A stretch of DNA of 63,793 bases, counting the filler, from Hausera hauseri (taxonomy: Eukaryota), in assembly GCA_046269625.1 (NCBI GenBank). It is 11 parts of 11 records of this genome, joined end to end, with 100 filler letters (N's around TTAATTAATTAA, not from the genome) between each part and the next. Parts side by side here need not be neighbours in the genome. Positions count along the whole stretch, not along the records: positions 4,698 to 11,525 come from JBJURY010061551.1; positions 11,626 to 15,749 come from JBJURY010746876.1; 9 more parts are not named here. One strand, given 5' to 3'. This document shows positions 1 through 63,793 of the stretch, piece by piece. The notes below the pieces were generated by a model. The model was not told the origin of the DNA. It was given only the letters and a program-made list of their open reading frames with translations, and made no database searches. The position numbers were made by a program, and so were the translations under genes. Within the stretch, counting starts at the first letter, position 1; each line of letters opens with the position of its first letter.

Positions 1-1459
1 TTTTTGCTCGTTCGATTTCTGAATTCGTCATCTGTCCTATCACTATGGGAGATAACACGATGATGATTAGTAATAGGACATCCTTTATCTGGAGTTTACT
101 TGTTGAATCTATTTCGGTTACTTTATCACTAATGCTACATACCAATTCTTTCTCACCTTTTCTTAGTTCACTCTCCTTGGCAGCGGGCTTACATCTATTA
201 ACATGGACTTTCATTGAAGTATTATTTTTCTTCAAACAAATATTTGGTAAGCATACTTTTTCTACCTCATATGGTCCTTTATATGGTCTATCTAACTTAG
301 ATGTTTTACCCGTTTTAATTGCTGGTGAATACAGCGTTACTTGGTCACCTATTTTGATTTTAGGCTGTTTGGTCTTTTGATCGTAGTACTTTTTATATTT
401 TAATTTATAATCCTTCTGGTTATTGCCAATCATTTTATATGCTAATTGAAAGCGTTCCTGCATTAACTGCTTATAATCTTCTATTTCCATTAAATGTGAA
501 ATTGGTTTCACCGTAGAATCTAGATCGATTGGTAATCTCGCGTCCCGTAGATACATTAGGTAGAAGGGTGTCTCTTTAGTAGCTTCATAAACCGATGTAC
601 AATTTACAAAAACACATGCATTGATGTATTCTTCCCAATCGTCTTGTCTAGTATTTACCACCGTCTGTGACTTTCCTTTTAAGTCTCTAATTTATCTTTC
701 GACCATTCGTTTGTTCTCTGGATGTCCTAGTATGGACCGTAGCTTCAATATCCTTATTATGTCATATGTAGCTTGCATTACACTTCCCGTTAGGTTTTAT
801 GCTTGGTCGGTTAACAATATTCTGGAGCTCCATAATTAAACGCGAAATTTTCTACAAATTTCTCGGCGATTGTTTCTGCTTTCATGTCGATCATTGCTAG
901 AGTAACGACCCAAGGAGTAAATGGTCGATAAAAACTAGAATGTATTTGTTTCCGTTCCTTGTTAGTAGTAATGATCCTGTTATGTCTATTGCAGTAAACT
1001 CGAATGGAGGTGGCGGGTTGTCCCATACTTTGAGAGGAGCCTTAAATTTAGATCCAGTATTTTTCCGGGTGGAGCATAGTTGGCATCAATCGCACTATTT
1101 TTGGATGTCTTTCGTCATTGTTGGCCAAAATATTTCTGTTTTCCTTGCTGATTGGTGTCCGCCGAGTAGACCGTCGTGATATTGGATTGGCAAAACTGTT
1201 CTGTTCTTTTTAGGAATTACTAGAGCTGGTCCGTTCTGGTGAATATAGCATAAGAATCCTCCATTCTCTTTGTAGGCTTCACTAAAGCGAGCGTGATGGT
1301 GTGCTAATTTTTTATCAATTGGTATTGTTTTGTTCTGTATATATTTTCTAATGACTTTTATTTCCAGATCTTCATCTTTATTTGCCTTAATATTCTCCAC
1401 TGATCCATCCATGCTCCATACTGCTGCTGTTACTTTCTTTTTTACTTTCGGTTCCTCTG
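1..1459 (-). pseudogene. Integrase with in-frame C-terminal signal-peptide-like extension
   Basis: HDGLLGGH zinc-binding region, LDRPYKGPYEV (GPY/F), then in frame ...KLQIKDVLLLIIIVLSPIVIGQMTNSEIERAK to the contig end. Confidence 0.85.
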
Positions 1460-2440
1460 TCATTCTTGACAGATAATCTGCATTTGTATTTCGTGTTCCA
1501 GGCTTATACTGGAAGTTTGATGTTTAGGGCTGTAGTTAAGGGCCCACTGTAATAGTCGACTATTTCGGTTTTTATGTTGCTTTAGCCATTGTAACAGTTG
1601 ATGATCTGTATATACCAATAATGATTTATTTTCGCTAACGTAAGGAGAAAATACTTCTAGTGCAAATACTACCGCTAACAACTTCTTTTCAATTACTGCA
1701 TATTTCTTTTGCTGCTTGTTAAGGTTTCTTTAGGAATAAGCCACTGGATGTTCTTTTTCGTCATCGCCATTTTGTGATAAAACTTCTCCAACCCCACAAT
1801 CACTCGCATACGTTGCTAGTATAAATGGTTTAGTCATATCTGGATAGATTAGAATAGGAGCCGTTAATAATATATCTTTCAGGTATTTGAAAGCTTTTTG
1901 GCACTTACGTATCTATAATAATTTTTCTAGATCTTCTCGTAATAGTTTGTATACAGGTTTGACTATTTTAATAAAATCCTTTATAAATCTTCGGTAGTAA
2001 TTTGTCAGTCCTAGGAATTGACGTAATTCTCTAACCGTAGTTGGTTTTGGAAAGTGTTCGATTTTACCTAAGAGTTTGTCTTGAGGCTTTACACCATATC
2101 TGTCGACTCGATGTCCCAAGAAATCTACTTCAGCTTAAGCAAATTAACATTTGTTTGGGTTTATTTTCAAGCCCATTATCTCGCATCTATCGAAGTGATC
2201 TTGCAAATCTTTTAAATGCTGCTGAATGTTTGATGATGCGATTATTACATCGTCAACGTACACCATGGCATGTGATGCACCTAAAAGTAGTAACTCCGCT
2301 CTTCTTTGAAATGTTGGTGGGCCGTTTTTCCATCCAAATGGCATACTATTGAATTCCCATAATCCTTCGCCTATTGAGAACGCTGTCTTCGCTTTATCTT
2401 CTTCCCTTACTTCTACTTGCCAATAATCTTTTTGTTGTTC
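1460..2440 (-). pseudogene. pol: Reverse transcriptase / RNase H, disrupted
   Basis: YWQV..KTAF..GLWEFNSMPFG, YVDDVII, LRQFLGLTNYYRRFI, YTDHQ. Confidence 0.92.
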
Positions 2441-2545
2441 GTTTACAAATCTTAATTTCAGCATGCAATACCATCTTAATGTCTTCCTCGGTACCGAATG
2501 CTCCAATGTTTACTAACGTTGTTTCCCGTTTTCTTAATTTCTTCT

Positions 2546-3061
2546 TTAATTCCGTAGGTAACAAACGTTTCCCATAATTGTAGTTGTAGATCCTGTGTTT
2601 ATCAGTGCAGATATTGGATAACCGTTCACTTCGATGTCTATCTCCGGTCTTAATGCTGATTGTGGCTCGTTTTTCTCCGTCGTTTGATATGTAGGCTCGC
2701 GAATACGTGATATAGGATTCTCATCGTATCTTTGCTTCATTTGTAGTACTTGATACACGGGATACATTCCTACATCCTTTGCATATTGGGGAGCAGATGG
2801 ATTTCTCAGGATTTGTTCATCATAGACTAATCCGTGATATTCGTCTGCCGGGTTTAATTGTGGTAAATCAGTTACTAGTCTCCGCCTATATTTCTGTTTT
2901 CGCGGTTTCAATGCAAATCCTTTTATTCTTGTTACATATTTATTACTGGTTAGTTCAATGCGGAGGTCGTCATTATCATTGTCATTTTTTCCATTTATTG
3001 TGCGGTAGGGCGAGTCCTTTTCAATGTCTTTTTTTAAGTATTTTTTTCCACGCGGCATCAT
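2546..3061 (-). pseudogene. Post-TM linker and N-terminal half of aspartic protease
   Basis: RPEIDIEVNGYPISALINTGSTTTI (catalytic DTG mutated to NTG). The rest of PR and the RT N-terminus appear deleted near 2440. Confidence 0.8.
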
Positions 3062-3069
3062 GATTTGCG

Positions 3070-4597
3070 AAGAAACAACTAGCTACTGCCGGTACTACTG
3101 CTATTAGAATCTTCCATTAGCAGCAAACTGCCGCATTTATTCTATATGCATTACCAAGCGCGGTGAATACTGTTCGTAGGGCACTAATAATGAAGTATAT
3201 CGTTAGAAAACCTGATGCTGCTTGACCGAAGTATAAGAATTTTCCCCACATCTTTTCCATAACAATTCTTGTTACTTTCTTCAAATAATCTTTTCCCATG
3301 AAGTTTTCCCATTGTGGTAAACTTTCTCCGTCCCACATTATTCTTGTTAATTCCGTTATCACTTGTTGTCTATGTTGAAGAAACAACAACATGCGTCGAT
3401 AGTCTTTTAAATTTTGTTGGGTATAGATGCCTCCTTTGGTTATACCCCTAAGTGGTTCAAATTTCTGATTTCTTTGTAGATTTATTAGACTCAGCGTTTC
3501 TGACTTTGCCACTTCTTCTCTTTTTGGCATGCTAGTCCATTTTTTATCGTATAGCTTGAACATGGGTGACATGTTGAATGTACAATTGTCCTATTGAGTT
3601 GGCTTTGCGTTGGGTTCTAACAGTATTCTTGTTACTGGCATTATGTACCTCAGTTCTGTGTGATAGACCACTGGTGATTCGGAGTTACATTATTTAGTGG
3701 GTCTTATCATGAATTCTACATTTTTACATTCAATGGTGATTAATATTTTGCCCGTTACTCTTACAATTACTCCGTCACCGAACGGCATTACTGTTGTTAC
3801 CATATCTGGATTCGTTATTACTAAGGCCATTTTGTTACGTATGATTTCGTAATTCAGCTTACACTCGTTCATTATTATATTTCTGTACAAGCTTCTTATC
3901 TTTTTTCTAACGTAATTAATTAAATAGTCAATCTTTTTGTCGAAATATTACGTTAGTTTTACATCGTTTTTATCTATCTTTATCTTTGCTGCAGGTATCT
4001 CCTTTGGTGATAGAAAGATACCCTTATAATTAGTACTAGATATTTCTTCGTTGCATCTACTTATCGTTCCTGTGATTTTAAATCTTATTATTTCTTCTGG
4101 ATTCTCCGAATACACGATTGTGGCCACTTTTGTCATCTTAACTTCCTTCGTTCATTCTTTATACATTGCTGTTTCCTTTTCAGCCGTTTTATCCACTGTC
4201 TTATTAAATTTTCCTTCTTTCAACAACGTCAAATTACACCGATTTGTCGATGATTCTCATGTCATTTTTATTCTCCAGTATCGCATTCACCGTTATCGTA
4301 TTAGTATTCACTCATTGTTGTCATTACCTTTGTTTGCGCATTAAACAGTGCTTCGTACTCCTTCAGTTGGACTTAATAATCTTCGGTTGCTACTGTTCTT
4401 GGGGCAATAACACCTTCAGCATCGTAATTTACTCCAACACAAGTACCTTCCATGGTTTTATCAATTCTTTCTGCCCTAAAAATTTGGGTGTATTTTATTC
4501 TGTTCCAGACTGCGGGTATGTGTGCATGTTGAATAGTTATTATTCCTATCTTTAAAGCGTCCTGACATTCTGCTCGCGATATTATTATTGATTCAAA
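3070..4597 (-). pseudogene. env: Chuvirus (Jingchuvirales)-type glycoprotein / env, disrupted
   Basis: EGTCVGVNY, RCNEEISSTNY, LYRNIIMNECKLNYEIIRNKMAL, GVIVRVTGKILITIECKNV, GGIYTQQNL, WGKFLYFGQAASGFLTIYFII. Collinear with the contig 2 glycoprotein and with the chuvirus-like G motif series. Confidence 0.85.
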
Positions 4598-4697
4598 NNN
4601 NNNNNNNNNNNNNNNNNNNNNNNNNNNNNNNNNNNNNNNNNTTAATTAATTAANNNNNNNNNNNNNNNNNNNNNNNNNNNNNNNNNNNNNNNNNNNN
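4598..4697. other. Artificial contig-joining spacer (first of 10)
   Basis: 44 N + TTAATTAATTAA (stops in all six frames) + 44 N. Identical spacers at 11526-11625, 15750-15849, 20154-20253, 25949-26048, 31759-31858, 37391-37490, 41434-41533, 54795-54894 and 59586-59685. Confidence 0.98.
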
Positions 4698-5591
4698 TAC
4701 TACATGATGCTTATCCCGAGCAGGGATGATTAGTTGGAGTTTCGGCTCCCTTTCATAAATTTTGGCTAATTCTGATGAGTACAGGCGATAGGTCAAGTTA
4801 TAAGTATGTCCGAATTTTGTTTCACAACATTGGGTAAGTTTTCCTGGTTCGAAATCGCAATTCGTGGTTTCTTTTGTTATTTGATCCTCTAAAGCAATCT
4901 GAACCCTTCCAGAATTCCGATGTGGTCTCCATATCTTAAATCCCACGCATGTGGAGTTAGGTGAATAATAGTGGAGCGTTATCGCTTGTAATAGTTTTAT
5001 ATTTTCTTGATCTTGATTTGCCTTGGCTGTTTGAAATTCGTAACTACTATACAATCTAGCTTGTGTCTTCGGAATATATAAGGCAATTAGCGATAATGCT
5101 AAAATTATTTGAACATAAGATATTGGCCTAGTAATTATAGAGGACGTCTTCGTTTTCTTTTTATCTTGATGCGAATTGGATCGTAGGTTGTAACGCTTTT
5201 CTGGCTTTATTTCTGTTTTAACAACTCTTTGAATAGATACTACCTCTTCCTTTCCATTTTTATTAATGTACACCGTAGTTGGTGTAGTTCGAATTACTTC
5301 ATAAGGTCCTCGTCCGGTGCGAGTGAGTTTTAATGATGTGCCTTTCTTTGCGACTGGGTAGTGTACATAGACCCAATTTCCCTTTTCCAGATCGTGAGGT
5401 TTAGCCTTTTTATCGTATTGTTTCTTAAACTGTTCTTGATACTCAAGAGTGAGCGTCTTAGCGATATCCCAACATTTTTGTAATCGTGTTTGTATGACTT
5501 CCGCGAAATTCGGCTCTAAATCTTCTGGATTTGCTTCATATGGAGTCATCCCTAAGTCCGTAGGCAAGATTGCTTCGCGTCCGTACATCAT
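4698..5591 (-). CDS. Integrase C-terminus fused to a signal peptide and Cys-containing domain (truncated by contig end)
   Basis: YGREAILP, GRGPYEV, RYNLRS, then VQIILALSLIALYIPKTQA followed by about 120 further open codons. Confidence 0.85.
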
Positions 5592-7729
5592 AAAAATGGT
5601 GTAAATCCTGTGGCAGGGTGCGGTGTAGTATTGATAGCGAATTGCGTTCCTTCCAAAAATTCATCCCAATCTTTCTGATCTTTCGCTACTACGGTTGATA
5701 AAACACGTACAACCGTTGCATTCATACGTTCGACCATCCCATTGCACTGAGGGTGATAAGCAGTAGTGGTTAATCGTTCGATTTCGAAGATTTTAGAGAT
5801 TTTATCGAATAATTCGCTTGTAAAGTTCCTTCCCCTATCCGTCAATATTTGATCAGGTGGTCCATATCTGCAGATGATTTTTCTTACTACTGCATCAGCT
5901 AAAGTTTCCGCTTTCTGATCGATTAGTGCGATCAACTCCACAAAGTGTGTTAAACGATCTACGCATGTCAATATATATTTATTGTTTTTATGAGTCGTGG
6001 GCAGGGGTCCTACTATATCCATAGACATAGCCTGCATAGGTCTATCCGGTACGCCGATTGGTTTCAATTCTGCTATATAATTCTTTACTTTTCTTTGTTT
6101 TGTTGCGCAGACTTCGCAAGCGTCTACCCAATTTTTTACATCGATATAAACGCTTGGCCAGTAGTACTTATTCAATATTCTTTCCAACGTCTTCTTCCAG
6201 GACATATGTCCGGCTAAATGCGAGTCGTGTTCAGCCATTAATACTTCTGTTCGCAATCCTTTTGGGATAACTACCAATTTTCGTCCCTTTCGTTCATAGT
6301 ACAGAATATTATCTGGATTTGATGCATGATATTTGTGTCCGTGTCTTTGTAGGTGTTTCTTTAGCTGACGTCCTTTTGGTATCTCGTCTTGCTCGGCAAA
6401 TTTAATTATTTGTTGAATAACCTTATCCTTAGCTTGTTCTGAAGCAATTCTGATCGTCTTATTTAGTGTTAGAGTCTGCTGTCGCTCGACTAATTCTTCT
6501 AGCTCTGCTTTCTTCATGGTCGTAATTGTACTTGTTTTTGTTTTTAGTCTTGATAAAGCATCGGCGTCCACATGTTTACTTCCGGGTTTATATTGAAATT
6601 CGATATTGTATCGAGAGATTTCTTCGATCCACCGGTTTAATCTACACGTCGGGTTATTGGCCCGTCCCTTTAGCGTCGTGACAGCCTTATGATCGGTAAC
6701 TATAATAATTTTCTGTCCGTAGACGTAGACATTAAAATGTCTCAAGGCTTCTTTTACGGCTAGTGTCTCTAGCTCGGTGACTGAATAATTCTTCTCAGCT
6801 TTCTTAAGCGATCGTCCTCCGTATGCAATTGGATGTTCCAATTCTTCATCTTCTCTTTTCTGTGCCAATTCATAACCAATCCCTTCTTTACTTGCGTCTG
6901 TTTTGATTATAAATGGTAAGTTAAAATCAGGGTATCTTAATACTGGTTCGCTTGTTAAAATTTTCTTCATTTCGTCGAACGCTTTCTGTTCGACGTCGGT
7001 CCATTTCCATTTGATGCCCTTTTTTAATAGCCGATATAATGGCGCGTTTATTTTCGAATTATCTGGCACATAAGTGGCATAATATCCGCATAAGCCTAAC
7101 CAATGTCTCAATTCTTTTTGATTTTGTGGTTCCATACAATCTGATATTTTGTTTAATAGAGATTTATCTGGTTTCGATCCTCCTTCTCCGACTATATGTC
7201 CGAGATAAGATACTGCATTTTGTGCCCATTTACATTTCTTGGGGTTCAATTTCAATCCGGCCTGTTCTAATCGCATGAGGGTATCTTCGATGTCCTTTAA
7301 GTGTTCGTTTTCTGTTTTCGATGCTATCATCACATCGTCTAAATATGCGAACGCATGATCAAGTCCCATTAACATTTTATTCATCATTCTGGTGAAAATG
7401 GCTGGTCCGGTTGTTATACCAAATGGCATGACGTTAAATTCGTATACCCCGTCGTGTGTTTTAAAAGCTGTTGTATAACGATCATCTTCTTCAATTTTCA
7501 CTTGCCAATATCCGGATTGTAAATCCAGTGTGGTAAACCATTTTGCTCCTGATAGTCTGTCTAGGGCTTCTTTTACTGACGGTAGTGGAAACGAGTCTTT
7601 CATCATAAGCGTGTTTAGGGCTCTGTAATCTATACAGAATCTGTGTTTTGTGGTACCCTTTTTCTTGAACATGAGTATTGGCGAGTACCAAGATCGGTAG
7701 CTTGGTCGTATTATGTCAGCCTTTAACAT
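5588..7729 (-). CDS. pol: Pol segment: RT, RNase H, integrase core (713 aa open)
   Basis: RFCIDYRALN, LDLQSGYWQV, YLDDVM; TDAS/ELE/TDH RNase H; H-x5-H..CEVC zinc finger; MDIVGP, TDRGRNF, GMVERMN (DDE). Confidence 0.97.
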   Translation of the reverse strand: MLKADIIRPSYRSWYSPILMFKKKGTTKHRFCIDYRALNTLMMKDSFPLPSVKEALDRLSGAKWFTTLDLQSGYWQVKIEEDDRYTTAFKTHDGVYEFNVMPFGITTGPAIFTRMMNKMLMGLDHAFAYLDDVMIASKTENEHLKDIEDTLMRLEQAGLKLNPKKCKWAQNAVSYLGHIVGEGGSKPDKSLLNKISDCMEPQNQKELRHWLGLCGYYATYVPDNSKINAPLYRLLKKGIKWKWTDVEQKAFDEMKKILTSEPVLRYPDFNLPFIIKTDASKEGIGYELAQKREDEELEHPIAYGGRSLKKAEKNYSVTELETLAVKEALRHFNVYVYGQKIIIVTDHKAVTTLKGRANNPTCRLNRWIEEISRYNIEFQYKPGSKHVDADALSRLKTKTSTITTMKKAELEELVERQQTLTLNKTIRIASEQAKDKVIQQIIKFAEQDEIPKGRQLKKHLQRHGHKYHASNPDNILYYERKGRKLVVIPKGLRTEVLMAEHDSHLAGHMSWKKTLERILNKYYWPSVYIDVKNWVDACEVCATKQRKVKNYIAELKPIGVPDRPMQAMSMDIVGPLPTTHKNNKYILTCVDRLTHFVELIALIDQKAETLADAVVRKIICRYGPPDQILTDRGRNFTSELFDKISKIFEIERLTTTAYHPQCNGMVERMNATVVRVLSTVVAKDQKDWDEFLEGTQFAINTTPHPATGFTPFL

Positions 7730-8206
7730 ACGTTCAACCTCTTTGGTTACTTCCGGCCCTAGTGAATGCGGTGGTGGATATCATTTAGGCATCTTCTGCT
7801 CTTCCAAATCAATTTCATCATTGGAGCCAGGTTTCTTTTTTAATGGAATCGTTAATCTTAAGGTTTTCGCTCTGCCTATATCTTCTTCATTTTGTGCAAT
7901 GATTGACTTATATTTGCATAGTAATTTTTAAAATTGACAATATGCTTTTGGTGAAAATTTAGTTTTAACATGAGGTGGGAATTCGGCATTTTTATATAGT
8001 TTTTCTTTAATTGTTATTGCTGAAACCTTATAAGTATGACCCAATGTAGTATTAGCATACAGCTTTGCAGGCGTTAGTGCATTATTTACTAATCTGATTG
8101 GTACTCTTCCTGTCGTTACTCTCGTCGAAATGTTGCTAAGTATGATATTTGGATTTACATCATCTTGTGGCTCAAAATATACTGGTTGGTCATCTTCTTC
8201 GCGGAT

Positions 8207-8683
8207 TTAAGCATAAATTAACATTTCGGTTCTGGGTGGAATATTTTCGTCAAAGGGGATATATTCTCCCTGTTTCCTTTCTTTCATTGTCTTAATACTT
8301 TTTATTGGTCCAATTTCAAGTAGTTTTTTCGTCTGTAAATTTATTGCGATATTAGGTAATCGTTTCAGTATATCACATCCTAATACTACGTCGTCGGTAA
8401 GCTGGTCCATTATGGCGAAGTCGTGTCGAAGGATTTGGCCCATTAATTGGACTAGAGGACTCCATTTAAACTTTGGTTTGAATTCTTGACCGAAGGCTTC
8501 TATGCTGCCTGGGTCTGATGATGATGCTGGCTGCAGTTGCTTTCGTAGTGTCGGCGGTATTGATTCTAATTTTATAAACGACTTCTCTGATCCGGTGTCT
8601 ATTAAGGCATAGACTTCCCAATTTTCTATAGTAACTTTTGTAAAGGGTCTTCCTTCCATGACTGTCCCATAACAACTCGACAC
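8207..8683 (-). CDS. Retropepsin aspartic protease domain
   Basis: RPFTKVTIENWEVYALIDTGSEKSFI ... DVVLGCDIL. Confidence 0.9.
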   Translation of the reverse strand: MSSCYGTVMEGRPFTKVTIENWEVYALIDTGSEKSFIKLESIPPTLRKQLQPASSSDPGSIEAFGQEFKPKFKWSPLVQLMGQILRHDFAIMDQLTDDVVLGCDILKRLPNIAINLQTKKLLEIGPIKSIKTMKERKQGEYIPFDENIPPRTEMLIYA

Positions 8684-9329
8684 GTCCTTTGGTATTTAAT
8701 CGAAGAAATCTTATGTCCGTTTATCGTTATCTCTGGTGATGAAATAATATTTTCGGTCAGCTGTTTCAGTTCTTCGTTAGGGTATAAATCGTTAACTGCC
8801 ATGCTATTTGCATTACTTCTGATTAATGGTTCTTGTACTATCGGATTTTGGAACGATTTCACTCCTTGAGTTCCCCAGACTGTTGATCTGGTTTCTATAT
8901 TGCGAGCTATTCTCGGTGAGTACAATATCCTATGGTCATCTTCTGCTCGTCTTTGATTAGTGATCTGCATTTTCTTTAATACTCCGTATTGTTTTGTTCC
9001 TTCATAAGGACCTTTATAGCTAAAAGGTTTCTGACAGAATGCCGATCTATATGACATCATAGATGTTCTGTCGCAATCTTCGTATATTGGAGCCGTTGAC
9101 GGCATGATGGGCAAAGATGCCTTGATTACTGAATACATTTTGTGTCTATTTGGTCCGAGAATTACTTCTCCTTCCTTAGGCTCATCATCATTTGAATTAT
9201 TTATTCGCGTCATTGGTTTCTTAACCTTGGGTTTTAGTCGAAATATGGGCCTTGCTCGTCGTTTGTAATTATAATAGCCGACATGGCGTTCAAAGTCATT
9301 TTTCCATCGATTATTTTCATACGCTTTAA

Positions 9330-11150
9330 GCATTTTACCGAACGGTGTGATGATTGCGGTTAAGATCTTGCAGGAAAATCCTGTTAGCGTGAATGTTTCA
9401 TACCCGTTTATAACTGCTTGGATTACCGCTTTTACTAGTTGTGCCAAAAAATAGATGGCTAAAAATCCAGATGCGGCTTGTCCAAAAATTAAAAATCTTC
9501 CTTATATTTTGTAGAGTATTTCGGTGGTTACTCGTTGGTAATGGTTTGCACCAAGCAAGCATTCCCATTTAGCCTGATATTGGGTATCGTCTACTACTGA
9601 TGCCATGGCTCGGTTTAATTCCTGTGTTCGCTGTCGTGGAAAAGCAAGAAATTGTCGAAAAACTTCGATCTCTTTTGGTCGATAAATGCCTTTTTGAGAC
9701 GTATCCTGGAACTTTTCGTCAGTAATTCCTTTTGCTAAATTAGTTCCAGTTAGTTTTTTAGGGATAATAGTTACACCTCCGTTGGGTAAGCTGACCCAAT
9801 CCGTTTCGCTACGCCTAAACATCGGTTCGCCCAAACTTGCTTTACAATCTTTTAAAATCGTGGGTTGGGTTGCATTATCGAGCAACACTCTAGTGAGGGG
9901 CATGGCTAGACGTGGAGCATTCTGGTAGATTACAGGGAGCTCTTGTTTAAATCGTTTTTCTTCAACATTAATTGGTACATCTCTTTTCTCGCATTCATAT
10001 GTCAGTAAAACTTCTCCAGTAACCCGGCCAAAAATTCCTTCTTTCATGGAAATAATCGGTGAGGCTAACTCCGAATTCGCATAAATAAGAGCTATTTTTG
10101 TTCTCATAATTTCCGTATCTAATTTGCAGTCATTAGTTATCATTTTGTGGTACAGTTCGGCTATTCCGACTTGTCCTTTATAGTAAAAATAATCATCTCG
10201 GTTTTTCAGATAATCCTCGATTCTAATATTTTGCTTTTCTAAATTATATGTTTTCGCGTTTATCTCCGTTTCTGCGACGAAGAGCGCTTCGTAGTTAGTG
10301 TTAAAAATTGCCATTTCACATCGTGAAATCACTTCCCTTTTTATGAATTTCAATCCATGCTGATCAGAGATTAATATCGTAGGTGTATGATGCTCTGATA
10401 CATCTTCACGTGCTCTTGAACCGATGTCGAATTTGTTTACGTATCGTTTTCCGGTAGTTTCATTAAATTTCAATTCCTTAATCGTAATAAAACTACAATC
10501 CTTTTCGGTGGGTGGCTCCCATATGACGACAGAGCTTCTGAAGACACAAGTTCCGTTTTGCATATGACAATTTTGATTCTCAGTATATAACTTAGTGACG
10601 CTATGGAACATTACTTTTTGAACTCGAATTTCCGATTTGTAAAAGTGTACTACCACTACGTTTGCTTCCAGTCCTTTTCCGGTATCGTATTCCGTTCCAC
10701 TACAGTGCCCGTTATGCATATTCAGTCTTCCGGCTACTATCTTATACTCTCTGATTATTTTTCCAGGTTGCATTTCTAATTCAATGTTATCCCATTTCAG
10801 TTTTCAGGTTTCTTTGGCTTGTTTGCAATGTTGTCTTTCCAAATTCATTGGAATTGGAGCGGTTGTTGGTTTAATTATCGAGGAGTGTCCGTGCATTAAC
10901 CCACAGTGAAAAATACTACGAGATCGTCTCAACATACATTCCATGTCATCCAAAGATATCAGCTCTTGTTGTTGGTATAGGAAATAACTCTTCTCCTTTG
11001 TTCCCAATTTATGGAGTCTGGCATTCTCACATGCTTCTAAATCCATTAATGAATATTTTTGTCCTAGCTTAATCTAACGCAATCGTAGACGGTGACAGCA
11101 CCCATCTGTTTTATTAACATCATTATGGTAAGCAAACTGATTAACCAATT
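9330..11150 (-). pseudogene. env: Chuvirus-type (class III-like) fusion glycoprotein with internal signal peptide and C-terminal TM
   Basis: WLISLLTIMMLIKQMGA|VTVYDC, SLMDLEAC, FHCGLMHGHSS, GHCSGTEY, LYHKMITNDCKL, GIFGRVTGEVLLTYEC, QELPV, PLTRVL, KGIYRPKE, FLIFGQAASGFLAIYFL. ORFs 11064-11255, 10804-11046, 9502-10773 and the start of 8626-9447. Confidence 0.88.
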
Positions 11151-11642
11151 TGATTCGTTCTTCCGGTTGTTGTTATTTGTTGTCGTCAGGTTCCGTATGA
11201 TATCTCCGAGTCCGTTGTTATTTCTGGTTCTTTTATCCTCTTCCCTATTAAACAATTTCGGCCAATTTACTTCGCATGGAAGCTTCCTAGCTGCTTTTCA
11301 TGCCAAGCTCGTAGCTTGGTTTAGTTCATTTTCTCAAATTGGATTTGTCTTAATCGCCAAGTACAATAATGCTTTCCTTAGCTCTTCTATTGTATTTTCC
11401 ACCATAATTTTTTCAACTATTGCGTCGTCAGTTAGGCTACTTTTCGACAGTTTGAAACGTGAACTCCTCATTTTTCTAGCTGCGTTAAATATCGTCTTTT
11501 CCTTATCATCTAGTGTATCTCCACGNNNNNNNNNNNNNNNNNNNNNNNNNNNNNNNNNNNNNNNNNNNNTTAATTAATTAANNNNNNNNNNNNNNNNNNN
11601 NNNNNNNNNNNNNNNNNNNNNNNNNAACGAGATGGCCGCACA

Positions 11643-12008
11643 TTAAGAATACCGTATCCACTTTTTTTGTTTACATAGTACACACAAAAACTGACAGTCT
11701 CGTACTTTGTCCATTATTTGCTCTTTCAAGTTCTTTAATTCACAGCGTACTTTTTCAACAGTATTATAGTAATTTGTATCATACAATCGGTAAATGTACA
11801 TTTGATTTAACACAATAATTAGATTTTCTATAGAGCTGCAATCGGTTGCTGTCATCAATGCTATTGACGCTAAAGCTTCTTTAAATCCAAAATCACCTGC
11901 TGCTCTCGCAACCAAATCACTATAAAGTACTTGCCACCATCGTACCAAGTCTGAAATTGATAATCCATCAAAATTTTGCAATTGCTTTAATTGATTAACT
12001 ATTTCCAT
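11643..12008 (-). CDS. Hypothetical protein, probably Polinton accessory
   Basis: 121-aa ATG-initiated ORF ending in CQFLCVLC. No motif recognised. Confidence 0.4.
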   Translation of the reverse strand: MEIVNQLKQLQNFDGLSISDLVRWWQVLYSDLVARAAGDFGFKEALASIALMTATDCSSIENLIIVLNQMYIYRLYDTNYYNTVEKVRCELKNLKEQIMDKVRDCQFLCVLCKQKKWIRYS

Positions 12009-12136
12009 GATGATTATTATTATTACTATAACCTGCCCGTATTTATAGTTTTGAATAATTCAACTGAACAATACGGCTAAACATGTCACAAACCTTATTT
12101 ACAGAAAGAAAGAAAGAAACAGAGAAATACATTTAT

Positions 12137-12397
12137 TTATTTGCATGAAATACAGTTAATACAAAGCCGTAGACATTTTTTGTAAGCACAATGCTGTCCA
12201 TAATCACGATACCGACATCTAATATTGTCAGTTACTATCGCCAGCGAGCTATTCGATGTTGAATACGCCGTAATTCGTAACTCGGGAAAGTGTGAATGTA
12301 GTTGTATAAACTTTTGTCCGTCAATTGAATCTTTAATGTAAAATATTGTATTTTCAATGCCAAAACGATCACAAATCTCTTCCATAATACACGCCAC
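12137..12397 (-). CDS. Hypothetical Cys-rich small protein, probably Polinton accessory
   Basis: 86-aa ORF with C-terminal Cys/His cluster (CRY..HCAYKKCLRLCINC). Confidence 0.35.
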   Translation of the reverse strand: MACIMEEICDRFGIENTIFYIKDSIDGQKFIQLHSHFPELRITAYSTSNSSLAIVTDNIRCRYRDYGQHCAYKKCLRLCINCISCK

Positions 12398-12454
12398 ACA
12401 AAACGTTGAACTGCCATTATACCAATGGAGTCCATGAGGATGTCAAAAGAGAAA

Positions 12455-12866
12455 TGTCACCAACGTTATTGTCATTGACGATTTAATTCAGTAAGCCGCG
12501 AAACAATCAAAGTTCAACAACCTGTTCACGACGATTGCACGACACCGTGGTGTGACGGTCATTTTCATTACGCAAAACATGTTCCATCAGGACGGACAAC
12601 ATCGAACAAGAAATCTAAACGTACACTATTTGGTGTTGTACAAAATTCCTGGTGATCAGACTATCATTGATTATGTTGCAAGACAAGCATTTCCTCACAA
12701 CCGAGCCTACTTGATATATGCATATCACGATGCTACGAACAAACCGCATGGATATCTGTTTATTGACTTTACACAACAGTGTCCCGATTACATGCGAGTA
12801 CGCACAGACATTTTCAATCAGAAAGGTGAACATGTCTATAAACAAATTCGAAAATTGACGATATGA
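12455..12866 (+). pseudogene. Polinton A32/FtsK-like packaging ATPase, C-terminal half
   Basis: VIVIDDL (Walker B), FTTIARHRGVTVIFITQN, NVHYLVLYK, KPHGYLFIDF. The Walker A half is missing. Confidence 0.88.
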
Positions 12867-13085
12867 TTGTGATAAAATGACGAATTTCCGAAAAACAGTT
12901 GTTAAACAAACCTATCAAGCGGGTGTGCGGCAAGAAGCGTGTATCAAAGCGAACCGCTACAGTCAAGCGATTAATCAATTCTGTGCTTTGAACAACAGCA
13001 GCAGCAGCACCTAGACGCAAATTACCGTCACAGTGGCAACGGTTATAAACAACTACGTCTCAGCATCAATACGTCCACAGAAAAC

Positions 13086-13420
13086 ATGCGATTCAAACGT
13101 AGTCAGCCGTACTTTATTTCTTTGGTCAAGGCACCTACGAGACATAAGCGAAACATGCTGCGATCATTCCCGCAATTTGTAGTATACGATTTGATGGAAA
13201 TTTTATGCAGTATTGTTGTGGGTCACGTTGACATTGGTAGTGGAAAGCGAAATTTACTAAAGTGTAGAAAACGACTCATTGGCCTTGCCATCGCCTGTCG
13301 TAAATGACTGAAACTAGAGGTCATGTACCAGCAAGATTGTGGATTCCTTGGTGCAATTTTACCGATTTTCACGTCGTTACTGGGTGGTCTCATCGGTACT
13401 GCAGCAGCATAATATAAACA
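13086..13420 (+). pseudogene. Small basic Polinton protein with C-terminal GGFLG-type amphipathic segment
   Basis: ORF 13086-13307 continues past a TGA as ...YQQDCGFLGAILPIFTSLLGGL, the pattern of the small gene next to the ATPase in Polintons. Confidence 0.6.
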
Positions 13421-13549
13421 ATGACGGTAAGTATATGATGATTGGGCGATATGGGTGCACGGTTTTTATCATTTTGCCCCAGTTTGCCGAATTTTTCATT
13501 TACGTTTCGTTCTAATTGCTGTAATTCTAACAAAAACGACATCATCGAC

Positions 13550-14561
13550 GACCACGATTGGTGACGTGTGGTTCGAACCGCATTATCCAGTCGAGTATAC
13601 TGGCGTCGACAAACTGGCAAAGACTTACAAACAGGCTCAGCAACAGAACCTATGTTGGCTCGGAAAACAGTTAGCATACAGCCTAAACAAACCGAAGAAG
13701 GCTGCCGGTGTAAATAACGTATGGCAAATGGATCTAATGGAAATGATTCCGTACACCAGCATCAACGATCGGTATCGGTACGTGCTGACATGTATTGATG
13801 TGTTTAGTCGTTTTTCACGTGCAATTGCTGTGAAATCTAAATCCGGTAAAGATATTCCCGACGCTGTTCAGACACTGATACAATAACAACAACAGCCGAA
13901 GCATTTACAAACGGATTTTGGTAAGGAATTCTACAACGCCTACGTTGCAGCAGTCTTGAAACGGTTCGGCGTAAACCACTACTCCGTGTTTTCCCAATAC
14001 AAGGCTGCACTCGTTGAACGATTTAATCGAACGTTGCGCGGTCTCGTAAACAAATTCTTTAGGAAACAAGGCAACGAACGCTGGATATATGTACTACCTG
14101 ATATTATTCATGCATACAAGCATTTGACACATCGTGGTATCAATGGATTACGGCCAGTTGACGTAATCGATGATTTGAACATGTGGCTTTATCAAAGCCG
14201 AACATAACGACAGGCAGTTAAACGCCAAAAATATAAAATCGGTGCTTACATACGTATTTCGAAAATAAGTACGACGCCTTTTATTAAGAATTTTAATCAG
14301 AACTGGAGCGACGAGGTTTTCCGCATTTAGGCAATCAACACAAAACAAACACCTGTCATGTATGTTTTAGAGGACGAAAACTGTGAGGAAATATGCGGTA
14401 AATTCGACGAACAGGAAATGCAGGTTCTGCCCAAGAAATCCGAGGTATATAGTATTGAGGAAATTCTACATTCACGTGGCAAAGGTTCGAATAAACAATA
14501 TCTCATCAAGTGGCACGGATACACTACACCGAGTTGGATTTTTACATCGCAGATTGAGTGA
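13550..14561 (+). pseudogene. Polinton rve integrase with C-terminal chromodomain
   Basis: WQMDLMEM, YVLTCIDVFSR, LQTDFGKEFYN, LVERFNRTL; YSIEEILHSRGKGSNKQYLIKWHGY. Confidence 0.93.
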
Positions 14562-15617
14562 TGAGCATTTATTTGATACTTGATAGTAACAGATTATAAG
14601 AACATGATAACAACAATAACAATACCGCTGAACTGTTTACCATGGCCTTGTATCAGCCAGGAAGCCAGGGAAGTGGCTTTGGCGGAATTCCCGTTCACAT
14701 TTTTACCAATAATAATACGTGAGAACAGTGGAATATACTATACCCTAGTAAGACAATTTCCTGCATCTAGTCGTTTGCAGTTAGTCCGAGACTCTAATGA
14801 AACATTTCACGTTCGCAATTACCAACCGCAATATTTCCCGGTTTATATTTTCTATTTAAACAATCGATTGGTGCTAAAACACAAACATCCGATTGAATTG
14901 CAATTTAAATCACTGGCCGATGCTCAGGTATGGGTTTTTCAATCATCAGCCAATGTGCGCTCGAAAGGTCTACAGCTCGGTGGACGGAGTATAATTAGTG
15001 AAAAATTAAACTTTTCCACTGCGAAAACCACCGATATTACAGTGAACTGGCAAAAGACTGAATCATTCTTTTAATCTCATACAACAGGAATTGGTTTTTT
15101 TACGGAAACGGAAACAGAATTGTGTGCAACCATCAAGGCAGTAGATTAATTGGCTCTCAAAACATTTGAGTTAAACTCTAATGATCGTATTTCGTTTACA
15201 TTACATGATAATGTTACATATTTTGCTTTTTATAAAGTATTGGCACGGTATCTGTGTTTTAAGAAACAAGAATTCGGTCAAACCGGCGGCGGCGGACGGT
15301 CCATTGTTTCTAAACATAAACCACGTCTCTACGAAGCATTTCATCTAATCAATATTTTAACGGATCTAACCGAACCCGTATATGTTGGCGGAGACAATAA
15401 ACAACTGTTGGCTTCTTTTGGACTGGATTCGGACACGTACAAAACACCGGACGAAACTGCTCATAAAAATATCATCCGGCCCATGTATTTATCGTTGTCT
15501 TACAATGTTGTACACAGTATTTCCGTGCATATAGTAGACGAATTTTGGAAATCCATCAAATTTCTGTTCGGAGCCAAGACACATTTGGTGCTACATTTTC
15601 GTCGTCGTAGTCGATAA
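14561..15617 (+). pseudogene. Minor capsid (penton-like) protein, copy 1
   Basis: MSIYLILDSN..., EVALAEF, ILTDLTEPVYVGGDNKQLL, PMYLSL..VVHSISVHIVDEF..IKF..THLVLHFRR. Confidence 0.8.
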
Positions 15618-15659
15618 TAAACAAACTGCGTCATCACCATTATCATCATCATCGAGATC

Positions 15660-15749
15660 ATGAGTATTTACGTGGTGTTGCCGAGCAACAGTTGTCCGAC
15701 GACTCGTCCGAACAATTCAGCCAGTGAATACGTTGTAGATTGGAACAAT
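15660..15749 (+). CDS. Minor capsid (penton-like) protein, copy 2, N-terminus only
   Basis: MSIYVVLPSNSCPTTRPNNSASEYVVDW, a typical penton LPSNS..PxN start. Runs off the contig. Confidence 0.78.
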
Positions 15750-16065
15750 NNNNNNNNNNNNNNNNNNNNNNNNNNNNNNNNNNNNNNNNNNNNTTAATTA
15801 ATTAANNNNNNNNNNNNNNNNNNNNNNNNNNNNNNNNNNNNNNNNNNNNTTCATAGTAACATATGTACAGACTGTAATCAGTAATATACATACTATTCTG
15901 CCAACGAAAAATCATGGTAACATTTTGTTTCGCGTGACATTTACGTTATTTTTAAGAACTACTGTACGTATGCATGCTTCATGTTTTTAAAATGAAACTT
16001 AAATATTCTCCACGATTTCTGATTTCGAAATTTTTGTAACATTTTGGTCAGAGAAGGGTTTATTG

Positions 16066-16127
16066 TTTTTTCATTGTTCGCTCAAACTTTTGCTATAGTT
16101 TTGCATCGCTCCTTAAGAGTTACTGGA
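16066..16127 (+). repeat. ~62-bp imperfect direct repeat, second copy at 19650-19711
   Basis: TTTTTTCATTGTTYGCTCAAASTTTTGCTATAGTTTTGCA..GCT.CTTAA.AGT.ACTGGA at both sites. Confidence 0.85.
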
Positions 16128-16189
16128 GTCCCACTAAGTTTAAAATGAACTGTAAATATTTACTGTAAATTTTTAATGAAACAGTTAAT

Positions 16190-19100
16190 CTTAACCCGAC
16201 CCGAGAACTTAGAAAAAACTTTGCAGTTAGCTCAAGACCTATAAATGGCAATAGATAGATATGTCAGACAAAATGATAGGAACGACAACCATGGTAGGGA
16301 TAATAGACGAGTTAATAATAACAGAAATCAGAATGATAATAATGACTATAGAAATAACCGCTATAATAACAGAAATTTTGGCAATGACGGAAATGCGAAT
16401 AATTTAGCTAATAAGTCAAATTTTAGCACAGATAGAAATCAAGATAGTTATAGAAGCTTAAATAATGGAAACCTGCATAATGATAGTCGACAAAATGGGG
16501 ATAATAGACAAGGTCCGTCGAGTGAGAATAATAGAAATATGAGCGGGTTAAAGTCACCTGTAAATGAAGACGGTTGACATAGAGTCGGCAGAAATGACAA
16601 TTTAATTTGCTATGCATGCGGTAAGGAAGGACACATTGCAAGATCATGTCCAAATCTACTTAGCGTCGCATTCGTCGAGACTCACAAAGCTAGTATAATT
16701 AAGACTAACGAAAATTTGGAAGCGATTTATGGCACTCGAGGTGACACAAGTATGTTTATTGAAATGCAAGATTTACGGAGACATATGAAGAATCAAGGCG
16801 AGACTAATAAACTAGAAGTTTTAAAAGTTTAAAAAAAATATGAAAATAAACTATGATTAATGGAAATGTACCATGTGCTTACAGAGCCACAAACAGATTA
16901 CGAATATACTACATCACCAAAATGAACAGATATAGCACGGGAAAAGTATATTCCAGCAATAAAAAACAACCCGGATAAACCGGATGAACCGAAGACGTCA
17001 ACTGAAGTAGACTTGGATGCAGAATCCGAATATACGGTGGAAAAGGTAAACAAAAACCCGGAAGTGGATACAGACGAAAAGGAACTTATGGAACCTCTAA
17101 TACTCAATATAACGAAATATAGAGGACGGAGTCCCTCAATTAAACCAAAATGCAGAAATCGTTCACGATCTCCAATGACTAAGGAAAAAATAGAGAAAAT
17201 AAGAGGGACGGAAATCTCTGCAAAATGCGACGTAGAATTTAGTCTAAATACACCAGAACTCGGTTCGAATACACCTGTTGGAATAGAAGAATTAGCGAAA
17301 CCAGTAAATGAAATAAACGACATATGCCCACTATCTACTAATAAAGAGAAAACAGAACAAACCGAGAAGTTCGATCAGAAAAAGTGGAAGTTCAGGAAAT
17401 CGTGGAAAAACGCCAATGAACTAAGGAAAATGAGAATTCGCTGTCACGATCCAGGTGTATTACAGCAAAACCTAGAAAAACTTAAGCAGATCGCCGAACA
17501 AATAGATATATCCGGTAAAGAACAACAGTTTGCCGAAGAACTGTATAAAAGTTTGAAATTATGCAGCGAAGAGAAACTCGACGAAGCAATTGACTTAGAA
17601 TACCCTGAAGAAATACCTATAAAAGTATTAGCAAATTGCAAACATGGATTACAGTCATGGGTAAAAAGTGGGGTTGAATTTTCAGAAACACGGAGTAAAA
17701 AAGAGGACAGTGTCGATGTTAAAGCGAATAAAGCATAATTTAGAGCAAGCGATGGAAGGAATTAGGTCTGCAATGATTAATCGACTTAAGGAGAAACCGG
17801 TTAATGAACGGAATAAAAACCTCACCTAAACAATGCAAGAATATAGAAACTCGCATTAAAACCGGAAACGAAAATCAATCACAAGTTTAAAATTTAAGAA
17901 ACCGCATTATGTTTGTAATCAACAGATCATGAGTTTTATAAAAGGCCCAGACGACGAATTAAAAGATGCTTATAAAACACTAGACAACTAAAGCAATGGT
18001 CCGAATTAATATTGAAACTGAGTCAGGTAGTGAAAAGTTACATAAAAGAATTCTTAAAGAGTGAACTTATAGTGAAGTAACAATTGGGAGAAATTTCACG
18101 AAATTGAGATACAGTGAGAGCGGGGGTAGATATCCGGAAGCAAATTAATACACTACAACAACTAAAAATTATGGATAAGAACAAAGAGATGGTGTTAATG
18201 AACGAAATATATAAAATGATTGAAGGAACAGATTTTCAGACAAGACAAAACATGACTTGTGACCTCTATCCGAAATTAAGGAATGTTCATTTAGAAGGAG
18301 TCCAACAATTAGCCGCAAAACCCGTAAACGAAATTGCAATTCAAGAAGTAAAACTATTAGACATCTGCCCCGATAATGAACTGACAATAGAAGAAGCACT
18401 GAAATTTCTACAGGACCTTCATGAATGTGTCCCAGGGTCAGATCAAAAATGGCATACTGAATCAATAGAGATAATGGAAGATTACCGATTTACTTTCGGG
18501 GAAACTAGTTTCATAAAGAAATTAATTGAAGAAATCGATCCGGACTCCAAAATTTTAAAACATATGAGTAGATTAACGTCATTGTTAGTAGAAATAGTGG
18601 AAATCAACGATGAAAAAATGAGACAATTGCAAAGTTGGATACATCAAACTCAGAAACCCCAATTCGTACTGACCAAAGAGAAGCAGAAATAGACGAACTA
18701 ACTAGAGAATTTAACGCATACATAAATAAATCCGCTCTTATCGAATCGGAAATAGCCAAAAAAGCAGAATTCGTACAAAGATGGCAGCGAGATGTAACCT
18801 CCTACTTAACTCATTAACCACAAAAAAGACTTATTCAGGCAGACAAACTTTGTCAGTTGCTAACTTTGTTGCATCAAGTTTCCGGCAATTGACTCTGTTT
18901 TCGGATGAAACAAATGGTCAAAATGCAACAAAAATTACGCGAAGTAAGAGAAAGGGTACAAAATGCGAATGTAATCCAATAATCCGGGATCCCTATTGAC
19001 TATGGGCTTCTAGAAAATAGGCCCAGAATTCTATGCGTATTTCGATGTAACAGTTGCCGAAAATCAGAAAACCCCAGTACATCTGTATGAAACAGAAATG

Positions 19101-19633
19101 TACCCACAGAATTGGAAATTCAATGTGGAGATGCTTCTGAATTCAGCGCTAATTGAAAAGGATTTAATTGAACTAATTAACGTAAATATAACTGAAAATA
19201 GGTTAAGACAACTTATTCCTACTCTAACTAGCGATAACACAATTTATATCTCTGTGCCAAAACTTCTTATAAAAATACGCTAAAATCTTAAAGACTAAAC
19301 CTGAGGTGATGCTAAAAGTGAAGGTGTCATTTGAATGAATGAATGAAAAAGAATGCGAGTTTACAACGCATACCTCTGTGGGGACGTAAGGCAGTGGTTA
19401 ATAAAGAACGGTGGTGGAAACTTACTAAACTATAAACTTTATTTTAGAGACAGTGTATTTGACGAATTAGAATAACGAATAGACGTTGGGATTATCCCAG
19501 ATGAAACAAATCGAATAGTGGCAATAGTCACTAATGAACAGACTAAAGAAGAAGCCATGAGAAAGGCTAAAACTGGCCTATGTGTAGGACAAATCGTGAG
19601 AGTCGGATGCGCTGCAATGGAACCGAAATGTGG
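16190..19633 (+). pseudogene. gag: Gypsy gag C-terminus (N-rich tract, CCHC knuckle) followed by about 3 kb of unknown charged domain X
   Basis: CYACGKEGHIARSC at 16608-16649. Collinear with 31859-33340 (-) and 37790-39523 (+). No protease follows the knuckle. Confidence 0.85.
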
Positions 19634-19783
19634 TTTTTGTTATTTCATATTTTTTCATTGTTTGCTCAAAGTTTTGCTATAGTTTTGCACTGCTTCTTAA
19701 TAGTGACTGGATAAAATTTAGTTAGATAAGAGAATAGGGAGAAAATGGCGGTTCAGGCCCACCCCGGGGGATTGATAAATCGA

Positions 19784-20100
19784 TTTTGCACATGTGCCGA
19801 TCGATAGTGCATACTGTGCACTATCGATCCATAAAGTGCCTAGCAATGGTGCCGCTAGGCACCGTTGCTAAGGGCACTTTTGTACTTTACACTTATCGAT
19901 CGCTGCACAGTTCACTATTGATCGAATTGATCGGACAAAGTGCTAGTCGATAGAGCACATCAAGGTGCATAGATTGGTGCACAGTGCAAGTGTGCAGCAC
20001 ATGTACAAGTGTGCAAAAATTATTAATATTGGATTTTCGAGATTTTTAAAATCGATCATTAGGGTTCGGGACCGGATGCAATCGGTAGTGCACTTGATGT
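19784..20100. repeat. Cluster of inverted repeats / hairpins
   Basis: Perfect 13-bp stem GATCGATAGTGCA/TGCACTATCGATC (19799-19829) and a nested ~21-bp stem at 19833-19880. Confidence 0.8.
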
Positions 20101-20253
20101 TGTATATGAATGTGCAGTTAGAATTTAAATCGATTGATTGGTTTTCGAATAATNNNNNNNNNNNNNNNNNNNNNNNNNNNNNNNNNNNNNNNNNNNNTTA
20201 ATTAATTAANNNNNNNNNNNNNNNNNNNNNNNNNNNNNNNNNNNNNNNNNNNN

Positions 20254-20375
20254 GGTCGAACGCCTTCTCCAAGTCCACAAAACACATGTAGACTGGTTGA
20301 GCGAACTCCCATGCACCCTCCAGGACCCTGGTGAGGGTGTAGAGCTGGTCCGCTGTTCCACGACCAGGACGAAAA
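20254..20375 (-). mobile_element. RTE-clade (Expander/Rex3-like) LINE RT fragment
   Basis: Translates as FRPGRGTADQLYTLTRVLEGAWEFAQPVYMCFVDLEKAFD. Confidence 0.88.
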
Positions 20376-20891
20376 ACTGGAGGTTATGAATATAACCAAT
20401 GTTCCCTGAGGGAAGGGAACGAGGTACAACACATGAGTATGGGGATTGCGCCCTCGCGAGACCAACCTGAAGAAGTTTCTTTCAACACGCCTGTCAAGGC
20501 CAATGAGATTGCTGCCCGCATCTACAGGAGGCTCCGCCCTCCTGTATAAAATATGCGGCGCAGTCTCATTTCCTCAATCTTTTTGCACTTCACCTCGCTT
20601 AACCTGATAACAGATCTCACGTAGCTGACTTAACTGTCCGACTGGAGGTGAGCTTGCTCCCTGCCCAGGGCGTCACTACAAGCTGAGATTCTGTCTCTCT
20701 GCTGGTTTAGCCTGCTAACCTGCAACGATTTTCTGCTCTCTGGTCTTCTGGCTCGTTTAGCTTGCTAACTTGCAGAAGCCACTCTCACCCCTGTTTAGCT
20801 TGCTAACGCGGGAAGGAATTTTAATAGCAGAACAACTCTTCGCCTGTTTAGCTTGCTAACTGGCAAAAACAACCACTCTTCCTGTATCCTA

Positions 20892-22487
20892 ATGGCGCCA
20901 GAGAAGAGCAAGAAAACTATCCGAGCCGCTAGCAAAGCTAGCAAAGCTGTTAGCACTGGTTCACGCGCGTGTCCAGGTGCTTGCGGTTTTTTCCTTTCGG
21001 AGAAGGATACCCATGACGCTTGTCCAGTGTGTCTCGGCATGTTGCATGCGAAAGCTGCACTTGCTAACCCGGAGTCGTGCCCGCACTGCAGCCGACTCCG
21101 TAAATCGACCCTAGAGAGGCGGGTGGGATTCCTCACTAAGTTGCTGGGAAATTCAGCAGCAGCCAGAGATTCGCTGCTGTCTGAAACTCTCGAACCAACC
21201 TCGGAATTGGAATCCGAGGGGATGGAGGACAGCGCCTCAGCGCTGCCTTGGGGCGACCAGATGGAGGAGCTCCTTCCCATGGAAGACTTGGGGGAGGATC
21301 TAGCCAGGTTCGGCATGCAGCCCATGCTTCATGCAGACGACGAGGTCTCTCTGACAGCCTCAGGTGGCCTCTCTGAAGATGAAACCGGCACTGGCGAGGA
21401 TGCTGAAGAGCTCTCCCAGGAGGCGGTGGAAGCACCTGTCGCAGCGGACGGATCCACCTCAGCCCTGTTCGAGCTGTGTCGCAGAGCGGCCGAGCGTCTC
21501 GACGTGCCGTGGCCCGCCCCACCACCGCGACAACGCCAAACAAGACTCGCAGGAAACTATTTTCTTCCGAAGATGCAGACTTCGGTGAAACATAAACTGC
21601 CCATTTTTCCGGATTTTTTGACGGAACTGACACGATCCTGGGCATCCCCCAAGGCGCCGCTGTCATTACCTTTTGCCCAGTTTCTGGACCTGGAGGATAT
21701 GGAACCAGCGGGTCTGACACACATCCCTCCCATGGATGAGACACTGGCGGCCCACTTAGCTCCCAAGCCAAATGCTTCTTCAAGTAAGCCCACTCTTCCC
21801 AGCAAGCAGTGTCGGTTCTCTGCCGCACAGCTAGAGAAAGTTTACCGCGCCCAGGGTCTCTGTGCGCGCGCGCTGAGCACCGCCTCTATGCTGCAGGCCT
21901 ACCAGGCGGAGCAGCTACAGGAGCTGCATGAAGCACTGCAGAACGAGGAGAGTTCCGCCAGACTGCTGGATGAGGCGCGCAGGACGGCTGATTTTATCCT
22001 CCGGTTGTCCAGCACAGCAGCTGTCGCGCTGGGAAAAAGCATGTCTGAAGCGGTGATCGCCCAGCGGCACTTGTGGCTCACCCTCACAGAGTTGCCGGAG
22101 GGCCAGCGCTCAGATTTTCTCCATCAGCCTGTTGAAGCTACAGGATTGTTTGGACAAGCCCTGGAGAAGATACAGACCCGCTGTGATCAAAGGAGAAAAC
22201 AGGAAGAAGCCCTGCGACTGGGGATGCCCAGACGGCAATTTTCTCAGTCCAGAGCCCCAAGTGAGCACAGGAACGCACCTCCGCGTCAGCGCTCCCTGTC
22301 CCGACGCCCCGCGCAAAAAAGACCTTCGCCGGAGTCCGAGCCACATCAGCCGCTTCCCTCTGCGGTTCAGCGTGGGCGTTCACAACCCGGACAACCTGCG
22401 TGGTCCAAGCACCGCTTTGTCCCCAGACAAGCAGGGGCGCCAAAGCCTTCATCGGCGGTGAAGGAGAAAAAGCAGCAGTCGGCCTAA
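20892..22487 (+). CDS. DIRS ORF1 (Gag-like, N-terminal Cys/His finger, LAP2alpha-like region)
   Basis: CPGACG..DTHDACPVCLG..H...CPHC; RHLWLTL; GLFG. First ATG at 20892. Confidence 0.9.
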   Translation: MAPEKSKKTIRAASKASKAVSTGSRACPGACGFFLSEKDTHDACPVCLGMLHAKAALANPESCPHCSRLRKSTLERRVGFLTKLLGNSAAARDSLLSETLEPTSELESEGMEDSASALPWGDQMEELLPMEDLGEDLARFGMQPMLHADDEVSLTASGGLSEDETGTGEDAEELSQEAVEAPVAADGSTSALFELCRRAAERLDVPWPAPPPRQRQTRLAGNYFLPKMQTSVKHKLPIFPDFLTELTRSWASPKAPLSLPFAQFLDLEDMEPAGLTHIPPMDETLAAHLAPKPNASSSKPTLPSKQCRFSAAQLEKVYRAQGLCARALSTASMLQAYQAEQLQELHEALQNEESSARLLDEARRTADFILRLSSTAAVALGKSMSEAVIAQRHLWLTLTELPEGQRSDFLHQPVEATGLFGQALEKIQTRCDQRRKQEEALRLGMPRRQFSQSRAPSEHRNAPPRQRSLSRRPAQKRPSPESEPHQPLPSAVQRGRSQPGQPAWSKHRFVPRQAGAPKPSSAVKEKKQQSA

Positions 22488-24760
22488 CTCCGCAACTGAA
22501 AGACTTAAAATTAGAGCATCTCCACCCACTGGGAAAAAGGAGAGCTCCTCAGATACAGTCTGCCTCGGAGTCAAAAAGACCCCGATTAAGCAAACTGACG
22601 TGCACAAGCAAAGCACACACATACACACACATTCCCCATTCACTTGTTGTGGGTGCAATAAGAGGAAAGTTCCGTCCTCAAGCACCAAAAATCATAAAGA
22701 CAGAATGTTGTGTTCCATCTGCTTTATCACTGAATTCAGAAATAAAGGGAGAGTTTTGTCCCCATTTCACAAAACTGCTAAAAATAAAGCAGAAAGCACT
22801 CCGGGAAACGGAGTCAAACTTTCTGCTCCGCTCAAAACTGTGCCCAGCAGAGGGCGCAACAAACCCACAACTAAACATGCCGTTGACGCTAAGTTCCAAA
22901 GCCGAAGCGTGGCGCGCATGCGCACCATCGCAGTGGATCATGGGAACTGTAGTTCACGGTTACAGATTGCAATTCACCAGGCCTCCTCCGTCATTCAGAG
23001 GAGCCACACTGTCAAAAATACGACCGGACCTCGCTCCTGTCCTCAGGGAAGAGATTCGCACACTTCTAACAAAGGGTGCGATAAAATTAGTCCCTCCACA
23101 GGACTCCAACAGCGGTTTTTACAGCCGCTATTTTGTGATCCCGAAAAAAGATGGGGGTCTCCGTCCTATATTGGACTTGAGACAATTAAACAAAAGGCTG
23201 AGGACATTCAAATTCAGAATGTTAACTCTGCGCCACGTAATGCAGTCAGTAAGACAAGGGGACTGGTTCACATCAGTGGATCTGAAAGATGCATATTTTC
23301 ACATTTCAATCCAACCCAAACACAGAAAATATCTACGCTTTGCCTTCGAAAACAATGCGTACGAATATCAAGTTCTGCCATTCGGTTTGTCTCTGGCACC
23401 TCGAGTATTCACGAAGTGCCTCGAGGCAGCACTGGCACCAATCAGGGCCCAGGGCATCAGAACTCTGGACTACCTGGACGATTTATTAATTCTGGCAGAC
23501 TCTCCCCAACAGGCCAGTGCGCATACAGCTCTGCTGATGTCGCATCTGCAGTCTCTGGGGTTTGTAATAAACACGGAAAAGAGCCAGCTGATCCCCAGTC
23601 AGAAAATCTGTTATCTGGGATTGGAACTGGACTCTGTGAAAAATCTCGCGAGATTATCTCAAAAGAGGATAACAGCGTTCAATCAGTGCCTAACACTATT
23701 TCAGCGCGATCGGTTACAGACTATCCGAAACTGCCAGCGCCTGCTAGGTTTTATGGCTTCTATGATTCCAGCAGTCCCACTCGGTCTGCTGATGATGAGG
23801 AAGTTTCAGCGGTAGGTTCATTTCAGACAGAGACACCCGCCGCAACAAAATCAGGTGGTGCGGATCTCATCCTCCTGCCTACGCGCGCTCCTCCCTTGGA
23901 GAAACACAGCGCATATCAGCAAAGGGGTTCCCCTAGGTCGAGTGTTGTCACGCGTCCTGGTGACCACAGACGCGTCAAAGTTCGGCTGGGGTGGGATCTG
24001 CAGACACAAGCACATCAGCGGTGTGTGGTCTCAGAGACAGAGCCAACTTCATATAAATCAGTTGGAAATGATGGCGGTTTTTCTCTCGCTAAAACATTTC
24101 GACATGATGGGCCTGCTAGCTCACCGACATGTGTTAGTGCGCAGCGACAACAGCTGTGTAGTGGCTCATATAAACAAACAGGGAGGCACGCGGTCATTAC
24201 CGCTCCTTCATCTGACCCACAACTTGTTACAATGGTGCAGCACGCGGCTACTGTCGCTCAGAGCGACACACGTCCCGGGAGCACTGAACCACGGAGCAGA
24301 TGCGCTTTCCAGAGGTCTCCCACGGGCAACAGAATGGCGCCTTCATCCGGAAGTGGTGCAGCAGATTTGGGATCGCTTCGGCAAGGCCGACGTAGATCTG
24401 TTCGCCTCCAAGGAAAACGCGCACTGTCCTATGTTTTTCTCCATACGGGACGTGAACGCACCACTCGGTTTAGACGCACTTGGGCACAGGTGGCCGCGAA
24501 TGCACCTTTACGCATTTCCCCCAGTGGCACTGCTTCAAACTACACTGGAACGCGTGCGCAGAGAGGGGCTCACACTAATCTTAGTGGCTCCCCACTGGCC
24601 CCAGAAGACCTGGTTTGCAGAAATCATCTCACAGCTGGACGGAGAGCCATTACGCCTCCCTGTGCGCAAAGATCTCCTGACCCAGGCACACGGTCAGATT
24701 TGGCACCCCCGTCCACAGATCTGGAACCTGTGGGCTTGGCCCCTGAGAGGGAAAAACTGA
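22400..24760 (+). pseudogene. DIRS ORF2: RT, RNase H and methyltransferase-like domain, one in-frame TAG at 23813-23815
   Basis: LRPILDLR, DLKDAYFH, YLDDLL; TDAS..GWG, HINQLE, SDNS; VDLFAS, LYAFPP. Confidence 0.93.
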
Positions 24761-25782
24761 TTGCTACAGGTCTCCCCTGTAATGTGGTGAACACGATTCA
24801 GTGTGCGAGAGCTACCTCGACTCAGAACAGTTACACGATTAAATGGCGTGTTTTTGAAACTTGGTGTGGGGAAAGAAACATTGTTCCGTTTCTCAGCTCC
24901 ATAGTAGAGGTTCTCACATTTTTACAGGACTTGCTGGAAAAGGGCCGTTCCTTTTCCACAATAAAAGTCTATTTGTCAGCCATCTCTGCCTGTCATGCGG
25001 GATGGAACGGGAAAACGCCCGGTTCTCATCCTCTGGCGGTACGATTTATGAAAGGGGTTTTACGTAAGAAACCACCACGCAGGACATTGGCACCACAGTG
25101 GGACCTGTCACTGGTGTTGGATGCACTGTGTGACGCTCCGTTTGAACCCCTGGAGTCAGTCAATATGGATGTTTTGTCTTATAAAACAGCATTTTTGCTG
25201 GCGCTATGCTCAGCCAAACGCGTAAGCGACATGCATGCGCTTTCTGTTCACCCTTTGTGTACCCAATTTGCGCATGATGGTTCCAGAGTGACTCTACGCC
25301 CAAACCCAGCGTTTGTCCCTAAAGTGCCATCTCTGTCTTATAAGAGCCTTTCTTTTGAAATTTCGGCTTTTCCGCCACCGTCTGTGACATCCGCAGAGCA
25401 GAGGCGCATGCACGCGCTCTGCCCGATGCGGGCACTGCGTATTTATATTAATCGAACACAGAGCTGGCGAAAGACTGATCAGCTGTTTGTGTGTTTTGCT
25501 AAGCCGGTAACGGGAAACGCTCTGTCTAAACAACGCCTCTCTCACTGGGTGGTAGAGGCGATTTCCCGAGCGTATGTCTCCAAAGGTAAACAAGCACCCT
25601 GCAGTGTGCATGCCCACTCGACCAGAGGCATGGCTACCTCATGGGCTTTATTTAAGGGAATCCCAGTAGCAGACATTTGCGCTGCTGCTAACTGGGCGTC
25701 TCCCAATACATTCATAAAATTTTACAGTTTGGATGTTACTGCCAGTGACGTCACCCAGGCTGTTCTTTCAGCACAAGTGTAA
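22600..25782 (+). CDS. DIRS ORF3: long N-terminal overlap plus tyrosine recombinase
   Basis: AKRVSD (R), HSTRG (HxxR), AANWAS, FIKFY (Y). 1060 codons open. Confidence 0.92.
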   Translation: MHKQSTHIHTHSPFTCCGCNKRKVPSSSTKNHKDRMLCSICFITEFRNKGRVLSPFHKTAKNKAESTPGNGVKLSAPLKTVPSRGRNKPTTKHAVDAKFQSRSVARMRTIAVDHGNCSSRLQIAIHQASSVIQRSHTVKNTTGPRSCPQGRDSHTSNKGCDKISPSTGLQQRFLQPLFCDPEKRWGSPSYIGLETIKQKAEDIQIQNVNSAPRNAVSKTRGLVHISGSERCIFSHFNPTQTQKISTLCLRKQCVRISSSAIRFVSGTSSIHEVPRGSTGTNQGPGHQNSGLPGRFINSGRLSPTGQCAYSSADVASAVSGVCNKHGKEPADPQSENLLSGIGTGLCEKSREIISKEDNSVQSVPNTISARSVTDYPKLPAPARFYGFYDSSSPTRSADDEEVSAVGSFQTETPAATKSGGADLILLPTRAPPLEKHSAYQQRGSPRSSVVTRPGDHRRVKVRLGWDLQTQAHQRCVVSETEPTSYKSVGNDGGFSLAKTFRHDGPASSPTCVSAQRQQLCSGSYKQTGRHAVITAPSSDPQLVTMVQHAATVAQSDTRPGSTEPRSRCAFQRSPTGNRMAPSSGSGAADLGSLRQGRRRSVRLQGKRALSYVFLHTGRERTTRFRRTWAQVAANAPLRISPSGTASNYTGTRAQRGAHTNLSGSPLAPEDLVCRNHLTAGRRAITPPCAQRSPDPGTRSDLAPPSTDLEPVGLAPEREKLIATGLPCNVVNTIQCARATSTQNSYTIKWRVFETWCGERNIVPFLSSIVEVLTFLQDLLEKGRSFSTIKVYLSAISACHAGWNGKTPGSHPLAVRFMKGVLRKKPPRRTLAPQWDLSLVLDALCDAPFEPLESVNMDVLSYKTAFLLALCSAKRVSDMHALSVHPLCTQFAHDGSRVTLRPNPAFVPKVPSLSYKSLSFEISAFPPPSVTSAEQRRMHALCPMRALRIYINRTQSWRKTDQLFVCFAKPVTGNALSKQRLSHWVVEAISRAYVSKGKQAPCSVHAHSTRGMATSWALFKGIPVADICAAANWASPNTFIKFYSLDVTASDVTQAVLSAQV

Positions 25783-25843
25783 GGTATCTACTGTTGCCGG
25801 ACTAATTGGCTCTCTGCATATGCATATCGGGGCGTGATTGTAG

Positions 25844-25946
25844 ATCCCCATACTCATGTGTTGTACCGAGTGTACTGACCAAAAGGGAACTGGAGGTTAG
25901 GAATATAACCAATGTTCCCTGAGGGAAGGGAACGAGGTACAACACA
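25844..25946 (+). repeat. DIRS internal complementary region / terminal repeats
   Basis: 25844-25867 is the exact reverse complement of 20423-20446. 25888-25946 is a 59-bp direct repeat (1 mismatch) of 20375-20433. Confidence 0.9.
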
Positions 25947-26277
25947 GGNNNNNNNNNNNNNNNNNNNNNNNNNNNNNNNNNNNNNNNNNNNNTTAATTAA
26001 TTAANNNNNNNNNNNNNNNNNNNNNNNNNNNNNNNNNNNNNNNNNNNNTGGTTAGGGGAATGCCTGATCAAGATTACAATAGTAAAGGTGACTCCTCAGA
26101 CCATCAAGCAAGTGATACAAACTAACGAGTCGAGATAAACGAGACATGTTGTAATCTGACAATGAAAGAAACTAATACTTATATCTAAATTTAAAGAAGA
26201 CTTTGAAGTGAAATGACATATGACAACCAAATAATATATTTTAAATTAACAAAGAGTTGTTCAAAACAGAAAACGCT

Positions 26278-26620
26278 TAACAATTGTTGTTCATACAAGC
26301 AAGCCACAATAAACAGTAATGGCCACACAATATAGTCATTGGTTGTCAATAATGAAGTCGATTATATTCAACAAGATGATGTGATTATCTTTTAATTTGT
26401 GAAACTAACATTTAGGGATAGTAAAATTTGAGAGGATCGAATACTTTGACGACGGTATGATGCATATACACAGCAATTCATTGTTCTCCCCATAACGATG
26501 AAGTTTGTATAGTGGCAATGAAACCACCACCAGATTGTGGTAAGTCACGCGACACACAGTCCAGTGGAAACACGCTTTGAAATTTCTCACCCAAGAGCAG
26601 TTTTCCGTAGTGACTGAGCT
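26278..26620 (-). pseudogene. Adenain-like cysteine protease
   Basis: FQSVFPLD..GGFIATIQTSSLWGEQ*IAVY..VFDPL..VEYN..QPMTILCGHYCLLWL (degraded GEHW / FD / Q..CG.YC motifs). Confidence 0.78.
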
Positions 26621-26711
26621 CAGTGGAGCTAAACGTAAAACGTGATATATGCGTAATAATAATAATGAATTACTTAATGGTATTAAGAAAAAGAGAGACA
26701 TTCGATTTTAT

Positions 26712-27912
26712 TTACACAATGACGGTTTCATTTTTCGTTATTTCCACTTCGGCATCAAATACGCCGTAAATGTACATCACGGTATACTTTTCCAGAGCTT
26801 TGGGAAGGTGAACCTCTAATCACAGGTTTTCCTGTTGAGTTAGTTGAGACTGTTCAACGTCATAATCTGGAGCCAAGACAAAGGAAAAGAATGGATAGGA
26901 GGACTTGAACAAGTCTATCTATATGCCACTGTTGATGTTTTTGTTCAGCAAGCCCATGTTATACACGACAAATTGCGTATATGTGCAAACATAATCGTGG
27001 GTCTCAATATTTTGCTTATACGTCTAAACGAAATCCGCATTTTTGCCCAAACTGATGTCATTCACATTGCCATTGGTAAATGTTTCTGAATCGGTGGTAT
27101 AACTGCCGGTTTGTTGAGCAGTCGATTGAAATGTGACAAGCATAAATTTCGTCAATCGCATATTGCTAAACAGCGCATCCTTATGAAACGATGGTGTAAA
27201 ACACGAGTTCGATGCGTTGAAATGGGTAACAGGCATTCTGTGTTTCCAAAACCAATCGATGTCCCATGAGCATAAATGGTTCTACCTTTACACAACGTAC
27301 GTATAATCGTGCTTGGGTAATTTTCAGTATGGGTTTGATATTTACAACTGCAGTTTTCAGGCAAAAGACATTGTCATTGCATTTGAGTCCAATCATGGCT
27401 TTAACACCAGGCAAAAGGTATTTCGGCTGATCGAAATAGTCAAAATACAGCGGTCCACACATGGTAAATGCTTTTGATTCTTCCACTCATTTCTGACGGT
27501 TTGCCACTGTAGCATCATATCCGATGGTTTTCGTCAAATGAGTCGTTTTCGTGTCTGTACTATAATTCAACGCCGTTTCAATGAGAGCTTTGATACTATA
27601 CACATTGGTATTGCCTTCAATTTTAACACTGTTCAGAGTCAGTGAAGCTTCCTGGAATAGTGTGAGGAAAATGTAATTGGCCGGTGTGACAGTGTCTGTT
27701 GCAGCGAGAACCGTTGATGCATCCTTTTTAGCAATAACTTTTACATACATTAGCGTATCGTTCAAATCCATATATTCATTGTCCGATGCTATTATATTGA
27801 ATTGAATGTCAATGTTGTTGTCAGTCGAAACAGAATCAACGGGTAGATTTCTTCAAATGTTGCTTTGTCAATAACGACTTGTGATGCGGCCTTTGGATTT
27901 TGCAGATGCCAT
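26712..27912 (-). pseudogene. Polinton major capsid (double jelly-roll, hexon-like) protein
   Basis: EYMDLNDTLMYVKV, ANYIFLTLFQ, YSIKALIETALNY, LYFDYFDQPKYLLPGV. Ends AEVEITKNETVIV*. Confidence 0.88.
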
Positions 27913-27919
27913 TTGTTTG

Positions 27920-28170
27920 TTAATCGAAAATTGTACAACGACGACGTTTGTTTATTGTTAAAAAGTTCGATGATTCTCTAAGTTTTCTCAAGCCACTGCT
28001 GGTGAAATGTTTTTGGACTGATTCAACGACTCCCAGTGCAGCGCTTTTTATTTCTGCCTAGGTGTTTTCCTTTAACGACGGTAAACTCGATTTGTTTTCA
28101 AGTAGCACATCTCGTGCTGTTTTTGCTGCCATGGCTCCAATACGTTTCAACACCGTAATTGGTCGTACAA
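27920..28170 (-). pseudogene. Small basic core-like protein upstream of the major capsid gene
   Basis: LKRIGAMAAKTARDVLLE... and a terminal KRRRCTIFD*. Confidence 0.55.
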
Positions 28171-28199
28171 ACAAAAGAGATTCTGGCTCACAGTTTATT

Positions 28200-28440
28200 A
28201 TTTTTAAATAGTAGTTGAGATGGTTCATTTGCCGTAACCCGATGGGTTGTGCTATAATGTATTTTCATATTGCCCTTTGGATGTCACCGGTGCGTAAGGA
28301 AAGTTAAATTCCCTTAGTGCAACCTACCATTGTCCAGATACATTTATCGGATTGTCCCTATCTACAATGTATTGACTGGCCTAATTGTTCTGACGAGTCG
28401 TCGGACAACTGTTGCTCGGTAACACCATGTAAAGACTCAT
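28200..28440 (-). pseudogene. Penton copy 2, N-terminal fragment
   Basis: MSLYMVLPSNSCPTTRQNN*ASQYIVDRDNPINVSGQW*VALREFNFP. Confidence 0.78.
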
Positions 28441-28469
28441 ATTATTGTAATGATAATAATAATGCCGTT

Positions 28470-29055
28470 TGTTTATTGTCGACGTCGAAAATGTAGCGTC
28501 AAATGTGTCGTGGACCCGTGCAGAAATTTAACGGGTTTCCAAAATTCATCTAGCATGTGCACCGAAATATTGTACACAACATTGTGAGATAACGATAAAT
28601 ACAAGGGCCGGGTGATATTGACGTGAGCCGTTTTGTCGGGTGTTTTGTACGTGTCAAAATCAAGTGTATCAGAGGCAATTAGTTGTTTGATTAAATGCTA
28701 CGTAGTGTCATGGTTTGTATATAGCAACAATTGCTCGACCGCTACCGTTTTAACCGAATTCATGTTTCGAAAAGCCCAGATTCCGTGCTAATAATTCATC
28801 GAAGGTAAAATATGTAACTATAGTATGTAGTGTAAACGAAATACGACCATCGACGTTTAATTCTTATGAATCTAGAGCCAACTTAGCTACTTCTCTCATA
28901 GATACACACAATTCTGTTTCCGATTCCAACAGTAAATCGTATCCCTTAGTATACGAGTAAAATGTTGATTTTGTCATTTACCAGTTTACCGTAATATCGG
29001 TTTAATGGGTTTAAAGAAGTTCAATTTTCTTTTACCAACTATGACACGTCCACAC
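28470..29055 (-). pseudogene. Penton copy 1, C-terminal fragment
   Basis: Nucleotide similarity to about 14980-15617; ends THLTLHFRRR. Confidence 0.75.
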
Positions 29056-29069
29056 GTATCCGTCGATTA

Positions 29070-29595
29070 AGTAGGCCGGTTGTGAGGAAATGCTTGTCGT
29101 GCAACATAATTGTGATAGTCTGATTACGGGGATTTTTAAACACTACCAATTAGTGTAAGTTCAGATTTCGTGTTTGATGCTGTTCGCCCTGATAGAATAT
29201 GTTTTCCGTAATGAAAATCACCACTACACCACGGTGTTGTGCAATTTTCTTAAACAGGTTGTTGAAGTCGGTTTGTTTCGTGGTTTCTTGGAATAAATCG
29301 TCAATGACAATAACGTCACTGCTGCGTAATCGTCCGGACCAGTTCTCATCAAACCCATCTGTTACAGTTATCGATTTCAAATTACAAAATTCTTGATGTA
29401 TCAGACCGGACTATCCATCATCATCATCATCATCACACCGGAACCCTGATGCCAGTAAATGTCACTGAATCGCTGTGATTGAAATATGCCACAGTAGTTT
29501 TGCAATAGTTTACAAAGTGTGTTTTACCACTTCCACTGTTGGTAGCAGAGCGTGATTTGTGCTCCGCATCGTGATTGGTCTTTCGAAGTATCCAT
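29070..29595 (-). pseudogene. Polinton packaging ATPase
   Basis: NSGSGKTHFV (Walker A), VIVIDDLFQE (Walker B), IAQHRGVVVIFITEN. Confidence 0.85.
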
Positions 29596-30149
29596 GTCTG
29601 TCTCCTTGTTTTCGGAACTTATTCATTCCGTTTGAATGTTGACAAAAGCGGGAACCTTATGTGAAATATGCACGATAAGGAAATACGGTGAAGTGAATAA
29701 AATGAAACATCGTGACTATCTCACAGAGGCGACGCAAAAATCAGGAGTTGTAATATCTTGCGCCTAGGGCGATAAATATTTAAAAAGAAAAGATAAAAAT
29801 GTCTATATTTCAAAACACGTAGAGAATAGACACCGACTGACAGAACCCGTGGTAACGGATTGGAGAGGAGAATACATCAGGAGATCCTTGTTTGAGACGA
29901 GTGATCTCAAGAAATTAAATGGATCGCAAGAATTCAAGAAATTCGAAGTTCAAAACTGCTGAACCTCGAGTTAAAAGGATATGTCGAGAACCAATACCAG
30001 CGGCGTGAAGTGGGAAAAGATATTGGAGTATTGCATACTGGAAGGAAATAAGTCACAAAATTTGCAGGAGTCGTCTAAGAAGGATGAAAGAGAAGAACTC
30101 AGCCTTAAAGATTTTGTGCAAGAAACAACAAAAAACAGAGAAGAGGAAA

Positions 30150-30377
30150 TTGACGATATTTCTTGAGACAATTTTGGGAAAAATAATTGCGATGTTAGTA
30201 AAGATGTCGGATGAAGTAGAGAAACTGAAGTCGGTTGTCGAATAAAGAGAAGAAATCCCGACAAACCAACAAAGGGTAATTTACAATGGAAAACAACTAA
30301 AGGATTGTCGGAAACTTAGTGAATATTATATTCATAAGGATTTCACTGTTCATTTGCAGTTACGGTTAAAAGGTGGG
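30150..30377 (+). pseudogene. Ubiquitin-like domain (76 codons, one internal TAA)
   Basis: [75 protein letters not shown] aligns gap-free to ubiquitin; 37/76 identical by hand count. Confidence 0.92.
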
Positions 30378-31473
30378 AGTGATTCAACTGTAGACGAACT
30401 GGAAGATAGGATATCTGAGCGACGTAAGTACATCAACGACCTTTCAGCGATTCGGAGGAAGTTAATGTATGTAAAACTGAATGATCATGAATACGAAATT
30501 TATCATAAAAATATGACTAGTCGTTTACCGAGCTTCAAGGGGAGTTGAGTATACTAGCCACTGCAGCTAGAAAGTTGAGAAAGAGGAGAACCTCACATTG
30601 TTAGAAAATGATATGGAAAAACTGGACAATCAGGACGAAAAAATCAACGCGATCATCTACGAGAGAAGCTCAAGAGAAAATAAGATGATGATCGCCAAAG
30701 GAAGGTCTGAAAAGGAGAAAACGGAAAGAGTAATGTTACCAAAGTTACAAATATTAGAGTTGCCGAAGTTTGGGGGGGCTAGTTACCGAATACGATAAAT
30801 GGAAAAAGACCTTTGACACTTGTATCCATAAAACTCCAATGTCGGAATTATATAAGCAACTGCAGCTGAATCAATGTTTGTATGGCAAGCCGAAAAAGCT
30901 GATTGAAAATTTCGACCTAACAGAAGAAGGTATAAAGCGTCCCTCGAGAAATTAGATTCCTATTATGGAGGTGAACAACGTTGTTATGCAGCGTTCATAA
31001 CCGACGTCATAAGATTTCGGGTAATAGAGGAAAAAAATATTAAATGGCTAGATAAATTCGTGGCGTTGCTAGAAGGAATAATTGTAAGACTGAGGAATCT
31101 AGGGAGAACGGAAGAACTTAGTGGAGGGCTATTGTATCAAAGCCTCGTGGAAAAGCTACCTGAGTCAATTGTGCTTCTATGGGAAAGGCGTGTTATCGAA
31201 AAGAAGTCGGAAAGGACCGTCTTGGAATTGAAGAACTGGATCGAGATAGAAGCGATAGTCAGGAGAAACACTATAGAGAGGGTAAGAGGAATCGAAGTTT
31301 TCAATACCAGTCAAGACGGTCGATATACATCGATAGAGGACGGAAGATCGTATTTTACGAAGAGATCACCGGTTGTAAATAGACAGAGTGGGAGCATGAA
31401 TAATAAAAGGAAAGATCAAAAGGAAATGCAGTCAAATCAATCCAAGACACAAATAGAAGATCGGTCCCAGAGG

Positions 31474-31620
31474 TGTTAGAGTTTTGATAAGAATGGTCAG
31501 TGCAAATTTGGAGAGAATCGCAAATACTTACACCAAACAAGTAAGGACGATCAAAGAAGAGAGTGTTGGTACTTCGAGAATGGAGAATGTAAGTATGGAG
31601 AAAACTGTAAATTCCGGCAT
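31474..31620 (+). pseudogene. Tandem CCCH zinc fingers
   Basis: C*SFDKNGQCKFGENRKYLH (degenerate) and CWYFENGECKYGENCKFRH (C-x7-C-x5-C-x3-H), in frame with ORF 31060-31479. Confidence 0.85.
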
Positions 31621-31858
31621 GGAAAAATTGGTAGCAAAGGAAAGAGCAAAGGCAGTTATTATAAGAAGGAGATAAGGCAAGGGACTGAAAAATTTTGCGA
31701 AAACATAGCAGGCAAGAAGAAAAAGAAAAAAATATCACGAACGATAAAAATTGAAGAANNNNNNNNNNNNNNNNNNNNNNNNNNNNNNNNNNNNNNNNNN
31801 NNTTAATTAATTAANNNNNNNNNNNNNNNNNNNNNNNNNNNNNNNNNNNNNNNNNNNN

Positions 31859-33888
31859 GATTCCAATTCGTGTTTCCATTTTAATAATATTTCCGGGGAC
31901 ACCTCTTCAGGCTGCCTCACATCGATTGCTTCAACAAACTTCCCTTCGGTACGTAATTTCAAGCTTTTATATAACTTCTCGGCGTATTGCTGTTCTTTCC
32001 CAGATATGTTGACTTGTTCACTAATCTGCTTGATCTTCTCTAAGTTTCGTTGTAATATTTCGGGCTCTAAACAATAAATTCTCATTTTCTTTAATTCGTT
32101 GGCGTTTTTCCATGAGCGTCGGATTTTCCACTTTTTCTAATTGAAATCGTCATTGTTGGCCGTTTCTTCCTCACTAACGGGAAGTGGGCAGATTTCTCTA
32201 ATTTTATTAATTGACTCTATCGGCTCCGCTACTCCGACAGGTGTGTATGAACCAATTTCTGGTGTATTCAAACTATACTCCGTGTCGCCTTCTTCAACGA
32301 CATTCGGGTTTTCCGTTTCTTCAATTTTCTCTCCGGTTATTTTGGAAAGTGAACGACTTCTACGTTTGGTTTTTAGTAAAGGGCTACGGCCTCTATTTTT
32401 CGTAATTTTGAGTATTAATAATTTCATAAATTCTTTTTCTGCTGTATGGTCCTCCGTGAGCTCAGCTATCTTTTGGACTGTGAGCTCATGCTTTGCGTCT
32501 AAATCTACTGTCGTCGATGTGCTTGGGTTATCAGATGGCTTATTACTTGTCGGAATACTCTTTTTCCGTGTCACATCACTTTGCTTAGGTGCTATTCCAT
32601 ATTCATATTTGGTTTCGGGTTCTGCTAAGCCGCGATATACCTCTAATAACCTTAACTTATCTCTGTATTCTCTTCTAGCCGTCAAAAATTGCAGGTTAGT
32701 AGTATCCGGCTAAGCATCTAGAAATTTTCTCAAATCATGTATGTCGATCATAGTGCCTGTATCTCCGCGGATGCCATACTTTTCTTCCATTTTCTCATTG
32801 GTTCTAATCATACTAGTCTTATTTGGTTCAGTAAATGAAACGTTACGCGGATTTGGACATGACCTTGAAATGTGTCCTTCTTTACTGCAAGTAAAGCAGA
32901 CTAAGTTTCCGTTTCTGCCGACTCTTTGTCGTCCGTCTTCGTTTACCGGTGACTTAGATCTATTTATACCTTTATTATATTGATTTGCCAAGTTTTGCGT
33001 ATTATTGGCATTTCTTCTGTTGTCACTATTTCGGCTATCGCTGTTTTGATTTGAGCCTTTATAATTTTCTCTATTCCTATCCCAGTTGGGTTCTGATCTG
33101 TTCGTATTAGAATAATTACCGCCTATACCATTTCTGTAACCGGCATTGTTGTTTCTATTCCCATAATTTCTGTTGCCCGTAAATTGTCTGTCATCTCTTC
33201 CACGATTATCATTACGATTCCTATCATTTCGGTCATTTCAATTGTTATTCCTATCGTTTCTATCATTATGTCTGGCGTATCTATCTAGTGCCATTTCTAA
33301 ATCTTGGGCTAATCGTAACGTTCCTTCAAAATTCTTGGGTCTAGCTAAAATCAGTTGTTTAATCAAGTCTCGTAACCAAATACCATTTATTAGTTGCGTT
33401 TTCATCATGACATCTAAATCCGACGGTGAGGCCTTCTCTGCGGCGTCGCGTTCTGCCTCCGTTTTGGCTTTAGCCACGTTGGCTATTCTCAATGTGCTTA
33501 TGTAACTATTAGCAAGTTTCTTCAACGCAAATGCAAATTGGGTTACCGATTCACCATTTTGCTGTACTCGGTTTTGAAATGCCATAAGCTTTTGTTGCGG
33601 CGTTACGGTTGGCAACAATTTACGATTTAATGCTCCTACCATGGAGGACCAAGATTTCTTTTCCTCATTAGTGAGTTCACTATAGGCATCAGCGACTAAA
33701 TTTTTCAAATACAACTACAATCGCTTAATCGTTACTTCAGGAGTCAGACTAGCACCTTCCGCGTGCAACTTATAAGTTCTCAAAAATTCCTTGAGCCCAT
33801 CTGGGTCTCCGTCATATGCTAGCAGGTTTAGAGAGTCGAACGTGAAAATGTCCAGTTTCTGTGCTACGGGTGGATTATCTGCTGCCAT
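31859..33888 (-). pseudogene. gag: Gypsy gag (capsid, N/R-rich tract, CCHC knuckle) running into domain X
   Basis: MAADNPP..YDGDPDGLKEFL..RVQQNGESVTQFA..CFTCSKEGHISRSC. A few in-frame stops. Confidence 0.9.
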
Positions 33889-34267
33889 ATAATTTACGTT
33901 ATTTGGCTCTAAATTTGCTTTATTTACTCTAGGTTTCTCGAGTGGAACTTTAAACTGTTTATCTTGCGCAACAACGTCTAGTTTATTTCTATTCTCAGAA
34001 TTTGAACGTTTTCTACCTTTTCTGTTTCTCTGTATATATTTCTAGGCGTTTCACGTATAGGTGAATTGTCTTTTAATATACGATTTATTCCTGACTTATC
34101 AGTGTTTGTTCTCAATTAAATTTTGTTTACTTATCCCCGTAAAATAGCCTATATACCCGAAATTTAAATTCCGATTCTGAATAAATCAAGTTACTCGGTG
34201 TAATGGCGCTGTTCGCCGGTATGTAATTATTTAACTCTGATAAGTAAAGTCTAGCGAGGTACAGACA

Positions 34268-34284
34268 GTCCTGTAGGGTCGCCA
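34268..34284 (-). promoter_or_regulatory. Primer-binding site (tRNA-Arg-like)
   Basis: TGGCGACCCTACAGGAC, 2 nt after the LTR 3' end ...TATAACA. tRNA identity is from memory of Arg tRNA 3' ends (..GGTCGCCA). Confidence 0.8.
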
Positions 34285-34286
34285 AA

Positions 34287-35112
34287 TGTTATATATTGGG
34301 GTGGCCCTTATACAATCTCCCACTATATAACAATAGTTACACTTGAAGTTAATGTTTACGCAGGTAAGGTCTACCGTAATCGTGTAGACAGAATGTACCT
34401 TAACCAATTTAAATATTTAGTAATGCGTGTACTGCTTGCGGTCCTCTGCAAATGTTATGAAAATCTCCTCTTACCTATACAATTTACCGTGAAATTTAAG
34501 ACCTTAGTGTCGTCGAATTACCCTTAAGGGGCACTGAAAAACTATGTAAGAATTTTAGAATAAACAATATATTTATACAAAAACAATTACTCAATGCTTC
34601 ACATATCAATCAAATTGAAGTCAGTAGTTTTCACTGAATTTGTGCTCTGCGGTTTCTAGAAAAACTTCATCTTCTCGATAATCTAAGAGTTCGCTTTCAC
34701 TTCTCTAAGGAAGTCAATAGGCTTCAATAGCTTTAGGTCAAGGGCAACTTAGAGATCTCACAAGTCTTCAAATAACTTCACAAAAATTCACAAAAGTTTT
34801 AATAGTTCTAAAATCTGTCTGCTTATATACTAATTCAACTGCGTAGGCGACTGATTACTCTTGTAATTATAATCAGTTTTAACTGAATTTTTCGGTATTT
34901 TCTGATTTAAAAATTAATATCAATTCAATGCTTTCTCCAAAAATTCTGTAAAATATACCAATTTATTACTAAATACCTTCTTTAATTTTGTACAAATTCC
35001 TAATTTCGTTCAATAACGAAAAATATTATAAATTAACAAATATCTACAATTTGTTGATTATAATGCTATCTACAAATTGAACGTCTTCTCAATTATGGAC
35101 GTCTTTACAACA
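34287..35112 (-). repeat. Long terminal repeat (826 bp) of the gag-X element
   Basis: TGTTGTA...TATAACA termini; preceded by a PPT and followed by a PBS; TATA-like GTATATAAGC at 34821-34830. Confidence 0.88.
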
Positions 35113-37360
35113 TTTCTCCTCCCTGAACGGCATCCTCGGATGTGCCCATTGCGTCAGGAGAGGTGCCGCGGCGACGAGGGTCTCGTAGTAATTCCATTCG
35201 CTGTCTTAAACTGGGTCCGGAACTTGTACTTGTTTGATCTTCTTCTCTAGTATTTGTTTCTAATTCATAACTGTAATGGGGCCTTATGCGGACTACACGG
35301 GTATAACTACCGTTTGAAAAATATTTAAGTTCAGTTGCCTCGGCTCTACACACCGGGCAGGTAGTTTTGCCATTATCTAGGGTCCATTTTTCCAAGCAAT
35401 CTCTGCAATATTTGTGTCGACAATCACGGTTATCTAAAATGACATATCCTTGGTTGAGATTTGCTTCACATACTGGGCATTCATTTTCTTCTTTGCCCCA
35501 TTTCTCATCATCTAAATCTACCCTTATTATAAGCTCTATGGGTTCGAATATGAGACCATCCTTATCTTGATATATGTAACCATGGATTCTTTTTTGTTTG
35601 GGATTTACTGAACTCTTCCTGGGGTCACATCCTACTGGTACTAAAATCCAATCGGCGATAGTATCTCGATCTAAATCGGGAATTTCGCCATCCGTTTTAT
35701 ATTTTTGATACTGTCTTTTCAACAAAGCTTTCATTTGTTTATCCACTGGCACTGTTAGCTTTCCATTTCTCTTTGATAGGAAAACTGGCGCGATGTATTT
35801 TCCTATTTTAGGGTTTTCCCAGATGTAGGTATTTTCATATACTTCTCGAGCTGGTGTGGTCTTCACGAAAAACATTGCTTCTTTGATCGTCTGGCGGCTA
35901 TAGTACTCGGTTGTTATTAACATCCTTGGGTGATCTTTAGTTGTCGCAAAGTGAACATCTTCTTGGGAGTTTCGTTTTCTAAGAATGTTAACTTCCGTAA
36001 ACAGTTGTTGAAATCCACTTTCTGGGTTCTTATGTTTATATGATGATCTCTTGGGTTTTTCTAGACTTGTTATCTGGTTGTCTTCGGACGTTGTTGGCCT
36101 TTCGGGTTCTTCGTTTGTTTTATCGGGTTGATTCTCTTGAACTTGGTTCGGGTTTATTCCTTTATTCTTCTTTTTGAATAAATAATCGTAGAGGGATAAT
36201 TTTCTTTTGATCGGAGAAATTTGTGTTTCAGCTTTCTGTTTCTTCGACGGAATTTTGGGTACTTTGAATATCTCAGCTGTTTCTATTTTCTTGCTTATGG
36301 GTTTGATTTCTGGAATCGGTTTGACGTAAGAACTATAACTGGTACTTGGTACTTCTGTACATAGTTGGCTTGGTTTTTGAATGATTATTTTGATATTATC
36401 TCGTCCCATCGGTTCCACAATTCTGCATGGGGAATATGAACGATACTGCTTCCGATACCTTTTATTTATATTTTCCGGTTCGGTTGTACTTCGTAGATTT
36501 TGTTCTGGATTATTAGGTGTCCACTCATGGTCCCATTTTAAAGCTACGTATATGTCGCGTAAGTAGCGAGTACGTTGACTTGCAGTTAGCAGTTTACTAA
36601 TCTTAACATGTTCGCTGTTCATGGCATCGACCATTAATTTGAAATAGGCGTCCATAACTTTTGGTGCGGGGTAATTTCTTTCTCGTAATATTCGTTTACT
36701 TTGTTCAGCGACTACTGGGTGTGATCCTATCTCCCGTATTCCTACGATGGTCGATATGGGTATTTCTAATAATTCAATAATATTATCGATGCGGTATCCT
36801 GTTATGATATATCCATATAAACAATGTTCTAATTCAGATTGAACAAGCTTGATGTCTCTGCCTTTCGAGAGTGTTTCCTTGCGAATTCCTGTCGTATCAT
36901 AGTATGTTTCGCGAACTCGTTTTCTTGGGCTGATAACTGTACAATATACCTCTGTTCCGTTCGTTTCTCGAACTGACACTTCCATTGGGATTTTCTGTGC
37001 ATTGTCTGCTTCTCCACAATTAATCGCTATGATTCTGGTATTTCTGTCATCCTTCACTAGTCTATACGATTGTAGGAATGTGTCCAAATCTTTTTCTGAT
37101 GGTTGTTGGTAGAACTTCAAAGGTGGTAATTTGACATATGGGTAACCGTCATGCGTTACTTCGAACATTATTTTTACGGGAAGGGTGGCTACTCTGAACT
37201 CTAACTCGTAATGTTGCAAATCTTGGCTACGGAAGCTAAGTGTACTGAATCTGTATTGTCTTCCATCGTTGGTGTTCCATTCTTGGTCTTTGAATCGATA
37301 ATATATCTCACCGTCTGCTAGGTGGATGTAAATTGTCTGTCTACTCCCGTATGCGATCAT
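35105..37360 (-). CDS. 3'-terminal ORF of the LTR element: inactive DEDDh (REX4/ISG20-like) exonuclease domain plus C3HC4 RING finger (5'-partial)
   Basis: 751 aa, frame open to the contig end at 37390. RING CPVC-x15-CRH-x2-C-x2-C-x12-CPVC at 35348-35479; exonuclease-like fold at aa ~109-275. Stop codon lies inside the LTR. Confidence 0.85.
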   Translation of the reverse strand: MIAYGSRQTIYIHLADGEIYYRFKDQEWNTNDGRQYRFSTLSFRSQDLQHYELEFRVATLPVKIMFEVTHDGYPYVKLPPLKFYQQPSEKDLDTFLQSYRLVKDDRNTRIIAINCGEADNAQKIPMEVSVRETNGTEVYCTVISPRKRVRETYYDTTGIRKETLSKGRDIKLVQSELEHCLYGYIITGYRIDNIIELLEIPISTIVGIREIGSHPVVAEQSKRILRERNYPAPKVMDAYFKLMVDAMNSEHVKISKLLTASQRTRYLRDIYVALKWDHEWTPNNPEQNLRSTTEPENINKRYRKQYRSYSPCRIVEPMGRDNIKIIIQKPSQLCTEVPSTSYSSYVKPIPEIKPISKKIETAEIFKVPKIPSKKQKAETQISPIKRKLSLYDYLFKKKNKGINPNQVQENQPDKTNEEPERPTTSEDNQITSLEKPKRSSYKHKNPESGFQQLFTEVNILRKRNSQEDVHFATTKDHPRMLITTEYYSRQTIKEAMFFVKTTPAREVYENTYIWENPKIGKYIAPVFLSKRNGKLTVPVDKQMKALLKRQYQKYKTDGEIPDLDRDTIADWILVPVGCDPRKSSVNPKQKRIHGYIYQDKDGLIFEPIELIIRVDLDDEKWGKEENECPVCEANLNQGYVILDNRDCRHKYCRDCLEKWTLDNGKTTCPVCRAEATELKYFSNGSYTRVVRIRPHYSYELETNTREEDQTSTSSGPSLRQRMELLRDPRRRGTSPDAMGTSEDAVQGGEML
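35113..35124 (-). promoter_or_regulatory. Polypurine tract
   Basis: AGGGAGGAGAAA directly before the LTR TG. Confidence 0.85.
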
Positions 37361-37789
37361 CTGTTTAAGTGAGTACGCTCGGGCATCTTTNNNNNNNNNN
37401 NNNNNNNNNNNNNNNNNNNNNNNNNNNNNNNNNNTTAATTAATTAANNNNNNNNNNNNNNNNNNNNNNNNNNNNNNNNNNNNNNNNNNNNGAAACAATTA
37501 AAGGAAAAGACATGTTTGGTTTATTTTAGGGAGGTTTTTTTTTCTTAAAAACAAGTTTTGAGATTCCTCCCACCGTGCTTGATATCTGAGCTCTTTTGAG
37601 ACGTTCGGGCTGTGGTACAGCGTCAGACGGTTTGGCAGGAGCTCTGAGGTTTGTGGTTATTTGCTGGCAGAGCGGACTTCAGGAACGAGGTGGTCTGTTA
37701 TCAGTGGACACACACAGCTGCCTCTTTCTGCCGAGTCCAACTGATGTTTACCGATGCCAATTTTAGACAAGATAAGCACAAGTCCACAA

Positions 37790-40700
37790 GGACTTGAAGT
37801 GTGGAAAAGGGAAACAAAACCCCGGTAGCCGACGCAGACGAAAAGGAATTTATGGAACTGCTATTACTTAAAATCACGAAAAATAGAGGCCATAGCCTAT
37901 CATTAAAACGGAAACGTAAATATTGTTCAAGATCACCAATGATTAAAGAAAAATTAGAAAAAAGAAACTGAAATCGCTGCAGAAAGCTACGAAGAACTTG
38001 GTCTAAACACACCAGAACTTGTTTAATTTACACATGTTGGAATAGAAGAATTAACAGAATCGGAAAATGAAATAAACGATATATGTCCACTACCCGCTAG
38101 TGAAGAAGAAGCAGAACAAACCTTGAAGTTTGATCGGAAAAATAGAAAATCAGACGATCGTGGAAAAATGCCGATGAATTGAAATGGATGAGAATTCACT
38201 GTCACGAACCAGAACTATTACGACAAAACCTAAAAATACTTAAACAGATCTCAAAACAAATAGATATCTCATATAAAGAACAATAATTTGCTGAAAAGTT
38301 GTATAAAAGTTTGAAATTATCAGTGAAGGGAAACTCAGTGAATCAATCGATTTAGGACAACCCGAAGTAGTACCACCAAAATGTTAGCAAAATGGAAATA
38401 TGAATTAGGTTCATGGATAAGAAGTGGAGTTGAATTTTCAAAAACATGGAATAGAATTGAGGATGGCGTCGATGTGAAAGTGGCTAAAGCTCAGACGTTA
38501 TAAACCACGTTAGAGACCACTCCGAAATTAAAAGGAGTAAAGCGTAATTTAGAACAGGCAATGGAAGGAATTAGGTTTGTAATGGTTAATCGACCTATAA
38601 AGAAACCGGTTAAAGAACGGAATAAAATCAAATCAGAAATATTGGGTATAGATCCAGTAGATATTCCTCTCTTAATGGAAATGTTAAAATTGCATCCTCT
38701 GCACATAATCAATATGCAAATATAGAGAATCGCATTAAAACTGTAAACCAAAAACGATCACCAATTTATAGTTTAAGAAACAGAATAATGCATATGAAAA
38801 ACGAAGCGACTCAAAATTTGATTAAAGTTTGCATCTTGGAATTTGATGAGTACAATGATGAATTTAATTATGCCAACCAGATCATAAGTTTTATAAAAGG
38901 CCCAGACGAATTAAAAAATGCTTATAAAACGCTAGACATAGCAATACTGCCGGAACCCGTAATAGCTAAGCAACTAAAAGAATGTCCGAATTAATATTAA
39001 GACTGAGTCAGGTAGTGAAAAATCGCATACAAGGGTTCACAGAAAGTGAAACGATAGTGAAACAAGAATTAGGAGAAATTTCACAAAATTTAGATACAAT
39101 GTGAACAGAAGTAGATATCCTGACGCAATTCAATACACTACAACAACTAAAAATTAGGGACAAGAACAAAGAGATGGTGTTAATGAACGAAATGTATAAA
39201 ATGATTGAAGGAACCTATTTTCAGATAAGACGAAACATTACTCATGGCCTCTATCCGAAATTAAGGAATGTCAGTTAGAAGAAGTCCAACAATTAGCTGA
39301 AAAATCCATAATCTCGATCCAAGAAGTAAAACTATTAGTCATCTGCACGGACTATTAACTGTTAATAGAAGAAGCACAGAAATTTCTACCGGACCCTCAT
39401 AAATGGATCCCAGGATTGGATCAAAAGTGGCATGCTGAATTAGTAGAGATAATGCGAGATCATCGACTTACTTTCGAGAAAACTAGTTTCATAAAGAAGT
39501 TAATTGAAGAAATCGATCCAGATTTAAGCCTATCAAATGGACGCATAACTGTCATCCCTTACAAATTAACAGAAACCAATCCCGTAAAAGGAATAACGGA
39601 CGATAAATTCCAGGATACCTCATCAAAAGGCATTTATAGACCAAAGGAAGGTGAAGCTTTTAGACAGTATCTCGCTTTTCCGCGTCAGCATACACATGAA
39701 TTAAGTCGAGCCATGGCTGCAGTAGTAGGCAAAACTTGCTACAAAGCAAAATGGGAATCTTCACTTGGTGCAAACCATTATCAAGGAGCTACCACTTAAA
39801 TACTATACAAAATTTGTGGAAGAGTTTTAATTTTTGGTAAAGCCGCATTTAGATTTTTAGCGGTCTATTTCTTCGTACAATTAATCAAAGTCGTAATCCA
39901 CGCAGTTATAAATGGATACAAAATATTTACATTTACTGGTTTTTCATGCAAAATTTTGACTGCAATTATAACATCGTTTGGAAAGTAGGTGGAAAACTGA
40001 CGCAGTACGACATGTTGGTTATTATAATCGAAAATGACAAAGAAGACCGAAAAAAACGATTAGGATGAGATGCCATCTCCAGAACAAACATACATAAAAC
40101 GTATTCTGTCATAAAGCCACAATTACCCATGTTGCCTCCGACGAAACAATGAGTTTTACGGAAAATGCACGAAAATAGGGAAAACTCTGCACTCTATCTC
40201 AGAAAGTCAGTGGATGACCACAAAATATTATATTCTCAAAGAATACTCCAAAACAAAGAAACCAGATCAATAGCCTGGGGAAATCAAAGAATGCAAACTT
40301 TTCGAAATCTAGAGCCATATACGAATAATCAAGAATCACTAATTAGTAGCCATGAAGCAGGGGATACGAACGTCACAAACAACGAACTGTATACGAATGG
40401 TGAAATGAAACAACTAACTGAAAAATTAATGACCTCTCCAAAAGTCAGAATTAACGGCCATAAAATATCGATGATTAAATAACCCAAAGTTGCATGGAAT
40501 TGTTACGGAACAATTATAGAAGGAAGGCTTTTTATCAAAGTCAGTATTGAAGACTGGGAAGTTTATGCCTTAATCGACGAAGGTTCTGAAACTTCGTACA
40601 TCAAAAGTGACAGTTCCGCAGACGTTAAGGAAACAATTGTATCCACTATCAGTGAAAGACTGGAAGTAGAGGAGCCTTTGGACAAATGTCAGGAACGATG

Positions 40701-41120
40701 TTTAAATAAATCCAGAAGTTCACATTATGGTACAATCTTTCCATCACGAATGTGTAGTAATGGAATAATTAACCGACGATGTAGTATTAAGTTGTGATTT
40801 ACTGAGGCAATTACCGAACGTGTCGGTAGATTTTCACGCTGGTAAATTAAAATGAGTAAAAAGAGTAAAACCTAAGGAATATAAATATCCGGAGAAGTAT
40901 GTATTCCAGTAGACTAGGAGATTGTTAATATTCGCACAAATCTGTGAGGATGATGGTAAACCAGTGTATTTTGAGCACATGGAAACGTTGAATCCGAATG
41001 TCGTATTTAGTAATGTACTAACAAGTGTAACATCAGGTCGTTTGACGATCAGATTAACGAATAAGGCACCAACTCCAGTTAAACTACACGCCAAAACTAC
41101 TCTTGTCCAAACAAGAATTT
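37790..41120 (+). mobile_element. Internally deleted copy of the gag-X / glycoprotein / protease element
   Basis: 37790-39523 matches domain X (contigs 4 and 7). 39524-41120 matches the glycoprotein C-terminus, TM, protease (ALIDEGS) and spacer of contig 2. Confidence 0.88.
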
Positions 41121-41533
41121 AAATTTCTCCGAAAATGTCACCGATGCTTCACCCTCAAAGTTGCATAATTTCCATCTTCCATTTTTCAATACAACTTTTA
41201 CCGTTTTTGTATGGATTCTAGCCTCAAACATACTATTTTGAAAGAAAATCAAGACAAACTCAAGGAAAAGGACATGAAGATATCGAAAGACAATTGCATT
41301 AAATGGTTTGAACATGCGGATAACGGCACAGAGCACAAACCACTCTCTTCTACCATATGAAGAATTTGGTAGGACACGGTTATGACAATGGAGCCAATAA
41401 TAACACACACGCAGTTATTTTGCGCAAAAATAANNNNNNNNNNNNNNNNNNNNNNNNNNNNNNNNNNNNNNNNNNNNTTAATTAATTAANNNNNNNNNNN
41501 NNNNNNNNNNNNNNNNNNNNNNNNNNNNNNNNN

Positions 41534-41608
<75 letters not shown>
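41534..41608 (+). repeat. (CA)n microsatellite
   Basis: Pure CA run at the contig start. Confidence 0.97.
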
Positions 41609-41609
<1 letters not shown>

Positions 41610-42566
41610 AACTGCTACAGCAATCACTTCCACACACATACCCAGGCACACGCGCACACACCCTGAGACCACGTTCATACACACACAGAGAAAAAGGGAA
41701 AAAAATCTACCCTTCGACCCCCACCCACGCTGACACAGCGAGAGAGGGAATCACTCCCCTCCTTTTACCCTTTATCTTCCACACACCACCATGCAGAGGC
41801 ACGCACCCACACAAACCCAGACACACACAGACTCCAGCAGCCCCCGTCCGTCCTTCTTGCACTACCCCGACTGTCCGGAGGTCCCACACGCCTCACAGAA
41901 CAACAAACACGGCACAACAAAAGCCAAAGTAACACACCCTAAACTATGAAGGTCCCAGACCATTCAGAATTTGGTTAAAAATTAACTACGTCCCGGACGC
42001 GTGCATATTCCCCCTCAGTAAACTAAAAATTCCGTCAATTTCGGGTGCCACAACCCTCCCGCGGGATGACGTTGCCCCGAGCTGGGTTCCCGGAACCCTT
42101 ACACCCCACTCGTCAGTGAGGTGGTTTCTCGCCACTGCGCAGCAAGGGAAATGCACTTTCTTCAGCGAGTTCCAAACTCCTGGCATACGACCCCAGGTCG
42201 AGTACTACCTAATAAATCACAAAAACACTGCGCATACACGAAGCAAAGCCGTGAGAAACACACACACGCACACGCCCGGAGAGCGCTGTGCGCAGCCGAT
42301 CTGAATAGACGCAACCCCCATGTCAGAAGTACCACTAATCAGCGCAATCTAGCTTAAACAAACCATCCTCATTTCCGGAGAAGGCTGCCCGCGCACCCGC
42401 AGAGGACAAAATAAAATAAAATTTGGTTTACCGGCCGAAAAGCTGAGTGATTCGGACCTCCCAAGGCCAGCAGGCATCAGCTTACCTCAAAAACGAAGGG
42501 CCCTCTCCTCTGCGCGCGCACCGCAACCCACTCGAATCCAAATGCCACAGCAGGCGCGCTCAGCCG

Positions 42567-42583
42567 CACGTCCGGGGTCACCA
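42567..42583 (-). promoter_or_regulatory. Primer-binding site, tRNA-Trp-like (ERV-B)
   Basis: TGGTGACCCCGGACGTG versus the Trp PBS TGGTGACCCCGACGTG; 2 nt after the LTR end. Confidence 0.82.
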
Positions 42584-42585
42584 TT

Positions 42586-43623
42586 TGAAGTGGACAGTGC
42601 ACTTTGTGTTCAAAACGGCGGAGACGTCACCTTATATAAAAAGATTTATTTGACAGAGGGTTACAAATATTCAGATAACATACGAACCAGATTAATATAT
42701 GCATATATGGAGCATGAAGACCCGACCTTAATATGGAGAAGTTCTGACCCGAATGCTCACCAGAACTTGTTGGTTATGGAGTTTTATCACTGCTTTTAGA
42801 AGCCTAGCTCCCTGATTGGTTAGAGGTTTAGGTTCGGAGCCTCTCTGCCCGTCAAGGCCGTTCCTAGCTACATTCCAGAGATAAAGTTTTATGACTCTAC
42901 TGAGCTAAGCTCTTTGTTCCAAGTTAGTGTATTATTCTGCCTTATTGGCCTAGAAAGAATACGTAGGTTAAGACTGTTATAATAATTAAGGTCTGTTAAT
43001 TATTATTATTTGCTATTTTATATTTATGTGTTGTTAATTGATAAATCCTGACTAATATAATTGTTTTTCAGTTCTGTTGGAGCTACCCTCCTCCAGTGCA
43101 GCTGTGAGCTTTGATAGACAACACACACATGAAGAGTTTTCCTTGAGGAACCAAGAATGTGATTCTGTGTTCCTAATCTATGGTTCAGTCTGATATTTAG
43201 TAACTTAACTTTATTCTCTGGTAGTTTACTGTTATATTAATATTTCTAATGTATTAGTGTGAAGATTAAAACTTGTGTGAGCTCATCTAAAATGCAGCCT
43301 GAAATTAAACAAGTTCAATGTTAATTATTATTAACATAAGGACCTGAGAGTTTTAATTTACCTGTATTGAAAGGAATACTCTTCTCGCAAGAGTAGTCAG
43401 TGTCTTACCTGTAGTATTGCTTGTCTGAATGGCTTGTAATTAAGTAAAATGTAAATTTATAAGAGTATATCTAGCTCCAGTGAGATTATAGATTACCATG
43501 CTAATTCATTGTAGTTCTATAGTCATAGTGAAACCCTTTTAAGAAAGACACGTACACACTTTATAACATGACATTTCAACGATGAATAGAAATATACAAG
43601 GAAATAAAATATGAAATCCTTCA
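42586..43623 (-). repeat. LTR of ERV-B (~1038 bp)
   Basis: TGAAG...CTTCA termini; PPT AAGAGAGGGA at 43625-43634; CCAAT near 42815 and AATAAA at 42644-42649 on the minus strand. Confidence 0.78.
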
Positions 43624-43776
43624 ATCCCTCTCTTGGTCTATCAAAAGATAGACCAACTACCTAAAGGAGGCTACAGATATTCTTGTCTCAGCCAATCGCA
43701 GGTGATCTCGGTCCGATGATGAGGAGTCCTCGCTGGCCCGCATCACAGGACACACAGCCCCGTCCCCACGACTGCA

Positions 43777-44490
43777 TCAGACCGAATCATACGAGAGACA
43801 GCAACCTTTGCACATGGTGCAACGCACCCCATCAAGACACAAAAAAAGAACCAAAACAGCCAGAGGAGGGGTAACAAGTTCAAGTGCAATCACAGCCTGA
43901 CTCCAAAACCCACCTGTAAACCACGACAACAACTCCAACGATGTTGCAGGAGGATCCTCTGCCTTAGCCGTTCGAACCCCTCTCAGCTGCGACATGGCCT
44001 CAGTACCACCCCAAACCAGGTTACAAGCACAACACACCTCCCCTCCAATAACCTCACTCTCGTTATACCTAGACAACGTTAATAGATACAAAACCATTCT
44101 ATTACATAAAACCACCACTCTCAGAGTGGACAATATGACCTAAACGCCCTCCAGCGCTATAAAAGTCGAATTAATAAACATATCGAAGCAGTAATCCTAA
44201 GTCTCAACCTGTAAAAGGGGTTTACCCATACCAGCCCAAAGAAAAGATGAAAGCATGACCTTTCCCCTGTCGTCCAGTGCTTAAAATTAGTAGGCACGTC
44301 CAAACCTAAATTGAATCATGCGGCCTAATGCCAACAGCCCCCGTCGCCTGAGTTAACGAGCCATTACCTAAAAATACCAGAAACTATTTGTCTGTGACTG
44401 CCACAGGTGCACAGAAACCTGACCAATTAGAGGAAAGAGTTAAAAGCACTGCATACCCACACAACCATAAATAATAACCAGAAAACTCCA
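43777..44490 (-). pseudogene. env: Degenerate gamma-type env (SU end and TM subunit) of ERV-B
   Basis: SNWSGFCAPV, HWTTGE, FINST, LSTLRVVVLCNRMVLYLLT, IGGEVCC, LLSWFTGGFW; collinear with the intact env at 52063-53829. Confidence 0.8.
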
Positions 44491-47400
44491 TCACCAAAAC
44501 CAGAAACCCCATTATCACTACTACCCTCTCTCGGTCAACATCCTATTTGATATGAGAACCATGTTTGGTATCACACCACCCTGAAAATGAGAATCAATTA
44601 TGTGTAAACTTGAATTCAACCGTACATGCAGGAAAAACGTCAGCCCCACATAACCTGAAAGAATAATATCACAGAACAAATGAACAATACACCCACACAC
44701 TGTAAATTCTCCGACTTGATCCAGGAATCAATTCCTATAAACCTGCAAAGCAAAATTAATCCAACATGCATGCATAGTAAAAATCTAACCCAGTAAAAGT
44801 TCATCTAATCCCACTCATGTCCAAACAGCCCCCTGACCCCTTTAAAAGCTCTGATTGTTCCTTCAGAATGACTCAAAGAAAAAGACAAACACTCATATTA
44901 AACATTTTTCCCCAGCAGGTCTTCGGTTCTTCTGTTCTTGAGCTTGCGGTGGGAGCCCTTGTTCGTCTACAAGGGTCCTGGTGCTCAACGGTATACGGCC
45001 CGCGGAGTTATCTTCGTGTAAAAAGTCTCTTAACCTATATCAGTCTGTTTAAACGTTCTAATTGACGTGTGTGTAATGGATCACAAACTATATCAGTGTG
45101 ACGCGTTTTCTTTGCTTCACGGTCAGGGCTGGGAATCTTCTTCCTTCCCCGTTCCACCTGACTGACCGACTGTAGGCAGAGCGGAGACTCCTTTCTCCAA
45201 TTTTGCTACTGCCTTTTTTCAACAAGGGGCAAAGAGTGAGCTCCCACGAAGGTCTATCACCCTCTTTCAGGTGAGATGGGGAGCTTCACACCTGTCATTC
45301 CAGCAGATCTGCCTCCACCTGACCCAGCGAGTGGATGAACTCCTCAGCAGGTGCCCACTGGCTGGTGTGATGTTCTCTCACTCCACCACCAGGTGGGGTC
45401 CTTTCCCTCTTTTGAGCAGGACCCAGTCTGGTGTGTGGTCCCTAGTCAAGTCTCCCCATTCAGATGTTTTCCCCCTGTTGAGAAAAGGCTGGACACCAAA
45501 GCTTGCGAATTGTTAAACACACTGTCTGGCCTATTTTATAGTTTTATCTATGGGATCCCTGGCCCCTGTTGGGGCCTGGAAAAGCCTAACTGTACTTCCT
45601 TCATATTAAAAATTCTTAAGTCTAGCACAACCTGCTGGTCCTCATTTCCACTGGTAGGGTGTTAATGGTCATACTAAAAATTCAGTTAAATTGCTATTCC
45701 TACATTCAGCTATAAACCTGAAATTGAAATGATGTACATACTGGACTTCTCCAGAAATACCTGTGTACTCCCGTTCCCTCTCCACCATTTCAAGCATTTG
45801 CCTCCAGTGAATCTACCTAAAATAAGCAAAGTTAACCATAACACAACAACAATACACAATACATCATAATGAGTAATTACCTATACTGGTCCCTTCTTCG
45901 AGGCTGTGGAAGGAACGTCATTAACGCATGCGCAGAAAACCTTGAAGTGCCCTATAAACTTAAAAGCCTTAGACAACTGACATATAACTCTTCCCTCCAG
46001 GTACCTGTTCCAGAGAGAACACAAGGAAAAATCCTACTCCTGAGCCTGTTGCTCAGCCGTGAAACATGTGGTTAAAAATACTTTGTTCATGAAACCTTTT
46101 AATATCCAAATTAACCTATTTTATGTCAAGTCCAGTCAAGTCAGTCAAGTGTGTTTAAAATACAGAACCACCACTTTTTCTAATTAACCTTTGATCACAT
46201 CCACTTCAGGAGGCTGTTTCAGATCCTGCTGTCTATTTTAGGGTTATTCGTTTGGGGCGTCCCCCTTTTTGACCGGTGAAGTTCCTGGAATCTGGAAACA
46301 AGAGAAGATAAATACTTATGTTAACCTATACAAGAGCAATATCGATTCTAGGCTTCTGATTTCTTTCACTTTTCAAATGTCGATGTGGTTTTCCCAACTG
46401 TTCCTTGTTGTTCTCTTAAATATACATAACTTACGAAGTCATTTTAGATATATCTATTATTATTTAATTTAATTAATGCTCTACACCTTTTATGAACTGT
46501 TTGTTTTCTTAAATATAACATGCTCTAAACCATGTGTGAACTGTTTCCTGCTAAGAACACCCTTCAACCTCCCCCCTTATTGAAACAGTGTCCTGCTTCA
46601 AAACCCTACATCCATCTGGCTATAAAATACTAACACACGGTTTGAGAAATAGTTTCAGAAATATAAAAATAATCTGGTGTAGTCGTACCATACCAACTAC
46701 AGTTAATCAATCTAGGTGTCACTCCTATAGCTAACTATAACCCAAATTCTTATATAAGTTCTCTAAGGAGTTAACCATTAAATAAATCTCATCCTTTGTT
46801 GCAAACCAGACCTTCCACATGAGCTCGTTGAAGGCAAAGACCATCATGTATCTTTAATTTATCAGACCTTACCCAACTCCATCTAAATCAGGCCTCAGGT
46901 ACAGGTTTCACCTGTGTCCAACCTGTAAAAATGAAAAGTTAAAAACAATCTATCACTAAGGAGTGGGGAGCGTCATTATAGGTTCTGATGTACTAAAACA
47001 ATTTTCATCCCAGAGCCCACGGAACAGGGGCAATCAGTCCAGCACCCCCACAGTGGAACTCCTGTGTCGTGATATGGCACCTGTCCTAAAGTGAGCCTAT
47101 GTGTGCGTTCATTATCAAGGCCAACCGTAGTTTTGATCAAGACCCATGGTTATCGGATGTCTGACATAGACCAAATGTGGAGTAGCTCCTCAGCCAGACT
47201 GTAGTAGTTGTTATTGACATTGGACCGATGGATCCTCAGCTTGTTTCTCTGTAAGTGATCTCCTTTGGTCTGGAGAACAGTTTAGCTTTGTGCAGTAGTT
47301 CATGGCTCAGCATACAGTGAGACTTGACTTGATGTCTCCACTGTTGACAAATCCAGGACCCCCATCTGGACAGTTCAGTTTGTTTCTTGACTGACAGATC

Positions 47401-48420
47401 TTTGCTTTGATGCATATCGCAAAGTCATTGTGCTTGGCTGACAAGTTCTTTGTTGTTGTGCCAGTGGTTTCTTTGAAAAGTCACATCGGTCGGTCAGTTT
47501 CCCAGATCCAGCTTTCAGCGCCCACCTGAACACATCTGGTTTCAGAGCGACAACCAACAACCTTAAGGCACTTGATGCAAAACTCAGATGGATGCTGTAT
47601 ATATCTGAACTCTCTGTATGTGTTTGTGGGCCTAGCTAGACTCACCTCCCCTGTTCCATAGCTCTGCCTTCACAGGTTGCTGAGAAGAAAAAATAATACA
47701 ATCCAATTATTAAAAGTCAGACTCAAAGTTAATTATCTGTTAACAAATTCTATCCTGGGACCACAGTGTTTACCTCCAACCGTCATCCTGCATCCTGGCT
47801 TTGCACAACGGATTTTTCATTATTATTATTATTATTATTACTATTATTTTTAAAGCTCAATTACATAAGAGTGAAAACCTTCATTTAACACTGCAAAATC
47901 CAATTCTCTACACCCACTACATAAAATATTATTTTAAACAATGTCCTCAATGTTTTAAAAGGATCAGGCAGCATGATTAAATGAACCACTGCAAATTCAT
48001 CCAGATGATAGCCATGTTTGTTCCCTGCATTCTAAACAAAATTTTGTAATTCAATTCAATTAAGACTATGTATGCAAGTCCAAGACATCACAAAGACCAA
48101 TTAGCACTGCACAATCAACGTCTACATGCACCTTTGTTCACAAAGCACAACTTCATTGCTAGAATTGTTATTTTCACCTAAATCTCAAAGTTCAGGTAGC
48201 TCTTATAAGGAAACAGTTCCTAAACTCTAAACAACATTTTCAATACATGATGAACTCCTTTAAACTGCCTAATTTAACCCAAGCGTTACAAGTTCTCTTA
48301 AAAACATTAATTAAATTTAAAGACTAGCTTCATATTCAAGTTTAAGAAGAAAAATTTGGCTAATTTGTTTACTACGTGTCATCCAGAAATGCTTTAACTT
48401 AATTTGACCTGTTTATTTTT

Positions 48421-48561
48421 TTTCATTCAGCTTTCCTCTTCTCAGGGGTCGCCACAAGGTGTCATCCTTCTCCACCTCACTCTGTCCTCTGAATCCTCTG
48501 TCCTCACTCCAACTACCTCCATGTCCTCTCTAACTTCATCCATCACTTCCTCTTTGGCCTT
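48421..48561 (-). mobile_element. RTE-clade LINE 3' fragment
   Basis: Translates RPKRK..VREDMEVVGVRTEDSEDRVRWRRMTPCGDP*. Confidence 0.8.
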
Positions 48562-49975
48562 TGTATAAACTCACTCCTGAAACTTTCCTCCATCCACTCC
48601 ATCTTGCCTGGACTCTCGTTTTCACCTCTTCACCACACCTCCTGTCCACTAGGAGTCAGTAACGACTTCCTGTTGTATGTTGACTTCCTGTGGTATTCCA
48701 CACGCAGCTTTAGCCAGACACGGACAAGAGCTACACGTTGGAACAAAGCACACATCTAACTGCGACTACATGAACAAATATCCCTTCAACAGACCAATCG
48801 ATCGTTTCCGAACAGTGCTGAAGGCTTTATCGATTTTTATAAACCTTAAAACAAACCAGCAGATGTAAGATATTTAACCTAGCATGTGCTACGTTCGTTA
48901 GCTTCGTAGCTTGTTAGCTTAGCTTACAACCTTAACTCCTAGCTCGTGAAACGTTTAAAATCATGCATTAATAAACTGAAAATCCGGCGAAACAACCGAG
49001 ACAGATACCAGCGTTGCACGCAGCAACAAATCAGCGTTTTTACCGTGAAACAGGACTCGCTCGAACCGGGTTCGAGGCCTTCAGAACCAGGCCGAGACCA
49101 ACAGAACCGGGCCGCAGCACAGACCAACATCAGAAGAACGTAATTAAATTTGACCCATCATATGAATGCGGTCTGTTATTTAATCAAATTTAAAAACTGA
49201 CTCCATCTTCAAGTTTTAGATAAAAATTTGGCTAATTTTATGTCTATTGTCCTGGACAGTGGACCCCAATTACTTGAAGTCCTGCACCTCCAATGTTTTT
49301 TGTACTTTTACTGACTTATTTCTGCTAATTTCTGATACTATTTAACTGTTTTATGCCAATACCAACTAATTCCCTCTGTCTTTTAAATCAATCCAACTTG
49401 TGTCGCCTACTTCAGCACAACAAAGCTCTACCCACTTCCTTCCAGTGATTTAAAATTATTTCTGCTTGTTTGTTGTTTTCTAATTTTAAGCTCCCTTATT
49501 GATTCTTTATTTAGTAATTAGTTGTTTTAAGGTAATTAACACGTTCGCTCATAATTCCCAGGTTATCAATTCTTCATTAATTTCCTGAATTTGTTTGTTT
49601 TGACCTTCCACCTTGTCCCAAATTAATTAATTAATTAAAACTAACTCCCTCTCTTAGATTATCCTGTAGACTGTCGTCCACAGGAGTCATCTGTTTCTCA
49701 TTTATGAGCTCCCTATCTGTCGACGTTCTGCTCATCCACGCACACACGAACACGTCAAAAAAATAAAAACTAACCCTGCACACACACACACACAGACCAC
49801 GTCACACAGCACTCATACACACGCGCAGACACACGCAAACAACCTGAGACCACCTGCAATCGGGCCGCGCGGTACATACTTCGGTTCGGAACCGTTTTTA
49901 GCTCCCATTTTTCTGGTTTTTCACTTTTTCTACACGTTTAAAAAATCACAATTTTACGTAAAATAAAACAAAACC

Positions 49976-50482
49976 CTCAGTTCTCTTTTATCAAGACGAA
50001 CTTGAACTCAGCCGCTCCTTTTGAGCGAGCCTACCTCGGCGCGTCGTGCACATGAACGCGCTTACAACTCAGCTGTCTCGTGGACGAGCCTACACTCAGC
50101 TTGTCATTATAACAAACCTACAACTCAGGTTTCCTGTTGAAACCCTACCTCGGCTTCTACTCTAATTTTCAAAGCTTACAATTCTCGGCATCCCTATTGG
50201 AAGCTTACCTCGGTCCGTACTGTAAATTTCAGGACTTACAATTTTCCTCAGTTCCCTATTGGAACCTACCTCGGCTCTTACTGTAAATTCAGAGCTTACA
50301 ATCCTCGGCTTCCCTATTGGAAGCTTACCTCGGCTCTTACTGTAAATTCAGAGCTTACAAAAACTCAGTTCCCTATTGGAACCTACCCTCGGCTCTTACT
50401 GTAAATTTCAGAGCTTACAATAACTCAGTTTTCCTGTTGAAAACCTACACTCGGCTCCGACTCTAAATGTCAGAGCTTACAA
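49976..50482 (-). repeat. Tandem array of 17 short stem-loops in the ERV-A 5' leader
   Basis: Each unit reads CTC-R-G[stem/loop/stem]C-Y-TAC on the + strand. The right part has ~60-bp two-hairpin periodicity. Confidence 0.88.
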
Positions 50483-50707
50483 TTTTTGTTTTATAAAACG
50501 AAAATGAATTTCCTTTACCTGACAATCGGGTGTTTTCTGTTTCCTGGTTCGGGTCCGTGTGGAGTCGGTCCCCGGCCGGTGAACAGGACGCCCTCCCATC
50601 TCCTGAAGTGCGGAGGATGGAGGAGGAAAAAAAACAAAAACTGTTTTCTCCTGGTGATCAGCCAACGCCCCGGTTCTCCGTCGTCGGGACGAACTCTCAA
50701 CGGAAAA

Positions 50708-50721
50708 TGTTCGTGACGCCA
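50708..50721 (-). promoter_or_regulatory. Primer-binding site, tRNA-Ser(CGA)-like (ERV-A)
   Basis: TGGCGTCACGAACA, complementary to the vertebrate tRNA-Ser(CGA) 3' end ..TGTTCGTGACGCCA (from memory). Confidence 0.8.
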
Positions 50722-50725
50722 ATTT

Positions 50726-51394
50726 TGGAAGAAGTTTTTAGCTTAAAAATTATTAAGTTTAACTTCTAAGAAGGAAATCAGAAAACATCCGTTAAATACA
50801 ATGTGTCAGGTTTATTTTCCTTTGCAAAGGGAGAGGCCCGTTCCTGCAATGTACTTCAGCAGCTCTGAAAACAGTCAGGAAGAGATCTCTGACAAAACAT
50901 GACCGTGGATACATTTTATACTGTTCATTACACACGAACATTTGCACACACGAACATCTGATGAACTCATAAAACATTGGCACAGAAACAGTGTTTTTCT
51001 CATAAGATGTCTTTGAAGTTGAAAACAGTTTTAACTTGTCAGCATTATTTCATTATAATTGGAACATTTTGACATTTCAATGACTATTCCTTTATCTCAG
51101 CAACAGCGGTACCAGGAGGTTCCTGGTTCTGTTTTGCAGGTGTTTTCAGTCCTGTGAGCATGCAAGCAAGCTGTGCTTGGTACGACATGATACAGACTGG
51201 ACCTTGAACTTTTAACGAGCAGTACATGTAAAAAGGAAAAACATCAGAGTGCAGATTTGTTTTCTTCCAAGTGCAGTATATAAGTTTTGTGTTTGTAATA
51301 CAACAAATATAAAATAATGCAGTATAACAAATATGAAATAAACTTCAATCATTAAACTTTTAATAATACAGCAGATATAAAATACACTTCCACA
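50726..51394 (-). repeat. LTR of ERV-A (~669 bp)
   Basis: TGTGGAAG...CTTCCA termini; PPT GAAAGGGGGAA at 51396-51406; TATAAAA near 50914-50920, then AATAAA at 50811-50816. Confidence 0.82.
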
Positions 51395-52062
51395 ATTCCC
51401 CCTTTCGTTTCCTAAGAAACGACAATAAAAAAAACATTGAGCAAAATGCATACTAAAAATGTACTTTCCAAGAGTGCTTATACGAATGATACGGAAAACT
51501 CCCGGGGCAGATGGTAACAAGAGGGAGAGAAAATCGTATCATCACTCCAGGCCCCGCTGGCAGCGACCGGTGGCTCGCATGAAGCACAACAAGAAAAGAA
51601 AGATCTGTACAATAGAAACACAGACTCTTGAAGGGGTGAAATCATGTCCATGGCTTCATATTAAATATGGTTTGGCCAAAAACAATCATAAGCTTCAGAT
51701 GGAATTTTAGCTAAGTGCTGTTTTTGTGGGTTAAAGACCCTTAAATGTAGCAAGCTAAATGTGTAGGAAAACACATAAAAATAACATAAAAATAATGGAA
51801 ATAATGGCAATATAAAGTTTTAGTTTAAAAAGTCTGTGGCATTCCAAACTGGTGAGTCCTCGTGGACATTACGAAATACAGCAATATTTACAAACAATGT
51901 CAGGGCAGCGAAAAGGTCATCTCGGTTTAGGAAGGTTAGTGACTGACAGTTTATGGCATTGGTGCCTGCGAGATGTATATCAAGAACAAGGATATGATCA
52001 GTGTGGTTGTAATCAATTGTGATGGTGGTTTGACGTCGTACTTTTAAGGTGATTTTCATAGT

Positions 52063-53829
52063 TTATTTTAATATAAAGGTAGTGGTTTCCGTGTGCGTCA
52101 GGGCCTTGGGTTGGTATTCAGGTGGGTCTGGGTAATCAGTGGAAGGCGAACGAGTGAGGACAGTACCCGTAAAGGTAGATGGTAACATCTTCAAGAACAT
52201 GTGCTTAAGACAAGGCACAATGCATAAGAAGAACAAGCAAAATAGAATGAGGCAAAAAAGAAGAGGGGCGCAGACTTTTAGCAGCAATTGCCACCAAGAG
52301 CCAGAAGTAAGCCAGGTCCAAAAGTCAAAAGATCGAGCTCCATTAGTGCCACTTTCTACGTAATCTTTCAGTTGTGTTAGGTCACTCAGGGCATCATGAA
52401 TAGCACCTCCGTCAGAAGTTTCGTCCGGGATGAATGTACAGCACGCTTCTCCTATTATTTTACATACGCCTCCTTGTGACGCAGTTAAAAGGTCTAGGAC
52501 AATTCTATTCTGGATTACCATGTCTCGGATTGCGGACAATTCTGCTGTTGTTCCATTAGCCAATAATTGAGTTGCATTGATCAAACGGAGAAGGGCATAT
52601 CTGTTGATTTCTACATGAGCTCTGACTTCACCTATGCCTACCATAGGGAAAAGTCCTTGGAAAAACTTTTCTCCTCCATTCCAGATCTTATATTCCCAAG
52701 GTACGCCAGTACTAGTGGTTAAGCCGCCCCATCTGGTTACCTTGGGCATGGCTGAACGGCGTAGCCTACTAGGGGTGGGATGGGATTTTTTCAGAACGAA
52801 CATAGGGCTTGTCAATTGGACGAGTGCGCAGAGTCCTCCCCAATTGGGAGGAAGAGCGGTGTATGCTTTGTGGCCGCAGAGAAAATACCAATCGGTCAAT
52901 ACTCTGGAGCCTTTATCTCCTGGGACCAAAACGCTACAGAGGGTCCTGTCTTGTCTACCTCTAGTGTTTTTCCGTATGTGAAAAGTCCTTTGTGTCAGTA
53001 GGCTTTCACAATTGTCCAGATCGTATCCGTCACAGGAAGTACCTGCAACGCGATTACCGTCTGTGAAGTTTACCCCTTCTTTGCAGAACATGCAATACAA
53101 GAAGGTTCTCTCATTTCCGATTCTAGGGGGTGGCAAATCGCAAAAAGAATAAATTGTTTTACATAATTTCCATGGCAGGGTGCCCACAAGGGTGGTACCG
53201 TTGTTAAAAACACAATTTCCTAGCGTGTCAGATTTTAAAGTAGCTAGTGTGATTATGTCTGGCAAGACGAGAGGCATTTGAGGCAAGGGCATTAAATCGG
53301 AGGTGGCAGTGCAGTCTTTATTAAAAACTTGTCCTATCATTATCAAAGCTTGTTGTGCAAACAAGGTGGTGTTGCGAAGTAGAATATGAGATAGTGGCCG
53401 TGAATAATTCCGGTCATTCCAATTCTGCAGGCCTGGGTGGGTGCTTAAGCCATATAGGCAGGTTTGTTGATTAGGAGAAACTGGTTGGGGACGGAGTCCT
53501 GCATTGAGTGTTGAGTATGGCATGTGTGCACAAACATAACAGTTGGTTGTGTTCCCCTCGTGAGCTGTTTGGTTCATTAATTGCCACCACAAGTTTGTAC
53601 TGTAATCGTGTGGATGTATGTACCCTAAATGCATTTTATGAACAAGGTCGCGTCGATGGCGGTGGAATGTGTTGGTCGTCGGGGCGTGTGTGACATTGAG
53701 GTCTACATTAATGACAATATTTGAGGGGTGTAAGTACCATATCATCAAAGTCAATAGTATTGCGACGAGAGTGAACATAAAGCATACAATAGAGGATTGT
53801 AGCCATCTGGGTGTGCGTGTGTTGGGCAT
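52063..53829 (-). CDS. env: Intact gamma-type retroviral envelope glycoprotein (fish ERV)
   Basis: N-terminal hydrophobic leader, CYVC (CxxC), RLRR furin site, ISD IQNRIVLDLLTASQGGVC, CX6CC (CKIIGEACC), TM helix. Confidence 0.96.
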   Translation of the reverse strand: MPNTRTPRWLQSSIVCFMFTLVAILLTLMIWYLHPSNIVINVDLNVTHAPTTNTFHRHRRDLVHKMHLGYIHPHDYSTNLWWQLMNQTAHEGNTTNCYVCAHMPYSTLNAGLRPQPVSPNQQTCLYGLSTHPGLQNWNDRNYSRPLSHILLRNTTLFAQQALIMIGQVFNKDCTATSDLMPLPQMPLVLPDIITLATLKSDTLGNCVFNNGTTLVGTLPWKLCKTIYSFCDLPPPRIGNERTFLYCMFCKEGVNFTDGNRVAGTSCDGYDLDNCESLLTQRTFHIRKNTRGRQDRTLCSVLVPGDKGSRVLTDWYFLCGHKAYTALPPNWGGLCALVQLTSPMFVLKKSHPTPSRLRRSAMPKVTRWGGLTTSTGVPWEYKIWNGGEKFFQGLFPMVGIGEVRAHVEINRYALLRLINATQLLANGTTAELSAIRDMVIQNRIVLDLLTASQGGVCKIIGEACCTFIPDETSDGGAIHDALSDLTQLKDYVESGTNGARSFDFWTWLTSGSWWQLLLKVCAPLLFCLILFCLFFLCIVPCLKHMFLKMLPSTFTGTVLTRSPSTDYPDPPEYQPKALTHTETTTFILK

Positions 53830-54113
53830 GTTTGCTGTATGTCAGTGCTAATTTTTACACCCTGCCTGCCTAGTCAGTTGTAGGATCTAGGTATCCTGCC
53901 GCCACCACTGTGAGCCGGAGCTCGGTCAGTGGGTGGTGAATGCTGCGTGGATTCCTCGTGGGTGTCAAGCCGTTCAGAGTCCGATACTTGTTTCCCCCTT
54001 TGATGGCAACCTAGCACTGAGCTCTGGCGTGTCTTTTCCTCTGGGTCGAGTTTGCTTGTTCTGGAATTGTTGTTAGTCCAGCGCAGAGTTGGTGTCTTGG
54101 AACACGGTCAACC

Positions 54114-54794
54114 TTAGTCCTCCAATGCCGTGTCCTTGTCCAGTGATGGCGAACTCCCTTCCAGCGATGGGGAGCTTTCTGGTGGTTTGACTCCTTTGAA
54201 GAGTTTGCAATGGCTGGCGTGGACCCAAGTGGCTCTTTCAGCCACCTTGACAGCCGTGTGTGTGGTCAGCAACACCTGGAACGGTCCAGTCCACCTTGGA
54301 GAGTTCCACCTTTTTCTCCTGAAACATTTAATCATGACAAAATCTCCAGGAAAAATGCAATGTAACAGTTTTTGAGCAGGCGCAGGAAGTCCTCCTTGGA
54401 CTTGGTTCCTGATCTCTGTTAATTGTTTGGTTAGTGCAATACAATATTTCATCATGTTACTGTCACAGTGTGTTAGAGTGTTAGTCGGATTAGCTGTGGG
54501 ACCAATTCCCAGGTTGGGTGGTGCCGCAAAGAGAATTTCGTAAGGGCTAAGGTTAAACTTAGCTCTACGACGCATGCGCATATACAAAACAGCAATAGGT
54601 AAACATGTAACCCAGTTCTGGCCTGTTTCTTCACAGATTTTTGAAAGTTTGTTTTTAAAAGTGCCATTTTCTCTTTCCACTGCACCAGCACTTTGTGGGT
54701 GATAGGCACAGTGTTTTGAGAGGTCCAGATTCAAAGTTTCAGAACATTCTGTAATGATCATGTTTGCAAAATGAGGTCCATTGTCACTAGAGAT
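54114..54794 (-). CDS. pol: Retroviral integrase, C-terminal part (5'-partial)
   Basis: ISSDNGPHF, YHPQSAGAVERENG, LSPYEILF, PRWTGPFQVLLTTHTAVKV, WVHASHCK. Confidence 0.95.
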   Translation of the reverse strand: MSSDNGPHFANMIITECSETLNLDLSKHCAYHPQSAGAVERENGTFKNKLSKICEETGQNWVTCLPIAVLYMRMRRRAKFNLSPYEILFAAPPNLGIGPTANPTNTLTHCDSNMMKYCIALTKQLTEIRNQVQGGLPAPAQKLLHCIFPGDFVMIKCFRRKRWNSPRWTGPFQVLLTTHTAVKVAERATWVHASHCKLFKGVKPPESSPSLEGSSPSLDKDTALED

Positions 54795-54894
54795 NNNNNN
54801 NNNNNNNNNNNNNNNNNNNNNNNNNNNNNNNNNNNNNNTTAATTAATTAANNNNNNNNNNNNNNNNNNNNNNNNNNNNNNNNNNNNNNNNNNNN

Positions 54895-55574
54895 AAATCT
54901 TGAGCCATTGCACGAGTTCTGACTTGAGGATTAGCTGAAACTGCGGCTAATACTAATGTTTCATTTCTCTCGTTAGTTACATAATTCTGACGTGTTTTTT
55001 CTTATGTTTTACATCACCATTCTGTTTAAAATTACTGATAATTCGGTATACTGTGCGTCGACTTGGAGCAATTTTGTCTGGGAACCTTTAAGAATACAAA
55101 TTTATAGTTTCTGGAACACTTCTTCTACATTCTCCATAAAGTAAAACAATTTCAATTTTTTCTTGAATCGTAAAAGCCTCCATTGCAAATTATAACAGGA
55201 ACAAAAATAGCTTCCGAGAGTTAAATTACGTAACCGTGATGCGTACTTAATAACTTGTTCCAGTAAAACAAAGCAAAAACAGGTCTCTATTTAAATAACC
55301 TGCAATATTTTCAAAAGTAGAAATTCTATAAAAATGTTTCGTATAAAATATTTCTTAAATTTTATAAGGAATTAGAATTTGCAAAGAAAATAATTGCATC
55401 CAATTTTAAAAACAAAAATTGAACTTGAAAAATCGGTTAAGGTCACATTTTCTCAGTTTTATTAACGCCATTTTGTTTCCCCTTCATATAAAGCAACTTT
55501 CATTTGAAACATTTTTATTATATTTAAGGATTAAAAGATATTCGACTGTGGCACGATAAAAACTCACCCGGTAT
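54895..55574 (-). mobile_element. Tc1/mariner-superfamily element 5' end (DUF4817-like HTH transposase N-terminus, ATG at 55183)
   Basis: MEAFTIQEKIEIVLLYGECRRSV..RFPD..PSRRTVYRIISNFKQNGDV; putative terminus TACCGGGTG near 55565-55573. Confidence 0.7.
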
Positions 55575-56413
55575 ATTTGTGTATATTACACCGATGCTAG
55601 TAAAAACTGAGGTTAAGTATATTTCCCGCAAATGCTATTTTTGGCGAGCACTATATTTATAAACAAAATACCGGTACATTGACTTCTCAAGAAAGTGGCT
55701 AAGAAAAAATTAAAACTAAAAAAGTGGATTAGAGTGTAAGAATGAAATATGAATTCGACTGGTCTGCAAATGTTGACATGCATTACAGTAGACGTATTTT
55801 CCCTTCATTAATAGAAGTTTAGTAAACTGTTAACTTTGTTAACGTACATTGATTTATGTCTAAAGTTAAAATGGATTGTGGACCTTTTTCAAGTATTTCC
55901 GCAAGTATAGTGAAATTATGATAAATATCGGATAAATAATTATCAACGGAAAATTTAAAAACATCATAAATCAGAACGAAAATTATTCATTTTGTCAGTA
56001 CTGTAATGATTAACTCCAGTAAAGAAAAACTTTTATTTACAGTCGACGCAAAATATTAAAAAATTGATTTTTAATAACGTCCCATCTAGTACATTAAACT
56101 TATACATTTTTTTCGAAATTTCCCTACTAATTTTAGTTGCAGGAATTTTAAAGGATTTTAAACATACTGGTATTATATCATCTTACAAGAGACATTCGAA
56201 AACTTATGCATATCAAATTTAATAAAACTTTGTAGGAAAATCATCAATTATAAGATAAAAATTCTGACAAATTTCTAGCTGTTGTAATTCGTTTTAATAT
56301 GCAAAAGTTCAAATTTAAAAATGTGAAAAATTCTGAAATAATTGTTGCTTTAGTTTATTATTTAGGTTTAAAAGATGAAAAATTTAATTTTAATTGAAAT
56401 CAAAGAGAACATA

Positions 56414-57932
56414 TCCCGCACTTGAAAAAGTCAGCAGTCAAGTATGAAATTGACATATTTTGGTATAATTATACAGATACAATACAATCGAATGATGGTA
56501 TGCAGTGTTATATAATAAATGAGTATTTTGTGGCATTACCCTTCATACGGATCACCATTCGAACTCATTTTGGCATGGAGTCATTATACATAAACACAAA
56601 GACACGCATGTCAAGCTTATGGAGGAAGAGAGAGTGTGTGCATGTGTGTTAAAGTATAACCAAATTCAAGAAAACAAAAATAAAGTGCTTACTCACGCAG
56701 TGTGTGTAAGTGTTAACGTGTTAAACGAAATTCAAAAAGACTGATTATTCATGAAAACAAAGCATTCACACTATTGCGTCATGTCATTGAAGTACACAAG
56801 CTGTTCATTTTTATTTACAATGTATCACCGTAAGGAGCTTACTGACTTCGAGAAGGGCGTCAACTATGGCTGTTATTTGTCGGGAAAGAGCCTGAGTGAA
56901 ACGGTCAACCTGACAGGTCATCCCAAGGTACAATCGACAAGTTCCTCAGAAATTATCGGCAGCAGGGACGCATGTGAATAAGCCACAATCAGGTCGTCTA
57001 AGAATACTTACCAGTCGTGCAGAAAGACAACTTAAAAGACTGGTGACAGCACATCGTCACGCAACGTTATCAAATATAACATCTGCATTCAATGTGGGAC
57101 CTGTAAGGATTAGCACTGCCACCGCTCGGTGTGTATTGCATCGTTATGGGTTTTTCGGCAGATCCTGTTCCAGGAAGCCATTAATTACGGAGAATTACCG
57201 AAAACGTCGCCTGAGATGGTGCCTAGAAAGACAGAATTGGACTGCTGAGCAGTGGCGCTCAGTATTAGGAGTGATGCGTCGTGTTTTACGCTTTTCAAGC
57301 CTGATGTACTACAGACCTGTTTTCGGTGTGTAGGAGAGAGGTTCTACCCTAAATGAATTCGGCATACTGTTAAACATGGTGGAGGCTCAGTCATATTTTA
57401 GAGCTATTTCACAAGCAGCGAAACTGGACATCTGGTTAAATGCACCAGCCATATGACATCAACAGAATACCGCAAAATCCTGGAAAATGAGTCGGTACCC
57501 TTTCTTTCTGAAATTCTGGAACTCACTTTCCAACATGATAACTCACCCGTGCACACCTCACGTGACATGACTGCATTTTTACAGGACCATGGAATTCGGG
57601 TGTTGGATTGGGTTCCTCAAAGCCCTGACCTCAATCCTATCGAGTTCCTGTGGGATGTGGTTGGTCGCCAGGTTCGCAAAAGGTCTCCAGCTGCTCGAAA
57701 TTTGGATCAGCTGGAATGTCACCTGAGTCAGGAATGGTCACAAATCTCTCCAGAATTTCTGCTCCGGGTGGTGCAGTCCATACCAAAACGAGTTCAGATG
57801 GTGATCCGTATGAAGGGTAATGCCACAAAATACTGATTTATTATATACCATGGTTCGATTGTATTGTATCTGTATAATTATACCAAAGAATGTCAATTTC
57901 ATACTTGACTACTAACTTTTGCGAGGGCGGGG
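56414..57932 (+). mobile_element. Tc1-like DNA transposon with ~80-90-bp TIRs
   Basis: 56414-56492 is inverted relative to 57854-57932; encloses a transposase. Confidence 0.92.
56820..57836 (+). pseudogene. Tc1 DD34E transposase, frameshifted
   Basis: ELTDFEKG, SGRLR, RKPLI, FQHDNSPVH..SPDLNPIEFLW (34 residues between D and E). Confidence 0.93.
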
Positions 57933-58099
57933 AAAGTAGTATGTGTAGAGAACGTTACTGACAACAGATTCAATTTACTTTTAGAAGTTTCTAAAATGTA
58001 TTAAACATTTTGTTGCCATAAAATTTGGTCTGGTGATTGAATAGTCAAAGAAATGAAAACTTTTTAGAAAGAATTTTCAATTGCCTTAGGTAAATAAAT

Positions 58100-59585
58100 T
58101 GTAGGACGTTCGGAAATATGAAGTTATTGACATTTAGTTTTCGAGAAACATCGTATATATACAGATGTTAAACTGAACGTCTTTTTACGGCCATCTTTAA
58201 ACTCGATTCGGTAACACTTATCATGAATTTTTTTACTATTTCTCCTGGTGCTTTAAATCGATTATCGCTTTCTGTCGAAAATCTGTCTTTACCATTACGT
58301 TGTCCCAACCTTAAAGTTTCTTGTAGTCCAAGCAGTTTGCTGTTTGATTCAGTTCATTAAGTCGTGTTTTAATCCTGTCCGAACTTTCATCATATTCTCA
58401 AACTCATCATTTCCTGCATCTATTTTTATGGCTTTAATTCCGACGTTTTTTATTTCCTGACCAAAAATTATTTCTGCATAGCTACATACCAACATCTTTT
58501 GTTTTGTGGAGTTTAAAACGAATTCAATTTCTGGTACGAGATCAGCCAAACGTTTTTTGTATTCTCATTTAAACATATTTGTATATAATTTCTGATGGTG
58601 CGGAATTGTCTCTCTATTAGTCCGTTGGTGATACAGACTAGAGTACTAAATTTCAAATCCATGTTCAGTCGCGCAGTCCCTGAGTAGTTTCGATTTAAAT
58701 GTCTTTCCTCCATCACACTGTGCTGTTTCCGGAGCTCCAAATTTCAAAGTCCACTATGGTATCAACGTCTGTACTAATACCTATTCATCTTGATGTGACA
58801 CGCTCCGCTCCGGACTCATCTTCCTGTGATAACTCAGCTCCAATGGAATCAAAGCTCGCATCAGTATACAATATAAATTCTTTCCGGAAGTTCTGGAATT
58901 ATAGACCTTTTTTAGAACGTTAAATGCCCTTTCACAGTCATTTGACCCGATTAACTTTTCTTTATTACTTCCGCAGAGACTTTTTAGTATTGGAGAATAT
59001 TTTATAGCAACCCACGATTGTAATTTGTGAAGCCCAGAAAACTTCGCACATTCAATTCTTGGAACAGGCGCATCGCTTTGAGCTTGCTCTGATCCGTTCT
59101 TATTCTGTCTTTCCCTATTATATTCCCCACAAATTTTAATTCGCTTTTAAGGAAAACACACCTTTTGGACTTATTTTATACGCGCTTTTTTATACGTTGG
59201 AAAATGTGTTTAAGAGTCTCAAAATCTTCCTCTTATGTCGCGGAAAATATCAAAATACCATCCAAATAAACTACCGTTTTGCTCCATAGTAAAGGTCGGT
59301 TAAAACAACATTACCCATCATTAGTTGAAAACGCCGTCTTTAACTTTGAATCTTCATCCAGCTCCACTTGATAGTAAGCACTACACAGATCTGCAGTGCT
59401 AAAATATTTACATCCATTTTAACAATCAATCATTTTTGTAATAGTCGGAATAGTAAAGATTGGTCTAACTGTAACTTTGTTTAATTGAAGGAAGTCTAAG
59501 CATAATTTGATATCATTTTGTCTTTCTTCCATATGCATATTAACGGTGTATTCTATGGTGAGCTACATCGCTTAGTTATTAAGGG
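58100..59585 (-). pseudogene. Highly degenerate Gypsy pol (RT and integrase remnants)
   Basis: DLCSAYYQVELDEDSKLKTAFST, GFTNY, NGLIERQFRTI, EIIFG. Confidence 0.75.
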
Positions 59586-59685
59586 NNNNNNNNNNNNNNN
59601 NNNNNNNNNNNNNNNNNNNNNNNNNNNNNTTAATTAATTAANNNNNNNNNNNNNNNNNNNNNNNNNNNNNNNNNNNNNNNNNNNN

Positions 59686-60400
59686 ATGTGAAAATTTCAC
59701 AATTGATTTGAGAAAACATTTTGAACCAAAATGTTTAATGTACTATGTTGCAAATTAGCTGTATGCATCTGCAATGACATTAGAATTATCAACAGGTGAA
59801 ATAGAATGGAATGATAGATATGTGTATAAAATGGATTTAAAATATTTAGATTCTATGAAAGAACAAAAAAAATATTATCCATTTTGTCCATAGAAGATTG
59901 AACCAAAAGAAGAATGGTTTAATAATTGTCAGAAACATATAAAACCACACAATTAAAAAAGCAGAAAGTATATAAGTAAAGTAGAATATTAGATTGGTAC
60001 CTAGATCATGGAATGATTTTAGAAAAAGTTAATCGAAAATTAGTTTATAAAAATCATATAGAATTCAACATTGAATAACGAACTAAAGCAAGGAAAGATG
60101 GTGATAAATTTGGTGGTAATTTCTTTAAACTATTATATAATTCATTTTATGGCAAAACATTAGAAAATTTTAGAAATAGACAAAATATCAGGTAAACCAA
60201 TTTTTAAGCATTATAAAATATTTTTCCAGAATGCCATAGCAGTTAGCATGTTGAGAAATTCAATATATCTTGATAAATTTAATTATATCGATTTTACCTT
60301 ATTAGAATTAAGTAAATTAATAATGTAGAGATTTATTTATGATGGTGTATAGTATTTATACAAATGATGAGTGTATAATACATTTTTCCGACAGTGATAG
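59686..60400 (+). pseudogene. Protein-primed DNA polymerase B (Polinton-type) remnant
   Basis: AN*LYASAM, FFKLLYNSFYGKTLENFRNR, LLELSKLIM. Confidence 0.8.
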
Positions 60401-61779
60401 TAACTTTGTTGAGATACTTTATACATTAGAAAATATTAAAGTTCCAAATATCGCAGGAAAGATGAAAAATGAATTAATAGATGATTGTCGTCCAAACGAT
60501 AATACCGGCATTGGTAGAATAAAGAGAGTCAGGATTGATGACTTTATTTCGAAACGCAAAAAAACTCTATGAACAGTTGATATTTTGAGCACAAACAGAA
60601 ATATATCCAAATAACTGAGCAGAAAAAATCAAAAAATATCCGATAAACCAATTGTCAGTTTTGTTCTGATACTAATATTTATTTTGATCATTTGTTTTCC
60701 TTCGTATCATCCGTTGCACTAAATGAATAAGGACAGTATTACAAACTAAAATAACCGGAATAAATCACTAAAATCAAAAGGATAATATCTAAAGAAGAAA
60801 AACAAAGTTATTGAATTTTACAACAGTTTCGTAATGTCCACTTGGAATTCAAAACGTTCAAATCAATTTTCTAACAATGAACAAACACATATTTTCACTG
60901 TATAAAATCAAGTACAATTAATTTAATACCTTCATTGAAATATCTGTAACGTTTGTTAATTTGATTGATATTTGTATGGTAATTGGAATCCATTATCATT
61001 GTAAAACGAAAATGTCAAATCCACAGAAACAGTAAATACTTCAATCACTATCTAAAGATCGAAACAATTGGTGAATTGCACGAAATACTGTATTCTTACA
61101 AAACTAACTTTTTATGGTAGTAGTATTCACAAACGCATCCTATAAGAAAAGCTGTTGTTAAAACTAATGACAAATATCGAGAATCATCAGGCATAAAGCG
61201 TATTCAGTATTAGTAACAATTAAGTAATTAGTAATCAATCGTCAACTGATGGAATATTTTTCGGTGTTTACTGTTACATATGATTCTTTGGTTAATTTCA
61301 CATTTGACACTTTGAATGAGCATCTATCTCATGACAATCTGATAACGGATTGAAGAATTGGCAAATCCAAATCCCTTTGTATCGATTTGAAATTTGCAAA
61401 AACATTAAAAGTGTATTCACATAGTAGGGAAAATTTCAACGATCCGCTAACCCCTCAAGTGCAACCACATTTCAGGCACTACATCACCCACGTGGCAAAG
61501 TGAAGACTAAAGGAGAAAAATGAACGTAGAATATCGTAGGGAAAGGAAAGGCTTGTACCTATTCGATTTTGGTATGTGTCAGACGTTGGATTCCATCTAT
61601 GAACTTCTCCCTACTGTGGGTGCTAAATGTCACTTGGCCTGACCTGTTAGATGTTTCTGGCGCCTGTGGAGTTGTTTGAGGTAGATTTTGTAGATTTTTG
61701 TTGTGGATTTTGTGGTGTTTTGGGAGGATGTTCCATGAAGAGATGAAAGTGGAGAAGAAGCTAAAGAGGGAAAAAGATC

Positions 61780-63793
61780 ACGCGAAAAGGCGAAACTGGA
61801 GATGGAAGCGAATCGCGTGATGAAGATGAAGTGAGTAGTGGATGTGCCGACGATGACGGCGAAGTAGGTGGTGCAGGAGCAGTGGACGATGAAGGAAATG
61901 AAAATAACTGATTGTGACGCGATAGCGATAGCTGCAACGGATCAAAATCATTAAGGAAATTAGATAATGGCTTGAGCGGAGAAAAGTTGGAGTTAGGATT
62001 TAAAACAGGGCTGTTATCCTGGTCATCATCAACGAAGAATGCTGGCTTAAAATTAGAAATATGTACATTCTGAGGTCTGTCCTTGTGTAAAATCGTAGAG
62101 GTGTTCGAAGAAATGTCTAGTAGTTTATAAGGTCCAAAAACCAGAAGGTGATGGATCCTTCAGCCATACAAACGTGGCTGAGTATAATTCCTCTGGAATA
62201 TACGATTTGTCTTTATTTATAAGAAGGCAAAAAGTGTTTGAGTTGACATTTACAAAATGGGACTGTGCCGCACGAATAAATTTATCTTACGGACATTCAT
62301 CGAGGTTGGAGAGCTCAAATAGGGCACGAATCGGTATCTCAAAGAGAGCCTCAGCTGGACCACAATCTGCGGTAGTGAATGGCTTGTTTCCCCAACCGAA
62401 TAGGACAAGAGGAAGAATTAATGTCCAGTTCTGATTGTTGTTTGTCAAGATTTTCAAGGAAATCTTCATGGTGCGGTGAAATCTCTCAAGAAGGCAATTT
62501 GCGTGGGGATGGTACGGTGTTGTGTGGAAATGGGCTATCCCTAAGTGCGTTACCGGAGATTTGACAAAATCAGCTTCAAATTGCGGACCCTGGTTTGTTA
62601 TAATGTGATGCGGTCAACCAAAGCGGCTGATCCATATTTTGATAAAGGCATCTGCTACAGAATCAGTATTAATTGATCGAAGAGGAAAAGCTTCCAGTCA
62701 GCGAGAAGCGCGATCCGTCATAGACATGATGTATTTATAACCGTTGTCGGATGGTAAAGGGTCGACAAGATCCAAATGAACGGTGTTAAAACGAGACGTA
62801 GAAGGGAAGTGGTAAAGTGGTGGTTTGAGGTGTTTGTGGACTTTGTATTGCTGACATGATACACGTCCCTTAACCAAGACTTGTACATCTGTACGCATAG
62901 TTGGCCATGCAACGTAGCGTTGCAGTAGACGAAATGTGGCTTTCAAACCCGAATGATGAAGAGAGTGAAAATGAGTAAAAGCTGTCTTTTGTAACGATAG
63001 AGCAAGAATGATTTTTTTATTAGTCAAGTTGGATGTGTCCTAGGCGATGCCATCGATGATCTCAACAGATTTAAAAGCTTGGAGAATGTCAAATTATTGC
63101 TGATTACTTTTAAGGATTTCAGAGGAAAAAATTAGTTGAACTGTAATTGAGCTGATCGACCGCGACAGAAAGTCTGCTACTAAATTTACGGTGCCTGAAA
63201 TATACTTCATAGAAAAACTAAATGTCGACAGGTATGATATATGTCGTTCTTGTCTGGGTGATGGCTGTTTTAACGTCATGATATGAAGTAGAGGTTTATG
63301 GCCGGTTTGGATAACAAATTGACGTGATAGAAACAAATGCTTGAAATGCTTTACAGCTAGAACTATGACCATGAGTTCACGATCGAATGTTGAGTATCGG
63401 CTTTCTGGTTGCGTGAGCTTTAGGAAATAGAATTCTAACTGCTCAACGACAAAATTTTATATTTGGTGTAATATCGCACCAGTGCCTGTGATGGAGGCAT
63501 CGGTGGTTAGTATTAGTTCCGCGTTGAGTTTTGGAAGATCCAGGATTTCAACGGTTTTTAAGACCTTCACGAAGGCGATCAAATTGGATTATTAAATCAG
63601 GAGTCCAGTAGATTCATTGTCTTTTCTTCCCGGATGAGAGGTTTCCGAAAGGTGCCGTTAGTTCGGAGCAGTGTGGCACATATTTGTGTACGAAATGCAG
63701 TGTCCCTAGAAAGCTGCTCATGTCGGTAATAGTAGTTGGTAATGTCACATTTTTTAACTGTTGTAAGCGATAAGGCTGGGGGGAATGACCATC
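61780..63793 (-). pseudogene. Gypsy pol remnant (RT end, RNase H, integrase, Ser/Pro-rich tail)
   Basis: LTTDAS, YSTFDREL, GHKPL, HSLHHSG, VHLDLVDP, NQGPQFE, GPYKL. Confidence 0.88.

Follow-up and report, generated by a model that had tools for sequence, protein, structure and literature searches.

Ty3/gypsy elements with a GAG-ENV-POL order and an HSV/gB-type ENV, the 'ancient errantiviruses', have been described in Nematoda, Bryozoa and Platyhelminthes (Chary and Hayashi, eLife 2026, PMC13524379). The non-canonical nematode ERVs of Sacco et al. (2022, doi 10.1099/jgv.0.001739), as cited in that paper, are Metaviruses that combine a captured RNA-virus glycoprotein with a flipped ENV/POL order. 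In Burro and GYPSM1, giant gypsy-like elements of planarians, env lies in frame between Gag and protease, and these 25-30 kb elements encode a polyprotein of ~4,900 aa with BIR, BCL2, MATH and dUTPase domains (Arkhipova and Yushenova 2019, PMC6431247). Mosquito Anakin elements, of the BEL/Pao group, also carry a chuvirus-like glycoprotein (Dezordi et al. 2020, PMC7642597), and the cargo of other gypsy elements includes the ORF3s of rotifer Vesta/Juno (Rodriguez et al. 2017, PMC5408684) and the sORF2 of the Drosophila MDG1 group (PMC11952523). An earlier note on the locus described here had presented the env-before-pol order as new; it had already been published for Burro in 2019 (PMC6431247) and for nematodes, bryozoans and flatworms (PMC13524379). 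The note had also placed env after pol in nematode env-bearing elements, which is wrong for the gypsy ones (PMC13524379).

Here, we describe an element from the Hausera hauseri assembly GCA_046269625.1. The window, that is, the whole stretch of 63,793 nucleotides that was analysed, consists of 11 contigs joined by N spacers, and the element under study is contig 2 (4698-11525, minus strand). In the reading that we hold to be highly probable, contig 2 is a decayed Ty3/gypsy (Metaviridae-like) copy with a gB/chuvirus-type env ahead of protease, reverse transcriptase (RT), RNase H and integrase, and its intact relatives carry Gag, Env and Pol in a single frame, the product of which signal peptidase and the element-encoded protease are predicted to cleave.

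Layout of the contig 2 copy

Pfam matches and hydropathy confirm the order proposed earlier for the minus strand, from a signal-peptide-like stretch through a class III glycoprotein, a transmembrane segment (TM) and protease to RT, RNase H and integrase. The features of contig 2, followed by those of three other contigs, are as follows (KD, Kyte-Doolittle 19-mer).

11145..11525, minus strand: upstream frame with two stops, reaching the contig end, without Pfam match
11088..11144, minus strand: internal signal-peptide-like stretch, ending before VTVYDC (KD 1.82)
9466..11087, minus strand: class III (gB/chuvirus-type) glycoprotein ectodomain, with one frame change and two stops (PF24664)
9409..9465, minus strand: Env transmembrane anchor (KD 2.01), aligning with the P0024 TM
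8696..9408, minus strand: stretch continuing the env frame, predicted as cytoplasmic tail plus linker, with a frame change at the end (ORF 9501-8626)
8357..8656, minus strand: aspartic protease (RVP), DTG at 8599-8591 (PF00077, E 1.6e-6)
6608..7666, minus strand: RT (YLDD) and RNase H (PF00078, E 2e-38; PF17919; PF17917)
5200..6268, minus strand: integrase, comprising H2C2, core and a GPY-bearing C-terminal part, the frame changing near 5600 (PF17921, PF00665)
5070..5126, minus strand: second signal-peptide-like stretch, in frame past integrase (KD 1.82; open frame 5660-4698)
4698..5069, minus strand: first part of another predicted luminal domain, interrupted by the contig end (124 aa, 4 Cys, 2 N-glycosylation sequons)
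170..4151, minus strand, contig 1: env-PR-RT-RH-IN, then a hydrophobic stretch past integrase (KD 2.38; Pfam, hydropathy)
32785..33861, minus strand, contig 7: Gag with zinc knuckle (tblastn with P0024 20-339, E 9e-20; PF03732, weak; PF00098)
39524..41100, plus strand, contig 8: related copy with the C-terminal part of env, TM, linker and protease (66-76% nucleotide identity to contig 2)

The contig 2 element is a dead, decayed genomic copy, with seven in-frame stops (11336, 11300, 10806, 9504, 8209, 7930 and 7783) and three frame changes (near 11075, 8695 and 5600), and it is cut by the contig boundary at both ends. The proposal that env lies inside a polyprotein thus holds for the intact relatives, whereas the contig 2 frame itself is not open. 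Similarly, a gag-env-pol order is found in the intact relatives P0024 and L004, but contig 2 shows no gag; its upstream frame is likely the end of a Gag-side extension, is unrecognisable as Gag, and the Gag ends of P0024 and L004 match nothing there. The Pfam matches to RT, RNase H, H2C2 and rve all fall within 7780-5591, and tblastn aligns P0024 2264-2430 with the C-terminal part of integrase (5636-5151). Env lies upstream of pol on the same strand at less than 2 kb, the distance from TM to protease being ~750 nt. Intact ORFs in near-identical copies, which a published survey asks for and which do not define the lineage, are absent from contig 2. The contig holds no exact repeat of at least 14 nt, and its short repeats are at chance level only, so no LTR or TSD separates env from protease; no LTR, PBS or TSD was seen anywhere on this doubly truncated contig, nor in L003-L005.

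The envelope glycoprotein and the polymerase

The glycoprotein is matched by PF24664 (Monjiviricetes_fusion) in a single frame that is split into three segments (11073-10807, E 2e-8; 10803-9505, E 4e-29; 9501-9300, E 4e-10), is 27.5% identical to the env of P0024 over 596 aa (E 2.5e-70), and retains in 10803-9505 eight of the nine cysteine columns conserved in the family. An AF2 model of the ectodomain reached a pLDDT of 86.6; AlphaFold on a three-sequence env alignment gave 29.8. Foldseek returned chu-like glycoproteins as top matches among viral structures (E 4e-16 to 1e-12) and gB as the top match in the PDB, where the best E of 1.7e-3 is short of 0.001 and TM-scores are near 0.3. All 33 sequence matches of a 120-sequence env profile to the PDB are herpes gB (best E 9e-4); the single-sequence env query gave none. 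By its PF24664 match and its fold, like that of chuvirus G and herpes gB, the protein is a chuvirus-type class III glycoprotein, as had been suggested. Its closest relatives are retroelement polyproteins rather than viral G. Word-based searches for env homologues were blank (0 of 1974 and 0 of 3157 candidates), which reflects their limited sensitivity, since HMMER gave 1413 matches; scans of viral contigs confirmed nothing.

Hydropathy and motif place the ectodomain between a signal-peptide-like stretch and a TM, and on the same grounds VTVYDC is the predicted N-terminus of mature Env. The motif [AGTV][YF]DC occurs within the first 60 aa of 64 of 78 stand-alone full-length G-like proteins, and a signal-peptide-like stretch with the YDC context is also present in P0024, L004, P0124, P0125 and P0133.

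Pol is of the Ty3/gypsy type in the order PR-RT-RH-IN, in agreement with the earlier note. Its best PDB match is Ty3-G Gag-Pol (E 1e-109), with a bit score of 371 against 204 for 8r0s and 114 for the MLV-type match, and all of the 120 Pol matches listed are gypsy-type by Pfam. By its Pfam domains and the Ty3-G match, the Pol of contig 2 is not of the BEL/Pao type found in Anakin; as Anakin is described (PMC7642597), the two are LTR elements with a chuvirus-like glycoprotein that differ in backbone. RT-RH trees were built with FastTree, without bootstrap, named reference elements or a BEL/Pao reference. Contigs 1 and 2 and 13 further rows form one clade, with SH-like support of 97 in a tree of 43 hand-picked rows and 98 in a tree of 117 rows, which leaves out 4 of the 120 proteins because their RT-RH was too short. 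The branches of contigs 1 and 2 are long (0.8), and FastTree may have misplaced them.

Relatives, reading frame and host

Contig 1, a divergent family, repeats the env-PR-RT-RH-IN order (PF24664 3590-3120, RVT 2509-2147, H2C2 1523-1098). On contig 8, for which env-PR had been reported, TM, linker and protease are present, but env is limited to the last ~100 aa of the ectodomain; this copy joins sharply near 39525 onto a region common to contig 4. The Gag of contig 7 is tied to contig 2 only indirectly, by a blastn chain via contigs 4 and 8. P0024 (2871 aa) encodes Gag-env-PR-RT-RH-IN as one ORF, as L004 (3703 aa) does gag-env-pol. The nearest intact relatives are 2,600-3,700 aa long, with identities of 43-47% in Pol/RT and about 28-30% in env. 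Env precedes protease and/or RT within one protein in 10 of the 18 env-profile matches scanned (P0122-P0126, P0128, P0130, P0133, P0135 and P0137). Since contigs 1 and 2 fall with 13 other rows in one RT clade, and env and RT relatives coincide, the order belongs to a lineage and is not a one-off.

The family is abundant: 24,777 contigs of run X1 and 2,087 of run X2 match it, 30 of 30 bins are covered, and most copies are 85-95% alike; the X1 contigs at least 99% alike (1471 of the 24,777) are short. None of the listed X1 or X2 contigs, and no single read among those seen, spans env to RT. This, with the broken state of contig 2, is what one might expect had a chuvirus-like endogenous glycoprotein come to lie upstream of an ordinary gypsy pol by chance or nested insertion. 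Yet contigs 1 and 8 have the same env-first order, env is closest to retroelement polyproteins, its relatives are those of RT, and the env-protease junction is free of repeats; as P0024 and L004 hold gag-env-pol in one ORF, such an insertion is already contradicted and we give it almost no weight.

Alternatively, a programmed frameshift might separate env from pol, so that Gag-Env would be made in excess of Pol. On contig 2 the frame changes between the linker and the protease, near 8695, and P0121, close to P0024 in env, stops within protease at 1352 aa, at a contig end or a frame change. However, linker and protease share one frame in the translations of contigs 1 and 8, and indels among the run copies fall at the site near 8695, so the change there looks like a lesion; the ten relatives listed above, moreover, read through from env into protease and/or RT. 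Frameshifting is accordingly improbable, and a single in-frame polyprotein is the preferred reading.

The host is probably an invertebrate, with a flatworm or nematode parasite as the best guess from composition alone, because CpG content sets the element apart from the vertebrate-type contigs: the observed/expected ratio is 0.97-1.15 in contigs 1, 2, 4, 7 and 8 versus 0.74 in the DIRS contig and 0.59 in the retrovirus contig. The sample also holds fish-type DNA, the window including one contig that is DIRS-like and a retroviral one that bears TLV_coat and MLVIN_C, and the first ~270 nt of contig 8 resemble no family member; the element could on these grounds belong to a vertebrate (fish-type) genome and represent a vertebrate gag-env-pol gypsy element. 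We consider this unlikely, as old, diverged copies in a methylated genome are expected to have lost CpG, which at ratios of about 1.0-1.15 they have not, and the dinucleotide profiles of the element contigs cluster away from contigs 5 and 9. In the accessible text of Chary and Hayashi (PMC13524379), no intact invertebrate-type elements were found in vertebrates.

The decayed contig 2 copy can be set beside the clades of that survey by their descriptions only. Shared are a Ty3/gypsy Pol, a gB/chuvirus-like env between signal peptide and TM, env before pol, independence of a furin site, and multiple copies; the words 'polyprotein', 'frameshift' and 'fused' do not occur in the accessible text, nor is a membrane module after integrase mentioned there (PMC13524379). 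By description, Burro shares the in-frame env between Gag and protease, thousands of copies and accessory ORFs, and its env, like the one here, matches mononegavirus fusion glycoproteins; its ankyrin and ubiquitination-related cargo is paralleled by ankyrin cargo in P0027 and a RING ORF on contig 7, and the accessible account describes nothing membrane-bound after integrase (PMC6431247). No BIR, BCL2, MATH or dUTPase was seen on contig 2, where other Burro cargo would sit upstream of the contig end, and a Pfam scan of 8695-8210 and 7780-5591 gave no dUTPase match between PR and RT. The nematode ERVs of Sacco et al. (2022), as summarised in PMC13524379, likewise are Metaviruses with a captured glycoprotein and flipped ENV and POL, and their report may already describe the processing or C-terminal membrane segments considered below.

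The module after integrase and predicted polyprotein processing

The contig 2 frame continues beyond integrase into a second hydrophobic stretch (5126-5070), which the earlier note did not include. A hydrophobic module follows integrase in 13 of the 13 RT-clade members that extend that far, and complete modules comprise a Cys-bearing ectodomain and a TM. Their sequences are mostly dissimilar, grouping only as L002/L003/P0027/L004 and P0024/P0025/L001, and the contig 2 domain has no Pfam match, no Atlas match above 0.78 and no similarity to the relatives' modules. The post-pol ORF of Cer1, a nuclear export protein (PMC10309623), was rejected as a parallel. Gypsy cargo in common with Vesta/Juno and the MDG1 group consists of small TM proteins and ORFs for DEDDy exonucleases, DEDDy-type ORFs lying downstream of the polyprotein in L002-L005; the TM proteins of those two groups, as described, are separate ORFs replacing env (PMC5408684, PMC11952523), whereas the module of the contig 2 lineage is in frame with Pol and additional to a full class III env. 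No description of this predicted second membrane protein turned up in the literature searched, which lay outside subscription papers, Repbase, GyDB and eLife figures.

From these sequences we infer that two enzymes, signal peptidase and the protease encoded by the element, process the polyprotein. Gag would be a cytosolic product; translocation would begin with the internal signal peptide, which would be cleaved before xxYDC, as in viral G. Because the Env TM would stop transfer, protease-RT-RH-IN would remain cytosolic, attached to the Env tail, and the second signal peptide, past integrase, would lead into another luminal domain, which has a TM of its own. As cleavage would leave Pol no longer joined to Gag, the Env tail would carry Pol into the particle, and at the membrane the trimers formed by Env would place protease domains next to each other. 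The three products would be made in a one-to-one ratio, and the particle would be enveloped, passing from cell to cell, likely from soma to germline.

More tentatively, and against our own expectation, one polyprotein might yield two envelope proteins. The one ahead of protease would be a class III fusogen and conserved, whereas the one downstream of integrase would be a type I membrane protein that changes fast and can be swapped; the latter would act in attachment, tropism or immune evasion, much like gD or gH/gL alongside gB in herpesviruses. Such a chain would pass through the ER membrane four times and keep Pol between two anchors, and would mark a distinct gag-env-pol gypsy clade. If true, this would be an RNA-virus-like design not described for retroelements.

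With the contig 2 copy, these elements gain a further divergent family and probably also a host group new to them. Since signal peptidase would part Pol from Gag, the intact relatives P0024, L004, L005, P0124, P0125 and P0133 make the packaging of Pol testable, as they do the role of the second membrane protein. The gB-type fusogens of herpesviruses require partner glycoproteins, and a partner of this kind in the elements would inform the question of how the class III fusion machinery came to be assembled.

Glycoprotein and Pol domains on contig 2

The 11 contigs of the window are joined through spacers of the form N44-TTAATTAATTAA-N44. On the minus strand of contig 2 (4698-11525), Pfam profiles fall in the order PF24664, aspartic protease, reverse transcriptase (RT), RNase H (RH), integrase zinc finger, and integrase core. 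The env-before-protease order described in the earlier note is therefore seen by Pfam, and repeat searches within the contig revealed nothing resembling an LTR or a TSD between env and protease. The principal features are as follows.

Contig 2, minus strand: PF24664 (Monjiviricetes_fusion) by Pfam, three stop-separated pieces in one frame, profile positions 37-117, 141-509, and 543-607 of 653
11144-11088, minus strand: hydrophobic stretch ahead of the glycoprotein, by hydropathy
9465-9409, minus strand: hydrophobic stretch closing the glycoprotein, by hydropathy
5126-5070, minus strand: second hydrophobic stretch, after the integrase, by hydropathy

The coding frame contains seven in-frame stops and changes three times, and this copy is thus dead. 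No recognisable Gag was found on contig 2 by Pfam scan or by a search with the Gag of relatives. The end of the linker at 8740-8700, SPEITINGHKISS, resembles a protease N-terminal strand and directly precedes the real protease. Several relatives have additional protease-like domains, and because two or three such domains occupy the position matching the linker end and protease of contig 2, SPEITINGHKISS may be the remnant of a duplicated protease.

Both profile and structure searches bear out the earlier assignment of the glycoprotein to the chuvirus type. An env profile built from three sequences matched 1413 representatives at E <=0.001; retroelement polyproteins rank at the top, and stand-alone proteins of 600-720 aa rank lower. 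For a profile of 120 sequences, all 33 PDB sequence matches are gB. The motif [AGTV][YF]DC, which follows the internal hydrophobic stretch of contig 2, also lies inside the first 60 residues of 64 of 78 stand-alone proteins. An AlphaFold model of 10803-9505 (120-sequence alignment; pLDDT 86.6, pTM 0.63) has a helix of 48 residues besides a portion rich in beta structure and a helical arm at the C-terminus. In Foldseek searches with this model, glycoproteins of mivirus and chu-like type come out on top, from E 4e-16 (49 matches at E <=0.001); against PDB, herpes gB ranks first, but only at E 1.7e-3. Contig 2 env retains eight of nine family-conserved cysteine columns, the two ectodomain pieces examined contain no furin-type R-x-K/R-R site, and an Atlas match to PF24664 (score 0.90) is weak taken alone.

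Polyprotein organization and related contigs

As judged from sequence, the ancestral state was most likely a single ORF, because relatives hold env and protease or RT in one protein, the linker and protease share one frame in contigs 1 and 8, and the site near 8695 where the frame changes is one of indels among copies. Protease and/or RT follow env within one protein in 10 of 18 env-profile matches scanned. Among 80 loci that Pol motifs retrieved from metagenomes, two carry contig 2-type env, each in one long ORF; the ORF of locus L004 runs 3703 aa from Gag to its end, and that of L005 3426 aa. These proteins agree with the earlier placement of env inside the polyprotein. DEDDy-type exonuclease ORFs lie downstream in several relatives, with a PF00929 match in four of seven scanned.

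Contig 1 (1-4597) represents a divergent family with a domain order identical to that of contig 2, as had been claimed. The env-protease pair reported for contig 8 holds for the C-terminal part of env, TM, and protease; the rest of env is missing. Since a sharp junction near 39525 joins this part to a region sharing 74-80% identity with contig 4, contig 8 is an internal deletion or a recombinant. Contig 7, which carries Gag and a zinc knuckle, is matched by contig 4, and contig 8 provides the sole gag-env link inside the window. The first ~270 nt of contig 8 (37491-37760), a flank or chimeric join, match no family member and seem to differ in composition. Contig 4 (15850-20153), possibly a non-autonomous gag-only derivative, has a Gag-side region that includes a zinc knuckle and long frames of coiled-coil-like type but neither env nor pol; this region lies between direct repeats of 69 nt at 16059 and 19643 (86% alike). 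Upstream of gag on contig 7 (35108-37390, minus strand) lies a 761-aa ORF that has a RING finger at its C-terminus (PF13639, E 1e-8) and, at its N-terminus, a piece (37153-36701) like the DEDDy-type accessory ORFs of loci L001 and L002 (E 5e-7); it is probably an exonuclease-like and E3-ligase accessory protein.

Pol phylogeny and a predicted membrane module after integrase

The Pol of contig 2 is Ty3-like. The RT-RH trees come from FastTree, include no named references, and have long branches for both window families. Both window families group with relatives P0024 (an intact 2871-aa protein), P0025, and P0027 in a tree of 117 rows (SH-like 98), and fall in a clade of 15 in a tree of 43 rows including added ones (SH-like 97). 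The RT phylogeny, a check named in the earlier note, places both families in one clade with relatives that include the env-before-pol protein P0024. P0043 and P0118 have env before pol, yet lie outside this clade, consistent with published work, which does not regard this order as monophyletic. In the gag-env-pol ORF of P0118, Gag and env are separated by a dUTPase.

The earlier note overlooked a hydrophobic stretch and predicted domain after the integrase. The contig 2 frame is open from the integrase C-terminus to the contig end, and 5126-5070 is followed by 124 residues that include four cysteines as well as two sequons; a similar stretch (Kyte-Doolittle 2.38) is present at the end of contig 1. 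Two of the 15 clade rows (P0122, P0137) stop short of this position, and all 13 others have hydrophobic segments there, P0024 and L001 being near-identical. In the ten rows measured, a signal-like stretch is followed by 102-394 residues containing 3-14 cysteines and 2-14 sequons, then by a TM and a tail of 46-122 residues; contigs 1 and 2 show only the first stretch. The module of P0025 is 35% identical to that of P0024, and only its last TM met the hydropathy cut-off. Among the 56 of 80 loci with a usable integrase-core match, an in-frame hydrophobic stretch follows integrase in 5/5 clade loci versus 2/51 others; it occurs in seven of 120 long Pol proteins, three of them clade members. The ectodomains, mostly dissimilar among themselves, had no family match in Pfam or Atlas. 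Beyond its integrase, P0027 carries ankyrin repeats and further proteases. Loci L052/L053 and the chromodomain-bearing proteins P0033/37/38 continue in frame ~900-1100 aa beyond integrase, up to a TM, and are perhaps pol-env fusions.

Host, proposed working and published elements

Contig 2 is matched by 24,777 contigs of sequencing run X1 and 2,087 of X2, from two studies, covering 30/30 bins mostly at 85-95% identity; the abundance, coverage, and divergence of these sequences argue for a large, mostly old family. In the window, a DIRS-like contig (CpG observed/expected 0.74) and a vertebrate retrovirus contig (0.59) are CpG-depleted, whereas contigs 1, 2, 4, 7, and 8 show no such depletion (0.97-1.15), and their dinucleotide profiles form one cluster. 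From this separation we read the sample as mixed and the element as resident in an invertebrate without repeat methylation; our guess from known host range is a flatworm or nematode parasite.

Contig 5 (20254-25948), GC 52%, is fairly intact with a 59-nt repeat at both ends; we take it to be DIRS-like from motifs and weak RT matches (gag-like, RT-RH, and tyrosine-recombinase-like frames), and Pfam gave no match. Contig 9 (41534-54794) is a vertebrate endogenous retrovirus piece that codes for integrase (MLVIN_C) and, in an open frame of 592 aa, for env (TLV_coat, E 7e-12); microsatellite and tandem repeats lie in the flank. Contigs 3 (11626-15749) and 6 (26049-31758) are presumably Polinton/adintovirus-like, by motifs of integrase, packaging-ATPase-like, and capsid-like frames; contig 6 also has ubiquitin-like and BEL/Pao-gag-like frames. 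Contigs 10 and 11 (54895-63793) contain a Tc1-like transposase and decayed gypsy pol fragments.

The topology suggests how such an element might work. A single transcript would yield a single polyprotein, whose internal signal peptide would put Env into the ER, a cut before xxYDC releasing Gag. The Env TM would return the chain to the cytosol, leaving protease-RT-RH-integrase attached to the Env tail, and the second signal would anchor the far end of Pol and start a second luminal protein. Pol would thus be packaged via Env rather than via Gag, and Env trimers might promote dimerization of the protease at the site of budding.

The earlier interpretation is right in substance, but its claim of novelty was overstated. 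Burro elements have an env that shares the frame of the gag and pol on either side and matches mononegavirus fusion glycoproteins (Arkhipova and Yushenova 2019, PMC6431247), and GAG-ENV-POL with gB-type env is described in nematodes, for which Sacco et al. 2022 is credited, bryozoans, and flatworms, with chuvirus-like glycoproteins in 114 gypsy elements and no intact invertebrate-type elements found in vertebrates (Chary and Hayashi 2026, PMC13524379). The order, env type, and in-frame env position are therefore already known from these papers. A post-integrase membrane module was not found in the literature searched, but may be shown in Sacco et al. 2022, the primary paper on Burro, Repbase, GyDB, or the figures of the eLife article. 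On the literature searched, what would set the contig 2 lineage apart from known elements is this predicted second membrane module after the integrase.

Follow-up and report, generated by a model that had tools for sequence, protein, structure and literature searches.

The retroelement copies in the window analysed here (63,793 nucleotides of the Hausera hauseri assembly GCA_046269625.1, made of 11 contigs joined by N spacers) are best explained, with a probability of about 0.7, as decayed copies of a Ty3/gypsy LTR retrotransposon that fall into at least two, and probably three, sister families. The element carries a gB/Monjiviricetes-type env between gag and protease, is likely at least 15 kb long, likely belongs to a flatworm and probably had one ancestral polyprotein, with a 3' ORF that is likely separate. 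The order gag-X-glycoprotein-PR-RT-RH-IN-signal peptide holds. For gag, glycoprotein, pol and the post-integrase cassette it holds because P0024, a natural protein of 2,871 aa, carries these parts in one frame. Between the LTR and the post-integrase signal peptide, a series of physical joins together with P0024 supports the architecture proposed in an earlier note on this DNA, whereas the joint of the nuclease-RING region to this pol is seen nowhere. The 3' ORF is quite probably linked to a contig 2-type pol, as judged indirectly, and is somewhat likelier to be a separate ORF than the end of one long ORF.

The earlier note had proposed that five contigs reconstruct one element with parts adding up to ~15.2 kb. 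The arithmetic can be recomputed (15,172 bp), and the sum is one of parts of different families, not of one element. The contigs are homologous without overlapping (66-80% nucleotide identity; longest common exact word 12-32 nt) and the reconstruction of a single element is not confirmed. Four contigs are named in that proposal; contig 1, which carries an env-before-pol element at far greater distance, is presumably the fifth. The proposal allowed that the copies are diverged and may be sister subfamilies, and divergence at four-fold sites separates at least two families: differences amount to 16/67 (0.24) between contigs 4 and 8, 10/23 (0.43 +- 0.10) between contigs 7 and 8, 32/61 between contigs 4 and 7, 53/93 (0.57) between contigs 2 and 8, and 61/90 between contigs 1 and 2. 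Judging from these comparisons, the proposed model combines parts of two or more families, nearly saturated in their divergence, with those of a third. Contigs 2 and 7 have no homologous stretch in common and, in consequence, cannot be shown to be one family. No overlap between contigs spans either of the two gaps in the model, i.e., (i) from intact X to the glycoprotein start; and (ii) from the post-integrase region to the 3' ORF.

Contig 7 provides the terminal parts of the element, in the order 3' ORF-PPT-LTR-PBS-gag-X described earlier, which is borne out on the minus strand:

34287..35112, minus strand: LTR of 826 bp, TG...CA, with 7-bp imperfect inverted ends, in a single copy
35113..35124, minus strand: polypurine tract, within the final codons of the 3' ORF
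34267..34284, minus strand: primer-binding site, 2 nt past the LTR
32851..33888, minus strand: gag, with a capsid-like region, an Asn/Arg-rich stretch, one CCHC knuckle and in-frame stops
31859..32850, minus strand: region X of contig 7, in the frame of gag, no family found

The one LTR of this contig doubles as the end of the 3' ORF and the start of gag, and likely results from the assembly collapse of two LTRs or from tandem copies. The primer-binding site begins TGGCGACCC at 34284 and is of a type that we take to be tRNA-Arg; no tRNA genes are found within the window. A leader of 398 bp lies between the primer-binding site region and gag, and gag, CCHC knuckle and X share one frame that is interrupted by four in-frame stops. 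No contig spans a complete copy. Every copy in the window carries stops, frameshifts or deletions, so none has the intact gag, env and pol that the errantivirus paper (Chary and Hayashi, PMC13524379) takes as its rule.

Region X is continued by contig 4, which overlaps the X of contig 7 and, as had been noted, extends ~2.0 kb beyond it, and is joined to the glycoprotein by contig 8:

16156..19640, plus strand: contig 4, gag end, CCHC knuckle and ~3 kb of X, sister family B, with stops and frameshifts
37801..39522, plus strand: contig 8, X of family B, heavily decayed, 73-80% to contig 4
39523..39526, plus strand: contig 8, joint at which a deletion of at least 2.8 kb brings X up against the last quarter of the glycoprotein
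39527..41122, plus strand: contig 8, glycoprotein C-terminus, TM, cytoplasmic tail, protease and PR-RT linker (PF24664 E 9.9e-9; 66-76% to contig 2)

The claim that contig 8 physically joins X to the glycoprotein stands insofar as X, glycoprotein tail and protease lie on one piece, but they do so only across a deletion, which omits at least 1,096 bp of X and at least 1,733 bp of the glycoprotein side. No contig, protein or read examined links intact X to the glycoprotein start. A splice origin of the joint was rejected, since the X side has no donor GT. Region X gave no Pfam or PDB match of note and has no homologue in P0024; a TIR/SEFIR-like look of the contig 4 tail was considered and is unsupported.

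Contig 2 contains the glycoprotein and pol, and contig 1 a distant counterpart:

11088..11144, minus strand: contig 2, internal signal-peptide-like segment upstream of the glycoprotein, hydropathy 1.82
9328..11073, minus strand: contig 2, Monjiviricetes/gB-type fusion glycoprotein (PF24664), TM at ~9409-9465
8357..8656, minus strand: contig 2, aspartic protease (RVP E 1.6e-6)
5292..7666, minus strand: contig 2, RT, RNase H and integrase in Ty3/gypsy order, with a frameshift in the C-terminal part of the integrase
4698..5138, minus strand: contig 2, post-integrase signal-peptide-like segment (5070-5138), then an ectodomain that contains Cys and is truncated by the contig end
170..4447, minus strand: contig 1, distant element, glycoprotein-TM-tail-PR fragment-(deletion)-RT-RH-IN

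The earlier description of contig 2 as glycoprotein, pol and secreted domain agrees with these results, the contig running from signal peptide, PF24664 glycoprotein and TM through PR, RT, RH and IN to a second hydrophobic signal-like segment. With the letter X placed at two in-frame stops, the glycoprotein matches PF24664 at E 8.5e-60 (profile 37-606 of 653); it is 28% identical to that of P0024, finds no match in the PDB by sequence and is separated from its signal peptide by a frameshift. A gB/Monjiviricetes-type env lies upstream of the protease in contigs 1, 2 and 8, and the pol order PR-RT-RH-IN is present in contig 2 and likewise in contig 1. Gag upstream of env is seen through a chain, gag-X in contigs 7 and 4 and X-glycoprotein in contig 8, and in P0024. 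As for the single frame, env and pol share one in P0024, the glycoprotein tail and protease of contig 8 do so too, and that of contig 2 is broken.

Among natural relatives, P0024 is the closest in layout: gag at 67-160, CCHC at 237-252 and PF24664 at 558-1205, then PR, RT, RH and IN, followed by hydrophobic segments at 2610-2632 and 2731-2749. It is the top match of the contig 7 gag among 120 long pol relatives (residues 28-136, E 1.3e-9; next 2e-6), 10 of which match at E<1. Against the glycoproteins of contigs 1, 2 and 8, P0024 alone among the 120 scores at least 40 bits. The pol relatives P0024, P0025 and P0027 show 41-43% identity, and the latter two also finish in an ectodomain and TM past the integrase. 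Their post-integrase regions have position and hydropathy in common with the ectodomain of contig 2, which shows no sequence similarity to them and belongs to no Pfam family. In P0024, unlike in the window elements, the spacer between gag and env is short and a second protease-like segment follows the integrase; P0027 differs in its ankyrin repeats.

All top pol relatives have the gypsy-type domain order. In an RT-RH tree of 117 rows, which comprises search matches only and no BEL, copia or retrovirus outgroup, contigs 1 and 2, P0024, P0025 and P0027 form one group (SH-aLRT 95); contigs 1 and 2 are long branches (1.38 and 1.73) in this quick tree without bootstrap. The env-before-pol proteins P0043 and P0118 fall outside the group of contigs 1 and 2 and P0024.

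The 3' ORF of contig 7 encodes a pseudonuclease and a RING finger:

35105..37390, minus strand: 3' ORF, 761 codons, 5' end open, stop 6-8 nt inside the LTR
36521..37042, minus strand: DEDDh/DnaQ-like domain without ExoI and ExoIII catalytic residues (limits approximate)
35345..35479, minus strand: C3HC4 RING finger, 8/8 zinc ligands (Pfam zf-RING_2 E 1e-8)

The previous calls of a dead exonuclease and a RING are right: the similarity is DEDDh-like, the catalytic residues are absent and the RING is intact. The nuclease-like domain has a profile match to ISG20L2 (E 9.7e-9), but the contig 7 domain searched alone reaches no better than E 0.1; Foldseek also retrieves ISG20L2/ISG20 (E 2e-5 to 1e-4), a match to be taken as supporting only, since the model has a mean pLDDT of 39. 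The model of the domain preceding the RING, with pLDDT <50 for residues 1-150, is too poor for a reading of its fold. Two natural relatives, P0121 (E 4.6e-172) and P0122 (E 9e-47), which lie on contigs of 16.2 and 12.4 kb, match the 3' ORF at 44-45% identity, P0121 at 41% over an alignment of 816 columns, and P0121 conserves the RING and has the same last seven residues. The ExoI acids are absent in contig 7, P0121 and P0122, as aligned with P0126, and the ExoIII residues in contig 7 and P0121. In P0126, which is more distant, the D-x-E and H-x4-D motifs are kept and there is no RING. Residues 1-24 of P0121 form a hydrophobic stretch, which P0122 does not have. For the DNA around the relatives, viral contigs gave no match to contig 2 pol, P0121 or P0024, metagenome contigs none to the 3' ORF and its alignment, and prokaryote genomes none to P0121.

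These data can be read in other ways. According to one alternative, which is possible but unlikely, a single family has one long ORF that starts with gag and finishes with the RING; the unseen gap would then hold a TM, and the nuclease-RING would form the cytoplasmic tail of the second membrane protein. The distances of contigs 2 and 7 from contig 8 are similar (0.57; 0.43 +- 0.10), and for this reason the two may be one family; the hydrophobic stretch of P0121 falls in the region missing from contig 7 and could be the TM of the fused form; and Burro, as described in the available text, packs its cargo in one ORF of 4,873 aa (PMC6431247). Nevertheless, P0024, P0025 and P0027 end 122, 131 and 54 residues past their post-integrase TM, without nuclease or RING, while P0121 and P0122 were each called as a gene of their own, and over their first ~50 residues they neither match one another well nor match the contig 2 ectodomain. 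Besides, a weak search revealed no longer fused form of the 3' ORF among 2,342 candidates, and none of the glycoprotein was found in a weak search either.

It is very unlikely that the gag-X/RING element of contig 7 has another pol or none, contig 2 being another family and unrelated ends having been mixed. No physical link exists within the window, synonymous divergence is near saturation and cargo ORFs are described as shifting between retroelement lineages (PMC5408684, available text). But the X of contig 7 is homologous to that of contig 8, the glycoprotein and protease that physically follow the latter are 62% identical to those of contig 2, and the contig 7 gag and the contig 2 env both point to P0024. 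Even more improbable is that contig 8 is an assembly chimera with a false X-glycoprotein link, despite an abrupt switch within ~4 nt in a repeat-rich short-read assembly. The longest exact word of contigs 2 and 4 is 12 nt and no long common word exists at the joint flanks, so a mis-join in an overlap graph has no obvious seed; moreover, both halves of contig 8 are decayed to a similar degree and P0024 gives the gag-env order independently.

Under the preferred reading of sister families with a separate 3' ORF, the ancestral element would have produced one gag-X-env-pol polyprotein, whose internal signal peptide would direct the fusogen into the ER and whose fusogen TM would bring the chain back to the cytosol. 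The protease would release RT, RH and IN, and the second, post-integrase signal peptide would give rise to a second membrane protein. The 3' ORF likely yields a separate, possibly spliced, nuclear or cytosolic protein, in which the dead DEDDh fold might bind RNA and the RING ubiquitinate a partner, either aiding the export of element RNA or blunting host silencing; as noted, no contig, protein or read examined links the post-integrase region to it. A possible functional model, with no sequence relation claimed, is CERV of Cer1 in C. elegans, a gypsy 3' ORF which, according to the available text, occupies the position where env usually lies, is expressed through splicing and acts on element RNA (PMC10309623). 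A more speculative version, which is rather improbable, would be an enveloped gypsy virus, present at high copy number in a flatworm that parasitises fish, with a polyprotein that crosses the ER membrane four times, a gB-type fusogen with the post-integrase glycoprotein as attachment partner, and a pseudonuclease-RING ligase that binds RNA and targets small-RNA silencing proteins of the host for destruction. If true, the ligase would amount to a counter-defence E3 encoded by a retrotransposon.

The layout with env before pol is already published, for Burro, a giant element with ubiquitin-type cargo, and for the gag-env-pol errantiviruses of flatworms, nematodes and bryozoans. In the available text on the latter (PMC13524379), GAG-ENV-POL errantiviruses with an HSV/gB-type ENV occur in Platyhelminthes, Nematoda and Bryozoa and share with the window elements (i) a Ty3/gypsy pol; (ii) a gB-type env upstream of pol; and (iii) an ectodomain between signal peptide and TM. 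By eye, the contig 2 env resembles six Schmidtea 'C1a' rows there. Unlike the broken copies of the window, those elements are intact, and their description includes no post-integrase membrane cassette or nuclease-RING ORF, 'ring' and 'exonuclease' being absent from the main text.

Similarly, Burro/GYPSM1 of planarians (Arkhipova and Yushenova, PMC6431247), compared by its description in the available text, has env between gag and pol, there in frame, mononegavirus fusion-protein homology, a large gag-env insert, cargo of apoptosis/ubiquitin type and, as a further possible likeness, a dUTPase-like PR-RT linker, which is weak in the window (2/500 shuffles scored as high). But Burro exceeds 30 kb and has 2-3 CCHC knuckles and BIR, BCL2, MATH and ankyrin domains, whereas the window elements have one knuckle, an X without known family and a 3' pseudonuclease-RING; Pfam finds no BIR, BCL2, MATH or ankyrin in the parts seen (the 15.2 kb sum, with two unseen gaps). 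Juno and Vesta of bdelloid rotifers (Rodriguez et al., PMC5408684) likewise captured a DnaQ-family exonuclease gene downstream of pol; their ORF3 is of DEDDy type with intact catalytic residues and no RING mentioned in the available text, whereas the window-type domain resembles ISG20/DEDDh, is degenerate at its catalytic residues in three relatives and is fused to a RING in two.

Within the available text of the compared literature, no description was found of (i) the post-integrase signal-peptide/ectodomain cassette, common to three natural relatives; or (ii) the conserved 3' pseudonuclease-RING with its stop inside the LTR. Nor did a gypsy element with a pseudonuclease-RING ORF turn up in a literature search covering sources other than subscription journals and Repbase. 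Should the RING protein be a ubiquitin ligase that is guided by RNA or binds it, it would be a small, assayable candidate for the manipulation of host ubiquitin or silencing pathways by giant flatworm retroelements, a question that the work on Burro leaves open.

A flatworm is the probable host, in a sample that would also contain fish. Two public runs contain sequence like that of contig 7 at high copy number (10,523 and 685 matching contigs, 30/30 bins covered in each), and no RNA dataset is listed as carrying it. The flatworm elements of PMC13524379, as far as its available text goes, come in 9/9 cases from three free-living genera, and a parasitic flatworm host would widen the listed host range. 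When contig 8 is compared with the others, transitions are 1.5-1.7 times more frequent at CpG, and its left flank (310 bp) has a CpG o/e of 0.60, which together hint that this copy may come from a methylating (fish) genome.

Of the 11 contigs, parted by N spacers, that make up the window, those that bear on the element are contigs 2, 4, 7 and 8, together with contig 1 as a fifth, distant relative:

1-4597, contig 1: glycoprotein-to-integrase order as in contig 2, with protease and reverse transcriptase separated by a deletion
4698-11525, contig 2: signal-like segment, PF24664 fusion glycoprotein, transmembrane segment (TM), tail, protease (PR), reverse transcriptase (RT), RNase H (RH) and integrase (IN)
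15850-20153, contig 4: X, the region between gag and glycoprotein, reaching about 2 kb further than in contig 7
31859-37390, contig 7: 3' ORF, LTR, gag and X
37491-41433, contig 8: X, glycoprotein end and protease on the same contig

On its minus strand, contig 7 carries a 761-codon ORF (the 3' ORF), open at the contig end and with a RING near its terminus, followed by a purine tract (PPT), an 826-bp TG...CA LTR, a primer-binding site (PBS) two bases further on and a 398-bp leader; the ORF's stop codon falls no more than 8 bases into the LTR. Downstream of the leader, gag, CCHC and X occupy a single frame with four stops. This single LTR, bordered by both PPT and PBS, would correspond to either (i) two LTRs collapsed into one; or (ii) tandem copies; in both cases the 3' ORF and the contig 7 gag probably have a common LTR family. 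The contig 2 glycoprotein matches PF24664 at E 8.5e-60 (profile positions 37-606 of 653, two stops being read as X residues), and its integrase is followed by a second signal-like segment and a Cys-containing stretch truncated by the contig end. The copies within the window are defective.

The order is borne out independently by a natural protein among the long ones related to the contig 2 pol (the best 120 of 1,450 matches). P0024 (2,871 aa) contains, in a single frame, gag, CCHC, PF24664, PR, RT, RH and IN and, past the integrase, a Cys-rich stretch between two hydrophobic segments. Among those 120, it is the best match to the contig 7 gag (E 1.3e-9; runner-up 2e-6) and no other reaches 40 bits against the glycoproteins of contigs 1, 2 and 8. 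A quick RT-RH tree of 117 rows, built after a length filter that 115 of those 120 matches passed, places contigs 1 and 2, both on long branches, in one group with P0024, P0025 and P0027 (SH-aLRT 95); two more env-before-pol proteins lie outside it. P0025 and P0027 also have an ectodomain and a TM after the integrase, with no sequence likeness to that of contig 2. Additional protease-like segments occur in this region of P0024 and P0027. Another env-before-pol polyprotein, P0118 (2,707 aa), outside the contig 2 group, has a clear dUTPase upstream of its glycoprotein.

The earlier note had proposed that five contigs reconstruct one giant (>15 kb) LTR retroelement, an observation confirmed in part and an interpretation supported in part: the parts stand and their summed length, recomputed, is 15,172 bp, but nucleotide identity between contigs (66-80%, the longest exact word in common being 12-32 nt) and divergence at four-fold degenerate sites show that they do not form a single element. 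Differences at these sites amount to 16/67 between contigs 4 and 8, 10/23 between 7 and 8, 32/61 between 4 and 7, 53/93 between 2 and 8, and 61/90 between 1 and 2. Given a saturation level that we estimate, from base bias, to be near 0.66, contigs 4 and 8 represent one family, while contigs 7 and 1 each represent another. By its divergence, contig 2 falls outside the contig 4/8 family, and it may or may not belong with contig 7, since these two have no homologous stretch in common. At neither gap of the composite model do the contigs overlap. At the contig 8 joint, likeness to contig 4 stops at 39522 and likeness to contig 2 begins at 39527; the absent sequence amounts to 1,096 bp or more of X and 1,733 bp or more of the glycoprotein side. 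As there is no long common word to seed a mis-join, a true deletion in an old copy is a likelier origin than a chimera.

A full-library search with the 3' ORF gave 161 matches at E <=0.001, almost all to the RING only; the contig 7 RING has its full set of ligands. The N-terminal part is matched by three proteins: P0121 (full-length alignment, 41%, identical last seven residues), P0122 (spanning the first 199 residues) and the distant P0126. A profile of these relatives matches ISG20L2 (E 9.7e-9), PolC exonuclease, SDN1, ISG20 and DnaQ, and a low-confidence structure model matches the same folds. In the alignment, P0126 retains D-x-E in ExoI and H-x4-D in ExoIII; the ExoI acids are absent from contig 7, P0121 and P0122, and ExoIII is missing in both of those that extend to it. 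The earlier calls of a dead exonuclease and a RING hold, and the loss of the catalytic residues in relatives as well suggests a lineage trait under selection rather than decay of the contig 7 copy. A basic motif common to the 3' ORF and P0121 could, by eye, be a nuclear signal.

That this 3' cargo belongs to an env-before-pol element has a probability of about 0.75. P0121 and P0122 reach 120-130 residues upstream of the contig 7 end, and these extensions do not match the contig 2 post-integrase region. A hydrophobic stretch is found at the start of P0121 and is absent from that of P0122, and the closest polyproteins terminate 54-131 residues past their last TM; a separate 3' ORF is somewhat favoured over a fused one. 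Ahead of the conserved block, P0121 (residues 13-20) and P0122 (16-24) contain Phe/Leu-rich stretches in corresponding positions, which could be a splice-acceptor pyrimidine tract translated as protein.

The order, the domains, the hydrophobic segments and the loss of catalytic residues are directly seen. From retroelement and signal-peptide biology, a single gag-X-env-pol polyprotein would pass through the ER and be processed by two enzymes, signal peptidase and the protease of the element, and the post-integrase region would yield a second membrane protein. Analogy with inactive DEDD proteins (mentioned in excerpts of PMC5408684) and with CERV (excerpts of PMC10309623) makes it likely that the 3' protein binds RNA and ubiquitinates a partner. 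According to the same excerpts, rotifer LTR elements carry exonuclease ORF3s (PMC5408684). Burro, as described in PMC6431247, keeps env between gag and pol in the same frame and carries ubiquitin and apoptosis cargo; at 15 kb the present element is large, yet half its size. Ankyrin repeats after the P0027 integrase recall the Burro cargo. GAG-ENV-POL elements with a gB-type ENV are described from flatworms, nematodes and bryozoans in excerpts of PMC13524379, and in 30 of the 50 parasitic-flatworm rows of its host table none has more than one ENV-POL env match. Troyka (excerpts of PMC12440569) does not fit, having CG...CG ends versus the TG...CA of the contig 7 LTR.

Two public runs are rich in sequence resembling contig 7 (10,523 and 685 contigs at 80% likeness; 30/30 bins covered). 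Summed contig depth, which is not copy number, falls to its minimum inside the LTR and peaks near the PPT, a pattern to be expected of many subfamilies with differing LTRs. Other elements in the window are:

11626-15749 and 26049-31758, contigs 3 and 6: BEL/Pao-type fragments with a DUF1759 gag and an integrase
20254-25948, contig 5: DIRS-like element (RT, RNase H, Dam-like methylase match)
41534-54794, minus, contig 9: teleost-like retrovirus (MLVIN_C integrase C-terminus, TLV_coat env)
52063-53841, minus, contig 9: TLV_coat env, open, 592 codons
56415-57931, contig 10: Tc1/mariner element, inverted repeats of about 165 bp

The CpG observed/expected ratio is 0.98-1.15 in contigs 1, 2, 4, 7 and 8, 0.74 in contig 5 and 0.60 in contig 9. 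This contrast, along with contigs 5 and 9, which we take to be teleost-looking, suggests a mixed sample and an invertebrate source for the element. A flatworm host is somewhat favoured, the contig 2 env looking by eye like the Schmidtea rows of a published alignment. Against such a source counts an excess of CpG transitions in the contig 8 comparisons (32/123 CpG versus 96/631 other sites with contig 4; 34/107 versus 107/497 with contig 2), counted in both directions, which makes p-values optimistic; between contigs 4 and 7 the excess is not significant. Contig 8 has flanks at 37491-37740 and 41123-41433, the left one fish-like (CpG ratio 0.60 over 310 bp) and the right one resembling a scrap of hAT transposase; if contig 8 truly lies in fish DNA, it would point to parasite-host transfer.

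The contig 4 fragment has a 62-69 bp repeat on each side (16059-16127 and 19643-19711, 86-89% identical) and many short palindromes in its right flank, and may be nested in another repeat. The contig 5 element has three long overlapping frames (562, 516 and 1106 codons) and a 59-bp sequence repeated at its termini (20375 and 25888). The fragments of contigs 3 and 6 are related (71-83% identical, differences without CpG excess), and contig 10 additionally carries a gypsy RT fragment. Past its env, contig 9 has about 10 kb without annotation, in which lie tandem copies of a 60-bp unit (50141-50483) and, near 42576-42585 and 50715-50725, two sites that resemble a PBS; contig 9 is possibly a large fish ERV with an accessory region, or nested elements.

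What the first reader, a model, noticed from the sequence alone, without database searches (positions are those of the whole stretch)
35105..35520. C3HC4 RING finger encoded right up to the PPT/LTR
Seen: an intact RING-HC motif at 35348-35479; the ORF reads through the PPT and stops 8 nt inside the LTR, so it belongs to the element rather than being a flanking host gene. Known: viral RING E3 ligases (herpesvirus ICP0, baculovirus IE2/PE38) degrade host restriction factors; RINGs are not standard Gypsy cargo. Inference: an element-encoded E3 ligase, perhaps targeted by the dead-exonuclease domain, countering silencing or immunity.
Basis: partly seen in the sequence, partly recalled or inferred. 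Interest (0 to 1): 0.75.

Follow-up and report, generated by a model that had tools for sequence, protein, structure and literature searches.

The report
Retrotransposon dead-nuclease RING ubiquitin ligase
A multi-copy jumping gene carries an extra, unbroken gene, kept by selection, that joins an RNA-trimming enzyme domain lacking its catalytic residues to a RING finger, and this protein likely tags host proteins with ubiquitin to protect the element's RNA, though its target is unknown.

Summary
Observation confirmed. A C3HC4 RING (35348-35479, minus strand) ends a stop-free frame of at least 761 codons that crosses the polypurine tract and stops at bases 6-8 of an 826-bp TG..CA LTR, followed by a PBS and gag. 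The gene belongs to the element. A relative (P0002) has the same layout and the same PPT/LTR-coded last residues. Two public runs hold many diverged copies, and 16 of 19 listed differences in the RING are synonymous. The RING keeps the E2-contact Trp and the linchpin Arg. The upstream domain is an ISG20/REXO4-type DEDDh exonuclease with all five catalytic positions replaced. It belongs to a family of beta-domain plus exonuclease proteins: 10 of 15 other members keep the active site, and none shows a RING. So one lineage lost catalysis and gained an unknown domain and a RING. Caveats: the read-through tail is unconstrained; many elements share only the ~65-bp PPT cassette; the contig has one LTR and no pol; E3 activity, expression and target are untested. 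Eight literature searches found no such fusion, but an earlier agent noted a decayed copy in this genome. New variant of a known kind.

The parts
35105..37390 (-). Accessory 3' ORF (P0001), at least 761 aa, 5' end cut by the contig edge, stop inside the LTR
   Evidence: full-length relative P0002, 870 aa, E 5.7e-130
37091..37390 (-). N-terminal beta-rich domain of unknown family (aa 1-100), with a conserved I-H-x3-G motif
   Evidence: 51% identical to P0002; H23 in 16 of 17, G27 and P89 in 15 of 17 family members; no Pfam or PDB match
36536..37051 (-). ISG20/REXO4-type DEDDh exonuclease domain lacking its catalytic residues (aa about 114-285)
   Evidence: family profile hits ISG20L2 E 3.8e-27, SDN1 1.2e-17, ISG20 4.5e-15; two-sequence profile hits DnaQ E 4.6e-5; all five catalytic columns replaced in P0001 and P0002
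35951..36460 (-). Basic, low-complexity linker, probably disordered; holds a conserved basic-hydrophobic motif at 36185-36208 (candidate nuclear localisation signal, inferred)
   Evidence: 25% identity, net charge +14; motif seen in the alignment
35495..35950 (-). Domain X (aa 481-632), conserved, unknown family, found only in the two RING-bearing proteins
   Evidence: 46% identity; no Pfam match; no hit in the relatives; fold not resolved, pLDDT under 50
35348..35479 (-). C3HC4 RING finger with V640, W669, P679 and the linchpin R682 (codon just past the motif)
   Evidence: 71% identical to P0002 over aa 636-684; 16 of 19 listed copy differences synonymous
35255..35338 (-). Conserved extension after the RING (aa 685-712)
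   Evidence: 50% identity
35108..35254 (-). Unconstrained tail running through the pre-LTR cassette and PPT
   Evidence: 30% identity over aa 713-752; 2 of 6 listed differences in 35108-35299 synonymous
35113..35169 (-). Conserved pre-LTR cassette; PPT at 35113-35124
   Evidence: summed contig depth 35,000-120,000 against 340-9,800 in the ORF bins, loose ends at 35169 and 35104; hairpin not significant, z -1.8
34287..35112 (-). Single LTR, 826 bp, TG..CA
   Evidence: 4-base exact terminal inverted match
34268..34284 (-). Primer-binding site, tRNA-Arg(UCG/UCU)-like
   Evidence: 8 of 12 bases match the tRNA end listed in the PMC13524379 supplement
31859..33888 (-). gag with a long C-terminal extension; four in-frame stops (33717, 33240, 32712, 32139); cut by the contig edge
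   Evidence: zf-CCHC above cutoff, Retrotrans_gag weak; stops counted

Best explanation
This is an accessory gene of a multi-copy Gypsy-type LTR retrotransposon, in which an exonuclease domain lacking its catalytic residues is fused to a conserved RING finger, and the protein likely acts as an RNA-targeted ubiquitin ligase that would tag a host RNA-surveillance or silencing factor bound to the element's RNA. Shown: position at the element's 3' end, many copies, purifying selection, intact zinc ligands and E2-contact residues, loss of the nuclease active site, and descent from a family of beta-domain plus DEDDh exonuclease proteins. Inferred: expression from a spliced or subgenomic RNA; nuclear import by the basic motifs; RNA binding without cutting; E2 activation; a host defence factor as substrate. 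My odds by step: element-encoded and selected 0.92; active E3 0.8; dead nuclease does the targeting 0.5; target is a defence factor 0.35-0.4.
For: RING above the Pfam cutoff. V640, W669, P679 and R682 are kept in both proteins; PMC9954413 passages describe the helix Trp and linchpin Arg as needed for E2 binding and ubiquitin transfer. The RING is the best-conserved block, 71% against 46-51% for the other folded domains. Copy differences: 25 of 31 synonymous in 35300-35720 (expected fraction 0.29, p 4e-9), 16 of 19 in the RING, none altering a zinc ligand. 9,024 and 577 contigs laid, all 30 bins covered in both runs. 12 of 15 listed joints link the pre-LTR cassette to 35243-35457, 7 of them with 31 or more bases on the short side. 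The nuclease domain stays 46% identical between P0001 and P0002 though its five catalytic positions are replaced, which fits a binding role. Precedents: exonuclease ORF3s in rotifer LTR elements (PMC5408684) and ubiquitin-related domains in planarian Burro (PMC6431247).
Against: No activity, expression or substrate data. Only one other full-length RING-bearing protein was found, and I have no DNA context for it. At least three catalytically degenerate relatives (P0006, P0012, P0013) show no RING, so the dead nuclease can persist without a ligase, though some may be cut short. Domain X, not the nuclease, lies next to the RING and could be the substrate receptor. The selection count uses only the 40 best-supported of 201 differences. 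X1 may be close to the source sample, and the tool warns that joints at this likeness can come from other repeats. The contig holds no pol or env.
Confidence: 0.5

Rival explanations
1. Rev/CERV-like factor: the protein binds the element's unspliced RNA and helps process or export it. The RING serves as a docking surface or controls the protein's own turnover rather than destroying a host factor.
For: CERV of C. elegans Cer1 is a nuclear accessory protein with a non-catalytic enzyme-like domain and a candidate NLS, and is needed for genomic RNA export (PMC10309623 passages). Here too there is a pseudo-enzyme and basic motifs.
Against: The full E2-activation set, including the linchpin Arg, is conserved, which a mere docking surface would not need. 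PMC10309623 reports no obvious CERV homologues outside nematodes, and none of my searches pointed to CERV.
Confidence: 0.22
2. Particle-assembly ligase: the RING ubiquitinates the element's own Gag or Env, or a trafficking factor, to aid assembly or budding of an envelope-bearing element.
For: Related contigs point to a GAG-ENV-POL family with a chuvirus/gB-type glycoprotein. Ubiquitin and ESCRT use in retroviral budding is recalled knowledge, not from a call.
Against: No membrane segment in P0001 (maximum 19-residue hydropathy 1.28). Basic NLS-like motifs are present. The env link is indirect.
Confidence: 0.12
3. This copy has been co-opted by the host: the RING gene is kept while the rest of the element decays.
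For: gag has 4 stops in 676 codons against 0 in 761 for the ORF; p 0.049 if rates were equal.
Against: The p-value is marginal. The one-LTR contig may join two different copies. The ORF is multi-copy and selected across copies, and P0002 keeps the PPT/LTR-coded end.
Confidence: 0.08
4. Passenger: a recently captured host mRNA piece carried without benefit, as in LTR-mediated retroposition.
For: Such capture is common in animals (PMC5131818 abstract), and earlier notes report host-gene cargo in LTRs of this genome (unchecked).
Against: Strong synonymous excess. A relative at about 41% identity keeps the frame and all domains. No host protein with this architecture appeared among 1.84 billion representatives.
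Confidence: 0.03

Closest known systems
DEDDy exonuclease ORF3 of bdelloid rotifer LTR retrotransposons Juno and Vesta (PMC5408684; part 1 of 5 and passages read)
   Same: A DEDD-superfamily exonuclease carried as an extra 3' ORF of an LTR element.
   Different: Theirs is DEDDy (RNase D-like) with intact catalytic residues, and the word RING does not occur in the text. This one is DEDDh (ISG20/REXO4-like), lacks the catalytic residues and is fused to a RING.
Burro/GYPSM1 giant gypsy elements of planarians (PMC6431247; passages read)
   Same: Gypsy element with env between gag and pol and extra domains tied to ubiquitination and apoptosis (MATH, BIR, SUMO-like).
   Different: Those domains sit mostly in a ~4,900-aa polyprotein. 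The RING mention there is an AIR1 motif hit, in a review that describes CCHC knuckles in the Gag. No C3HC4 ligase or pseudo-nuclease is described in the passages read.
CERV of C. elegans Cer1 (PMC10309623; passages read)
   Same: Accessory nuclear protein of an LTR element with a catalytically dead enzyme-like domain.
   Different: G-protein-like rather than nuclease-like; no RING finger (its rings are oligomers); function shown to be RNA export.
GAG-ENV-POL errantiviruses with HSV/gB-type ENV (PMC13524379; abstract, section 5 part 1, passages and supplement searches)
   Same: Related contigs show gag extension, then chuvirus-like glycoprotein, then protease and pol.
   Different: The main text has no occurrence of RING, exonuclease or ubiquitin. 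The link of this contig to env and pol is indirect.
Viral RING E3 ligases (herpesvirus ICP0, baculovirus IE2/PE38; functions recalled)
   Same: C3HC4 RING encoded by a selfish genome; possible anti-defence role.
   Different: Likeness is limited to the RING, with no Foldseek match at E 0.001 or better. In ICP0 the RING is N-terminal (recalled), and no nuclease-fold partner is known to me.
ISG20, ISG20L2, REXO4 and SDN1 DEDDh exonucleases
   Same: Same fold family (profile E 3.8e-27 to ISG20L2).
   Different: Catalytic D-E-D-H-D positions all replaced; extra N-terminal domain, domain X and RING.

Membership tests
RING-HC (C3HC4) finger | Eight zinc ligands C3HC4 with RING spacing | tested here: met
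   conserved in P0002
RING-HC (C3HC4) finger | Pfam curated cutoff | tested here: met
   zf-C3HC4 30.9 against 21 bits; P0002 30.8
RING E3 ubiquitin ligase | E2-contact residues: loop-1 hydrophobic, helix Trp, loop-2 Pro, linchpin Arg | tested here: met
   V640, W669, P679, R682 in both proteins; Trp and Arg roles from PMC9954413, the other two recalled
RING E3 ubiquitin ligase | Cross-brace RING fold | tested here: inconclusive
   RING part pLDDT 59-68; top Foldseek rows are RING proteins, but none reaches E 0.001
RING E3 ubiquitin ligase | Ubiquitin transfer activity | not testable with these tools
   needs a bench assay
DEDDh 3'-5' exonuclease (ISG20/REXO4) | Homology to the RNase T/DEDDh domain | tested here: met
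   8 of 17 aligned members match Pfam RNase_T; Atlas leads 0.84-0.89. P0001 alone has no Pfam RNase_T hit
DEDDh 3'-5' exonuclease (ISG20/REXO4) | Catalytic D-E-D-H-D residues | tested here: not met
   0 of 5 kept in P0001 and P0002; kept in 10 of 15 beta-domain relatives
Ty3/gypsy LTR retrotransposon | LTR with TG..CA ends, PPT before it, tRNA PBS after it | tested here: met
Ty3/gypsy LTR retrotransposon | gag with CCHC knuckle after the PBS | tested here: met
   zf-CCHC above cutoff; Retrotrans_gag below cutoff
Ty3/gypsy LTR retrotransposon | pol in the order PR-RT-RH-IN on the same element | tested here: inconclusive
   no pol on this contig; the order is seen on contig 4698-11525, linked only through contig 37491-41433
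Ty3/gypsy LTR retrotransposon | Two LTRs and a target-site duplication | not testable with these tools
   one LTR on a 5.5-kb contig; no genome held
GAG-ENV-POL errantivirus with gB-type ENV | gB/chuvirus-type env between gag and pol | tested here: inconclusive
   Monjiviricetes_fusion E 4e-29 upstream of pol on contig 4698-11525; gag-extension homology 67-68% DNA to two other contigs
Rotifer DEDDy ORF3 | DEDDy type with intact catalytic residues | tested here: not met
   DEDDh type, residues replaced
ICP0/IE2-type viral ligases | Homology outside the RING | tested here: not met
   none of the 22 RING-free profile hits or the PDB hits points to them; the Foldseek rows are weak and the model is poor outside the RING
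ICP0/IE2-type viral ligases | Degrades a host restriction factor | not testable with these tools
   needs cell experiments

The most novel reading that the evidence does not exclude
An LTR retrotransposon lineage took an ISG20/REXO4-type RNA nuclease, which most of its relatives still carry with the active site intact, and turned it into the RNA-recognition module of its own RING ubiquitin ligase. That would be a transposon-encoded, RNA-guided degrader of host silencing or RNA-surveillance proteins, functionally like ICP0 but built from a dead nuclease.
Probability: 0.3. Interest if true: 0.82.

Novelty: new variant of a known kind. Interest (0 to 1): 0.6.

Why it matters
Few animal retrotransposons are known to encode their own weapons against host control. 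Retroviruses such as HIV mostly hijack host ligases (recalled), whereas this element appears to carry a complete RING. The intact, selected copy gives a compact protein for a direct assay. Its family of active and dead exonuclease relatives offers a natural series for how an enzyme becomes a binding module and then gains a ligase. Finding the substrate would name a host anti-transposon factor in a little-studied animal group.

Tried and rejected
Structure: AlphaFold on the full protein with a two-sequence alignment failed (pLDDT 28.5). On domain X plus RING only the RING part passed 50. An oxygenase- or cupin-like barrel for the N-terminal domain (a lead from e1-9332486) got no support from Pfam or PDB sequence searches; this is inconclusive.

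Homologue searches with alignments returned nothing. One search did not even return P0002, so these blanks carry no weight. Longer, fused forms were not searched.

No loci with DNA context were found in viral, metagenome or prokaryote contigs by protein or by the PPT-cassette pattern. Whether the exonuclease relatives sit in LTR elements is therefore unknown.

No RNA holder was listed; this says nothing about expression.

No second copy of the ORF, PBS or cassette lies in the window. Rfam found nothing on the contig, there are no tRNA genes, and the pre-LTR hairpin is not significant (12 of 200 shuffles as good). Six frames of the LTR gave no Pfam hit, so host-gene cargo in this LTR is not shown.

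Trees group the dead members only weakly (74/56 to 74/91) and long branches meet, so neither the number of losses of catalysis nor the order of events is settled.

Troyka was rejected (CG..CG ends, PMC12440569 parts 1-2 of 5). My first reading of a fish host was dropped. PMC11089739, PMC8672886 and PMC12786077 (passages) and PMC6338049 (part 1 of 4) showed no RING accessory gene in what I read. No complex prediction was sent. Supplements were searched only for PMC13524379; Repbase entries and subscription papers could hold such an element.
Full report
Setting. The window is 11 short contigs joined by N spacers. The finding lies on contig 31859-37390. On the minus strand it reads: an open frame cut by the contig edge (37390-35108), a polypurine tract, one 826-bp LTR with TG..CA ends (35112-34287), a primer-binding site (34284-34268) and a gag frame. 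The PBS matches 8 of 12 bases of the tRNA-Arg(UCG/UCU) end listed in the PMC13524379 supplement. A 3' end, then one LTR, then a 5' end means two tandem copies, an assembly collapsed through the LTR, or a one-LTR circle. There is no pol on the contig and no genome is held.

The observation. The C3HC4 motif is at 35348-35479, is the only one in the window, passes Pfam cutoffs and arose in 0 of 200,000 shuffles. The stop codon occupies LTR bases 6-8.

Does it belong to the element? Yes. A search of 5.8 billion proteins with residues 1-630 returned one protein among 3,868 candidates: P0002, 870 aa, 39% identical, with its own RING. It ends in the same eight residues, which in the window are coded by the PPT and LTR start. 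I infer that P0002 sits at the same junction; I have no DNA for it. Two public runs of differently labelled organisms hold the stretch. 9,024 and 577 contigs were laid on the 5.5-kb contig, most under 95% alike, covering all 30 bins. In the closer look, 12 of 15 listed joints (2 more not shown) link the pre-LTR cassette to 35243-35457, and 7 have 31 or more bases on the short side. The tool warns that such joints can come from other repeats, and X1 may be close to the source.

A result against the simple reading. The last ~65 bases (35105-35169) have summed depth of 35,000-120,000 against 340-9,800 in the ORF bins. In X1, 58 contigs diverge upstream at 35169 and 76 diverge after the first LTR bases. 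So many elements share only this cassette, and they either lack the ORF or carry forms too distant to lay. The read-through is best seen as a frame without its own stop running into a conserved cis element.

Selection. One search lists the 40 best-supported of 201 differences; I dropped 3 that lie in the LTR. Of the rest, 25 of 31 in 35300-35720 are synonymous against an expected fraction of 0.29 (p 4e-9, pN/pS about 0.1), and 16 of 19 in the RING. Two touch ligand codons and both are silent. The tail gives 2 of 6. Three further ORF differences are all synonymous. Identity to P0002 by block is 51% (N-terminal domain), 46% (nuclease), 25% (linker), 46% (domain X), 71% (RING) and 30% (tail).

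The RING. Both proteins keep V640, W669, P679 and R682. PMC9954413 (passages) describes the helix Trp as an E2 contact and the Arg after the last Cys as the linchpin needed for ubiquitin transfer. This predicts an active ligase; it does not show one. The model of the RING part is moderate (pLDDT 59-68). Its best structural rows are RING proteins, none at E 0.001.

The dead nuclease and its family. A RING-free profile hit DnaQ (E 4.6e-5) and PolC exonuclease (E 1.7e-4). Against 1.84 billion representatives it found 22 proteins: P0002, 15 others that share the N-terminal beta domain plus exonuclease, and 6 that match the exonuclease alone. A 17-member profile hits ISG20L2 (E 3.8e-27), SDN1 (1.2e-17) and ISG20 (4.5e-15), so the domain is of the DEDDh ISG20/REXO4 type. 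Ten of the 15 keep the catalytic set; P0001 and P0002 keep none of the five positions. None of the 21 other proteins has a RING or domain X. P0004 and P0008 end inside the nuclease, and several lie on contigs little longer than the gene, so absence is not firm for all. P0001, P0002 and P0004 form a supported group (100/100); deeper order is unresolved. The simplest history is an exonuclease accessory family in which one lineage lost catalysis and gained domain X and a RING. That the relatives are element-borne is an inference; I could not fetch their DNA.

The element and host. The gag extension is 67-68% identical to contigs 15850-20153 and 37491-41433, and the latter continues into a glycoprotein and protease matching contig 4698-11525. 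That contig has a chuvirus/gB-type glycoprotein ahead of PR-RT-RH-IN. This suggests a GAG-ENV-POL gypsy family, an arrangement PMC13524379 reports for nematodes, bryozoans and flatworms. The link is indirect. Nine contigs, including the gypsy ones, show no CpG depletion (0.93-1.32), while the DIRS and ERV contigs do (0.74, 0.59). An invertebrate host with vertebrate contamination is therefore likely. Earlier agents called the host a probable flatworm; I did not verify that. This copy's gag has 4 stops in 676 codons against none in the ORF (p 0.049), and at least two of them are not shared by most laid contigs.

Mechanism. Most likely the protein is made from a subgenomic RNA, enters the nucleus through its basic linker, grips RNA or an RNA-bound protein with the dead nuclease and beta domain, and ubiquitinates a host surveillance or silencing factor (0.5). 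The rivals are a CERV-like export factor (0.22), a particle-assembly ligase (0.12), host co-option of this copy (0.08) and passive cargo (0.03). Position, copy number, selection and residue states are shown; everything about activity and target is inferred.

Novelty. Extra ORFs, exonuclease ORF3s and ubiquitin-related domains in LTR elements are known. Eight searches listed no paper whose title or abstract start describes a pseudo-nuclease RING fusion in an LTR element; I opened only some of them, and the library lacks most subscription papers and Repbase. Within this scan an earlier agent reported a decayed copy of the same fusion in this genome, and another a double-RING cassette in a flatworm element. 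Those are unchecked notes, not independent support. Verdict: real, a new variant of a known kind, interest 0.6.

Noticed in passing
window 37491-41433: Decayed copy in which the gag extension joins directly to the C-terminal half of the chuvirus-like glycoprotein and then the protease; suggests a GAG-ENV-POL family with an internal deletion near 39527.
   Followed up: partly
window 4698-5660 and 2-691: In two env-bearing gypsy contigs the frame after integrase runs into a signal-peptide-like hydrophobic stretch and further coding sequence, possibly a second glycoprotein; Pfam gave only weak hits.
   Followed up: no
window 20254-25948 and 41534-54794: A DIRS-like element and an ERV with class I env show vertebrate-type CpG depletion (0.74, 0.59), unlike the other nine contigs; possible fish contamination in an invertebrate assembly.
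   Followed up: partly
window 34634-34818: The LTR interior has very low depth (79 against over 1,000 nearby), and many copies diverge after the first LTR bases; this fits earlier notes of a fixed LTR head with variable cargo, but six frames gave no Pfam hit.
   Followed up: partly
window 36185-36208: A short basic-hydrophobic motif is conserved in the otherwise divergent linker of both proteins; candidate nuclear localisation or docking motif.
   Followed up: no
proteins P0005, P0009-P0011, P0014-P0016, P0018, P0020, P0022: An unnamed family of 450-680 aa proteins with an unknown N-terminal beta domain and an intact DEDDh exonuclease; genomic context unknown.
   Followed up: partly
window 11626-15749 and 26049-31758: Two contigs share about 1 kb at 71-83% identity; the first has an integrase core and looks Polinton-like (label recalled, not tested); a BEL-type DUF1759 frame lies at 30907-31476.
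   Followed up: no
window 50141-50483: About 60-bp tandem repeat array inside the ERV contig.
   Followed up: no

Follow-up and report, generated by a model that had tools for sequence, protein, structure and literature searches.

A degenerate ISG20/REX4-type exonuclease domain and a RING finger in the last open reading frame of a Gypsy-type LTR element from Hausera hauseri

Closest described systems

Nuclease genes carried as cargo by LTR elements are known from bdelloid rotifers, where, in the main text of PMC5408684, the ORF3 of Juno and Vesta LTR retrotransposons and of Terminons is described as encoding a DEDDy nuclease with its catalytic residues intact. Compared by description, the gene studied here resembles that of Juno and Vesta in placing a DEDD-fold gene as the extra, last open reading frame of a Gypsy-type LTR element, and six of its seven motif-intact relatives have glutamate at the third acidic position, as in the DEED variant of the same account (PMC5408684). 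The two differ in that the rotifer nucleases are RNase D-like, of the DEDDy type and intact, whereas the domain described here is ISG20/REX4-like, of the DEDDh type and apparently dead, and shares its protein with a RING finger and an additional N-terminal domain; the term “RING” is absent from the main text of PMC5408684. The closest structural matches of the domain are DEDDh proteins, and its intact relatives carry HxxxxD. Its fold is that of the DEDDh exoribonucleases ISG20, ISG20L2, REX4 and SDN1, which provided the closest structural and profile match, but unlike these enzymes the domain has no catalytic residues, shares only 10-17% identity with them and belongs to a mobile-element protein.

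DEDD folds devoid of catalytic residues also occur in PML-1 PXL, Exuperantia and Maelstrom. These are host proteins from other DEDD branches (Z 10.2 for Exuperantia and 8.7 for Maelstrom, compared to 18.4 for ISG20), so the likeness would be one of analogy and not of descent; in addition, their RNA binding has been measured, whereas RNA binding by the present domain is putative. PML carries a RING. PML-1 PXL offers a precedent in which a RING protein includes a DEDD pseudo-nuclease that binds RNA (PMC13659232), and planarian Burro one in which a Gypsy element carries cargo of the ubiquitin system (PMC6431247). According to the main text of PMC13524379, the GAG-ENV-POL order is reported from nematodes, bryozoans and flatworms, with none from vertebrates. 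The gag-PF24664 env-pol order of these errantiviruses, which have an env of the HSV-gB/chuvirus type, was recovered in records related to record 7, not in record 7 itself; “exonuclease”, “DEDD” and “RING” are all absent from the main text of that paper. A search of mainly the open literature listed no description of an LTR element whose accessory gene encodes a dead DEDDh domain or a DEDDh-RING protein.

Record 7 and the architecture of its last open reading frame

The window, the whole stretch of 63,793 nucleotides of H. hauseri DNA that was analysed, consists of 11 short records separated by N spacers, and the pseudo-nuclease gene lies in record 7 (31859-37390, JBJURY010235184.1). The features of this record, in window coordinates, are as follows:

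35105..37390, minus strand: last open reading frame, truncated at its 5' end by the edge of the record, with 761 amino acids visible (the related protein P0002 is longer by about 120 amino acids)
37037..37390, minus strand: C-terminal portion of an N-terminal domain that is beta-rich and common to the motif-intact relatives (hhalign P 98.9; strands in the model)
36536..37036, minus strand: ISG20/REX4-type DEDDh pseudo-exonuclease domain, aa 119-285 (profile, Foldseek and VIA-align)
35954..36535, minus strand: low-complexity linker rich in K/P/S/E, with a short conserved KLSLYD-type motif (29% identity to P0002)
35495..35953, minus strand: conserved middle domain of about 150 amino acids, aa 480-632 (46% identity to P0002)
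35345..35479, minus strand: complete C3HC4 RING finger, aa 638-682 (Pfam zf-RING_2 E 1e-8, above cut-off)
35113..35124, minus strand: polypurine tract, within the final codons of the last open reading frame (from the sequence)
34287..35112, minus strand: LTR of about 826 bp with TG...CA ends, single copy in the record (ends inferred from the polypurine tract and the primer-binding site)
34268..34284, minus strand: primer-binding-site-like sequence starting with TGG, 2 nt behind the LTR (from the sequence)
32710..34041, minus strand: stop-interrupted Gypsy gag behind the LTR, with a CCHC knuckle (Pfam Retrotrans_gag E 0.009, zf-CCHC E 2e-5)

On the minus strand, record 7 thus runs from the open reading frame through the polypurine tract, the LTR and the primer-binding-site-like sequence to a broken Gypsy gag, which has five stops in a single long frame (31859-34045). 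Because the order is open reading frame, one LTR and then gag, the record would represent either tandem elements or a collapsed repeat. The final codons of the open reading frame run across the polypurine tract into the LTR start, and it is therefore the last gene of the LTR element, that is, an extra reading frame at the 3' end of an element of Gypsy type. The original prediction had placed a frame open for 751 codons at this position, and this was borne out: the frame 37390-35105 contains 761 open codons from the record edge and 751 from the first Met, ends at the polypurine tract/LTR junction and encodes the peptides that had been quoted.

Records 1, 2, 4 and 8 are related, with 66-76% DNA identity in shared parts; record 7 is 68% identical to record 8 over 577 nt, and record 8 is 76% identical to record 2 over 458 nt. 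The order in the related records is gag, a PF24664 env of chuvirus/gB type, protease, RT, RNase H and integrase, so that env stands between gag and pol; record 7 itself, being cut, has neither env nor pol. Records 1, 2, 4 and 8 (2-10803, 15850-20153 and 37491-41433) are pieces of related Gypsy families, and the PF24664 env precedes the protease in records 1, 2 and 8. The pol frame of records 1 and 2 extends beyond the integrase into a hydrophobic segment, to which record 2 adds a further domain (4701-5150).

The remaining records hold other elements. A G+C-rich DIRS-like element at 20254-25948 has long overlapping open reading frames, a weakly matched tyrosine recombinase (PF00589) and a 59-bp terminal direct repeat, while the region 41534-59585 contains a vertebrate-type retroviral env (52063-53841, PF00429, 592 aa open), an integrase tail (PF18697) and, at 50141-50483, a tandem repeat with a 59-62-bp unit. 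Although the PF00429 env looks vertebrate, a vertebrate host was not adopted for the element of record 7, since the window joins separate records that may differ in host. Two records related to each other (11626-15749 and 26049-31758; 71-83% in parts) carry an integrase core and further open reading frames, and record 6 includes a BEL-type DUF1759 piece at 30907-31479.

The protein P0002 (870 aa, 48% identity) has the whole architecture of the record 7 protein. It is likely the last open reading frame of a related element, because it ends in AVQGGEML, as encoded at the polypurine tract/LTR junction of the window. Identity between the two is highest in the RING region (69%, aa 633-690), compared to 46% in the dead domain, 47% and 46% in its neighbours, and 29% in the linker. 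The zinc-ligand pattern of the C3HC4 RING is complete in both proteins, and it comes with the Trp, the Pro and the Arg that follows the last Cys. These three residues have a role in E2 binding. The N-terminal domain, modelled only in part, is beta-rich and gave no usable match in fold or homology searches, its structural match lists being filled by the nuclease domain; the middle domain (aa 480-632) had no match in Pfam or PDB. The earlier reading, sound on fold and catalytic loss, had mentioned neither the RING finger nor the N-terminal domain common to the motif-intact relatives.

Fold, catalytic positions and conservation of the nuclease-like domain

Pfam returned nothing for aa 119-285. 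A search of PDB with the single sequence gave E values of 0.07-0.59, and all three matches at E<=10 were DEDDh nucleases. A profile built from three degenerate sequences alone matched DnaQ (E 1e-4) and PolC (E 5e-4), while a profile of the seven motif-intact relatives gave the window sequence 56.4 bits, compared to -1.6 bits for the reversed sequence and a maximum of 5.8 bits among 500 shuffles, 445 of them with a reported score. Among ESM features, the top three were PF00929 clusters (0.94, 183 shared), with PF00929 in 59% of the cluster. AlphaFold2 run on 12 rows, which included motif-intact sequences, so that the predicted fold is not independent of them, yielded a pLDDT of 71 overall and 83-94 over aa 121-210; from the single sequence the pLDDT was 34 and the model unusable. 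The top Foldseek matches of the 12-row model were ISG20L2 and ISG20 (E 1e-8 to 2e-8), and VIA-align against 48,161 chains placed ISG20 first (Z 18.4, rmsd 3.0, 158 aligned), with the next match at 14.6. Because four lines agree, namely PDB matches, ESM features, the degenerate-only profile and the predicted structure, the predicted domain is confirmed as a DEDDh (DnaQ/RNase T) fold nearest to ISG20. The REX4/ISG20-type fold originally proposed is therefore upheld by Foldseek, VIA-align and the profile scores.

Profile alignment placed the five catalytic columns at the following residues:

37021, minus strand: catalytic column N124
37015, minus strand: catalytic column G126
36781, minus strand: catalytic column I204
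36589, minus strand: catalytic column L268
36574, minus strand: catalytic column R273

The D/E/D/H/D set thus reads N, G, I, L, R. None of the four acidic metal ligands of ExoI-III is present (N124, G126, I204 and R273), and the general-base His of ExoIII is replaced by L268, as it is by Leu in P0002. The segment ahead of the TG(I/L) motif has likewise lost its conserved Tyr to another residue. The claim that all five residues are replaced holds beyond doubt for four positions in the aligned sequence, whereas the fifth depends on the register, since E127 immediately follows the second catalytic column. Having lost its metal-binding acids as well as the His, the domain is inferred to be without nuclease activity, following the DEDD chemistry given in PMC13659232. 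It is very improbable that the protein is still a nuclease with a site rebuilt from E127, D202 or other nearby acids: E127 is indeed kept in all three of the closest degenerate sequences, but four of the five columns, that of the His among them, are lost beyond doubt, P0002 lacks D202, and a single remaining acid leaves PXL without activity (PMC13659232).

A phmmer search against 1.84 billion representatives gave six matches, and a profile search gave eight among 7992 scored candidates, seven of them new; word-index searches with the window protein found none among 1161 and 571 candidates, and locus scans with it found none in 39 stretches of metagenome contigs and none in viral contigs. Eleven relatives could be aligned, of which seven are intact at all five columns (six D-E-E-H-D and one D-E-D-H-D, at about 20% identity to the window), one is a fragment with only an intact ExoIII, and three are degenerate. 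The residues of the latter are N, G, M, L, C in P0002, N, D, T, N, R in P0015, and N, A in P0003, which ends after the ExoII Gly and shows only the first columns. P0002 and P0003 are 45-48% identical to the window in open frames from two independent assemblies, and share with it the N at the first catalytic column. Catalytic loss is thus common to these two closest relatives where visible; among the aligned relatives, the full set of DEDDh residues is retained by distant family members only (7 of 11), so that the expectation that retention in copies would mean an active nuclease applies to those and not to P0002 and P0003.

Except for one partial sequence, the intact relatives carry the same N-terminal domain, and the degenerate and intact sets align over the N-terminal and nuclease domains (304 columns by hhalign). 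Because of this shared domain and alignability, the sequences indicate one two-domain family in which catalysis was lost at least once. In a tree that left out repeats 3 and 4 of P0005, as well as P0009, the window protein groups with P0002 and P0003 (100/99), the loss being old and shared. P0015 has a long branch and lies among the intact sequences, and the hypothesis of only one loss was not rejected (p-AU 0.097). The RING is present in the two full-length proteins of the dead clade (window protein and P0002) and was found neither in the motif-intact relatives nor in P0015, some of these sequences being partial. P0005 itself is a protein of 804 aa with four tandem REX4-like repeats, none with the full catalytic set; its repeat 3 reads N, G, L, gap, R, replacements nearly identical to those of the window on a separate branch.

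Two public runs contain the stretch, neither of them RNA. In run X1, 1160 contigs align over 1.5 kb, and the family is therefore multi-copy; X1 is a relative and not the source, because the letter of the window is in the minority at many places. Within 36805-37004, a span that leaves the catalytic codons at 37013-37021 and 36779-36781 outside, 31 differences were listed at >=8%. The 28 transitions among them comprise 20 silent and 8 replacing changes, compared to a neutral silent share of 0.34, which gives a pN/pS of 0.21 (P 6e-5; the ratio counts sites, not events), and two of the three transversions are at fourfold sites. Among 40 listed of 396 rows in X1, 32 were silent, the figure for the domain itself being 12 of 16, and none replaced a catalytic-column residue. 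The replacing changes among copies are conservative. These patterns indicate that the domain is under purifying selection and not decaying, and the predicted retention of the fold across copies is supported by the pN/pS over 36805-37004; the kept fold, the lost catalytic residues and the selection all hold for the same domain.

The opposite reading takes the gene for a relic in decay, or for an artefact arising because the record is collapsed or a consensus. It would fit the order of open reading frame, single LTR and gag, the broken gag, and the single contigs with indels (7 rows among 40 listed of 396). It is already largely refuted and extremely improbable, given the pN/pS and given that P0002 and P0003 share the kind of replacement in open frames despite their divergence from the window. 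The conservation bears as well on whether the domain is a pure scaffold, which would give the N-terminal domain a folded spacer or a surface for dimerisation, bind neither nucleic acid nor a host target and leave function to the RING and middle domain. The invariant or nearly invariant family columns (G145, P155, G193, G198 and Y281) are all structural, and the conservative nature of the replacements agrees with this, but long surface-looking runs conserved with P0002 (EVSVR, TGIRKE, LEHCLYG and GIRE) probably exceed what a spacer needs, and we consider the scaffold rather unlikely.

Possible functions of the conserved protein

Since the domain is kept by selection, it presumably binds something, and the intact RING joined to it makes an adaptor plus E3 ligase the simplest unified reading. 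We tentatively propose, at a little less than an even chance, a pseudo-nuclease adaptor joined to a RING E3 that would act on a host or element target to the benefit of the element. The ISG20-shaped domain would bind rather than cut, its ligand being either the end of an RNA or a protein that partners the host enzyme it resembles, and the RING, a predicted active E3, would act on what the front domains hold. The most likely target would be a host silencing or RNA-decay factor, which would be removed or modified through ubiquitination, and the last open reading frame would be read from a spliced subgenomic RNA. This proposal draws on the established position of the gene, its fold and catalytic loss, the N-terminal domain of the intact relatives, the selection and the RING pattern. 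Against it stands the charge of the dead domain, which has no basic excess (27 K+R and 25 D+E) and is not more basic than the motif-intact relatives. In addition, the suggested link between catalytic loss and RING gain comes from two full-length sequences of one clade, and catalytic loss needs no RING, because P0015 is degenerate without one. The dead domain and the RING may act independently, given that they are about 350 aa apart across a partly disordered stretch.

Independent action is the core of a further explanation, in which the dead domain caps the 3' ends of element RNA or cDNA, or occupies host exonuclease partners as a decoy, and so shields the element, with the RING separate. This corresponds to the RNA-binding module or decoy of the original prediction, and it is possible though unlikely. 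It agrees with the fold match, the purifying selection and the RING-less P0015, and RNA-binding dead DEDD domains are known from PXL (PMC13659232) and from Maelstrom and EXD1 (cited in PMC5408684). The Arg at the last acidic column of the window and of P0015 could also hold a phosphate; P0002, however, has Cys at this column, and the missing basic excess and the altered Tyr segment argue in the same direction. A more specific form of the adaptor-ligase proposal, which we regard as doubtful, is that an ISG20-like antiviral nuclease was captured and now serves as the targeting arm of the element's own ligase, its dead pocket gripping RNA ends within silencing or decay complexes of the host while the RING destroys the proteins carrying these ends.

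If this more specific form is true, the protein would be a transposon-encoded anti-silencing factor, and the family would form a series from active enzyme through pseudo-enzyme to E3 fusion. To our knowledge, few animal transposons are known with counter-defence proteins of their own, and a conserved protein with a pseudo-nuclease and a RING is a concrete candidate. The motif-intact, degenerate and degenerate-plus-RING forms, standing side by side, offer a view of the change from enzyme to adaptor. Such cargo is probably under-annotated, because the domain is invisible to Pfam.

The contigs of the motif-intact genes (L001-L003) have no RT, and the membership of the intact relatives in retroelements is putative. 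Beside the intact gene they carry duplicated small coiled-coil open reading frames and a membrane protein with a signal peptide (in L001 at 1806-2207, 2687-3061 and 3476-5089; also in L002 and L003). The membrane open reading frame of L001 showed no similarity to the post-integrase extension of record 2. In all three contigs, the small open reading frames and the nuclease open reading frame begin behind a splice-acceptor-like AG, comparable to the accessory genes of complex retroviruses. The first ATG lies 1-4 nt behind a T-rich tract plus AG in six of six cases, which represent only two types of open reading frame and have no chance control, and these positions hint at spliced messages.

Follow-up and report, generated by a model that had tools for sequence, protein, structure and literature searches.

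A tandem array of predicted covarying hairpins with a constant closing motif in the leader of a teleost-type endogenous retrovirus

What is known about RNA signals in the leaders of fish retroviruses? To our knowledge, the cis-acting RNA signals of these viruses are almost unstudied. ZFERV (AF503912) has a repeat region located in its leader, and the salmon virus SSSV (DQ174103) has a leader repeat as well. In the passages that mention it, the ZFERV region is described as 9 direct repeats spread over 517 bp (Shen and Steiner 2004, cited in PMC3382231) and is marked "Rep.", between the LTRs and the genes (PMC9016899). For retroviral packaging, one account places the signal (Psi) between the splice donor and gag, considers that clustered nucleocapsid (NC) sites may promote Gag–Gag contacts and so seed Gag assembly, and names DIS-1, DIS-2, SL-C, and SL-D as the core encapsidation signal of Moloney MLV (PMC3247676). 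Our literature search found nothing on structured hairpin arrays in fish endogenous retrovirus (ERV) leaders; the primary ZFERV and SSSV papers may already describe stem-loops.

How does the present locus compare with these systems? The window (the whole 63,793-nucleotide stretch of Hausera hauseri DNA that was analyzed) contains an array of short hairpins in the leader of what is, judged by its coding and terminal sequences, a teleost epsilon-like ERV. It is like ZFERV in this affiliation, in length (507 bp, or ~8.5 dimers of ~60 nt, vs. 517 bp), and in period (~60 vs. ~57), and the agreement with the ZFERV repeat region itself is one of size only. That region, which we compared by description alone, is presented in the cited passages as direct repeats, with no hairpins, covariation, or closing motif, and ZFERV is not named among the Env and integrase protein matches listed. 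Because a direct-repeat region of similar size is known in ZFERV, the array may be a structured form of a known element; if the ZFERV region is built alike, the direct repeats described in 2004 would gain a testable function. The array would share with MLV, so far as the cited account goes, stem-loops between splice donor and gag, palindromes, and clustered protein-binding sites. MLV, however, has 3–4 hairpins that differ from one another and carry GACG loops and UCUG sites, whereas here two hairpin types make up the 16 copies and the base motif is fixed; such MLV-type marks are scarce in this leader (1 GACG and 4 UCUG). A leader in which a single RNA module is repeated 16 times would depart clearly from the 3–4 unlike hairpins of MLV/HIV. 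A search of Rfam 15 for an already described element, a check proposed in the preliminary description of this DNA, gave no match within the array up to an E value of 10; 5 chance-level matches (E 2–6) lay elsewhere.

Analysis of the locus was confined to the contig at 41534–54794, with the parts beyond the N linkers left aside. On the minus strand, the order runs from an integrase end through env, a 79-codon ORF, a 3' untranslated part, a polypurine tract, an LTR, and a PBS-like site to the leader with the array:

54114..54794, minus strand: integrase C-terminal part of pol, truncated at the contig end (MLVIN_C, E 7e-14)
52063..53841, minus strand: env, a 592-aa open frame (TLV_coat, E 7e-12)
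51820..52059, minus strand: 79-codon ORF, a possible accessory gene, beginning 4 nt past the env stop
51395..51405, minus strand: polypurine tract
50726..51394, minus strand: LTR of ~670 nt with a short terminal inverted repeat, a TATA-like box at 50920, and AATAAA at 50816
50704..50721, minus strand: PBS-like sequence with a TGG start, 4 nt past the LTR end
50513..50521, minus strand: first 5' splice-site-like 9-mer of the leader, CAG-GUAAAG (the hyphen marks the splice position), with 7 of 9 consensus positions
50488..50499, either strand: perfect palindrome of 12 nt, AT-rich, bordering the array on its 5' side
49976..50482, minus strand: hairpin array of 16 complete GUA-R-G..C-Y-GAG units and a 17th hairpin
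49951..49964, either strand: perfect palindrome of 14 nt, AT-rich, bordering the array on its 3' side

The fish ERV leader proposed at the outset is borne out by the LTR, the PBS, the polypurine tract, a TLV_coat Env, and an MLVIN_C integrase with fish relatives. The relatives of Env are teleost ERV Env proteins, the best reaching 58% identity across 82% of the query length, and the 21 named matches among the 23 found are all from fish. The integrase falls among teleost ERV sequences (tree support 93/96), in a clade that includes loci L007 and L020. The PBS-like sequence may resemble the 3' end of a vertebrate tRNA-Ser; no tRNA was found in the window for comparison with it. The 9-mer at 50513..50521 is, on its sequence, likely the major splice donor, and the array begins 38 nt past it, spanning 224–728 nt from the end of the PBS, as first estimated (~230–730 nt).

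The LTR is present in one copy only in the contig, and tblastn with 5 related Gag and 5 Pol queries gave no match for gag or pol downstream of the leader (41534–49976). The order env–LTR–PBS–leader reflects either proviruses in tandem with a common LTR, of which the second lacks gag, or assembly through collapsed LTRs. Several kilobases past the leader (49900–43000, minus strand) are without retroviral coding matches, and at 48500–49900 many divergent contigs match in sequencing runs, so that a gag-less element or other repeats may come next. Farther along the contig (~42900–41534, minus strand) lies a second, unrelated LTR-like end with AATAAA and a TGG-start PBS-like site near 42582; it has a donor-like GAG-GUAAG ~95 nt past that site and no GUA/GAG array. 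Of the words sampled from 49600–51400, each of 18 runs from 18 organisms contained 17–71%, and in the 4 runs examined in detail all 30 bins were covered, so the element belongs to a family common to related hosts. None of the 18 is listed as an RNA run, a result that has no bearing on expression.

How is the array built? Read in viral sense (minus strand), 16 units tile 50480–50007 with linkers of 0–7 nt, each consisting of GUA-R-G, a stem, a loop, the returning stem, and C-Y-GAG. They are of two types:

50035..50480, minus strand: long-type (A) units, 27–31 nt, mostly 30–31, mostly with a 7-nt A-rich loop
50450-50480, 50388-50418, 50329-50358, 50270-50299, minus strand: A units
50209-50239, 50149-50179, 50095-50121 (diverged), 50035-50065, minus strand: A units
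50007..50448, minus strand: short-type (B) units, 23–28 nt, with a C-G closed pentaloop AANAG in 7 of 8
50424-50448, 50364-50386, 50304-50328, 50247-50269, minus strand: B units
50184-50208, 50124-50148, 50068-50093, 50007-50034, minus strand: B units

The preliminary description counted 17 hairpins, and CTC-R-G indeed starts 17 times on the plus strand. Sixteen of these are complete units; the 17th hairpin (to 49976) keeps the GAG end but lacks GUA and has an A-U pair at the R/Y position. The unit pattern occurs 16 times on the minus strand of the contig, never on the plus strand, and nowhere in the remaining window. A and B units alternate, giving a dimer repeat of ~60 nt (TRF: period 60, 6.0 copies, 77% matches, 50123–50483), and 14 of the 16 units are distinct, with two pairs identical. 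All the stem pairs quoted earlier are present in the sequence. The coupling reported between the flanking purine and pyrimidine also held: the position is A.C in 9 of the 16 complete units and G.U in the other 7, never Watson–Crick, and the pair that follows it is G-C in every unit. A.C and G.U wobbles are isosteric. The GUA/GAG combination is presumably that of the cross-strand trinucleotides in the half-motif of bacterial 5S rRNA loop E, next to the helix. Non-Watson–Crick pairs are common to bacterial loop E and the sarcin/ricin motif (PMC2731888). Here, unlike in loop E, in which three stacked non-Watson–Crick pairs lie between two helices, GUA/GAG sits at the open base of a hairpin, without a second closing helix, and leads into an A.C or G.U wobble.

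Is the pairing maintained by selection, or merely copied? The dimer repeat and the identical unit pairs mean that the units are not independent. Since they are duplicates, we counted changes along trees joining real units, using the 9 of 16 that are distinct and gapless; the test thereby omits B2 and B4 (one pair shorter), A3 and A4 (a one-base gap), and A7, B7, and B8 (diverged). Changes in B units were counted in register with a script, one gap having been misplaced in their MAFFT alignment. On the shortest spanning tree, all 8 changes in the 5' arm were matched by a change of the partner base, against a null mean of 3.0 (P ~7e-5 to 1e-4). All 8 coincident changes retained a standard pair, as did 10 of 10 when the inner A columns were added. 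Over all 2000 trees, P never exceeded 0.002 in the outer stem; including the poorly paired inner columns of the long units raised this limit to 0.015, and leaving out the invariant G-C column as well raised it to 0.067. Median P for the three column choices ranged from 2e-5 to 5e-4. In the A-type alignment, 6 of 8 pairs vary on both sides, a value reached in none of 500 shuffles and compared with 1–2 in slid controls, a control that ignores relatedness.

The closing motif behaves in the opposite way to the stems. It changed at 0 of 56 positions vs. 33 of 129 in the interior (Fisher p 3e-6), a contrast possibly inflated because units were delimited by the motif itself, although they nonetheless tile without gaps. 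It is constant even where the unit interior differs at 11 of 21 positions. Because relatedness-aware covariation is combined with a fixed, non-complementary closing motif, the earlier proposal of a selected, multimerized RNA element, rather than a neutral minisatellite, is supported, and we consider it quite probable that selection has acted on the array as an RNA structure, whatever its kind.

Thermodynamic folding was less distinctive. Taken singly, the hairpins are only weakly stable (−3.4 to −12.5 kcal/mol), with 7 of 16 at p ≤ 0.05 vs. shuffles, and in the folded leader the pairing probability of A2–A6 is 0.00–0.35 under an energy model that ignores non-canonical pairs. The whole-array fold gave z scores of −2.68 for the sense and −3.05 for the antisense strand, the two strands being alike. 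Counts of wobbles in register (4 G.U vs. 0 A.C) and in anchored folds (5 vs. 2) both leaned toward the sense strand without significance.

What might such an array do? We favor, tentatively and from its position, a multivalent Gag-binding (packaging, Psi) element. Packaging is favored because the array follows the donor-like site, in the zone of retroviral packaging signals, and the covarying stem-loops known from Psi are found here, among the units of one array only. Viral-sense RNA would fold into the unit hairpins, and on unspliced genomic RNA a single Gag/nucleocapsid molecule would dock at each of them. Because the stems vary as long as they stay paired, while the base motif and loops remain, the array looks like a scaffold presenting a repeated protein-binding surface: the stems would serve as scaffold only, and the read-out would be the A-rich loops together with the closing motif, envisaged as three non-canonical GUA/GAG pairs stacked on the A.C or G.U wobble and then the G-C pair. 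Splicing from the putative donor at 50518 would remove the array from spliced env RNA and so restrict the signal to genomic RNA. The flanking 12- and 14-nt palindromes may start dimerization; at least two perfect palindromes arose in 3 of 400 shuffles, in a post hoc comparison of palindromes that are AT-rich. The array itself probably grew in whole dimers, by template slippage or unequal recombination.

The same covariation, and the location within the presumed env intron, would also suit a multimerized nuclear-export or accessory-protein response element for unspliced RNA (CTE-/RRE-like). Its candidate reader would be a host factor or a small viral protein, e.g., the product of the 79-codon ORF, which lies directly behind env, and purine-rich helix ends with non-canonical pairs typically act as surfaces for protein binding. 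The array, however, lacks an Rfam match to any export family, and we regard this function as unlikely. A more skeptical account is that the array is a neutral minisatellite in which, without selection, template switching at quasi-palindromes kept the stems complementary while the DNA was replicated or the RNA reverse transcribed. Clear tandem duplication, weak strand preference, palindromes close by, and related leaders that have no array all fit such an origin. Palindrome correction, however, would tend to produce complementary ends, yet GUA/GAG and the A.C/G.U position are non-Watson–Crick in 16 of 16 units, and neutral drift sits poorly with a closing motif that stays constant over such divergent interiors; we consider a neutral repeat quite unlikely.

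The preliminary description also entertained U1 binding, pointing to junctions that read GAG-GTAAG (hyphens here mark unit junctions). A decoy 5' splice-site array of this kind would bind U1 snRNP and damp splicing or premature polyadenylation; the negative regulator of splicing of RSV is a comparable decoy-type element. Every complete unit does start with GUARG, and 5 of the 15 junctions read GAG-GUARG and one AGG-GUAGG, but GAG-GUAAG is exact at just 2 of the 15, with the remaining 3 of the 5 being GAG-GUAGG instead. All 7 B-to-A junctions carry linkers of 2–7 nt ending in UU, which abolish the exon-side match, and GAG is tied to its own hairpin rather than to the next GUA, so the U1 idea is weakened. 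The +4/+5 bases, moreover, sit at the stem base, and U1 pairing leaves stem covariation and the R/Y coupling unexplained. With the exon-side consensus removed by U-rich linkers at most junctions, this reading is poorly supported and, in our judgment, improbable. The least probable of the readings that we weighed is a translation element for gag (IRES/shunt) or a DNA-level protein-binding array (enhancer/insulator). The long structured leader, with 5 AUGs on its sense strand, would suit the former, and tandem leader repeats are known as DNA-binding arrays in other LTR elements, e.g., the enhancers/insulators in insect errantivirus leaders. No gag start, however, was found in the contig, and DNA-binding sites need no paired compensatory changes. 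A pri-miRNA cluster was ruled out, since stems of 4–9 bp are far too short.

How widespread is the array among related elements? It did not recur in the related ERVs compared: the motif is absent from 16 of 16 related loci, of which only three (L007, L009, and L015) include the PBS-to-gag leader. Since L007 belongs to the same integrase clade yet has no array, the clade at large does not need one. Loci L020 (8436 nt) and L021 are fish ERV sequences within bacterial genome bins titled Brevinema and Paraclostridium, most likely as host DNA contamination; the unit pattern is absent from both bins. No relative turned up when viral contigs were scanned at the protein level, and 5 matches to the dimer pattern in such contigs were set aside as isolated occurrences in phage-like coding DNA, with no arrays.

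Variation among runs offered another view of the array, read from the best-supported 40 of 636 substitutions. One stem substitution is among these best 40 of 636 listed from other runs: at 50013, in 4 of 4 examined runs, the U.G wobble of the last complete unit becomes U-A, so that pairing is kept. The joints listed within the array include one that steps back by 181 nt (1 run) and one that skips 70 nt (2 runs), with positions 50468/50288 and 50418/50489. These suggest gain or loss of copies by about whole dimers.

A broader possibility, which we consider rather doubtful, is that a fish retrovirus lineage built its genome-recognition signal from a multiplied GUA/GAG loop E-like module. In such a lineage, loop E-like GUA/GAG on an interchangeable A.C/G.U wobble would be the protein-binding unit, copy number would adjust how well unspliced RNA is packaged or exported, and the ZFERV repeats would be explained. 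Whatever its function, the array supplies its own covariation data. The repeating unit, its constant motif, and the positions free to vary can all be read from one locus, and the array can therefore be probed directly.

Two other regions of the window drew our attention. On another contig (35105–37438, minus strand), an open frame of 777 aa has a RING finger close to the C-terminus. Overlapping open frames of 562 and 1106 aa occupy 20799–25782 (plus strand) with no Pfam match; a weak reverse-transcriptase match within them (~22980–23800) points to a possibly DIRS-like or other retroelement.
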